Shown here piece after piece: positions 1 through 64,000 of a DNA stretch of 64,000 nucleotides. The translations under genes and the position numbers were made by a program. Each line of letters begins with the position of its first letter. The first letter of the stretch is position 1. The notes under the pieces were generated by a model. The model ran no database searches. It had not been told where the DNA came from and worked only from the letters and a program-made list of their open reading frames with translations. Source of the DNA: Schmidtea polychroa (lineage: Eukaryota); contig CM097885.1 of assembly GCA_044892525.1 (NCBI GenBank), positions 12,588,001-12,652,000 of the forward strand. Reading direction: 5' to 3'.

Positions 1-469
1 CTAGTATTTATCAGTTCGGGAAATACGGTTCTTACTGATCTTTTTTTATTCTTTTGCGTGTTATAGATAGCGCTTTTAATGTTTTCGATATTTTTGACTG
101 AGAAAATGAGAGACCTGAGTTATAAAGCTTTTCTTGCATGCCTCTCTGTGTCAAGCTTGGATCTTCTTAAATTATTTGATTTAGTTGGATATTTACACTA
201 GAATCCAATGGTTGAGGTTTTGGTCCGTATTTTTTAAGTATAGTATTTAGGCTGCTGCCAGTTTCAACACACACATGTTTTTTTCGAAGTGTTGAACCAA
301 CTGCAGCAATGCTTAAATTGAGGGTCGTGGCAATAAATGCCGTTGTTTGGTTCGCGTCTTTCAACCGTTTAATTGTTGTTATGGCTTCGTTGGTGATTAC
401 CTGGCATTGTTTACGCTTAGACTTGGTTGTATTGTTGTTATTTGTATCAGGATTGGACTCGTTCATCAT
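1..469 (-). mobile_element. Tc1/IS630-type transposase N-terminus (HTH region), in-frame stop, runs off the window
   Basis: ORF 167..517 (IATTLNLSIAAV...KKYGPKP) continues past the stop as EDPSLTQRGMQEKLYNSGLSFSQSKISKTLKALSITRKRIKK, the two-HTH/TRK pattern of Tc1/IS630 transposases. Confidence 0.7.
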
Positions 470-3019
470 GAATTTCAAATCGTTTCTTTCTATTATTTTT
501 AAAATGATCCAAAACAATAAATTAATTCTAAAATCATTTTGATTAATTTATAATTTAGAATAATTACTTTATAATTTTATATAAATGATTTAGAATATTA
601 AATAAATGATTTATAATTATGAATAGTCGCTTTATAATAGGAAATAACCCTGTAATATTAATTATGATTATTATTGTTTATCCTAAATTCAATTCTAAAT
701 AGCACTGTGTGGAAGTTTCTTTCTTCACACTCACCTATTTGTTAATATTGTTATATTGTTATTAGAATCGATTTATCCAATTTTTAAGTATAGTATTGAA
801 AGGTGTTCCTTCGTCTTCTTTGGTCACAGAAATGAATTTAATAACATTTTCATGCCGCATATTTTTTACTGTATTGTTGGGGTTCAGTAGGAACTAGGGA
901 AAAGAGAAAAATAATAGAATGGGATTTTTTGATAATAAATTATAAATAGTAATTAAATATTACTATAATTAGAAAATAGATAATAATAGTATTTTAATAA
1001 GTATATATACATATATTTAGTAAATAAATAATTACCATAAATAGAATTAGTTAATTTAAAATAATATTTATATACCAACGAGAATTTGATTGGGGGGACC
1101 AACAATTGAAACACAAATCGACACACATCATTAGATGATTTAAACAACAAGACACGAAAGCTAGACTCAAAACTCAGAAAAGTGAAATCGATTCAAATTC
1201 AGATTAATTGAGAGTGATCAAAATAAGTCTCTGTTTGAATTTAACGTTGTGAAAATTTGAGAACTAAATTAACTATAACAATTTCGGGTTTAATGGTTAA
1301 TTTCAGAAACATTTAAAATCTTTCTTTGGAAATTTCAGGAAAACAAATCAGTTAGTATATTTTAAATTGATTAACTAAACATTAGGGTTAAGTCGTTAGC
1401 ATACATTTTTGTAGCTGTCTCGTCTTATATTTAATAAAGTATCAACCGATTTCTGGGTTGATATTATCGCGTTGAAATCCGGGTAATCCTTTATCTTGTT
1501 GTTTATACCTATATAGGGCTGTTGGCCATTTAGGGTCAGCATTGATCTATAGAAGTAATCTTTAGGATAGTTTGTATGATCGTTTTTCTATTCTTCTGAG
1601 AACAACCAGTCTTATTGTTATCAAATATCTTTGTAAGATATTTAGTTGGAAAATAAATATTTAAAACATATTTGTTTATTTATATATAAAATTACTTACA
1701 CGTTTTACAATCAGTTTAGTGGAGTGAGATTTAAGATTTTGTTATTTCGAGTACCTACCAATCGAACCTAACAGTATTTCTCTCATTACCTTCTATTCTA
1801 AGAATTCAGAGGAATTTAGGAATATATATTTCCTCGATTCTAGAGCAAATATTACAACGTAAACAAAGCTGAATTATTTCTTGCAACTTTGATCAGTGGG
1901 AAATCTTTCTATTGTTGGTGTTTACGGGAAAAGAGAAGAAAACTGAAAAGCTAGGTTAGAACATTTCAACGAATTTAATTTAACAATAAACTAAATGCGA
2001 CTTTATAAAATAAATAGCCAGATAATACGAACAACTATAATATAATTCGTTAACGTAATTGCCGATGATTCGACAGAAAAAATTAATCACATCCTCTCGT
2101 AATTTTCGAACTCTTTGAGGTAGACCACGATGGCTTGGAGATTCAGTAAATAACGAAACGAAGAGATAGGAGAAAATGGACACCTCTACGGTAGCCCATG
2201 AACTCAGCGGTTCGTCAGATCATTACCAGCCATTTTGGTAGGCCTCCAATTTTTCTGACAGCCAACTGCTAAATAGCAACTGCTAGAACGTCACTTGCGA
2301 CGATGTTTAGTGGACGATTAAAATAATAATGTACGTTTGTGAGGAAATGCGAATACAATGAGAGGATAAAAATTTGGAAGTAAAAGATTTTCCACACACG
2401 TAACCCATCAATATTATTATTATTTATTAAACAGGTAATGTTTAGAACTGAAACCGCTTTTAACAATGTTATTGGTTTTTTTTAACAATATTTTTAACCA
2501 ATTAATTTTGGGTCAAGCAAATTTTTTTAATTCATTTAATTTTAAATATCAATAAAAAATTAGATATATAGTTTATAGGAATAACAGTCCATTTATCGAC
2601 ATCATTTAACTAATATGAGAACAATACGTGCATAGACATTAAGTAAACAAAACATTAAGAACAATAAAACGTTATTTTTAACATCCAAATTAAATTTATT
2701 AAAATGAAACGAACAACCAATATATCAAACACTATCTACACCAACTAGCTGAGTACTGCCAATGTATGGGAGTTAAGCATATACAAATGACTTGGCTGAT
2801 TGTTTTCGAAAGTCTTTATAAGTGTATTTTTTTAATATAATTATTATTTCTGTATATTTTTACTGTATTTTGTTTCTTTAGTAATATTATCTTTTAAATT
2901 TATTATTTAAAAGTAAATTATAAATTATATTTTAAATACTAATATATTCGTGAACAAAAGTTTTGTTAATTGTGTTTAAATTAATTAACTGTCACTTAAC
3001 TTTTTAATGAATAAATGAA

Positions 3020-15348
<12,329 letters not shown>

Positions 15349-16747
15349 TTTTCATTCGATATTTGAATTGATTATTTTGTGTAGTTATTCAATAAATTTT
15401 TTTATTGATTTCTAATTTGTATTGAATTTTAATTATTTGATAAATGACCTTGAATTTTTTATGAGTTTTGATGGGATTTTTAAGTTTTGTTTAAATATAA
15501 AGAATTGGCATGAATTTAAAAATTAGCGGGATTTTTGAAAATTTTTATTTATATAAAAATTTGGCAGAAGTTTTTTAAATAAGATGGCTGTATTGTTGTG
15601 TTAATTTTTTATTTGTAATTAGGATTTGTAATTGTTATTTTTATTATTGTTGTGTATGTTTTATAAAAAACTATATAGGGTAATTCTCTATAGTAAATTA
15701 TTAAAAAATAATCGAAAATTACAAAATAAAAAATAAATAAAAAGAAACTGCTCACTCTCAACTGCAAACCATTTAACTAAAATCAGATATTAAAGGAGAT
15801 TTTCATTCAATTTGATTTCGGGGAAACTTTGAAGGTATATACCTTTTCTCTAAATAAACGTTGTAAAAGTTAAACTAGTTTTTTATACTTTGTGTTAGTT
15901 TAATATTTATTTTAATTATCATCTCTATACAAAAAAATCAACCCCAGCTGTCCTGAGACAGTATTTTTAAAGGAGACTCGGCTGGGCTCTACAAACTTTC
16001 TTATTACAAAGGAATACAATCACCACAAATGATAATAATCAAAAACCACAATAACAGTGGCCATATATTTTTAACCCTAAAGTAGTACAAAATATGGAAA
16101 AGTGTTGGTTAAATAAGCTACAAAAATTTTTTAAGTAAGAAAAAAATTAATTTTTATAAAGATATTTCATTTGAATGAATTTTTTTCAATAATGTATTTT
16201 TTTATTTTGAAACATTACAAAATTCTTCACGTATGTATTGGAGATTCGCCTTTCTTGAAATCACTCCTGATAAAGTTTTTATGTTTAATATCGATTTCTC
16301 CCCTCCAAAAATCATAAATATTTGTAAACATTCTTTCTGCTGTCGCATTAGAACCCCGTAAGCACATTACATATTCAAAAGTAGTTTCAAATTTTTTATG
16401 CTTATTTTAAAAATCTTTGTTTATCTCTATCAAACGAAATGTAAATTTTATTCTATATTTTTATTCAATTCATATAATTTTCCTATGAAACAATACATGT
16501 TTACTCATCTAACTTCATCCAAGAGTTCATTGTCATCAACAGCAAATTTTTTTTTTATTTTCTACCACATAATAAACCCCTTTCAAAATCTATTTCTAAT
16601 CCAATTTATATTTTCTGTATCTCATCATTCTTTATGAAAATCCATATAATCAAAGCTATAATAATGAATTTTCATAATATTATCCAAAAAGAGTTCATAA
16701 CTTGAGAAAAGCAGTATTTAAGGAGTATATAAAAATAATGGCAGTTC

Positions 16748-17265
16748 CAACAGCGTCTTTAGAAATTTGTCGCCCCTGTGCTATAAACTATAATGCGTCC
16801 CTAAAAAAATTTTTACAAAAATATATTGTTTATTAATAATATTACACATTATTGCATATACATATATTAATATTATATATTACATCATTTTATTTCAATG
16901 ACTAGGATAACAAACGAACAAAAAAAACAATAAAAAAATAATATTAAATTAACATTAGCTTACAAAAATTCAACAGTCTAATGTTTTCTTTAAACAAAAA
17001 AATTAAAAAAAAAATAAATTTCTTTCAAATATAAATATCAAAATATAACATTAAATAGAATTAATATGTATAATGAAGAAAAGCGATTACAATATTTTTT
17101 TCTTTCTAGATTTGTCTTGCAAAACTATCAACTATTTCTTCACAGTTTATAATTTTGTTTATAATTTTTCAATTTTTTTTTCAATTTTATAAAATTTACG
17201 GCGCCCCTTCACTCACGGCTCCCCCTGTGCTTAGCACAGTTAGCACAATGGAAGAGACGGCGCTG
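16748..17265. mobile_element. hAT-type MITE, degenerate
   Basis: Ends CAACAGCGTCTT / GAGACGGCGCTG; flanks GGCAGTTC and GGCAGTAC (7/8 TSD); subterminal CCCCTGTGC/GCGCCCC motifs. Confidence 0.6.
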
Positions 17266-17655
17266 GGCAGTACCGACAATAAAAAAAGACTGTAATTCCG
17301 AAAGTAACACGCCTGGGCACCTTATTTAACTAAAATATTGTCGAGAATTTTTAAATTTGTTTTAGTTTAAATAGTAATGGCAAAAATTTAAAATAAGTTT
17401 TAAAAAAATCTGAGCAGAGATTTGTAATGTTGTGATTTTTGTATTTATTCTTGTTTAAATGAAGTTTGGTGCCGATCCATTGTTAGCGATATTTCACATA
17501 TCTATTAATTATAACTTTTTGTTTTCAAAATGCAGTAAAAATTAAATTCTACAATTCATTTGAAATAAAATCATGCCAATCATTCTTTTCGCTGATTAGC
17601 AGGTATTATGAATGTTAACTTGTAACCTGAATGACAAGGTGTAGGGATGTCAATG

Positions 17656-18334
17656 AAGAGGCGTAGCTATGATGTTTTGCGCCCGGGAGCAAACTATAAG
17701 GAAAAACAATTTTAATTTTAATGAATCATTGTATTGAATCAAGGTTATAGAAATTATATTACATTGCCCATTCATTTATTGTCGTAAATGGTTTACATAT
17801 TCTAGAAAATATTTATTTTTCTTGACTACACAGTCGAAAACTGGTCAATCACAAAATCAAAATCTGTTTTCCTTATGTTTCCCTTTCAACGCTAAGAAGA
17901 GCGAGATTGCTGAGACGATCATGCCCCATTGAAGCACGCAAAAACGACAAAATAAGTTTCAGTTGGCTAAACGACCGCTCGCATCTTGCAATTGAAACTG
18001 CTATTGTTAACAAAATTTGCAGTGAAATTCGCAGATTCGGGAATACGTCGTCTCAATAAATTAAATAAACCCAAGAAGACCCAAATGAGTTTTCGGTAGA
18101 GCTTCATTCCGGTTATTGAGCAACATTCTGCAATCTCCAATAATAAAAACATAATAAAGAAATTGGTAAAAATCGTAATTGAAATAATATTCATATTTAC
18201 CAAAATAGTTTTATTCCAGATTATCATTGTTGATTTATTATCCTTGTTCGCTTATTATAATTTACCGTTAATGCCTCATTTAGGCGCCCGGGGACACATG
18301 TCCCTTACTGCCCCCTCCCCTAGCTACGCCTCTG
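17656..18334. mobile_element. hAT-type MITE
   Basis: TIR AGAGGCGTAGCTA / TAGCTACGCCTCTG; perfect 8-bp TSD TGTCAATG (17648-17655, 18335-18342). Confidence 0.85.
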
Positions 18335-19113
18335 TGTCAATGCCGCCTTAAAGAAATTTTAGCAGACCGCCTTGTTGACACTTTTGTGGAAGTTACCAAG
18401 TTTGTCACAAATTCACTTTTATTTTATTTTCTGGTTGATCTTGGAGGAGTTCCTTCTTTAGCGTCATATTCAATATTCATATTAGATTTTTACATCATTA
18501 AAATGTTCTGTTAAGATTTATTAAACAAAAAGAGTTAATCACAAATTCTCTCACTCAATTTCATATTATAAGCTCCCCTGAATTCATTAAAATGATTATT
18601 TTATTATTCAACTAAGCAGATGGCACTTTCAATAGATAATAATTTATAATCAAAGCAAATAATTTTTATTAGAAAATTATTATTTATTTATTCACTACGA
18701 AATATTAAATAATTTTTTAAGCTTTATTTCACTAAATATTTATTTAAGCCATTTCCAGACCCTTCATACCTCTTATTACGAATCCCTCTCAATATTGGCG
18801 CATCAAATAAGAGTAAAAAGAGGCCATTGCGTCAATGAAATAACTCAAAAAATATCTCATTTAAACAAAAAACCCAACAACTTTCATATTTAATCCCATT
18901 TTAATGATGGCAACGTAATTGATAAATAAAAATTAAGCAGTTATTTTAAAATCTAAAACACTTATATTAAAATTTAATTTTAAAAATTTTAAATTATTTA
19001 AATCGTTTACTTATGATTTTAAGTAATATTTAAAAGTTTTTATTTGAATATAAATTTGGTTTTCTTTGACCAAACATTTAAATTAAATTTTTTTGGTAGA
19101 TGTCAGTTATTTT

Positions 19114-19480
19114 GGTACTTGCGTGTTATCTTACCCCCAAAAAGTAAATTAAAAAAGAACACATATAATTATTATATTTATTTTCTAAATCACAGTTACA
19201 AACTCAGCAAATGTTTGTAAAGAGTTTGTAAATGGTGATCCAGGTGGCCAGAAAACCACAATGTCGTTGAGAATAGTGTCGAACACATCGGCACTGTTGA
19301 TTAGAACACGTTTGCGCCACATAAACTCACATAATCACATAAATCACAGATAGCCTTAATAAATTCATGTTCAATAATGTTCAATAACGTCATCAATAAT
19401 GTATTCTCTCATTTTTTATTTTGTTATTTTAATTGTATTTTATAATTTAATTTTTGGGGGTAAGATAACACTGAAGTACC
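19114..19480. mobile_element. Merlin-like MITE, copy 2 (inverted relative to copy 1)
   Basis: Near-identical reverse complement of 11802-12166; no matching TSD; abuts the polymerase relic. Confidence 0.85.
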
Positions 19481-22070
19481 GGAATATATGTAAAGAGTAA
19501 TTATCCAGAATTGATTGAATCAAAATATTTCAAGTATTATGGAGAGCATGCTGTTAAATAATTTGCTAAATTTATTAATAAGATGAATAAGAAATTAGGG
19601 AAAATATTAAAAACTAATTATCCAATAAATATTTCTACACATGATGATGTTTCTATATTATATAATGGCGCATCTAGAGGTTATTATTGTAAAAAAGAAT
19701 TCTCTGGAGAAGAAAATCCGAAAGTTTTGGATCATGATCATTTTAAACAAGAAAATAATTATAGAGGTGTGGCTCATAATTCATGTAACATGCAAGCTAA
19801 ACCTATCACTTTCATCCCAATTTATTTTCATAATGCTAGTGAATATGATAACCATTTAATATTCAGAGAGTTGGCTCCGAAAATTAGAAAGGTTTTGACA
19901 AGTAAAGATGAAAATTATATATCATTCAATGTTGGAGTTTGTAGATTTCTAGGCTCGTATAGAATGATGGCTTTTGGATGAGACTATTCAGCTTCACTTT
20001 TAAAACCTGAAGAATGTAAAGTGTATAGTGAATATTATAGAAATATCCCAGTATGAAAAGGGATATATCCTTATGCATACATCTCTGGGAGTTAGTTTAG
20101 AGATGTTGATGACAAAATGAGCGAGGAAGAATTACCAAATATTAGAGAATTCTATTCACATTTGAAACAATCTAATATTTCCACCCAAGATTATAATTAT
20201 GCTCAAGAACCTTGGGAATTATTATTAAATTGTAGAACTATGAAAGATTACACCATGAATTATTTAAGGATGGATGATGCATGTCTCTTGGTTGATGTAT
20301 TATGAAATTGATCCATGTTATTGTTATTCATCTCCTGGATTGACACGGTTGGCAGGATTGAAACATACTAAAGGAAAATTAAAATATTTTAAACATGAGG
20401 CTTTTGATCAATTATTATTTATAGGAATTGGAGTGAGAGGAGGAGCCTCTGGAGCATATGGATCAGAGAATGAATTCAATGATGAAAAAACTAAATTCTG
20501 GAAAAATTTAGGATTACATAATTTGATTGCTGAACCAAATAATTATTTATATTATTTTGATGCAAATTCTTTCTATCCAACAGCAATGATTGAAGGGTTG
20601 CCAGCTGGAGAAATGAAATGGTGTAGAGACTTGAGTTGGCAACCTTCAGAGAATTCTGTAGAAGGGTTTATTTACAAAGTAGATTTAAAATATCCAAATA
20701 GTATAAAAGACAAAACTAAATATTTCCTTTTTTGTCCTGAGAAAATAAAAGTACCCCATCAATGGTTATCTCCTTGGGAAATTTAAAATAATTTGAATGG
20801 ATACAAGACAACTGAAAAATTAATTCAAACTCACCTTGATAAAGAGAATTATGCTGTGGAAGGAAGGATGTTGGATTGGTATTTGAAAACTGGAATGGTT
20901 TTGGAAAAGGTTCATTCAAAATTAATGTATAAAAAATCAAAATGGTTGAAATCTTATATAGAGTTTAATATAAAAAAGAGATTTGAGGCTAAAAGGAAAC
21001 AAGATAAATTTGGAGATTTCTTTTATAAATTATTAAATAATTCATTTTATGGCAAGCCTTTGGAGAATGTTAGAAACCGTCAGAATATTGAAATTGTAAA
21101 TAATAAAGAGAGGTTTCTTGTTTTGTCTGCAAAGACTGGATTTAAAAGAATGAAAATATTTTCAGAGGATTTTGCTGCAGTTCATTTTAAAAAGAGTGTT
21201 ATAAAATTTGATAAATTTAATTATGTAGGGTTTATAATTTTAGAATTATCAACAACGTCGAATTCATGTTCAATCTCCATAATTAATAAATTAAACAAAT
21301 AAAATTATTAAATTTATTTTATTCACAAAACTGCGCTTTTTTGTAATATTCAAACAATCTGTTCGAGGCTTTTTTATTATTTTAATTTTGTTGCTGATTT
21401 CAATGCTGGTTTAATTTATTTTAATATTTAATATATTTTAATTTATTTTTATATTTTAAACTTACTTTAAGTTATTAATTTAAATATTTATATAAAAATT
21501 TATGTAATCTGACAAATACAATTTAAATGTTTATTAGCAATATTCAGTTTTAACTTAAACGTGAATTCTACCCTTTCAGTTGGTAATATACAAATCTATA
21601 TATGATATTCTCTACAAAACTTATAGAAAAGATTTAAGATACATTTTGGGGATACAGATTCAATAATTTTAGAATTGATAAATAATGAATCTATAGATAA
21701 AATAAAAGATTATATTCATGACACAAAGTTTGGATATTTTAAGGATGAAATGGGTGAAAGGAAAAAGATAACCAGATTTTGTGGTTTAAAATCTAAAATG
21801 TATTTCTTGGATATTTTAGATTTGGAAAGGAATACGAATAAATATACAACAAATATACAAGTATACAACAAATATTAATTTTGATACAGCTGTAGATTGT
21901 CTTTTAGGAAAACCTCAAGCTAATGTAAAAGATTGGAAAATAAGATCTGATAAACACCATATAATGTTAAGAGAAGAAACACGTAAAGGTTTGAATAATT
22001 ATGATGATAAGAGATATATTTTAAATAATGGAATTACAACATTACCTTATGGAAATAATAAGATTAAACT
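19481..22070 (+). pseudogene. Polinton/adintovirus-type protein-primed DNA polymerase B, many frameshifts, AT-rich insertion ~21255-21590
   Basis: DHDH..YRGVAHNSCN, FHNASEYDNH, YFDANSFYPTAM, KLLNNSFYGK, GDTDS (~21650), FCGLKSKMY, YDDKRYIL..TLPYG in colinear order. Confidence 0.92.
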
Positions 22071-22501
22071 TGTAAATAACGTTAGAATTCGTCATTGTTA
22101 AATATATTTTTATAAAAAACTTAAATAATTCTGGAAGTTTAGGTCACCTCCTATTTTAGTTCTTTCATGTTTTGCTTTATGAGATTTGGAAATGCTTTTG
22201 TTACATGTTTCACAGAAATATTTGCATCACATTTTATAGATTAAAATGTTAAAAATATTAAAAAAAAATAAATTTCATTGGCTTATAAATTCTATTTTTT
22301 TAATATTTTCAATTTTTATAATTTTTAATTTTTTTTAATTAGAATATTTTTTTAATTTGAATATTCAACTAACATGTCATGAAATTGTTGATTAGATTAT
22401 TTATAGTTACTTAAATAATTCTATGCGTTAATATTTCGATAATTATATTCATGTATACGTAAATACAGAAATAGATTAAAATTTTTATATTTAATAAACT
22501 A

Positions 22502-22699
22502 TAGTAGCGGTGAAATGAGCGCTGTAAGGCAGCGCGCCTACGTTTTGCTGGTTGCACAAGTTCAATATCTTTCTAATTTGAAGTTTCAAACCAACATGTT
22601 GTAGAAATTGTTGGTTATTTCGATGATGTAAATGTATGTATACTTGCATTTTGCTGTGAGTCGGTGCGTTGGCTTACAACGCTCATTTCACCACTACTA
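22502..22699. repeat. 198-bp element with ~40-bp imperfect terminal inverted repeats
   Basis: TAGTAGCGGTGAAATGAGCGCTGTAAGGCAGCGC versus reverse complement TAGTAGTGGTGAAATGAGCGTTGTAAGCCAACGC. Confidence 0.75.
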
Positions 22700-23120
22700 A
22701 GGTATCTAAGGTATATATTTTTTAAATGGAAATATAAATAATCATGCATTTAAGGGTTAAGCCTAAAGTTAACATGATCTAGAATTCGATAAAATCGTTT
22801 CGTTATGGGATAATAAGTATAACTTTGACTTGAATTCCAATATAACTTTAACGAGACATATTAAGTAAGACGGGAGTTACTACCAACCGGTGGATAGCGA
22901 GCGAACTTAGAAGTTAACCGGAATGAGTTACAGTACGCTGAGGGATAAAAGAAGAAATATCTAACCCCACCTAAACCCATGAAAGATTGATCATGTGTAT
23001 GATTGATGTTTAGTGAGATAGATTATTTTCTTTATATAATTTATAGAAGATGCAAAAGAAAAACGCAATATCAGGCATCTAATGAGAATGATTTTTTCTT
23101 AATTTGAATTAAATCTTTCT

Positions 23121-23655
23121 AACTTCTTTTAAAAGTTTTTGTCGAAATTCCACATCTTCTTCTTCATTCTACCATTACTTGGATATAAAGAAGATTTTCA
23201 GTCTCAATATTGGATTTTCATTTAATTCCCAATACTTTAATTCGTCTTCGCTTCGATATCCCAAACTGTTCTCACTGGATACATGATTTCTCACTCTTAA
23301 CAGAAGAATGGCTTTCATCGAGACTTAAATTCTTGTGCAAAAAGACAGCCTAAAAATCTTTTTCATATTGACATAATTATTCGACCAAAAGTTTTGAGAA
23401 CCAAATAAATATTAATATTTCTTTTATATTTATTTAACACTTTAAGCTCGGAATAAAATTTTATAAAAGTCAGGAAATATGTCAATAATCCGTCAAAATG
23501 AAAGTTAAAGATATTATTGTGATTTGAAGATTTGAAACACGTGTAGAATAACCAAGTGAACATAATACATTCAGTATATATTAAAAAAAATATTTTCCCG
23601 AAGTACAAACTAACGTCTATTCAATAGTATTCGGATTTATCCGCATCTCACATCT
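23121..23655 (-). pseudogene. Decayed, diverged BCKDHA-like paralogue (exon-7-like segment clear, exon-5-like segment weak)
   Basis: HVSSENSLGYRSEDELKYWELNENPILRLK (starting at 23285) aligns with [33 protein letters not shown] and STRV remnants at ~23520-23655; stops present. Confidence 0.65.
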
Positions 23656-24845
23656 ATAGTGTAAAACAAATAATTAAAAAAAAATAATTCACTTCATTGA
23701 AACAAAAATTTAAATTAATTCACTTATTTAAAAAAATAAAATAATTGAACTCCCACAGAACATTTTCGAGGGATGCCTCAAGCCAAATATGTGACGGGCC
23801 ATACTCCTTATTACACACTAGTAACATTTTAAACATTTATAACATCTGAAGTCTCAAATTAAAATTTACTTGAATTTAAACTTGACGAGGAATTTGATAA
23901 AACATCAGCTGATGATAAAAAAATCAAGGTGATTTTATTATATTTGAATTTTTATTATTACATTTTATTATTTTTATTATTATGTATTGTTGGGAATGTG
24001 ATGAAGATTTCAAAAAATTCCTAAAGGTGTCAATTTGGTTGCTACCTATCTGTAATGATAATGATAATTTGGCTGGCCTTCAAGGGATTCTATCAAATGC
24101 ATTTTCACCTTCAATTATAAGAAATGCTCAGTTGAAATATTATTATAATAAATTCAAATAAATGATCTGATAGAAACCTAACATGGCCGCCATAATATCT
24201 GATCCGCATTGATATAATAGATCAGATAATGACAGCAATTGTGAGATACCTGATGATGTGTGTTGCATGCTCATTATGACTGCTGTTCAATAAATAATTC
24301 AATTTCATATCAATATAATGCTAATTTTCATTGATTTTCTCATTGATTTCTGGCGGCAATTCCGATATTATTGATATTTGAGGGAAATTGGTTGAGAAAT
24401 ATAAAATAGCAATTGAAATATGAATTTGTAAACAAAGCAGCGTAACAATTTGGGGGAAATTAAAATGCAAAAATTTCACTTATTGGAAAGAAAATAAAAA
24501 TTAAAAATGTTTCCAAATAGAAAATAAATATTTTGAATATAAAATGAAAAAGTAAAAATTTCAAAATATTTCAATTCAAAATCACGAGCAACAATAAAAA
24601 TTGATTCAAAATAGATCAATAAATGGATCTGCAGTGCTCATTAAATGCTGACCCAATTTGATCCAATCAGCATTAAATGAGGTTACAGCTGATCCACAGC
24701 ATCAATAATGTTGCAATCAGTTTATAATTGGGCAAATGCATCAATAACTGATCCAGACAAATTGATCCACCAGCACAAGGCAAATAATAAATCAGATCAA
24801 AAGCCAAAATAAATCAATTTTTTATTGAAATGTTTTTCTAATTTT

Positions 24846-26312
24846 TCATAATTTTTCAATTCTGCACCTGAGCAGCAATTTATCCCTTTTGGCTGCTAAT
24901 TCATTGATTGAGAGCTCACCATATTGATAAAGGCAAATTGGATTATTTCTGTCATCTGACGGTTTCCTCCATTTGGCATCACGAGGGCGATCTGAATATT
25001 TTATTGACCTGCTCTTATAAATGTTGCCATTTGCTGGATCGATCACATCGATTGTCACGGATTGATTGAACGGCCAATCCAATTGCTCATCATTTGCCCC
25101 GCGCATCAAACAGAAACCAACCATCACCCAATCACCCCCAATCCACATCCTCAAGCACATTTTGTAACCGATTGGCCCAGAATAAAATGCCTCGCTGTAA
25201 ATATTTTCACCTCTCTTTTGTTGTGAAAATTTATCGATTTCCCATTCAAAAAATCCGTAATTTATATATTTTTCATTTGCTAATTTTGTTTCATTTTGCC
25301 GACTTTCAATGGCGCATTTCGCCATTTCAAGCTGCAACTGAATCTCAAATTCAAACATTTCAAATAATCAATAAATTACCTTTTCATTCTCCTGTTGCAG
25401 CCGCTGCTCGCATTTCTCTTTCATCTCATCAATTTGCTGTTGATATTTTGATTCAATCACCTCAATTTGCTGTCTGATCTGCTTTGCATCAATAATAAAT
25501 CAATAACAAATCAAACCAATATACAAACTTGATTGATTGATGCAATATTTGTCTCCATCTCCATTCTCAATGAGCGATTCTCATTCTTCAATGCCACCAT
25601 TTCCTCATTCAATTCTTCTATTTCCTCTTTGTTCTCCGCCTCTTTCCTTTCAATATTGCATAATTTCAGCTACAATCACAAAATATCAATAAAATTAATT
25701 ACAAATAAAATTTACATTGAAATTATCAAATTGTTGTTTGAATTGCGACATTTCTCCTTTCAATCCGATAATTTCGTCACGCAATCTCACATTCTCCTCT
25801 CTCATTGATTGCATTTCATTGCATAAATTACTGATCTGATCGATCAATAATTGGCTATGGGCTTCATTGTTCTCATTGATATGGACTTTCATTTCGTCCT
25901 TCTCCACCTCATTCATTTCGCATCCAATTCTATTAAACGGACATCTGATTGGCTGCTTGTTGCATGTTCTCATGTGGCTCTCCATCATGCACAACTCGGT
26001 TTTCAATTCACAATTTTGCATTGGGCATTTTACAATAACTTCAGATATTTTGAAATTGGCTACATGATCCACAGAAACATCTTTAGTGAAAAGAATCGTT
26101 TGAACTTGACAATATTTTGCTGCTCCTGGACAGAATTTATCTTTTCCATCCAAATAATGCTCAATGCAATCAGAACAAAAGCGACAACCGCAAGGAGCAT
26201 TGCAAGCTTTTATCATTAAACATTTGCAAATTCTGCATATCAATTCACTGCTAATTTCATTATCAAATTCAAATTTATTTCTCTTCATCATTTCCCATAC
26301 GCTTGCAAACAT
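24846..26312 (-). CDS. TRAF-family protein (RING, TRAF zinc finger, coiled coil, MATH); exons 26312-25716, 25669-25529, ~25480-25380, ~25340-24846
   Basis: CRICKCL..APCGCRFCSDCI..CP RING; CPMQNC..H...C..CPFNRIGC; MATH motifs YSEAFY..GYKMCLR, LMRGANDEQLDWPF; GT-AG introns keep the frame. Confidence 0.9.
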
Positions 26313-28938
26313 TTTATCTAAAATTATCAAAATTATCAAAATATTTCAACATTTTTTCCTCTGACGTTTATAATTTCAATATTTATAATTTGTATTTTGA
26401 TGTAGATAAAGAAATATCATATAAGTATTGTATTTTGACTTTGAGCGCAATTTAAAATATTTTTTTTTATTTTAATGTAAATTTTCAGTGTTTTTCTCAT
26501 TTATTTTAAATCTTACAAATTTATTTAAAATAAAATTTGATAACAAAACGAAAAATTTTGATGGAAAATTAAATAAAATTTTTTAATAGAGAATCCAAAT
26601 TAATAATAGATCAAAATATAAAAATAAATATTTTTTATAAAATATTAAAATAAAATTTATTTAAACAGATTAGAAAGGAATTCAAAATCATCAGAGCGAA
26701 AATAGAAATTCAAATAATGAGGACTTTTTTCCCCAATTTCACCATTGATTTTGTTCCATTGAATTTATTAAAGAGCTTGAATACTATAAATCAGTAAATA
26801 TCGATGCTTTTGATATATTTACTCATTTATAGTCTTCAAGAACTTTTAATAAAATCAAATTTATTTTACGAAATACTTTTCAACAAAAATTTTATTAATT
26901 TCTAAAGGGAAAATTATTTAAGATTTGAATAACATTTTACTGGGTAACGCTAAACGGGTTATAAATGTATTCAGAAATTGTGGGGTTTCGGCCTTTGATC
27001 TCATGATCTCGTTATGGTTATAAATATTGGGAATGATCCACAATTGGATAAGGATATTTCACTCATCCAAATATTAGAATATAATTCACTCAGAACATTT
27101 AATCTAAATCTTGTATCAAGAATTTTATGAAATAATTAAAATAAGTCAATCTGGAAAATGAAAAAATAAATAAAATATTAATCTATGAAAATGCTAAAAA
27201 TCCAAATATTTTTTTCAGATTTGAATAAGTTCAAATCAATTGTGAAAATAAATCAATTAAATATGTCATTATCAAATTATTAAAATATTTCAAAGTTTTT
27301 CAACATTTATAAATTATAATTATAAATAATAATTATTTCCTCTTACTTTTGAAATTTCAATATTTAAAATATGTTTTTTGATGTAGATGAACAAACATTT
27401 TATAAATATTGGTTTTTAGCAAAAAATTAATACTAATGTTAATCTTCAATTTTTTTCTTATTTATTTGTAACTAAATTTCCAAAATTTTTGTAAAAAACA
27501 AAATTAATATTTTTAAATATCTTTCAAAATTATTTAAATCAAAATTTGAAAACAGAGTAAAAATTGATGAGAAATCGTATCAAATGAAAAACTGTGTAAT
27601 AAATGCTAAATTATTTTGTGTTATTTATTTATAAATTGCAATTACTAAATCTCTCTGTGTGTGTGCAAGACCTAGCCCCAATATACGAACCTATCACTAT
27701 TGATTTCAATGAAAAAGATAAATGCATTCAGTGCAAGATATCAAACTCATTATTGAGCGCCCTGGATAGATAAATATTTTTAGCAACATTTTCTAGTAAA
27801 AATATTAATAATCTATAATTATAAAATGTGACGATGAAAGTTTCTAGAGCTATGATTACGAATCGAATGATTTACAAATACTTTTGTTTAAATGTTAAAT
27901 ATTTGAGATGAAAGCTGCAAACCAAAAAAATCAGTATATTTGATCAATATCAATATTTCAACTTTATTGATCATGTTGAGAATTTATTTACCGTATATAG
28001 TCGTGTATAAGCCGATCCGTATGTTGAGGTCTCGATATTCGGGAACACTCAACTTACTGGTTCTTATATACGTACAAATTATATCAAAAGACAAAGTAAT
28101 TTCTAAAACTTTTATTATAATGAAAAATTTACCAAATATGAATTTGTCTGCTAGATTAAAAAAAATCTCAAAATCCTTCAAATATCCAACCGAATATGCT
28201 TGTATGTACTGTGTGAATGTTATGTGTTCTCTTGCTAAGTTGCGTGTAGACTTTTGAAACTTTCTGTTTGTCTGTTCGAGTTTTAGCACTAATAAGGATT
28301 AACCTTTTTAGTATGTTAACGCGGTTAAAATTTTGGGGCGAAAAAAATGAATTTTGACTCGCTATTTATACTTTTTCTTTTAAGAGAAAATGATTAAGAA
28401 TTTAATTTAATATATTTAAAGTATTCTTAAGTATGCTTAAAAAATGAATTTAATATATTTTTCCAGATGTTTTTCCTTAATACTCTAACAGATATTATTT
28501 AACCATATGTTTTTCTTATAATTAATTTAGTACTCTATTATTTAATAATTACAAAATTTATATTTCTAATTATTTTATAGTATTATTATTATTTCATTAT
28601 ATTATTTATCTCTACTTATAAAACTAACTATTAATGATTTAATTTACCCTTTTATAAAAATATTAAATATGTATACAGAAAGATATATTAAATAAAAATT
28701 AACAAGCTACTCAAAAATATGTACAAACTTCTATAGAATAAAAATAATAAAGACATACATCAATAATATCATAAAAAATAAAATAAGTAAAATAAAGAAT
28801 AGTCCAAATGACACAGCATGAATAAAGTAAATAATGAATTTAGTCAACACATAATTGTCAATATTTTGAATTGTCCGGCTTTGGTTGTTTGGGTTCCACG
28901 TAGATATTGACTCTGAACTTGTTGCTGCCCGTTCTATA

Positions 28939-30765
28939 TTAGTGTGTTAGTTCAAATTCTTCGATTCTTCTTCCTCTGTCATCCAACACTCCTCCTAGGG
29001 CCGATAAAGTAATGTCCTCATTACCTTTATCGCTGAGGACCAATTCAATTTCGCAACCGGTTATATACATTGTTGCCCTTTGGAATCCTTTCTTCAATGC
29101 CAATTTTAACACATCACCATCAATAATTCGTCTACCGAAGTGTTGATGTATTTCTTTTTCCGAGATAGTGGATCTTCCCTCTTTGATGATGAACATTGGC
29201 TCCTCCAACTCGACATTTGGCTCTGGTCCTAGTTCGTCATCTATCTGCATTGCTTCGCTAGGTGAGAAATATTCTTCATCCGAGTCTAAATCACACTGTG
29301 GGTCAGCATAGTTGTAACTACTTGATGTCTGAGGTTCTTCCTTGATTGTAATTGTTTGTGGTTTTTTGTCCTCCTTGACGAATATGATGTCATCATCGCT
29401 GTCCATTAGTTCATCTTCAAAGGTACGTCTGCTCCCATCTTTATTGAATTTCAATTCTCTTTGTGAGGGTTCGATATATATATCTTCCTCAAATTCCTCT
29501 GGCTCATCGCTGTTTTCTTCTATTGGACTGAGTTGATGGCTATTATTTTCCTTTTGGAATGCTGTCATGTCCCACCTTATGACTTCTTCCCACTGCTTTT
29601 CGACCAAGAGGTAAATGACTTTTGCGATTAGTGTTGTATCTTCTGCTGAGAACGGTTCGGGTTTTTTGAGGATGTTGTTGATTGCTTTGTCTTTCTTCCA
29701 TTCTGGGTGTGTTGCGATTACTTTGTATGCGAGATTCGATAGTTTGATTCTGTGTGGTGCTACATTTTTGACGAATGAACACATGAACACATCTTCAGCT
29801 AACTCTCTGACTCCCATGACATTGTACAGATCTAATGTCAGCGTCTTGAGTTTCTTTATTATTTGGTATCCCACAATGATTTTTCCGAGTAGCAGCTTCT
29901 GTATGTCGATCAGCGCTTGGTATTCGTCTTCATTTCCTCTTATTGAATCCCTGTCTGCTCTTGTCTTCTCCGGGTAATAATGTTGGATTTTGGTGCGTGG
30001 AGTCACCTTTTTATTGTATACGATTTCTCCTCTAAAATTCCTGATGCATATCTCGACTGGTCTGCGATTGTTATTGATGTCGCATACGTCTTTGACATCG
30101 ACAAACATGATTGCCCTTTGTCGTTCGGGGATTGACAACTGTTGATGTGTGAATGACATCCGTTTCGAGATGAAATCTTGATGTATTACGATATCCGACT
30201 GTATCATCTCTAATTCTCTGAAAGGATTGGGTATGGTTGGGACATATAGAATTTCGATAGCCATCACACAGGGTAAATTGTTCATTTGGATGACCAAATT
30301 GTTGAAATCGTTTGGCACGCTTCGATTAGTCTTCATCGTCTTGATCACCACCGTGCAGTTGCTTGTTGTTATAATTGGGATTCGTTGTTGGCAAATTGAG
30401 ACCTCCGTTCTGGTCATATAGAATAGTATTCTATGTGGGACTTTTCTTCCTTCATTTGCTGCGATATCTGCATTTTCGAACATATCATAGGTGCCTATTA
30501 TATCTCTCAGCTTTATCCTTCGGGCTTCATTAAATTTAACTAAGTGCATTTCTCTTTCTTCGATTTCGCACTTCATTTCATTGGGTATGCAGACCTGGTT
30601 AGGGAAACTTCTGATGGTGATTGGTGAGCCGTCTGAGGTGATTTTATTTTGCAAATTTTTGTAGAAACTGTGGTATAGTTTTTGAATGGAGCAGCTGTAT
30701 TGTTGGACTGGACGTTGTATGGGATTGAATGGTTTGGGATTGACTGTGGTATTGTTGGATTGCAT
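28939..30765 (-). CDS. 608-aa retroelement accessory protein with an ISG20/REX4-like (DEDDh-fold) domain and acidic C-terminus
   Basis: PVEICIRNFRGEIVYNKKVTP..IQHY..IQKLLLGKIIVGYQI follows the REX4/ISG20 pattern; probable ATG at 30765 follows an acceptor-like TTTTTTTAG. Confidence 0.65.
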   Translation of the reverse strand: MQSNNTTVNPKPFNPIQRPVQQYSCSIQKLYHSFYKNLQNKITSDGSPITIRSFPNQVCIPNEMKCEIEEREMHLVKFNEARRIKLRDIIGTYDMFENADIAANEGRKVPHRILFYMTRTEVSICQQRIPIITTSNCTVVIKTMKTNRSVPNDFNNLVIQMNNLPCVMAIEILYVPTIPNPFRELEMIQSDIVIHQDFISKRMSFTHQQLSIPERQRAIMFVDVKDVCDINNNRRPVEICIRNFRGEIVYNKKVTPRTKIQHYYPEKTRADRDSIRGNEDEYQALIDIQKLLLGKIIVGYQIIKKLKTLTLDLYNVMGVRELAEDVFMCSFVKNVAPHRIKLSNLAYKVIATHPEWKKDKAINNILKKPEPFSAEDTTLIAKVIYLLVEKQWEEVIRWDMTAFQKENNSHQLSPIEENSDEPEEFEEDIYIEPSQRELKFNKDGSRRTFEDELMDSDDDIIFVKEDKKPQTITIKEEPQTSSSYNYADPQCDLDSDEEYFSPSEAMQIDDELGPEPNVELEEPMFIIKEGRSTISEKEIHQHFGRRIIDGDVLKLALKKGFQRATMYITGCEIELVLSDKGNEDITLSALGGVLDDRGRRIEEFELTH

Positions 30766-30910
30766 TTTTCTAAAAAAACAATATAAACATACATATTTAC
30801 AGCGCATTTGAGGCTTTACCTTATACGCTTCAATATAAATAAAAATATAAATATATGTGAGTTTAAATATTATCATTGACCAATAGGAATTGAAATTATC
30901 TATATTATTT

Positions 30911-31460
30911 TTAAACCAATGAGGACATTGTGTATTGTCCTGGCCTATACTTATCCAAATGAAAATGCCCTGGTACATTTTTGACCAGTCGGTGCCGATA
31001 CCGCTGCCTTTTCCATTTGTATTTTTTATACACTTGAACACTGGTGATAATAGCTAAAATACTCAATGCTAAAATGCTTGATGAAATTACATAGAAAGGC
31101 CATCGTGGTTTAGCAGGTTTTACTTGAAATGCTCTTAGTTCATCCCAGTTATTTATGATTATGGGTTTTCCCGTAGGTAATTTTATCAGTTTCCTATCAA
31201 ACTGTCTTAGATTTTTTATTATTAATTTTTTATATACTTGTCTAGTTACTTTAAATGTCGTTTCTCTGTCTGTGTTTGTTATCGTTTGTAATGACTGTTG
31301 GGTGGATGCCGAATTTGTGGTAGTTATTGTTATGGTGGTTGTTGGCATGCTATTATCTATGGGCTTATATATGTTTGTGATAATGGTTCTTATTCTTTTG
31401 CACCTTACTTGTGATGTGTCAACTAAGGTATTCCATTGTGCACAAAGTGTGTAATTAGTT
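30911..31460 (-). pseudogene. 3' remnant of a membrane protein (Thr-rich stalk, TM helix, basic tail), joined by deletion to the truncated RT
   Basis: PTTTITITTTNS...WPFYVISSSILALSILAIITSVQVYKKYKWKRQRYRHR. Confidence 0.55.
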
Positions 31461-31952
31461 CTAATGTCCTAAGAATAATGCTGAAGGCTCTGCCCATTTA
31501 CACTTAGTGGGTTTTATTTTGATTTTTGCTTTTCTTAATCTTTCTAGTACGTTAGCTATATCTTTTAGATGTTCCTCAAATGTTTTTGATGAAATTAAAA
31601 TATCATCCATATATACTGCGCAATGTTGTACGTCTACTAATACTGTATTCATATAAAGTTGAAATGTTGCTGGCGCATTAGTTAACCCAAAAGGTAATCT
31701 TGTATATTCATATAAACCGTCTTCTATCACAAAAGCTGTCTTTTCCGCATCTCCCTCTTCCATTTGAATTTGCATGTAGCCTTTATTTGCATCTATTACT
31801 GTGAAATATTTAGTATCTCTAAGTTTATCATATTGTTCTTGTGCTTTTGGGAATGGGTATGAGTCTTTTACTGTTACATCATTTAATTTACGATAATCAA
31901 TGCACATTCGAATTTCCCCATCTTTCTTTCTAACTGGTACGATAGGTGATGC
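31461..31952 (-). pseudogene. Ty3/Gypsy reverse transcriptase; RNase H and integrase deleted
   Basis: In frame after SQ*ASP (probably TGG>TGA): RMCIDYRKLN, KTAF, LPFGLTNAPATFQ, YMDDILI, FLGH. Confidence 0.95.
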
Positions 31953-34415
31953 TCATTGTGAAAAACTTTGCTTTATTACGCCTGCCTCTTTTAATTCTTT
32001 AATTTGTCGTTTTATTTCCTCCCTCAGTTTATATGGTACACTATAGGGTCTCTGTTTTATTGGTCTAGCATTCCCTGTATCGATTACATGTTTGATAATG
32101 TCAGTATCTCCTAAATCAAATTCGTGTTTTGCAAAAACATCACTATATTCGTCAAGTAATATTTGTAGTTGTAGTTGTTGTGTTTCATTTAGATAATTAT
32201 TATTTATTTTAATTTTATCATAAAATTTGATATTATTCGCTCTACTCTGTTCGACCATTCTTTCACTGACATCCTTCGTCATCGACATCTCACATACTTC
32301 AAATGTTTGCTCAAATTCACCTTTGAACAACTTTCCCAATTTTGTACCTTTATGAATTTTTACTTTATTTCTTTCGTAATTCGCGATTCTTATTGGAATT
32401 ATCCCATTATTTGGAATTACACACTCGTCTGTTAACATTACATTATGATTTCGTGATATTGCCGTTTCAGGCTCGAAAATGAAAGTGTCCTCACTTTTAA
32501 CATTAACTTTTACTGGAATTATATGATCACTTTGATACTCTAGTTCAAATGTCTCTAATGCAATTACCTCAGTAAATCTTGCGTCTTGATATATTGCCTT
32601 CCGTTTGACTGTACTATCCGTTAAATCGATTACACAGTTTTTTAACTTTTTGAGTATGTCCATCCCAAGGACACATACGCATTTACATTCTGCTACTACC
32701 TTGAAGACATGTTCAACCACTTGATCCGAAAAGTGGACTGTTAATTCGATATCTCCTTTTAATGGTATGTAATGTGATGATAATGAAATTACTCTATCTC
32801 TTGTGCTCACGATATTTTTCTTTTGGTTTCCAGTTAACTGATCTTCACGAATCATAGAAGCTGCTGCTCCTGTGTCACATAATGCCTTTATTATCGTATC
32901 ATTTATCACTATTTGTAATTTAGGCCTTGCTTCATTTAACCCTTCTAATATATCGTCAAGTTCTAACCCGTAACATCCATAAGTTTTCCTTGGAACACAA
33001 TGACAATTACCATTTTCACCTGGGATTCTAATTTCAATATTATTTCTCAATTCTGTCAATTGTTCTCTTTGATTATCATATAACCCAATATGTGGTTGCT
33101 CAGTATTTTCTGATCTGTTTGTATCGTCCTCTTTCTCATTGGTGATCATTATTTCACCCTCTTCCCTTCGACTTTTCATCCATTTGATTTCCTTATCGTG
33201 CCTCGCAGTGATCAAATATTTGGCTATGAATGGACATAAACATGCTATCATTTTATATGAATTACCAAAAACTTGTCTCAGTTGTCTTAACGAAACTAAT
33301 GATGAGCAAATCATTTTCAATAGTGCTACTGTATAATATATACCCAATATAGTGGAAAACGTATTTCCGAGAATCGCAAAATATCCCCATATGCTGTATA
33401 ATACTCTATACACAACTTTCTTGAAGTGCTCTTTTGATAATAATACATCAAAGTTGTAATTTCCTCCATAACTATTTTCGATGATTTTGTTTACCATGAT
33501 AGAAAGAACTTTTTCTTTTTCATGAGGAAATAACATATGTTTTCTGGCGCTCTCTATCGCCTCTCTCGTATACATCCCATTGTTATCCATTTCGTTGACT
33601 TCCTGAAATTCTAACTTTTTCTGAAGTTCAGTTAGTTCTAGTTTTTGTGGTTTAGTCGCTTCTTTTCTATCTGACATTGTAATCCACATATCATCATTTA
33701 TTTTGTATAATGGATCTAATAGATTAGTACATTTATCAATTTTTCTCGGAACATAGTCTTTATCTGTTAATATCCTTGTTATTGGTTGGAGGTATACAGT
33801 TTCTCCTTTATACACTACTGGCAATTCGTTTGTGCACTTATTATTCGTTGCTAACGATACGCTAACCGGTTTACACTGAAATGTTTGTATCACTTCACCG
33901 ACAACTCTTGCAAATGTCCCTTTCTCTGCAAATAAAATTGGTTCCATTAAATCTGGGTTTGTGACTGCAACCGCCATCTTTGTTCTTAATATTTCTCTAT
34001 TAAGTTTACAATCGTTTGCAATAGTTGCTTGATATACTTTGTCCAATTGTACTAACTGATGATGATAGAAATAGTCAATTTTATTATTAAAATATGGTGC
34101 TAGCTTGACGTCGAATTTATCTATTCTCGATTTTGCCTCTTTAATTTCACTTCCGCTGATATAAATTCCCTCATAATTTGTTTGCACGACTGCCTTGCCA
34201 CATTTTATGCTTTCACCTTTTCCTACAAATCTCATCGCCTCTGTTTCAGAATCTGACATGTATATTGTTGGGGTATCTCTTTCTTGAATTATCGTTGCTC
34301 GTCGTTTTTGGTCTTTGATGCTCTTGGATTCTACATCCGTAAACTGTTTACCTCCTATCGTTCTGAATTTCAGTGTCTTTAATTTAGTTAGATGGCATTC
34401 GTATTTATTCACTCT
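31953..34415 (-). CDS. Polyprotein: C-terminal half of a chuvirus-like (class III) glycoprotein with TM region, then retropepsin protease, linker and RT N-terminus
   Basis: CG..VVQTN, DCKLNREIL, GEVIQTFQCKPVSV..CTNELPV..YLQPITRIL; hydrophobic region IWGYFAILGNTFSTILGIYYTVALL; ALCDTGA..LGMDIL; KHVIDTGNARPIKQRPY. Confidence 0.85.
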   Translation of the reverse strand, partial: RVNKYECHLTKLKTLKFRTIGGKQFTDVESKSIKDQKRRATIIQERDTPTIYMSDSETEAMRFVGKGESIKCGKAVVQTNYEGIYISGSEIKEAKSRIDKFDVKLAPYFNNKIDYFYHHQLVQLDKVYQATIANDCKLNREILRTKMAVAVTNPDLMEPILFAEKGTFARVVGEVIQTFQCKPVSVSLATNNKCTNELPVVYKGETVYLQPITRILTDKDYVPRKIDKCTNLLDPLYKINDDMWITMSDRKEATKPQKLELTELQKKLEFQEVNEMDNNGMYTREAIESARKHMLFPHEKEKVLSIMVNKIIENSYGGNYNFDVLLSKEHFKKVVYRVLYSIWGYFAILGNTFSTILGIYYTVALLKMICSSLVSLRQLRQVFGNSYKMIACLCPFIAKYLITARHDKEIKWMKSRREEGEIMITNEKEDDTNRSENTEQPHIGLYDNQREQLTELRNNIEIRIPGENGNCHCVPRKTYGCYGLELDDILEGLNEARPKLQIVINDTIIKALCDTGAAASMIREDQLTGNQKKNIVSTRDRVISLSSHYIPLKGDIELTVHFSDQVVEHVFKVVAECKCVCVLGMDILKKLKNCVIDLTDSTVKRKAIYQDARFTEVIALETFELEYQSDHIIPVKVNVKSEDTFIFEPETAISRNHNVMLTDECVIPNNGIIPIRIANYERNKVKIHKGTKLGKLFKGEFEQTFEVCEMSMTKDVSERMVEQSRANNIKFYDKIKINNNYLNETQQLQLQILLDEYSDVFAKHEFDLGDTDIIKHVIDTGNARPIKQRPYSVPYKLREEIKRQIKELKEAGVIKQSFSQ

Positions 34416-34690
34416 AGTAGTAAGATGTGTCACCTCCAGGACATGTCACATCCAGGACAGGTCAAGGTCTAATTTTTTAAGGTCAAGGTCAAATTTTTAA
34501 GGTCAAGGTCAAATTTTTTAAGGTCAAGGTCAAATTTTTTTTTAAGGTCTGATATCATTTACTGATATCATTCACACATGATTTAGTAACAGTTCATAGT
34601 GCAAATCATGTGAATTTCCGTTGATGTAATCGATTATTAACGCATAATTTCATACCACATGTTATACCTTCAAATATTTTAATCAATAAT
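34416..34690 (+). repeat. Polinton terminal repeat with tandem AAGGTCAAGGTCA units; second copy at 53747-54002
   Basis: Near-identical ~260-275 bp at both sites. Confidence 0.92.
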
Positions 34691-34705
34691 AATTCAGTAT
34701 TTTTC

Positions 34706-34853
<148 letters not shown>

Positions 34854-35145
34854 ATTTTTACAAATAATTACTATTATTATAAGAACTTTTATTTCTTCCA
34901 ATTTCACCACTGATTATAATATCCATTGAATTGAAAAGAGACTTTGAAGATTATAAATCAGTAATATATCGATGTTTGTCGACTCTCACAAATTGTCGGC
35001 ACTGCCTTGTTAAGTGAATTTGATCATTATTACATTAAATATTTATTGTTGGATAATTACATTTAAAAGGTTCAACCAATTTCATAAATCAGCTTTGAAT
35101 CACTTTAATATAAATCTTTATAAGAAATTACTTTATTATTATTAA

Positions 35146-35242
<97 letters not shown>

Positions 35243-35883
35243 ATTTACATCAACTCAAATTTAACAAGGTTAGTCACACAAATCGAATTCTGAAATCAAA
35301 CAAATGCATTTAATAAAAATTAAAATCATCGACATACACAACCGCCGCCCGCCGCCCGCCCCGAAGGGGCTGGGCGGTAGTTTGTAAATTTGGTTTATTT
35401 TGAATATTATTATTTGATACATAGTTTTATTATTTACAATATTCAAAGTATTAATAACAAAGGTAAAGAAATAAATGTTTATAATATGATACTCATTAAT
35501 ATACATTGAACATGCTTTACATTTGCGAACATTTTAAATTTGGAATTTTAAGGATTACCTTCGATAGATTATATTGAATAATGGTTCATTAAAAAGGTCT
35601 CATTTTTTTTTTGGATTTTTGTGAAAAGTTGTAGGTTAGGCTGAAAATTAATTAGTAAAAAAAAAATTGGCACTTTTTGTGTTGTCGAAATAATTGAAAT
35701 AAATATTTTAAAAAAAAAATGTAAAAACTGAAAGGTTAAATATCATTGCAAGTTTGCTTGTCTTTTTATTATATGTATCGTGTTGAAATATCTAATTTTC
35801 TTATAATCTATCTATCGATCATCTTGTTGCTTTTGAATAATAGTATAAACATAATTATTTTTTCATTTTAATTATTTTCAACC

Positions 35884-36267
35884 ATGTCGGAAAAAGGTAA
35901 AATATGAATTTTATGTTTATTAATTCTTTTTTTTTATTTAGCATATATAATCAACTTTTTGATTGAAAAATTAGAGGAAATATCTAATGTAAAAATTAGA
36001 GAATTTATGAATGTTCCAGAGAAATTAAAATGGCCGTATTCAGACGATGAAATTAATGAAGATGATATGTCATATGAATCTGAAAATATTTCCCAGCAAG
36101 AAGATGAATATACTGATTTGCCTAGTGAAGAACTTAAGTCATGTATTGAGAATTCTACAACAGATAAATTACCAAATGAATCTAAAGAAGATGAATCTAT
36201 TGTTTCTACTAATTGTATTGATCATATTGTTGAAAATATAATGAAAAGAGATTGTATTGAAGATTAA
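35884..36267 (+). CDS. Polinton small acidic protein A, 2 exons (35884-35896, 35942-36267)
   Basis: ATGTCGGAAAAAG|GT..AG restores the frame; shares EKL.EIS.VK and CIDH.VEN.M with 43107-43465. Confidence 0.7.
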
Positions 36268-36339
36268 TAAATTTGAAACTTTAGTTATTTTCAATGATTT
36301 AAAAACACCAAAACACTAATAAAGATGTATTAAATAAAT

Positions 36340-36931
36340 TTAACATGAACAATGTTCCTCTTCAAACTTATCTTCGGCTTTTATAATTTTCCAAATTGGT
36401 TTGATTCGGTCTCTGCTTACATTATACCCTTGAATTAATATGGTAACCATGCAGGTTATTTTGCTCATCTTACCACCATTGGGAATCATATCCAAATCGT
36501 TTCTAATGAACATATCTTCATCATCAAATTCAATATTTTCATTGATCCTCTGAAATAATTGTCCCAATAGCATCTTGTCATGAAACTTGATTTTGGAAAG
36601 TCTCACATTGCAGAAACATTTTTCCAGAGTTACTGGTTCCTAACAATAAATAATAATAATAAAATCCAAAATAATTTATAGAAACTTACCTTAAATGTAT
36701 AGGAAATTGGACAATACAAATAATTTAGTTTGTATTGCATGAATTCGACTGGCTTTTTTGTATCCACTCGAACATTGACCAAGGTTTCCGAGGATAATGT
36801 CGCTTCTTTAAATTTCCGTTTTCCGAATTCCTGAGCGGCATCTGCATTTTTTCTCTTCAAAACTCCTAGATTAAAAAACTAATAAATGGAATATGTGTAA
36901 ACGACAACAAACCTGTAATTTGATTATCCAT
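36340..36931 (-). CDS. Polinton protein B, 3 exons (36931-36913, 36865-36690, 36639-36340); possibly an OB-fold ssDNA-binding protein
   Basis: Two GT-AG introns join the track ORFs in frame; TILIQGYNV..PIWKI shared with 42584..43003. Confidence 0.65.
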
Positions 36932-37133
36932 TTGTAGTTATAATATTTAATAATTTGAACCAGATATTTTATACTAATTTCATTGTAAACAAGTTTCAAG
37001 TGACAGGCATGATCAAAACGTGATCAACTAGTTCATTTTATGCTAAATAACAAAGTCTGAAATGATTTATTGTACACAAAGAAATATTATAGGTTAGTTA
37101 AGGTTATCACAAAACAAATATAATTATATTTTA

Positions 37134-37532
37134 TTACAACAATACATTTTTTCGCAATTCCACAAGTAATGCATGAATTATTTCTCGTTTCTGTAGATTT
37201 ACAAAACATGTACAACTATCATCCCCACAAGTATTCTGCATATTATTTTTACAAAAATCACAATTTTCAACATCATCGGTATAACATGTAATCGTAGCAT
37301 GATCCATATGAATTAAATCTATTACATTTATTCCAGTTATTTCATAAATTTTGTAAAACACAACTTCTGGAGCACAATACATTAAGGAATTGTTCAAATT
37401 CGGATAAAAATCTTCAATTTTATCAATCAAAATTTTTAGTATAGTTTCTAAACAAAAATCAGTAAATTTAAAATAAAAACAGTTACCTTCATGTTCAATC
37501 ATTGTTGAATAAATATTCAAGCAAATCTTCAT
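37134..37532 (-). CDS. Polinton protein C, unknown function, Cys-rich C-terminus
   Basis: Homologous in position and pattern (FYP/YYP, YEITGI/YNETRI, CxC) to 42061..42381. Confidence 0.6.
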   Translation of the reverse strand: MKICLNIYSTMIEHEGNCFYFKFTDFCLETILKILIDKIEDFYPNLNNSLMYCAPEVVFYKIYEITGINVIDLIHMDHATITCYTDDVENCDFCKNNMQNTCGDDSCTCFVNLQKREIIHALLVELRKNVLL

Positions 37533-38007
37533 TACTTATATTTGAAGAAATTGTTAAAGATCCAATCAAATCCTTTACATCGTTTATAATTCCTTCAACA
37601 ATAGTATGAAAATCTAAATTTTTAATACCTAGTACAACTATTTTACCACTCGAAAATATATTTACACATAGTGGATTATATTTTGTATAACGCAGAGCGG
37701 GAAATAATTCAGGCTCATATATACCATCTCCATCTAATAACTTTGCTAAATTATTCAAATTAATAGATTGTTCAACCTTGGTAGCTATAGTAAGACTTTG
37801 AACTTGAATATCTTTGATATTATATTGCAAATTCTTGAATTCGATAGGCTTCTTACAACCCATTATACGACATTTACCATTTTTGAAAAATATAATAGTA
37901 TATTTTCCAGTTTTGTCGACATATTATTGTGGTTTACACTTGGGGAAATTCATCATACCAACAGTTTCCAAAGACACACGACCTCTATAATTAATATTTG
38001 TCAACAT
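37495..38007 (-). pseudogene. TATA-binding-protein-like gene of Polinton 1 (one premature stop)
   Basis: MLTNINYR...KPQ*YV..IIFFKNGKCRIMGCK...INLNNLA..YEPELFPALRY..VNIFSSGKIVVLGIK. Confidence 0.88.
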
Positions 38008-38120
38008 TTCTACTGAATATTTATAAAAATCAAGTATATATATATATTATATTATAGAGTAATTAAATCAATTTATTCTTTACGATATAAACAAAATTAA
38101 TTTTTAAATAAATATTAAAA

Positions 38121-38747
38121 ATGGAACTAAGAAATGATGCTGTATATCAAATAGTCGGACCAAGTGGTAGCGGCAAAACTTTGTTTGTTTGCAAATTACT
38201 AAAATCACATTTATTTGAATCAAAATTTAACAAAATTTATTGGCATCGAGGTGCTGATCAAGAACACGGATTGACTCAATCAAGTTTCTGTAAATTGAAA
38301 AATATGAAAATAGTAGAGGGATTTGATAAAAATTGGTCCAGTAGACTAAAGAAGGGGGATGTCATAATTATTGATGACTTGTATCAAGAAGCTAATAAAG
38401 AAAAGAATTTCAATAATTTATTTACTAAAATCAGTAGACACGTTGGTGTAACTGTTATTTTTATAACTCAAAATCTATTTCATCAAGGTGGTGCACATCG
38501 AACACGTAATTTAAATGTACAATATTTAGTTATTTTCAAGAATCCTAGAGATGCAACAGTGATTGATTTTCTTGCACGTCAAGCATACCCTAACAATCGT
38601 AATTTTCTTATCAGTGCATTTCAAGATGCTACAAAAATACCTCATGGATATATATTTCTTGATTTCACACAACAATGTCCCGATGATTTACGAGTAAAAA
38701 CAGATATTTTCAACCCAAAAGGTGCCATGGTTTATAAACAAAGTTGA
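38121..38747 (+). CDS. Polinton A32/FtsK-like DNA packaging ATPase
   Basis: GPSGSGKT, VIIIDD, FTKISRH, FITQNLF, R..NVQYLVIFKNPRD, PHGYIFLD. Confidence 0.93.
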   Translation: MELRNDAVYQIVGPSGSGKTLFVCKLLKSHLFESKFNKIYWHRGADQEHGLTQSSFCKLKNMKIVEGFDKNWSSRLKKGDVIIIDDLYQEANKEKNFNNLFTKISRHVGVTVIFITQNLFHQGGAHRTRNLNVQYLVIFKNPRDATVIDFLARQAYPNNRNFLISAFQDATKIPHGYIFLDFTQQCPDDLRVKTDIFNPKGAMVYKQS

Positions 38748-38765
38748 AAACCTCTATGAATAATA

Positions 38766-39299
38766 ATGTTTCTAAAAGCAAGGGTGAAAAATATTAGGAA
38801 ATTAAGCAAAAGTATTAAAAAGAGTATTAAAGTTCCAAAGGTTCCACCAACAACTAGTTATACACCATCTAAAAAACTTGTAACTGAAAATTTCTCTGCA
38901 ATGAATCTTATTTCGAAAAATCCTAAACCTAAACGTGAAACCCGTAAAACCCGTAAAGCCGGTAAAAAAGTAATTAAAAATCATCGCAGTTTTCCATTTT
39001 TTAATGCATTGTTAAAGGCCCCGAGTATGAAAAGAATGAATATATTGCAATCATTCCCAAATTTTGTTGTCGATGATTTACTCAATATTATACTTAAAGT
39101 AGTCAAAGGCAAAATTAAAATCAGTAAATCAAAAAAGCATTTATTGAGCAAACATAGGAAACCATTGTTATCATTAGTAAATAATAAAAATCGTAAGCAA
39201 ATGAGGAAAATTATATATAAACAACAAGGTGGATTTATTGGTGCATTGATACCTCTGGCATTATCATTATTAGGTGGAGTTGTAGGAAATCAATCATAA
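38766..39299 (+). CDS. Polinton basic core-type protein with GGF-amphipathic C-terminus
   Basis: Lys/Arg-rich, ending QQGGFIGALIPLALSLLGG; lies between ATPase and integrase. Confidence 0.7.
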   Translation: MFLKARVKNIRKLSKSIKKSIKVPKVPPTTSYTPSKKLVTENFSAMNLISKNPKPKRETRKTRKAGKKVIKNHRSFPFFNALLKAPSMKRMNILQSFPNFVVDDLLNIILKVVKGKIKISKSKKHLLSKHRKPLLSLVNNKNRKQMRKIIYKQQGGFIGALIPLALSLLGGVVGNQS

Positions 39300-39360
39300 A
39301 CAATGGGTGCTAATCCTTCATTACCTAATTTAAATTTTAATTTTAAATCTTCTTGCTGTA

Positions 39361-40475
<1,115 letters not shown>

Positions 40476-40479
<4 letters not shown>

Positions 40480-40853
40480 ATTTTTATACTATTTTACCGA
40501 GCAATAGTTGCCCATTAATTCATCCAGACAATCAAGCCAGTAAATTTATGGTCAATCTCCAGAATCCGATTTCTCTAAATGGTGACTGGGAAGTTGCACT
40601 GCAAGATTTTACATTCGTGTACAACACATTCCCATTTTATAGTCAATGTAAGATTGATTTCAAAAGGAATATTGTGAAAACATGTAGCGGTATCTTTATT
40701 ATTAGTAATTATGATAAAACATATCATATTCCGAACCAAATATTAGATTCGCATTGCTATATATTTTACAAGGATGGATTAAATATCAGTTGTGATTTTA
40801 AACCATTTACAATAACATTCGAAACTATTGAAGATGCCAAACGAATGGGTTGA
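40476..40853 (+). pseudogene. Polinton minor capsid (penton)-like gene, 5' part, cut at the junction
   Basis: FYTILPSNS..DNQASKFMVNLQNPISLNGDWEVAL; start overlaps the integrase stop. Confidence 0.75.
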
Positions 40854-41268
40854 TAATAACTAAATATTGTACATTTAAATTACGTGTTCGATGTGCACCA
40901 CCTTGATGAAATAGATTTTGTGTTATGAAAATAACTGTTACACCAACATGTCTGCTGATTTTTGTGAATAAATTATTAAAATATATTTCTTTATTGGCTT
41001 CTTGATACAAATCATCGATAATGATGACATCATCTTTCTTCAAACGACTTGACCAGTTTTTATCAAAACCCTTTATTATTTTCATGTTTTTCAACTGACA
41101 GAAACTTGATTGTGTCAATCCGTGTTCTTCGTCGGCGCCCCTATGCCAATAAATATTGTTGAATTTTGTTTTAAACAAATTTGATTTTAGTAATTTACAA
41201 ACAAATAAAGTTTTCCCGCTACCACTTGAACCAACGATTTGGTATACTGCATCATTACGTAATTCCAT
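40853..41268 (-). pseudogene. Packaging ATPase of Polinton 2, 3'-truncated
   Basis: MELRNDAVYQIVGSSGSGKT...NVQYLVI, highly similar to 38121..38747, then breaks. Confidence 0.92.
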
Positions 41269-41332
41269 TTTTTTTTTAAATTTAAACTATATAATTATTG
41301 TTTATATTGATAATTTTAATGAACTCTTTTTT

Positions 41333-41386
<54 letters not shown>

Positions 41387-41407
41387 TTTTATAATTATTT
41401 CATTAAA

Positions 41408-41872
41408 ATGCTTTCAAATATAAATTACAGGGCAAAAACTGATGTATCAAAAATGGTATTTCCAATAGGGAAACCACAACAAATTATCAATAGAAGTAAT
41501 AAATATCCAATAATATATTTCAAAACTGGTAAATGTAGAATTATGGGGTGTAAGGAAATAATCAAAGCTAGTGAATATAATGTTTATGATTTAGAAATAC
41601 AATCGATAACCGTAACTTCCGATATAGGTTTTTCTTGTAATTTAAATAAATTAGCTAAATTAATACCATTCTTTTACGAACCAGAATTATTTCCAGCTTT
41701 GAGTTATATAAAATATAACCCTATGTGTGTAAATATATTCGCTAGCGGTAAGATAGTAATTCTTGGAATAAAAAATATTGATTACAAATGTATAGTTGAT
41801 AATATCATATCTGAAATTAAATCAATAATTGAAGGAAAAGAATTTTTAGATTTTTTATTATCACTTAATTAA
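41408..41872 (+). CDS. TATA-binding-protein-like protein of Polinton 2 (154 aa, open frame)
   Basis: MLSNINYR..IIYFKTGKCRIMGCK...CNLNKLA..YEPELFPALSY..VNIFASGKIVILGIK. Confidence 0.9.
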   Translation: MLSNINYRAKTDVSKMVFPIGKPQQIINRSNKYPIIYFKTGKCRIMGCKEIIKASEYNVYDLEIQSITVTSDIGFSCNLNKLAKLIPFFYEPELFPALSYIKYNPMCVNIFASGKIVILGIKNIDYKCIVDNIISEIKSIIEGKEFLDFLLSLN

Positions 41873-42060
41873 TTATTTATCATTGCAATTGAAATGCATG
41901 ATTCTGATTGATTAAAATCTAATTGGCTGATGATTATTTATAACAAATTGTTTTGAGTTTTGTTATCATTTTTAAACATGTACAATATTCAAAGTTCAGC
42001 TATAGCAGCCATGAAAGAACATGAACATTATGATAAATTTTAATTGTATTTATCATATTA

Positions 42061-42381
42061 TTGTTATTTACAGATGAATATCATGCAATAATACTGGAAA
42101 GATTGTATTTTTATTATCCGCAAATGTATGATATTCTCAAAGATCGAGATGTTGCAATAATCCCAGATTTAATTTACAATGAAACCAGAATCTGGATTTT
42201 CGATATTATCAATACATTTCTCTGGGATGTGAAGATTGGAAGAACAATGAAGGAAGTAGAAGCGGAATACCCTTGCATTTTGGGATGTAGCTGTTGCAAT
42301 TTCCGCTACCAGAGATATGTCGAATGGTCTATGGTAAAGACACTTCGTAATTATCATTTTTGTCAAATTTTATCCAAATAA
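42061..42381 (+). CDS. Polinton 2 protein C (start uncertain)
   Basis: Homologue of 37134..37532. Confidence 0.55.
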   Translation: MLFTDEYHAIILERLYFYYPQMYDILKDRDVAIIPDLIYNETRIWIFDIINTFLWDVKIGRTMKEVEAEYPCILGCSCCNFRYQRYVEWSMVKTLRNYHFCQILSK

Positions 42382-42583
42382 ATTTTTATGTTTAACTATT
42401 TTTTCTTTTGTTTTGTCTTTTTAGTAATAGAAATAATAATAATAATAATTTTAATAATATAAAACATATGTCAATGCAATATCAATGCAATTAAAACAAA
42501 GACATGCTGCAATCTGATTGGATGATAAACTATAGTCATAGGTATAAAAACCCTGTACCATTTCATTTTAATCATAATTCGCA

Positions 42584-43003
42584 ATGACCAAGAAAATTTC
42601 AAGCACTGAAAAACCAAAAGTTGTTCCAGAACTTGTACAACCTGTTCAAATGTCCCACAACTACAAAATGTATATTTTAAAAGAAGAAATCAATATGAAA
42701 TTGGTGTCACCGATCAAGCTAATTCCTACCCAATTTCAATTCTTAACCGGCACGCTTTCAATGTTAGATATTAAAACCATAGATGATGTTTTCAAACGGT
42801 TGAATACGAATCTATCATGCAATCAAAATGTATTTTTCAACAACCGATATGCAAAATTTTATGATTCCTTTGATGAAATCAGTTTCAAAGAAAACGAAAA
42901 TTGGTATATAACAATTGCAATCCAAGGATATAAAGTTGATAATAATGATGTGTATTCTCCAATTTGGAAAATTATGTCTGCTAGACTTTCACAGATATTT
43001 TAA
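42584..43003 (+). CDS. Polinton 2 protein B (intronless)
   Basis: ITIAIQGYKV..PIWKI; GGTATAAAA ~40 bp upstream of the ATG. Confidence 0.7.
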   Translation: MTKKISSTEKPKVVPELVQPVQMSHNYKMYILKEEINMKLVSPIKLIPTQFQFLTGTLSMLDIKTIDDVFKRLNTNLSCNQNVFFNNRYAKFYDSFDEISFKENENWYITIAIQGYKVDNNDVYSPIWKIMSARLSQIF

Positions 43004-43106
43004 TAAATGTTGTTTTATTTAATAAATGTATTTAGTTATATTTGTTTTCGCTTATATTATATATTTTCTATAAACAAATATATACTATAGTTTTAAAATA
43101 CTAATA

Positions 43107-43465
43107 ATGACTACAGAAAAAGGTTAATATGATTAGTTAATTATCGAATTATTTAATATTTAGAATTTGTAATAAAATTTTTATTGGAAAAATTAGCAGA
43201 AATATCTGGTGTGAAAATGGAGGATATATTATCTGTTACAAATGCATTAAATATAGACTGGGTAGCAGAGAGTGAAGATTCGGGATTCGATGAATTAGAT
43301 GAAGAAAACACTCAAGATGATGAGGAAAGCATTCAAGAAATTGATGAACCTATGGAGGAATTTACGGATACTGAACCGTGTGTATATAGGGATTGTATTG
43401 ATCATTTTGTTGAAAATGTTATGAACTGTGGAGATGATAAATGTGAATGTGTTAATAAATTTTAG
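43107..43465 (+). CDS. Polinton 2 acidic protein A, 2 exons (43107-43122, 43164-43465)
   Basis: ATGACTACAGAAAAAG|GT..AG; same phase-1 intron as copy 1. Confidence 0.7.
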
Positions 43466-43837
43466 TTTGAATGTATATTTAAAGTATAATATTTAGAAAT
43501 ATGTTAAATGATTTTATTGCCTTGAATATTTTTAGTAGTACCTTTGTGAACAGTACCCTGTGACTTGTTGAGCGTGACCAGTACCAATGTGTGCAGAATA
43601 TCATGTCGGATAAACTCGGAGTATATAATAATAATAATAATAACATCTTTCGCGCGGGCGTTAATATCTTTAAAATTAATAATGATTATAAATATCTCTA
43701 TATCTCATTAAAAAGGTTTTGCACTGGGCTTTAAGATGAGCTATAGATCAATAAAATCTGTTGGTGGGAACATTAATTTTTGGGATGAAAAAAAGTGTGA
43801 GCCCTCTGGACCAATTAATAATATTTTGAAAAAAATA

Positions 43838-44025
43838 TGAGTCATCGTATGAGTCATCGTTCTAAAAATATGATGAGTCTTAGGATGAGTCATCGTTCTA
43901 AAAACATGATGAGTCATGGGATGAGTCATCGTCCTAAAATAATGAGGCATAGTTTTAAAAATATGATGAGTCGTCGGATGAGTCATTGTTCTGGAAACAT
44001 GATGAGTCATCGGATGAGTCATTGT
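43838..44025. repeat. Minisatellite of ATGAGTCAT units (12-bp subunit, ~36-bp higher order)
   Basis: 11 units, 8 with a perfect TGAGTCA. Confidence 0.9.
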
Positions 44026-45718
44026 CTTTGTTCAAAAATAGTTCCTGTGAAATTATATCGTTTTAGGTTTATTAGGTTGTAATGATCTAATTGCACAGTA
44101 ATTTAGATTTATGTTTTACTTTAGAACCAGTTTTTATTAATATTCTATTAATTATCCACGGTTTTATTAAGTCGTTAAGTCAATTAGGTGTTTATTTACT
44201 TGGTTTTGACAATGAAATATCTGAAATCTTTAGAATTAATTGGGAATGATATCAAAGGTTATTGCTTTAAATTATTTATCTTTATTTAACATGTTATAGA
44301 CGGATATTCATTGTGCGATATCGGTGACAAAACTTGAGAAATATTGACTTAAAAGAGTTGGACATCGACAGCAACTAAAGAAAATTGAACTTTATTGAAG
44401 GAAATTTATGATTTTAATTAGAAATTAAATCAGTTGAATATCAGCTAAGGGTAAAATCTATTGAAGGAATATTGTTATCGGGTGGATAAATCTTTCAGTG
44501 ATATTTGCTAAATTACCTTTGCTAAATATTATTTTAAGTGACTAAAAATGACAAAATTAACCAATATTCATAAATTTATCGCACAAAATATCCATGTTTT
44601 AGTTACTCAAACATCTTAAATTTCTCGCAAAGATATATTACGTCTAATGATCATCTAATTAAATTAGAAAAGAATTTTTACTTTTTGATATATATTTCTA
44701 ACAAATAAGCACCTTATTTGGTTAAATGATAACCAAATGATCATATTTCCATTATGACTCTGACTCCTTTAAATATTTTTGCCTCGAACAAAGACAGAAA
44801 TTTACTACAAATGATAAAGAATTTCTATTAAAATTATCAATGAATTGCTGAATGTTGTTATTAATGACCATGTATTTCTCACTAAATTACCTATGACTTT
44901 CTAACTGATATACCTGTACCTTAATTAATATACACTTGCGACATGTTGAATGTGAGCAGTACCTTTGTGAGCATTACCCTTAGGGGGACAAAATATCTTG
45001 TCGGATAAACTCGGAGTATATATAAGTACTTGCAATATGCTACCCAAATTGTCATTATTGATACATCAAAATACTCTTATTTATAAATTAACTCAAAAAT
45101 ACTATATTACCTAAGAATTCATTTACTAAACGATACCTTAAATGATCTTGTGTTTTAATATATACCTATGAATTGATTTCTAAAATAATCATGGTTTTCT
45201 ATCAAACATGTATAAATTGAATATAAATTTGCTGAATGTGAAATAAACATGTTGCTAAAGAATTTATTAATTAATATCTCCAAACGATATTTCGCAGAGA
45301 GGTATATAAAATCTCTATGAATTTGTTAAATGTTTTCCTCGATATAAATTGTTAATTAGTTCCTAAAATAGTCACAAAGAATTGTCCTAAGAATTTTATT
45401 CAAAACCACCCCCAATTAATCATATATTAATAATTTTAAATATTATACTAAATATGTTTCTAGTTAAATGATTGAAATATTTGGTATTACTATCAACTAT
45501 ATAAAAATTGTTATGAATCCAAGAATATTTTAATTAACTGGTACAACCAAAAACATGGATTTCTGACTAAATTGTTAAATTTTTCTGGAAATATTTTACT
45601 TAAAAAATTCCTATATTTAAAATAACCATGTTTTTCATTAAATGGTCTAAATATTTGCTATTTGGTATCTAAATAATCATGTTTTTCTTAAATTGTATGG
45701 TATTGTTAAATATTTTAA

Positions 45719-45778
<60 letters not shown>

Positions 45779-46264
45779 TGATGAAAATGTTCCTTAAAAT
45801 AATCATAACAATATTGAAAATTTTGAAAATGTTGAAAATTATGAAAATATTCATGCAAATGATGAAAATTGTAAAATTGATGTAGAAATTAAGTTCTGTG
45901 ATTATTTAAGTAAATAATGAAACTTCGAAAATAAAATATTAATAAGAACTTTGAAAATAACTTTGAAAATAATACTTTGAAAATAATATTACATTGAAAA
46001 TAAAATTGAAAATAACTTTGGAAATAAATTTGAGAATAATAATAGTTTGAAAATGCTAATACTTTGAGTTAGACTATTTATTGAAAATATATAGCATGTG
46101 TGTAAGCTACCTACATAAATTCTAAAAAATTTATAAGTATTTTGAGTTAACCTACTTATTTGAGTTGACCTACATATTTAAAAAAATTTTTCTAAGTATT
46201 TAAGTTTTTATAGTTTTTAAATTATATTAATTTGTTCCTTCAAAATATTTACTTGTTTTACAGG

Positions 46265-46466
<202 letters not shown>

Positions 46467-46596
46467 TGACTTTGTTAAATTATTTTATTGTTTAGATAAA
46501 TGTATGTTTTATTGATTTGCGACTTGTTGAGTGTGAGGAGTACCTATGTGAGCAATACCCATAGGGGGACAGAATATTTTGTCGGATAGACTCGGA

Positions 46597-46640
<44 letters not shown>

Positions 46641-46787
46641 TGACTTTGTATTTACATAACCCTTGTTAAATTATTTTATTGTTTAGATAAATGTATGTTT
46701 TATTGATTTGCGACTTGTTGAGTGTGAGGAGTACCTATGTGAGCAATACCCATAGGGGGACAGAATATTTTGTCGGATAGACTCGGA

Positions 46788-46822
<35 letters not shown>

Positions 46823-47351
46823 TCTTTATAAATAATAATGAGTCATATAGTTATTTCGAAAGGTTTTGTAGTGGGCCCTTAAAATGTGCCATCGATCAGT
46901 AAATTCCATTGGTGGGAACTCTGGCAGAATTGTCTTTGTCCCAGTGGGCTCATGTTTTTAAAAAAAAATAATATGACCTTGAAAAAATAATATGACCTTG
47001 AAAAAATAATATGACCTTGAAAAAATAGAATTTTGAAAAAATAATAATATCTTTGCAAATAATGATGATAATAAAAATGTCTATACTTCATTTGAAAGGT
47101 CTTGTAGTGGGCTTCAAAATGAGCCATCGCTCAATAAATTTCATCTGTGGGAACTCTGGCAGAATTGTCTTTGTCCCAGTGGGCTCATGTTTTTAAAGAA
47201 AAAAATTTGACCTTGAAAAAAAATAATAAATGACCTTGAAAAAATAAATGACCTTGAAAATAAATAACCTTGAGAATGACCTTGAGAAAAAAATAATATT
47301 TTGAAAAATAATATCTTTACCAATAATGATGGTAATAAGGATGCCTATACT

Positions 47352-48405
47352 TCATTCGAAAGGTAGCATCGTCTCATCATTAGCTTCAATTGCTGCAATT
47401 GTTCTTCCTAAATTGTTGATCTTTTGTTGATTGCTTGTGGTTCGATGGGCATAATAATTATTGTTTCTCATGTTTGAAATAATTTGAAATTTCCTTCTTT
47501 CCAAATTTGTATAGCAGTCAATCTCCTTGTGTCCACGTAAGTGACATCTCTGGCATTGAATCGTTGAACATTCTCGCCGTACGTGGCCTTCAACTCCACA
47601 TGCAAAACACGTCATTTTCTTTTTCATTTGGCATTCTTGACTAACATGACCAGTTTTCTTGTATGTCCAGCATTCCAATTGTCGGTTACTGACGTTTCAC
47701 TGCTTGAAATTATTATTTCCGTTTACCATTCTTTTTTAGAGCAACATCTCTGTAACTTCTGTAGTTTTGAACAACCGGTAAAGTCTTCACAACATTAATA
47801 AGGCCCATAATTTTGTTTACCTTTTCTAATTTCTTTATTGTCGCTTTTATTTCTTCTGATGTTTTCAAATCTTTCATCTCGATCTCTTTTTTAACTTCTC
47901 GATCTCTTACACAGTTTGTAAGCAGGCATTTTTCTATTTCTTCTTCATCCCATTTGTGCGCTATTAATTTCTTTGTCATCATTTTAATTTTCTCTATAAA
48001 AGTTTCAGCTGAATCTGATGCTTGTTCATAACTCAAAGCTTCTTTTAGATCATCCATTAATGATGTCGGTTTCGAAAATGAACATCGAAGTTTTTCTTCC
48101 ATAGTTTTTCCTTTGGCTGCTTCATAATCTTCCATTAGCGATCTGTCAAGTAATGTTGTAATTAATATTACTTGCATCCTAATTGTTGTTTTTGTCGCGC
48201 CAAAAAACCTTTGACAATCCTTGATAAAATTTTCTAGATCATCGCCTTTGTGAAATTTCTCAGGTAATAGTCTGCTTATCAATAAATCCGTGGTCGTGGT
48301 CGCCATGTTAGACCCAATTAAATTCAAATCTTCTTCAAGCATTTATTTTTATAACAAGTTCAAAATTCTGCCGTTTACTAGCGTTTTTAAGCACCGAGTC
48401 GTGAT
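47352..48405 (-). mobile_element. LTR retrotransposon 5' fragment: possible short LTR, PBS-like site, gag with three zinc knuckles
   Basis: ..TCTAACA|TGGCGACCAC; PEKFHKGDDLENF; CFACGVEGHVRREC and CQRCHLRGHKEIDC plus one degenerate knuckle; frameshifted. Confidence 0.8.
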
Positions 48406-48759
48406 AATTATTAATATTAATGTAATTAATGGTCATACATTTAATTGATTTAATTTATTATAATTTAATATAATATGATATAATTTAATATATAATTTAA
48501 ATATAAAAATTTAACAGAAATAATTATTATGGTTTACTAACTCCTTACAAAAAAACAAATTAAATTTTAGATCATAAATACATATAAATTAAATTCAAAT
48601 TAGAAATATAAGTCTTATTTAGCAACTAATATTTATTATCCCTACTTTATAATAAGCGTGCTTTACTCACTTAGGTCTACCAAATCTGATATTGGTTTTC
48701 TTATGATAAAATCTGTTATAAGCTGCTGGGTTTTTGCTTTTTAACTTCCTTATAAAGTC

Positions 48760-49677
48760 TGGTCTGGCGTATAGCCACCGAGTTCAATTATTTTTATGAA
48801 AATTTCTGGAAAACTCTTTGCAAAATTTTCCTATGCTGATGCTACTTCTCCTTTTATTTTTACATTATGAAATGCTTGCCTTTTTAGGAATCCTGTCAGC
48901 CATCCTTCACTTGTATTAAATGTCATTGTCTTCATTGCATCGACACTTGGTTGTGGCTCCAATTCCCGAAGTCGTTCGTATATTCTAAGGGCCTTTTCCT
49001 TTATAATTTTTCCATCTATAGGTATTTTTTTCTGCAGCAAATCCTCTATCCAAACCACTAAACTTTTTTCCATTTTCTCCGAGATAGTATTTCGGTTATA
49101 TGACGATGCTTTGGAACTGATGTTCGATCCAGAAATTACTGATCGTAGAATGGAATCCTCACTTTTTTTATTTTTCTGATAGTCGCTTCCCTTAAAATGT
49201 GGGACCTACGCCTCTCTCAATACTGTCTAAAATTTTTATTTTAGTTTCCAAAGAAATCGCTTGTTGCTTCCGATTATTTTTCGTTGGTTTAGGCATCTTA
49301 TAATTCGGCTATAATAAAAATTAAAATAAAAACACTTAATAAAAAAATTTTAAATCTAAAAAAAATAAAATTACCAGTTCATTAAAACTTCCTTATGTAA
49401 GTAAAATTTTCTAAAAAAATATTTGTCAAAATAACAATAAAAACAAAATTAAAACATAAAATTTTTGCACGGACTGAACACGACAATAAAATTTAAATAA
49501 AAAATAGAAAATGCGAATTCAGTTCTTAATTACATATGTATATATAATAAAATTTGGGTATTCCCCGATTTATATTTGAATTTTGACATGAAAAATTTAA
49601 AAAGAAATATTTTTTTGGAAATAATGTAAACCGAATATTTCGTGTAAAAAAGCCCGTGAAAAAAAAGTTGGGTGTAT
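48760..49677 (-). mobile_element. Tigger-like transposon 5' part
   Basis: ISLETKIKIL; MEKSLVVWIED...IKEKAL...SEGWLTGFLKR..GEVASA; TA-flanked end near 49677. Confidence 0.85.
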
Positions 49678-49844
49678 AATAAATAATTCAGGGATTTGTA
49701 TTGTTTGAATATTCATAATTTATTAAATTTGTGAAATCTTTTAAATACCTAAGAATAAAGATGAAGAAATAAAATTTTATTTAATAAACAACAATTTTTG
49801 TATATGAAATAATTTATATAATATTCTAATAATCATAGCAAAAT

Positions 49845-50272
49845 TAGATCTTTATAAATGAGAGATTAAACATGTTGATAAAGATGCATTTCAATTATTT
49901 GATGTTATAGAAGCAGGATCGGATGAAGATTTTGTTGTTGGATATGATGATTTTTCTGATAGTAAAATACTTATTATTGGTTCTTCCAATTAATATTATT
50001 GGAGCTATTTGTGGACCAAGGAATTGATGCAAGTGAAGAGTATGTGATGATATGCATAATGTGTTTATTGAATTCTAATTTCTCTGACAACGAACTAGTG
50101 GAATGTGATGGATGTGGAATTGTTGTCCATGAAAGTATATAAATGTTAATATCGAGTGAATTGATACACTTAGCATATCGATTGCTATAAGATATTCATT
50201 TCCGATGATGCTAGTGATTCCACCACTGATCCTTGGTTTTGTGATGCATGCTTATTAAATGTTTCTGATTTG
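49845..50272 (+). pseudogene. PHF14: PHF14-like PHD-finger gene fragment
   Basis: GSDEDFVVG; CIMCL..NELVECDGCGIVVHE; CY..SDDASDSTTDPWFCDAC; stop codons; interrupted by the hAT element. Confidence 0.7.
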
Positions 50273-50294
50273 GTGAGAATTATTATTATTTCTA

Positions 50295-52467
50295 TTGTTC
50301 GGCAATCCAAAAATAATGAAAATGTATAGCATGGTTGTAGCACAGTTGATGATTACTCTGACTCTGCCACCCATTTTGGGTTGATGTCGGTCTCATTGTA
50401 AATAAAGCTGTCCTCAAGAGATTTGAGTTTGTGGTGAATTATCCTGTTAATTCATAGAGATTAACTGCTGTGGCAAATGGTGAAAAATTATCATCAGGCA
50501 CTGGCTGAGCTGGCTTTAAGCTATCTGGAATTGATTGTTCTGATAGTTGTTTTAATGTAACATTTCCCGCAATTATTACATCATCAATATGGCTTCATTA
50601 TTGTCAGCTGCTGCGATATCAATTTCAGCATTATTTGCGCTGGCACTGAAATGCATTTTCATTAAAGCTTTTGCAGCTTTACCAATATCAGCTGTGCAGG
50701 AAAAACTGAATAAATCATCACCTTCACCCCGTGAAAAGTGGCGCTTTGAAGGAATTTAACCAATGAAATTGAAGATTTATCCCTTCTTTTTAATAATTGC
50801 ACTTTTAGTTCAATTAGTAATTTTTGGCTCAAATTGGCAGGTTTAGTTCTTGGAGTATTGAACCAGGATTTGAGTATTCCTTCGCTTGTCAGGAGGTTTG
50901 CGGTGCACGGCTGCTTAATGCTTCAATTGCAGCTCTGACGGGCAGCCGTAATTACTCATAAGGATCTTGCTAACACCGTAACCAAGCTGTTCCATCGCGT
51001 TCGGCAATCCATAAATAATGATAATTCTTTTTTTCATCCTCTTTTATATGTTTTTGTCATATCAAATATTTTACCGGTGAATTTTTAAATAACTTGCCAA
51101 TATTGCTCATTTGTTACCGTTGCGAATGTATTCATATCACTAGTAAGCAGCGCTAAGCAATTTGCTGCAATGAACTCGTTATCAACATCATCATCATCTA
51201 AACCTGCTGAAGCTGATAAATATATTCATTTTCACAATCCCATTCATCGGTTCCCGTATTTTCGCTGAGTTCTTGATGATCTTCGCGTTTTTTATAATAA
51301 ATAAGTGCCGCAACTGCCAAACGCCAAATGCCAAATGCCAAATAGCATGGCTGCAGCACAGCTGATGAGCGGCTGGTGACAATCGACCAAATAATAACAT
51401 TGCGCTGGCTCCGTCACTCGTAATCGCCACAATATCTTTATCGCAACTAAATTCAAAACATTTAAGCTTGCCTTCAACAAAAGTGATTAAAATCGCTGCG
51501 GGGCGGCTGCCATGCATTCTAACCAGCCCCAAATTATAAGAATCAGTAACACTGCAATACGCATGCAAATATTTGAACTGGCCCATTCAGCAATCGATAA
51601 ACTAACTTTTTGGGTTTCTAGCTGCCTTTTTTAATATTCTTAATTATATTTCCTTTGATTTCACCGCAGCAGCAGCCGAATATCAGTTTCATTACATCTC
51701 TAGGCTGCTTTGATAAAGTAAATCCGAATGTTTAAGCCATTCCGTATGAAATCACTGCTACATATTTGCCTGATATGGCCAGACCGCCTTTAGCGGATCA
51801 TTTAGAAACGATTTCATTAATAATTGGCCGTTGAACTTAAAAAAACTTTTCAACTGAAATTGATGTTTCTGCTTTTGCTATGTTTTACATTTGGATAAAT
51901 ATTGCTGCATTTTGTATGGGTCTCATTGAATGTGCATGCTCCAAATGCCGATGCAAACCAGCTGTGGATGACCCTTGGCATGAGATGGGTTTAGGACAAG
52001 CTTTACAATTAGCAGCTTCATGATTCATTTTTTGATATATTTCCAGCAATCAACATATTCAAATTCGTTTTTCCTTGACATTGGCGTGCCCATTTTTACA
52101 GCATTACAAACTGAAATAAAAAGTTCGAATGTAATTTAAAATGATTTAATTTAAATGCAAATAATACCTTTAATGATATATAAAAATGAGTTCATTTAAT
52201 TTTAACTGCAAATTATTGACAGTAGCTGCAGGGGTAAAAAAGCAAACACAAACAATGGTGACGCATGTCAAATGTATCAATTTTGACAATATAACCTTTT
52301 ATTATGACTGAGAAAGCTGTAAGCGTGCAGGATTAAATCCTAGGCTAGATTCTTACGGTTTAAAATGACAATATAAAAAAGAATAATTAAAATCGACTTT
52401 TCTCTATTGATTGGTGTTTAAATATTCGAATTTAGGCAATGATTTCTGTTCAAACCGTCGCACTGTG
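50295..52467 (-). mobile_element. hAT transposon relic (BED finger plus DDE core); left boundary approximate
   Basis: CWKY..AANCKAC..ISCQGSSTAGLHRHLEHAH (~52050-51930); DIVAITSDGAS..HQLCCSHAI. Confidence 0.85.
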
Positions 52468-52925
52468 TTAAATAATGGCAAAAGCTATTTTAAATGAATT
52501 TAATTTATTGATTTGAATATTTAATAATTTTTAATTTCAATCGATAATCAAACATTTAATGCAATAATAAATATTATTATTAATCTCTATACAATTGAAT
52601 ATAGAAATTCAGCTTCTAAATAACCATTTCCAAGTTATGGGGTTTTCATCAATAATTTCTTTTGACATGTTAACTGAATTAGTGCTTAGGTTAGTCCATT
52701 TTGCTGAGCTAAAACAGATTTTCATAGAAATCAAGTGTTGAGCCTGCAATATATAATAAATCCGATAGGCAAGGAATGAAATAACGAAATTTGTGAGCAT
52801 GAATAGATAATGATGAGTTATTTGTTTCAGCTTTTTCTTGCCAACATCAATTATATTTAGTGAAACATTAAAATATGAAATTATTGTATATAATAATCCA
52901 AATCCAGCAAGAATGAATAGATGCT

Positions 52926-53746
52926 ATGTCATGGATAAAATTAAAGGGAGGATGGAAAATACTGTATGATGAGAGTCTAATCGAAAGTGCTCAGGAAAGC
53001 GTAGAAGATAATATTAATGTAGAAATAGATGATACGGAGGAAACAGTAAAAAATCTAGTAAATAAAACAACTATGAAACCAAGTCAAAAAGAAAGAAAGT
53101 CGACAATGTCAATAGTAATTATAGTAATAACATTGTTATTAGATCTGATAAAAGGGAATAATGCGATCATAGCGTATGACTGTCAGAATCCCAAGTGGGG
53201 ACAAAAATATTCATTGCTGGATGTAGAAAATTGTCCAGAGGCTAATCCAACAAAATTAATTGTAGCAGACCCCAAGATTTTCCATATATATCAGGAATCT
53301 GATTTCATTCACACAGAAGCAGGAGAATGTATAGTCAAATATTCAGAGGAAAGTTTTGTGCGTAACAAGGTGGCAAGAACAATATTAACCCCAACATGGG
53401 CACCAGAAGCAATAATAATAACGCCAGTTGAATGCGAAAATGCATTTAAAACAAAAAAATAAAAACGCCGGATGGATTTGAGTTAGATGCTCAGGTAGGA
53501 GCACGAGTAAGACAATTAGTAAATGTCGTGGGATGGTCATCAACAGGAGGATATTGTGAAGGAGGAAGGTATAAAATATGGGGGCATGTGGCAGACAATA
53601 TTGTAGTGAGACGGCAGTATTATATTGAATTAAGGAAATTCAAAGCGTCATTTGATAGTTCATCAAAAAAAATGATGACACATAAGTTCTGCACATTAGA
53701 TGAGACAAGCTGTGATACAGGCGAGTCAATGATCATATACAGAGTG
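52926..53746 (+). pseudogene. N-terminal half of the chuvirus-like glycoprotein (one frameshift in an A-run near 53455)
   Basis: Signal-like SIVIIVITLLLDLIKGNNA, then IIAYDC..YSLLDVENC, GYCEGG, CTLDETSC; ends IIYRV, continuing as RVNKYEC at 34415(-). Confidence 0.85.
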
Positions 53747-54002
53747 AGAAGTAAGATGTGTCACCTCCAGGACAGGTCAAGGTCTAATTTTTAAGGTCAA
53801 GGTCAAATTTTAAGGTCAAGGTCAAATTTTTTAAGGTCAAGGTCAAATTTTTTTTTAAGGTCTGATATCATTTACTGATATCATTCACACATGATTTAGT
53901 AACAGTTCATAGTGCAAATCATGTGAATTTCCGTTGATGTAATCGATTATTAACGCATAATTTCATACCACATGTTATCCCTTCAAATATTTTAATCAAT
54001 AA
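53747..54002 (+). repeat. Second terminal repeat of Polinton 1, interrupted at 54003
   Basis: AGAAGTAAGATGTGTCACC versus AGTAGTAAGATGTGTCACC; preceded by TSD AGAGTG. Confidence 0.9.
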
Positions 54003-54883
54003 TGTTGGGCCAAGCTCTGAAGGTGTTGGAAAAACGAACCCAGGAAGAGACAGAGTAAATAAAATAAAAACATATAAAAATTACGAGAAATATAGGAAGA
54101 AACAAATTAAACATCCATAAAGAGACAAGAATAACTAAATAAAATAACAAAACCTGTAAAGGGGAAATAAGACAAAAGGGAAGGCACCCAATGAGCATAA
54201 CAGTAAAAGAGAAATAAAATGGCACAAAATTTAAGAAAAACAAATGAAAATTAAAGGAAAACAAAATAAAAATAAAATCATCCATAAGGTTAATTAAAAC
54301 AAAAAATGAAGTTACAATAAAATAGCAATAAAACCACAGAAAAATAGGAGAAAAATAATAAAAAATAGGAAAATAAATAAAACAATAATAGAAATAGGTA
54401 GGGTCATTAAAATATAATATACTACGATAAGAAAAACATAAAATAATAATAAATAACAAAATTACAAGCAAGGTGTGTCCTGATTGGACGGAAAATAATA
54501 TATAAAGAGCAACCAAACTCTGTAGAGTATCATTCTAACCCGAAACTCTACAGGTAAAATTTATTTAAAAATTATCATTCTAACCCGAAACTCTACAGGA
54601 CGAAACTAGGAACCACTCACGAGCACAGACTTACGAACGATATTCATACTTGGACATAACAGATAGTACTTAGAGGCAAATAATAGTCGAGATCGAATCC
54701 AGTTGAGAAGAACCAGTCTAACTAAGGAAAAATTTGACAAAACTTTGATTTCAATCCCAACACCTTCGGAGAATTTTGGTAAATTATGTTTTGAATTTTA
54801 GTATGATAATTTTAATGTTTACTATGAATTTAATATCAAAAGACGTTTTATGTTTCAATAAAATTTATATTTAAAAACAAAAG

Positions 54884-55123
54884 ATGTTGCTTTCTCTCTA
54901 TGATGCTGGCGACGACGCCTTTTGGAGTTCGGGTATGATGCGGCTAAATTACGTGTGCATTTCAGAGAGAGCTTATGAATATGAATACCCAGAAATTGAA
55001 TTGACAGAACCAGCCAAGGATCTACATGAACTTGGGTACTATGATGATTACTTAATGAATGTAAAAATGTACGATGGCAAGAGTCATCATACCCGGAATC
55101 CAGATGGCGTGGTCGCTAGGTAA
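54884..55123 (+). CDS. 79-aa hypothetical protein in the element leader
   Basis: ATG directly after AG; higher GC than its flanks. Confidence 0.35.
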   Translation: MLLSLYDAGDDAFWSSGMMRLNYVCISERAYEYEYPEIELTEPAKDLHELGYYDDYLMNVKMYDGKSHHTRNPDGVVAR

Positions 55124-56938
55124 ACGTTTATTTATTTGATTTTTCTTTTAATTTCATTATTCCCATATTTGTTTGACAGTAATATGAATTTATTAATTGT
55201 ACATTTATTGGAGAAGGATTTGAGATAAGTCGGGTCGAGTTGTCCTTCACGACGGTCCAAGGGCAGTGGGCAGAAATGCGTACTGTCCTTGGGTGGGTTG
55301 TGAGGGGTGAGGAAACCCTGTGAGAGAAAACGAATCGAGTCAATGATCTTTCCATCGAGTGCTATCTATAAAATTAGCCGTCGAAAGCTTTCTATTGAGG
55401 AAACTTCTGAGCGATACTGTTTCGATGCCGACAACGTGCTGACCGAAAATTCTAGGAGATCGACGACATTTTTCGAGATTTAATCCGAGTTTGAGTTTGG
55501 CTATATTCAATTCAGAGCTAAGTTACTTCTTTTCGTCAGAATGTGAATATCGACTATCCTTGAGGGTAATGAAATTCTCGAACTTCACTGATAATTCTAA
55601 CGTCCATTTTCGTTTCTTGATGAATGATAAAAATCTAGAATATTCTATATTCCTAAGAATTGATAAATTAAGAGAACGTTAGCGATTAAACCCATCGCGG
55701 TGATATGTCAGTTGACGAGTAGGAGACTTAATTATCAACCTTCGATTAGCTGCTGTCATCGATAAGAATTTGCCCTGACAGAAAAGTAAATAGCAAAGTT
55801 CTAATTAATCATAGGTACTTACTACAGTCCTAAAGGAAATTATCAACGACCATTTCGAACAAATTATCGATAAATTTTCCATCTGATCGAGAAACGACTA
55901 TTGCAGGGAAGCAAGTAGCGTAGATAAAATATCCCAGCAGTTCGATTGTGGAACGACATGCGCCAAATCGATGAGACGATTAGGTTTTTTGAGAATAGTC
56001 AACATTCACGAGAGAGACAGGAGTTAAATCCATTCTTACCCGGTAACAGATTTGGGCAATCTTGAAATCATAACAATCGTTACTTCTATAAGCCGGACTC
56101 ATTATCTTCCATCCGTCTAGCCCATCTGCTAGTAATGTTATAACTGAGATAAGCAGACCCAAACCCACACACAGATAAATCCACTAATACATGGGACGTG
56201 AGTGAGTCGACATCATCATTGCGTCATAGTAGAATGTGTTAGTAGGCATGCATAAATAAGCGACGAGATCAAAGTACACTAACAGACACAATGTCTAGAA
56301 TTTGTTAAGAGAGGACAGCGATAATTGAGTAAAACGAGATAATACACATTAGCGCACATCAGGTAGAGTCTGAAACCAGTACACAACTACATACCGATAC
56401 GCGTCGTTATGACAACATGAAATGCGAAAATTTAAATAATTAAATTATAATTTATGAGGGAAATTAATACTAATAATAATTTTTAACAAATTCGTTTTAA
56501 CCTAACACAGCGCAAAAATGCATCAACAGCATGGAACTACTTCTTTTAAATTAAAGCAGGCATAACTCAATAAGCCATAAAAACCAGGGAGTAGACCCAT
56601 CTTCAATAGGTCATAATAAATAAAAGTAAAAAAATATATTAGTGGTAAGGAGTAACTTATTGCGATTAGATGATAACTGTCGACCCAGGAACCTAGGTAC
56701 AATATCAATATGGGTAGAGAAATAACGTGTGATGGTTCTCATTTTCTCTTCATTACGAACGATGTGATGAGTTGATTTGAAGGTTTACGGTTTGGATGAG
56801 TTAAGTGATGTCAAAGGTATGGATGTGGGGGACAATCCTGATTGTATGCATATGTGGTAGGATAAAGCCCACGATAAAAAGAAAATAAATAGTAGAAAGG
56901 ATTTTAATGATGTAAATAAAGGACTTCTCATTCTTTAG

Positions 56939-57700
56939 ATGACTACTCCTACAACTGCTGAGAAAACTCTTCGCCCATGTTTCTCCTGCGCGGATAAAAA
57001 TGCAGATATCGCGCAGCTCCATCTATACATCGGGGCTTTAAAGAAAAGAATCGACCTTTACGAAGGCACGTGGTTCTCCCCGCCACAAATGAAGGAGGAA
57101 CGAAAGAAAATCCTCCGGTTAGAACATTGTAGAGATAGCTTGCTGGAGGAAAGCCGATGCCAACGGCTTACAATCAAAGCCCAATCAGAAGCCCTCCACA
57201 AGGTTTATACGGAGGCAGAACTCGCCAAGCGGGTACGGGAATTTCCCGTCATAGAGAAAATGAACGTTTTCCCTCTTCATCATCAAGTATCCGAACCGAC
57301 TGCTACGAGCCGCCAAGGGCATGGATCGTGCCTACCGCCCATTCCAGCTCCAATCTTATCGGGTTCTCAACCCTTGGTAGGTAGACCTACCGAGCCCATC
57401 TTGGTTCCAATCTTGGGGGCAACCGTCGTCACCCCGCACACTGACAATCCCCCGTCGTCTCGCAAACGGAAACGGCCGACCCGAGCCGAGAAAAATCAGA
57501 AACGCCGAGATGCGATGGCTGCTCTCGAGGCGTCACTATCTGTAGCTCAATCTACCATAAGAGAAATATCCTCCAGCCATTCCATCCCATCAAAGGAAAT
57601 CTTTCGTGTAATACCTACAGAAGGCATCAAGTACATTTCTAACCCACGACTGCCGGTCGATATCGACGCAATGCTTGCGGATGGAGAACCCTTCGATTGA
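56939..57700 (+). CDS. 253-aa hypothetical protein (coiled-coil-like, Pro-rich, NLS-like RKRKRP)
   Basis: Long GC-richer ORF starting right after TTCTTTAG. Confidence 0.65.
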   Translation: MTTPTTAEKTLRPCFSCADKNADIAQLHLYIGALKKRIDLYEGTWFSPPQMKEERKKILRLEHCRDSLLEESRCQRLTIKAQSEALHKVYTEAELAKRVREFPVIEKMNVFPLHHQVSEPTATSRQGHGSCLPPIPAPILSGSQPLVGRPTEPILVPILGATVVTPHTDNPPSSRKRKRPTRAEKNQKRRDAMAALEASLSVAQSTIREISSSHSIPSKEIFRVIPTEGIKYISNPRLPVDIDAMLADGEPFD

Positions 57701-58658
57701 TCAATTCAAAGGTCCCTTGTTCTATGCATGGTCCCGAAGTGAACTTGCGTGTTTATAAATGCTGTATGTTTGCATGTAAAACAGTTCTTTATTATTCTGC
57801 GTGTAATGATTTGTTATAAGTTAATATATCTTTTATTGTTTCTGATGATTGATTTTAACAGGTGAGGTATCGAAGTTGATACGAGTGAAAAGATAATGTC
57901 GAATTAGGTGATAATACAAGGTCGTCCCCTTGGACCAGGGTCGGACCGAATTGTGTATGTAGGACTGGGTAAGACCTTCTAAGGCACCATAGAACCCGTA
58001 CCGAGAAAGGGTTAGGAGTAGTCTTAAGGCAGAGGCTCACCTGCTAACCTTTTCCAACCCGTGTGGGCAGCACCAACGTGGAACACCACCACGGGCCCAT
58101 GCGTGGGAATATGTACATGATCATTTGGTGTATGTATGGGGAGTATCTGAGCGGAGTAATGATGCAGGGTGTGTGAGATGATGATGTGTGCAATAATTTC
58201 TTTTTCCCCACATATGCCAACATGATTTTTGGGGGCTCAGCCGGGATATCTGATTTCGAATTGTTTGATTGCCTATTATTGTATTACGATGTGTTAGACT
58301 AACAATTTAATTAATTATAAAAAAAAAGGGAATCGGGACTGAAATGAATCGATATTATAGTGTATTAAGATGATGATACGAACTGTTTTTGCGTGAAATA
58401 GAACATGCTATGAACAAAAACGAACCTAAATAAGTTTGAATGAATGTGATTGAATATGAAGAGAAGAGAAAATGGGAATTGACTAATTTTGTCTAATTTT
58501 AAATGAATTAAATTAAAAAAGAATTATTAAAGATTGAATAAAATACATAAACTAGAAACAATAGCGAACAAAGCCAAACGAACATTGATTATAACACGAT
58601 AAGATTATTTTTATTTTTGTAAGTGAGACCGAGTAATGACAACCCACTTTATTTAGAT

Positions 58659-59138
58659 ATGTCAGGAGCCCGACAACACCTACAACGACTAAGCCGGTTC
58701 GTCGACATAGAAAACGATTCCATAAAGACGTTAAGAGAAAAACTGCAACAAATAGAAACCCTAGAGCAACAACGCCACAACGCACCGCTGATATCCAAAC
58801 AAAACTTTCTAACCGACAGATTGGGATCAACAAATACCGACACCGACTTGTCTATCCATTACCAATGGATGCAGCAACGACTCAACGACCCCGCTCTGAA
58901 CCTCGAATATGTGAGAATACGCGAACAAGTAAAAACTCTATCTCAGAGAATACGAACCTCGATAATAGAAAAAGCAGCGGCCTTGAGAACTTGTAGCATT
59001 TGTAAGACGCGACCTGCCAGAATTCTAATTCTACCTTGTGGACACCTTAGCCATTGCGACGAATGCGCCGTCAGTTTAACGCATTGTTCTTTATGTGTAT
59101 GTGCAATAAAGGAGAAGCACACGATTTACTTCAGTTAA
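58659..59138 (+). CDS. Coiled-coil protein with a C-terminal IAP/MDM2-type RING finger, no BIR domain
   Basis: CSICKTRPARILILPCGHLSHCDECAVSLTHCSLCVCAIKEKHTIYFS*. Confidence 0.85.
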   Translation: MSGARQHLQRLSRFVDIENDSIKTLREKLQQIETLEQQRHNAPLISKQNFLTDRLGSTNTDTDLSIHYQWMQQRLNDPALNLEYVRIREQVKTLSQRIRTSIIEKAAALRTCSICKTRPARILILPCGHLSHCDECAVSLTHCSLCVCAIKEKHTIYFS

Positions 59139-59809
59139 CACGCGATCAGCACTCGGTGAAAGAATTGATCTGATTGACGATTTGACTAAATCCTTTATGT
59201 TTAATTGATGTATCAACAATTTTCTAGTAAATTTGTATATTGCATGTGACTTAAGCCAACTAATGAATAGAATGTTTTGCGTGTTCATTTTATTGTGAAT
59301 TCAGTAACTTTATGATAATTTTCACCATAGAGAGAGAGCATCTATAAATTTAATTTGAACAAATAAAATAAAGTGGAGCTAGTCCCAACATAGGATTAAA
59401 GGGGGAATAAACCGAGCCACCTTCGGGAGGTACGATACACGAAAACCGGTTGGGAAGGGATAACCGATCACCCCGAGTAAGAGATGTAAGGCGAGGTACC
59501 ATCGCGAATATTGAAAAGTTTCTGCGGTATGACTGATCACCATACCAATGTAGAAATGGATCAATGCGATCGTTTTGCGTTTTGAGCAAGGGGGGAAAGG
59601 GGAAACATTCTCAAGCGGCACAGATTAGATCGACAAATAAAAAGTAAAAATAAAAGGAGAGATGACAGTCTAGAATAAAGGTAAAGAAAAGATAGAAGCA
59701 TGCAGAGTCGAAGATATTAAGGCCGAGCTGTCGAGAAGTCCAGCCGGTCAGGAAAAAGAAAAAAAAAAAAAATTAAAAACTGAGCTGTGAAAAGTCCAGC
59801 CAGTTTGGA

Positions 59810-60443
59810 GAGGAAGAAGATTGAGCTGTTGAATAGTGCCAGCCAGTCGTAAGATCGAGTTGTCGAATAGTCCAACCGGTCAGAAGGAAGAAGATTGAGC
59901 TGTTGAATAGTGCCAGCCAGTCGTAAGATCGAGTTGTCGAATAGTCCAACCGGTCAGAAGGAAGAAGATTGAGCTGTTGAATAGTGCCAGCCAGTCGTAA
60001 GATCGAGTTGTCGAATAGTCCAACCGGTCAGAAGGAAGAAGATTGAGCTGTTGAATAGTGCCAGCCAGTCGTAAGATCGAGTTGTCGAATAGTCCAACCG
60101 GTCAGAAGGAAGAAGATTGAGCTGTTGAATAGTGCCAGCCAGTCGTAAGATCGAGTTGTCGAATAGTCCAACCGGTCAGAAGGAAGAAGATTGAGCTGTT
60201 GAATAATGCCAGCCAGTCGTAAGATCGAGTTGTCGAATAGTCCAACCGGTCAGAAGGAAGAAGATTGAGCTGTTGAATAGTGCCAGCCAGTCGTAAGATC
60301 GAGTTGTCGAATAGTCCAACCGGTCAGAAGGAAGAAGATTGAGCTGTTGAATAGTGCCAGCCAGTCGTAAGATCGAGTTGTCGAATAGTCCAACCGGTCA
60401 GAAGGAAGAAGATTGAGCTGTTGAAAAGTGCCAGCCAGTCGTA
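59810..60443. repeat. 74-bp tandem repeat, ~8.5 near-identical copies
   Basis: TTGAGCTG recurs at 59821, 59895 ... 60413; the unit consists of two diverged half-units. Confidence 0.97.
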
Positions 60444-61393
60444 AAGGCCTAGAAAATGATTGGATAATATTTAAGTTGATAATGAGATAGAATATTAAGC
60501 TAGCTAGAAACGAATTGAATTGGGATACGAGAAGTCGAATTTAGAAAGGATTAAACGAGCTCGTAGAAGATGAAAGTAAAACCCTTTTAGTAGAAAAGGA
60601 GAATCAGAAAAGGAAAATGAATTGAGGAGATAGTAAAAGTAGAGAATAAGTGGGAATAAATGACGAGTAAAAAGGAAGGTAATTAATTAATTAAAGGGGA
60701 TCCCAAGTAAGTAGAGAAAAGTCTACAGAATTTTGGTTTAAACCGGATAAACGAATCCGATTTTTTTTTTGGTTCAGAGTAGAACCGAGTAAAGGGGAAC
60801 AGAGACGAAAGATTAAGTAAAATAGCGGAACCGCGTAAAAGGATTAAGAGAATATGGGGGGTGATAAGCAGTAACTGACAACGACCTATCGATATTATAA
60901 ATGATAATTATAGATGATTCATACGACCATATAGATAATTATTACTACCCTAAATAGATAATTTAAAATCGACGAAAACTATGGGTTGATGGGTAACTAT
61001 AATCCACGAGGAATTGTATGGGGAAATAAAGAGAAGCATAACAGAGGCCCTAAACGGTGTCTGTGTTTGAATGTTGAAGAAAGAATGATGAAGTCATGTG
61101 AGCAGATGCAACACGAGATCATTTTTTCATTTTAGACACCAAACCAATCCAGTCAATCAAGCCAATCCAGAACCTGCACAAAGGAATTCGAAGAAATCAA
61201 CGACCAACTAGAAATAACCAATCCAGAACCCGCTCAGTAGGAGTAACACAACCCGAAGATTCCAAGAACGGAAGACGTCTCATAACACTAACAACCAATT
61301 GCCAAGGACTCGGAACACCGACAAAACCGAATTCGCTCAAGTCAGCAGCCGATAATTGCCGAGAAATCCATAAGAGACGATAAGGAGGCGTAA

Positions 61394-64000
61394 GAAGAAA
61401 TCACGGAGAAACTAAATCTTAGATCTTCAAGTAAGTCAAGAGACGTATTAATTTCAGGAGACGAACTAGAACAGCTCAGAAGAGGACGATCCATAAAACA
61501 GCAAAGAGGAAGATCACAAGGAGCAAAAAGAACAAATCAAGTACCAACATTTGACCAAGAAAACCTCGGATACACCCCTAGTCGATCTAGAAGCAGAGAA
61601 AGCCTATCCGATATAACAAACAACCTAACCGGGTCAACCGAAGAATTATCCGTCCATAATTTAGCGACATCGCTGGAAAATTTAAAAGAAACAATAGAGT
61701 TACAAGAACCAGTCATGATGAATGTGGTAAAAACCGACGAGTATAAAGAAAAATTTAGAGGCGAACCGTTTAACGGGAATGCGAACAAGTTGCTTCGAAT
61801 GAGCGATTGGAGAACCATAAATTTGATCCACAAATATGGAGGATTAAAAGAAACGCAACCGCAGAAATTAGAAATAACCATATGGTTACCAAACGAGAAG
61901 AAACGACGAATAACGATGAGTAATCAGAGTACGGTGGATGACTTAGTAACCAAGATAAACCAAGAGATAACGGAAAAGGTACGAAGCGAGAGTAGTGATG
62001 GTATGATAGATGACGTAGTCATGATGTACGACAAAATAATATTACGGGCTGAAGGCGACACCTCGTTAAGTGAAATGGGAATGTGGGATAATCATCAAAT
62101 CATCAGAATATTGCCCATGGACGAATTCCGAACAAGAGATATAACATACCAGAAAGAAATACGAGACAGGATGAAAACGCTATACCAAAAATCAGTAGAG
62201 ATAATTGAAATTCATCAACAGTGGCTAAAAGAAAAAGAGCTTCAAGGAAAAATAAAGAAACTGAGTACTAGATCCTGCAGACGAACCCCATGGGAAAGGA
62301 TGTGGAATGCGGAAAACAAAGAATGGGAAATCAGGAAAGGGATTTTCGTAGAAACAGACATTGGTGAGACAGAAAGTGAATCAGAAGAAGAGGAAGATGA
62401 ACCTCCAAAATACGAAGAGGACGAAATAGAATCGATATCGGATGACGAAAGCGAAACGGATGTTACGTCAGAAAGTGAAACGGAAACCAGACATATTCAT
62501 GCGATGAGAAAGAAAGAACGCGAATATGCTGATATGGACAGCGAAGAAGCGATGGAAGCTCGAGAACGAGAAGAGAAGGAAAGATATAAACAATTAGGTG
62601 ATATCTTAGCAACGGGAGCAAAAAATCAAAAACGACAAGTAATAGCATTGGCTAACATCATCCTAAAGACATCAGAGAATATCCACAATCTAAGAGAAAT
62701 GGCGAAAGCGATTGAGGAATACCGACAATATAACGAATGGTACCCAGAACAGCTAGAACAAATTATTAGGAAATGGAGAAACCAAGAATGGGCACAAGAT
62801 ACCCAGGAAAGGTATCGTATCCGAGTCAAGTATCCCGACAAAAGCATTGAGGATACAGAAGTACATCCAACAACAAAGATCAGAGAGTTAAAAAAGAAAT
62901 TAGCATACGAAACTCCATTTCACCTACAACTATTCGGAAAATCGTTGGATGATAATGCAGATGTCGGAATAACACCCATGAGATTGGGGGAGATCAATGT
63001 ATTGACAATGGCAGAAACATTGGGAAAACCGATTAAAAGGAAGAGCAAATCCAGTAAACCTACGAAAGGTAGCTTGAGTACACCAAGCCCTAACAAAGTG
63101 GCGAGTAAATCAAACGAAACCGAGGAGATCGAGGAGATCATATTGGAAGACAGCGATGAAGGAGCTGGGGAAAGATCACCAATTCTGGTAAGATGGCCGA
63201 CAGGGGCCGAAATATGGACAACAAGCCAACCATCAACTAGCTATCAACAACCAAATAAGCTGAACATAGAGGAAATTGTCGATAATACGACAGAAACCGA
63301 AACTGACGAACAATTTCAACGACAAAAAGGACCAACGAAAGCAATACCAGAAGGTCAAACGGACAAAATAATAGACGAATGGAATGAGTGGCTGAGAAAC
63401 AACGCTAGCTCATTGCCAAGAACAGATAACGAGAGAAACCCGAATTATGAAACGACAAGAGAAGCCGGAACAATGATGGAGAAACGGGCAAAAGGAAGAC
63501 CCAAGAAGCAAGGAGAAAAACCAGAATTTAAAACCAGAGAACAGTTGAAACAGGAACAAGGACAAGTCAGATTAGAGAAATTGGATAAAATAGTATGGGA
63601 CCTAAAAGAGGCCCAGCCAACAATCGAAAGAGGCGAAAAATGGATACGAGAGCTAGTAAAAGATATGCTAATAATAACGAACCCACAATTGCGACGGTTA
63701 TGGCAACGAAAAGTAGCAAGCGTAGATGCCAGACAGCTATGGAATACAATATCCGGAATAATTCCGAAATTAATCAAAGAGAAGACAAAAACCACTAAAA
63801 CCGATTGGGAAGAGACAAGAAGAGTAATTGAACAATTAACTTTAAACGCAAACGACGACGAACATCATTTAGTAGTATTAACGTATCTAATGTACAATTT
63901 GATGGGATTAGCAGCAAGGAAAATACCTAACAAACAATTCGCAAATCATGTAGAAATGACCGTTACAATCATTGAAAATACAATCGAACCACATATTATC
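61394..64000 (+). CDS. Long open frame (869 codons to the window end; first ATG 61715), probable polyprotein N-terminus with two ubiquitin-like domains; absent from the ORF track
   Basis: Manual translation shows no stop from 61394 to 64000; Ubl-like segments at ~61865-62118 and ~62810-63010; acidic tract; KGRPKK. Confidence 0.85.

What the first reader, a model, noticed from the sequence alone, without database searches (positions are those of the whole stretch)
28939..30765. ISG20/REX4-like exonuclease-fold accessory gene at the 3' side of the env-bearing element, probably catalytically dead
Seen: a long open frame on the same strand and with the same composition as the retroelement. The central segment follows the REX4/ISG20 pattern, but the catalytic motifs are altered: DxE appears as DVK, GH..xD as GYQIIKK, and H...ED as PFSAED. 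Established: ISG20 is an antiviral RNase and DEDDh nucleases trim small RNAs. Inference: a pseudo-nuclease acting as an RNA-binding or anti-silencing factor, expressed from a spliced RNA (acceptor-like TTTTTTTAG 4 nt before the ATG).
Basis: partly seen in the sequence, partly recalled or inferred. Interest (0 to 1): 0.72.

Follow-up and report, generated by a model that had tools for sequence, protein, structure and literature searches.

The report
Dead exonuclease gene in env retrotransposon
A virus-like jumping gene of a flatworm-like animal carries an extra gene shaped like the antiviral RNA-trimming enzyme ISG20, joined to a second, probably AlkB-like domain; most relatives keep the cutting residues, but this lineage has lost them and probably binds RNA instead.

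Summary

The family is bimodal: 38 of 54 rows keep all five sites and 16 keep at most two.

Two elements from a metagenome show the same order, env-PR-RT-RH-IN and then this ORF. Other copies exist in the host, whose env is about 81% identical to a published planarian errantivirus.

Verdict: an accessory pseudo-nuclease of flatworm-type errantiviruses; a new variant of a known kind (bdelloid DEDDy ORF3).

The parts
28939..30765 (-). Accessory ORF, 608 aa (P0001): DSBH-like domain, pseudo-exonuclease, acidic linker, small C-terminal domain
30226..30696 (-). N-terminal beta-rich domain (aa about 24-180), resembling the 2OG-Fe(II) dioxygenase / AlkB double-stranded beta-helix, with no metal triad
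29569..30177 (-). REX4/ISG20-like DEDDh fold (aa about 197-399); D223 kept, and K225, K305, F372, T377 at the other four catalytic sites
29206..29565 (-). Acidic, probably disordered linker (aa 401-520; 36 D+E against 10 K+R)
28942..29205 (-). Small C-terminal alpha/beta domain (aa 521-608), 47-54% identical in the two nearest relatives; fold not identified
30770..30778 (-). Acceptor-like T7-AG, 4 nt before the ATG; the same arrangement is found in related elements
30911..31468 (-). Frame with a hydrophobic anchor and basic tail, taken to be the remnant of the membrane-anchored polyprotein tail that follows integrase in L001 and L003 (matched by position and layout; no tblastn hit)
31461..31952 (-). 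Reverse transcriptase core; the copy is cut short after it (no RNase H or integrase)
   Evidence: RVT_1 E 3e-37; loose ends at 31459-31464 in other copies
31953..34445 (-). C-terminal part of a Monjiviricetes-fusion (gB-type) env, in frame with the aspartic protease; a stop separates this frame from RT
   Evidence: PF24664 E 2.2e-73 and RVP E 1.1e-7
52917..53791 (+). Displaced N-terminal part of the env, in two frames, on the opposite strand 18.5 kb away
34444..34690 (.). 247-nt repeat (98% identical to 53759-54003) abutting both halves of the env; end of an inserted element

Best explanation
The ORF is an accessory gene of a Ty3/gypsy retrotransposon with a gB-type env ahead of pol (flatworm-type errantivirus), lying at the element's 3' end. 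SHOWN: fold, position, multi-copy state and loss of 4 of 5 catalytic residues. INFERRED, step 1: it is read from a processed RNA joined at the AG four bases before the ATG, either by cis-splicing from a donor in the LTR/leader or by spliced-leader trans-splicing. INFERRED, step 2: the family's usual product is an active 3'-5' exoribonuclease with a non-enzymatic DSBH domain in front. In this lineage two metal-binding acids are fixed as lysines, so the pocket would hold an RNA 3' end by charge without cutting it. INFERRED, step 3: the protein acts as an RNA-end cap or decoy that shields element RNA, or sequesters small RNAs or host trimming factors, and so blunts host RNA-based defence. The copy in this window is a decayed element whose accessory ORF is still open.
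For: Fold; Atlas features hit RNase_T at 0.94. Element linkage: L001 and L003 encode env-PR-RT-RH-IN followed by the family ORF, and the window's RT is 54-55% identical to theirs. In L007 the ORF is followed by a PBS-like TGGCGCCCGAAC at 4621 and then gag, as expected for the last ORF before an LTR. Multi-copy: several distinct contigs per site across the ORF in DNA-type runs, and one 1021-nt contig spans from the ORF into the upstream tail frame. Maintained although dead: D223, K225, K305, F372 and T377 are identical in P0001, P0002 and P0003, whose exonuclease domains differ by 33-40%; that domain is better conserved (60-67%) than the linker (46-54%). The structural P256, R257, G318 and R320 are kept in 15-16 of 16 dead rows, and 8 of 16 dead rows carry Lys or Arg at the second acidic site. 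Acceptor: 17 of 20 counted accessory ORFs (17 of 23 with three left-out ORFs) against 38 of 1063 other ATGs. Precedent for RNA-binding dead nucleases in piRNA biogenesis, Maelstrom and EXD1: passage in PMC5408684.
Against: No expression, splice junction, binding or phenotype was observed; an RNA-guessed contig crosses the acceptor unspliced (record 29). All seven loci with genomic context hold intact-type members (six as locus rows, L001 through its 99% match P0019), so element linkage of the dead type rests on this window alone. All seven come from one metagenome dataset, and L004-L007 are 74-84% identical to each other. L002 has no acceptor next to its ATG, and the acceptor pattern was defined after seeing the sequences. 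Among copy differences inside the ORF, 5 of 9 listed are synonymous, only marginal against neutrality (P 0.02-0.07). No LTR or gag was located for the window copy. Binding without catalysis does not say whose RNA is bound.
Confidence: 0.55

Rival explanations
1. The protein is a structural or replication cofactor of the element itself (RNA packaging, protection of the genomic RNA or cDNA 3' end inside the particle, or a scaffold through the acidic linker and C-terminal domain) and has nothing to do with host defence.
For: Same anatomy as the best explanation. The ORF holds a fixed last position in several lineages. PMC5408684 proposes 3'-end processing of element RNA for the bdelloid DEDDy ORFs (passage).
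Against: The family swings between fully active and fully dead forms, possibly more than once (5 changes once the catalytic motifs are removed, although starred branches force only 1). In L004-L007 it sits among RING and TRAF/MATH genes, which look host-directed.
Confidence: 0.22
2. The protein works by protein-protein contact only, as a dominant-negative mimic of a host REX/ISG20-type nuclease or as an adaptor for host ubiquitin or apoptosis machinery, and no longer binds RNA.
For: 4 of 5 catalytic residues are lost, there is a 12-residue insertion before ExoIII, and neighbouring cargo genes in relatives are RING and TRAF proteins. One relative, P0026, is fused to a RING finger.
Against: Lysines are fixed in the former active site, and the exonuclease domain is net basic (35 K+R against 27 D+E).
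Confidence: 0.12
3. The gene is a hitch-hiking relic under relaxed selection: once an active nuclease, now decaying with the element.
For: The window's element copy is broken in env, between PR and RT, and after RT. Dead rows have long branches.
Against: The frame is open for 608 codons, and none of the 12 listed indels falls inside it (18 not shown). The replacement residues are identical in three proteins 33-40% apart. No rows with 3 or 4 catalytic residues were found among 54.
Confidence: 0.07
4. The ORF is a single-copy host gene that happens to lie next to the element, or the protein is still an active nuclease with rearranged chemistry.
For: Pfam finds nothing on the protein itself. D223 and D376 remain and could in principle bind one metal.
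Against: Same position in L001 and L003, no introns, A-rich element strand, multiple divergent copies. D376 is not conserved in the nearest relatives (E and S).
Confidence: 0.04

Closest known systems
DEDDy-type exonuclease ORF3 of bdelloid rotifer LTR retrotransposons Juno and Vesta (PMC5408684; read: part 2 of 5 of the text, plus passages)
   Same: A DnaQ-like 3'-5' exonuclease as a separate ORF downstream of pol; a DEED variant of the motif (24 of 38 intact rows here have Glu at the third site); function undemonstrated.
   Different: Those are RNase D-like DEDDy with intact residues and, in most members, stand in place of env. This family is REX4/ISG20-like DEDDh, coexists with a gB-type env, has an N-terminal DSBH-like domain and includes dead lineages.
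GAG-ENV-POL errantiviruses of Platyhelminthes, closest Smed_errantivirus_3 (PMC13524379; read: passages, part 1 of 2 of section 5, Platyhelminthes rows of supplements 1 and 2)
   Same: gB-type env in frame ahead of PR-RT. An 85-residue env stretch is 69 of 85 identical to the printed Smed_errantivirus_3 row (counted by eye).
   Different: The paper does not mention an exonuclease: 0 occurrences in the main text and in its held supplements. The accessory gene is not annotated there.
ISG20, ISG20L2, SDN1, PAN2 (REX4-like DEDDh exoribonucleases; Pfam RNase_T PF00929)
   Different: P0001 has 1 of 5 catalytic residues, 17-21% identity, extra N- and C-terminal domains, and is element-encoded.
Burro / GYPSM1 giant planarian LTR elements (PMC6431247; read: passages)
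   Same: env between gag and pol; accessory ORFs with RING and MATH/TRAF domains, as beside the exonuclease in L004-L007.
   Different: The passages list no exonuclease for Burro. The polyproteins of L001 and L003 are about 3000-3200 aa as held, against 4900-5100 aa for Burro.
AlkB (2-ODD) ORF of orchid Ty3/Gypsy elements (PMC9289625; read: abstract and outline)
   Same: A 2OG-dioxygenase-type fold carried as cargo by a gypsy element.
   Different: That one is a stand-alone active m6A demethylase. Here the DSBH-like domain lacks the metal triad in 49 of 49 rows and is fused to an exonuclease fold.
Maelstrom and EXD1 (inactive DEDD-fold RNA-binding proteins of the piRNA pathway; passage in PMC5408684 and search listing)
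   Same: Nuclease fold with lost catalytic residues; the functional model for the reading given here.
   Different: They are host genes of other DEDD branches; neither appeared among the 50 rows shown in the fold searches.

Membership tests
REX4/ISG20-like DEDDh exonucleases | DnaQ/RNase H-like fold | tested here: met
REX4/ISG20-like DEDDh exonucleases | Sequence signature (Pfam RNase_T or a profile match) | tested here: met
   Met only through the family: P0001 alone has no Pfam hit at E<=1 and ISG20 at E 0.57. 32 of 64 relatives hit PF00929; profile A1 hits ISG20L2 at 4.6e-33.
REX4/ISG20-like DEDDh exonucleases | ExoI Asp-x-Glu | tested here: not met
   D223 kept, Glu replaced by K225
REX4/ISG20-like DEDDh exonucleases | ExoII Asp | tested here: not met
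   K305
REX4/ISG20-like DEDDh exonucleases | ExoIII His-x4-Asp | tested here: not met
   F372 and T377, by spacing to Y385 and to the ISG20 Tyr
REX4/ISG20-like DEDDh exonucleases | Metal-dependent 3'-5' exonuclease activity | not testable with these tools
   Needs an assay
GAG-ENV-POL Ty3/gypsy errantiviruses (flatworm type) | gB-type / Monjiviricetes-fusion env ahead of PR-RT | tested here: met
   69 of 85 identical to Smed_errantivirus_3 env
GAG-ENV-POL Ty3/gypsy errantiviruses (flatworm type) | pol order PR-RT-RH-IN | tested here: inconclusive
   The window copy has PR and RT only; other copies run on past the RT end; L001 and L003 have the full order
GAG-ENV-POL Ty3/gypsy errantiviruses (flatworm type) | gag ahead of env, paired LTRs, PBS | tested here: inconclusive
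   None located for the window copy. No Pfam gag hit in L001 or L003 at E<=0.001; gag and a PBS-like site in L007.
GAG-ENV-POL Ty3/gypsy errantiviruses (flatworm type) | Multiple genomic copies | tested here: met
   Several differing contigs per site across ORF, RT and env; depth is not a copy number
2OG-Fe(II) dioxygenases (AlkB / P4H) | Double-stranded beta-helix fold | tested here: inconclusive
2OG-Fe(II) dioxygenases (AlkB / P4H) | His-x-Asp/Glu ... His iron triad | tested here: not met
   0 of 49 rows have both parts in the windows mapped from the model's strand order (the mapping is inferred)
Bdelloid DEDDy ORF3 | RNase D-like DEDDy type (Tyr in ExoIII) | tested here: not met
Bdelloid DEDDy ORF3 | Separate ORF downstream of pol in an LTR element | tested here: met
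   window, L001, L003

The most novel reading that the evidence does not exclude
Flatworm-type errantiviruses are complex retroviruses with their own anti-RNA-defence cassette. A two-domain protein couples a dead AlkB-like domain, acting as a reader of modified or methylated RNA, to an ISG20-like exonuclease that in most lineages destroys, and in this lineage merely caps or sponges, small RNAs or RNA ends. It is one of a row of accessory genes, each fed by its own splice or spliced-leader acceptor.
Probability: 0.2. Interest if true: 0.85.

Novelty: new variant of a known kind. Interest (0 to 1): 0.64.

Why it matters
It adds an apparently unreported accessory gene family to envelope-bearing retrotransposons of a tractable host group, with natural active and dead versions side by side (38 vs 16 rows). 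That makes a standing question directly testable: what do transposon-borne exonucleases do (PMC5408684 left it open), and do invertebrate endogenous retroviruses encode suppressors of piRNA or RNAi defence? An element carrying a look-alike of an antiviral RNase, plus the DSBH-exonuclease fusion, would surprise a specialist moderately. The general idea of an exonuclease ORF downstream of pol is already in print, and no function is shown here.

Tried and rejected
Searches that gave nothing or little:
- Pfam on P0001: no hit. phmmer against PDB: only non-significant hits, including phycobilisome linkers at E 0.02-0.14, rejected as chance because the model does not support them.
- Single-sequence AlphaFold failed (pLDDT 35.5); it was used only as a weak hint for the C-terminal domain.
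- No whole genome is held for this window, so intact copies, LTRs and dN/dS could not be examined.
- Viral-contig scans with A4 and with P0001 found no relative.
- Word-based homologue searches returned 2, 2 and 10 proteins and no useful names.
- Cluster look-ups of 30 relatives named only the Dictyostelium outlier cluster, so the host range of the family is unknown.
- Atlas search of the N-domain: no usable hit. Profile against PDB: no N-domain match of note. pdb_via listed exonucleases only.
- No RNA holder listed. No joint at the acceptor among 15 listed (12 not shown), and contigs cannot show splicing.
- No LTR pair found in the window or in the loci; ARAGORN found no tRNA in L001, L003 or L007.

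Readings I changed:
- My first tabulation of catalytic sites was out of register at ExoIII and was replaced.
- A single origin of the dead forms looked supported (96/82) but fell to 5 changes once the catalytic motifs were removed. It is unresolved, and long branches are involved.

Literature: searches that found no description of this family were. The library lacks most subscription journals and Repbase reports, and bioRxiv supplements are closed, so a Repbase or supplementary annotation of this ORF may exist. PMC554778, PMC3985635 and PMC6338049 (passages) added nothing beyond a mention of DnaQ-like accessory domains. Earlier-finding look-ups by sequence, by one word set and near this place were empty.

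Full report
OBSERVATION. The frame from the ATG at 30765 to the stop at 28939 (minus strand) encodes 608 residues, P0001. Shuffles of the same bases gave at most 200 codons in 200 trials. The ORF is A-rich like the neighbouring env-pol, but richer in GC (40% against 33%; flank 23%).

SURROUNDINGS. Upstream on the same strand lie, in reading order: the C-terminal part of a Monjiviricetes-fusion env in frame with an aspartic protease (31953-34445), an RT core (31461-31952), and a 185-codon frame with a membrane anchor (30911-31468). This copy is decayed. A stop separates the protease frame from RT, RNase H and integrase are missing, and the N-terminal part of env lies on the opposite strand at 52917-53791; both env halves abut the same 247-nt repeat. 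Contigs of other copies leave the window sequence at 31459-31464 from both sides, so that deletion belongs to this copy. An 85-residue env stretch is 69 of 85 identical, counted by eye, to Smed_errantivirus_3 in supplement 2 of PMC13524379. The element is thus a flatworm-type GAG-ENV-POL errantivirus, and the host is probably a planarian (inference; two earlier AI notes on this genome agree, untested here).

CATALYTIC STATE. With ISG20 as printed, the five catalytic sites map to D223, K225, K305, F372 and T377. The Asp of 'PFSAED' is the neighbouring, non-catalytic position. Of the 65 rows, 11 partial ones were dropped. Of the remaining 54, 38 keep all five sites (counting Glu at the third, as in 24 of them) and 16 keep at most two; none keeps three or four. 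Two of the 38 are near-duplicates of other rows, and one dead row (P0029) is short and poorly aligned at ExoIII. The replacement residues are identical in P0001, P0002 and P0003, whose exonuclease domains are only 60-67% identical; the linker is less conserved, 46-54%. Half of the dead rows (8 of 16) have Lys or Arg at the second acidic site, while the structural Pro, Arg and Gly residues persist. This is the pattern of a maintained pseudo-enzyme rather than of decay. Whether catalysis was lost once or several times is unresolved: 1 change with the motifs in the alignment, 5 without them, with strong branches forcing only 1 (46 rows).

LINKAGE. A metagenome scan with an intact-type alignment gave 7 loci, all from one dataset. 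L001 and L003 encode polyproteins of over 3000 residues with env, PR, RT, RNase H and integrase, ending in a membrane-anchored tail, and then the family ORF: directly in L003, after a 222-codon ORF in L001. The window's env and RT are 40-41% and 54-55% identical to theirs. In L004-L007 the ORF ends a row of small ORFs, which in L004 and L006 include TRAF/MATH and (L004) RING genes. In L007 it is followed by about 1.8 kb of non-coding DNA, a tRNA-primer-site-like TGGCGCCCGAAC (pattern recalled) and gag, which fits the last ORF before an LTR in a permuted assembly. L002 is too short to show a neighbour. In the host itself, laid contigs cover the ORF at depths of 619-1108 and 975-4073 in two runs, against 109 and 563 in the outermost flank bin, with several differing contigs per site (depth is not a copy number). 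It is therefore not a single-copy host gene. Limit: all seven loci are intact-type, so the dead type is tied to an element only by this window.

EXPRESSION SIGNAL. An A/T run followed by YAG within four bases of the first ATG occurs at 17 of 20 accessory ORFs counted in L001-L007, and in the window, against 38 of 1063 other ATGs. Three ORFs with uncertain starts were left out and do not match, giving 17 of 23. For the exonuclease ORF alone it is 6 of 7 loci plus the window, or 4 of 5 lineages, since L004-L007 are 74-84% identical. The pattern was set after viewing the data. It fits cis-splicing from an LTR or leader donor (GTAAG sites exist there in L007) or spliced-leader trans-splicing, which flatworms use (listing of PMC12582326). 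No spliced read was seen: only contigs were available, none on record as RNA, and one RNA-guessed contig crosses the site unspliced.

MECHANISM. Shown: an element-borne, maintained, catalytically dead ISG20-like fold behind a DSBH-like domain. Inferred: expression from a joined RNA; a lysine-lined former active site that holds an RNA 3' end without metals; and a role as cap or decoy against host RNA defence (0.55 for the whole chain). Rivals are a purely element-internal RNA or cDNA cofactor (0.22), a protein-only mimic or adaptor (0.12), a relic (0.07), and a host gene or active enzyme (0.04). For fold and element membership alone I put confidence near 0.95, and for loss of catalysis near 0.9.

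COMPARISON AND NOVELTY. Exonuclease ORFs downstream of pol are known from bdelloid LTR elements, but as intact DEDDy enzymes (PMC5408684). The host elements are known (PMC13524379), but that paper never mentions an exonuclease. RING and TRAF cargo is known from Burro (PMC6431247), and an active AlkB from orchid gypsy elements (PMC9289625). Ten literature searches found no report of a REX4/ISG20-type, DSBH-fused, active-or-dead family in errantiviruses; the library is incomplete. An earlier AI note describes a dead Rrp6-like exonuclease as the last gene of a virus-like element in another genome (e1-7470602, untested), which hints that dead nucleases at this position recur. P0001 works like an RNA-binding pseudo-nuclease. 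It descends from the DEDDh exonucleases but fails their catalytic membership test.

VERDICT. A real feature, with the observation confirmed apart from two corrections, the interpretation partly supported, and the function open. New variant of a known kind; interest 0.64.

Noticed in passing
L004:2191-6727, L005:226-2854, L006:54-4652, L007:226-2843: Rows of up to five or more intronless accessory ORFs (RING, TRAF/MATH, small unassigned ORFs, exonuclease), most starting right after a TAATTTTAG-like acceptor; an operon-like cassette inside LTR elements.
   Followed up: partly
L001:7650-9037 and L003:8220-9621; window 30911-31468: After integrase the polyprotein continues in frame into a hydrophobic segment, an ectodomain-like region, a membrane anchor and a basic tail: a second membrane protein besides env, unannotated.
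   Followed up: partly
window 56939-64000 (+): Small ORFs, including a RING gene related to L004:2191 (E 1e-6), a 74-nt tandem array (59663-60550) and the start of a long ORF with weak ubiquitin-like hits; looks like part of a Burro-type element.
   Followed up: partly
window 34444-34690 and 53759-54003: The same 247-nt repeat with AGGTCAAGGTC units abuts both halves of the split env, which now lie on opposite strands; suggests an insertion followed by a rearrangement.
   Followed up: partly
window 37495-41872 and 20268-21302: Polinton/adintovirus-like genes: A32-type ATPase (twice, inverted), integrase with a chromodomain interrupted by a trinucleotide run, TBP-like ORFs, and PolB fragments.
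   Followed up: no
window 24846-26345 (-): TRAF-like gene in two frames (RING, zf-TRAF, MATH), 2.6 kb downstream of the finding and only 23-30% identical to the element-borne TRAFs of L004 and L006; probably a host gene.
   Followed up: partly
P0026 (870 aa): A dead-looking family member fused to a C-terminal RING finger, on a 16-kb contig.
   Followed up: no
window 8219-9391 (+); 47355-48342 (-); 7236-7430 (+): A separate RT fragment, a gag-like fragment of another gypsy element, and an exon of an E1 dehydrogenase host gene.
   Followed up: no
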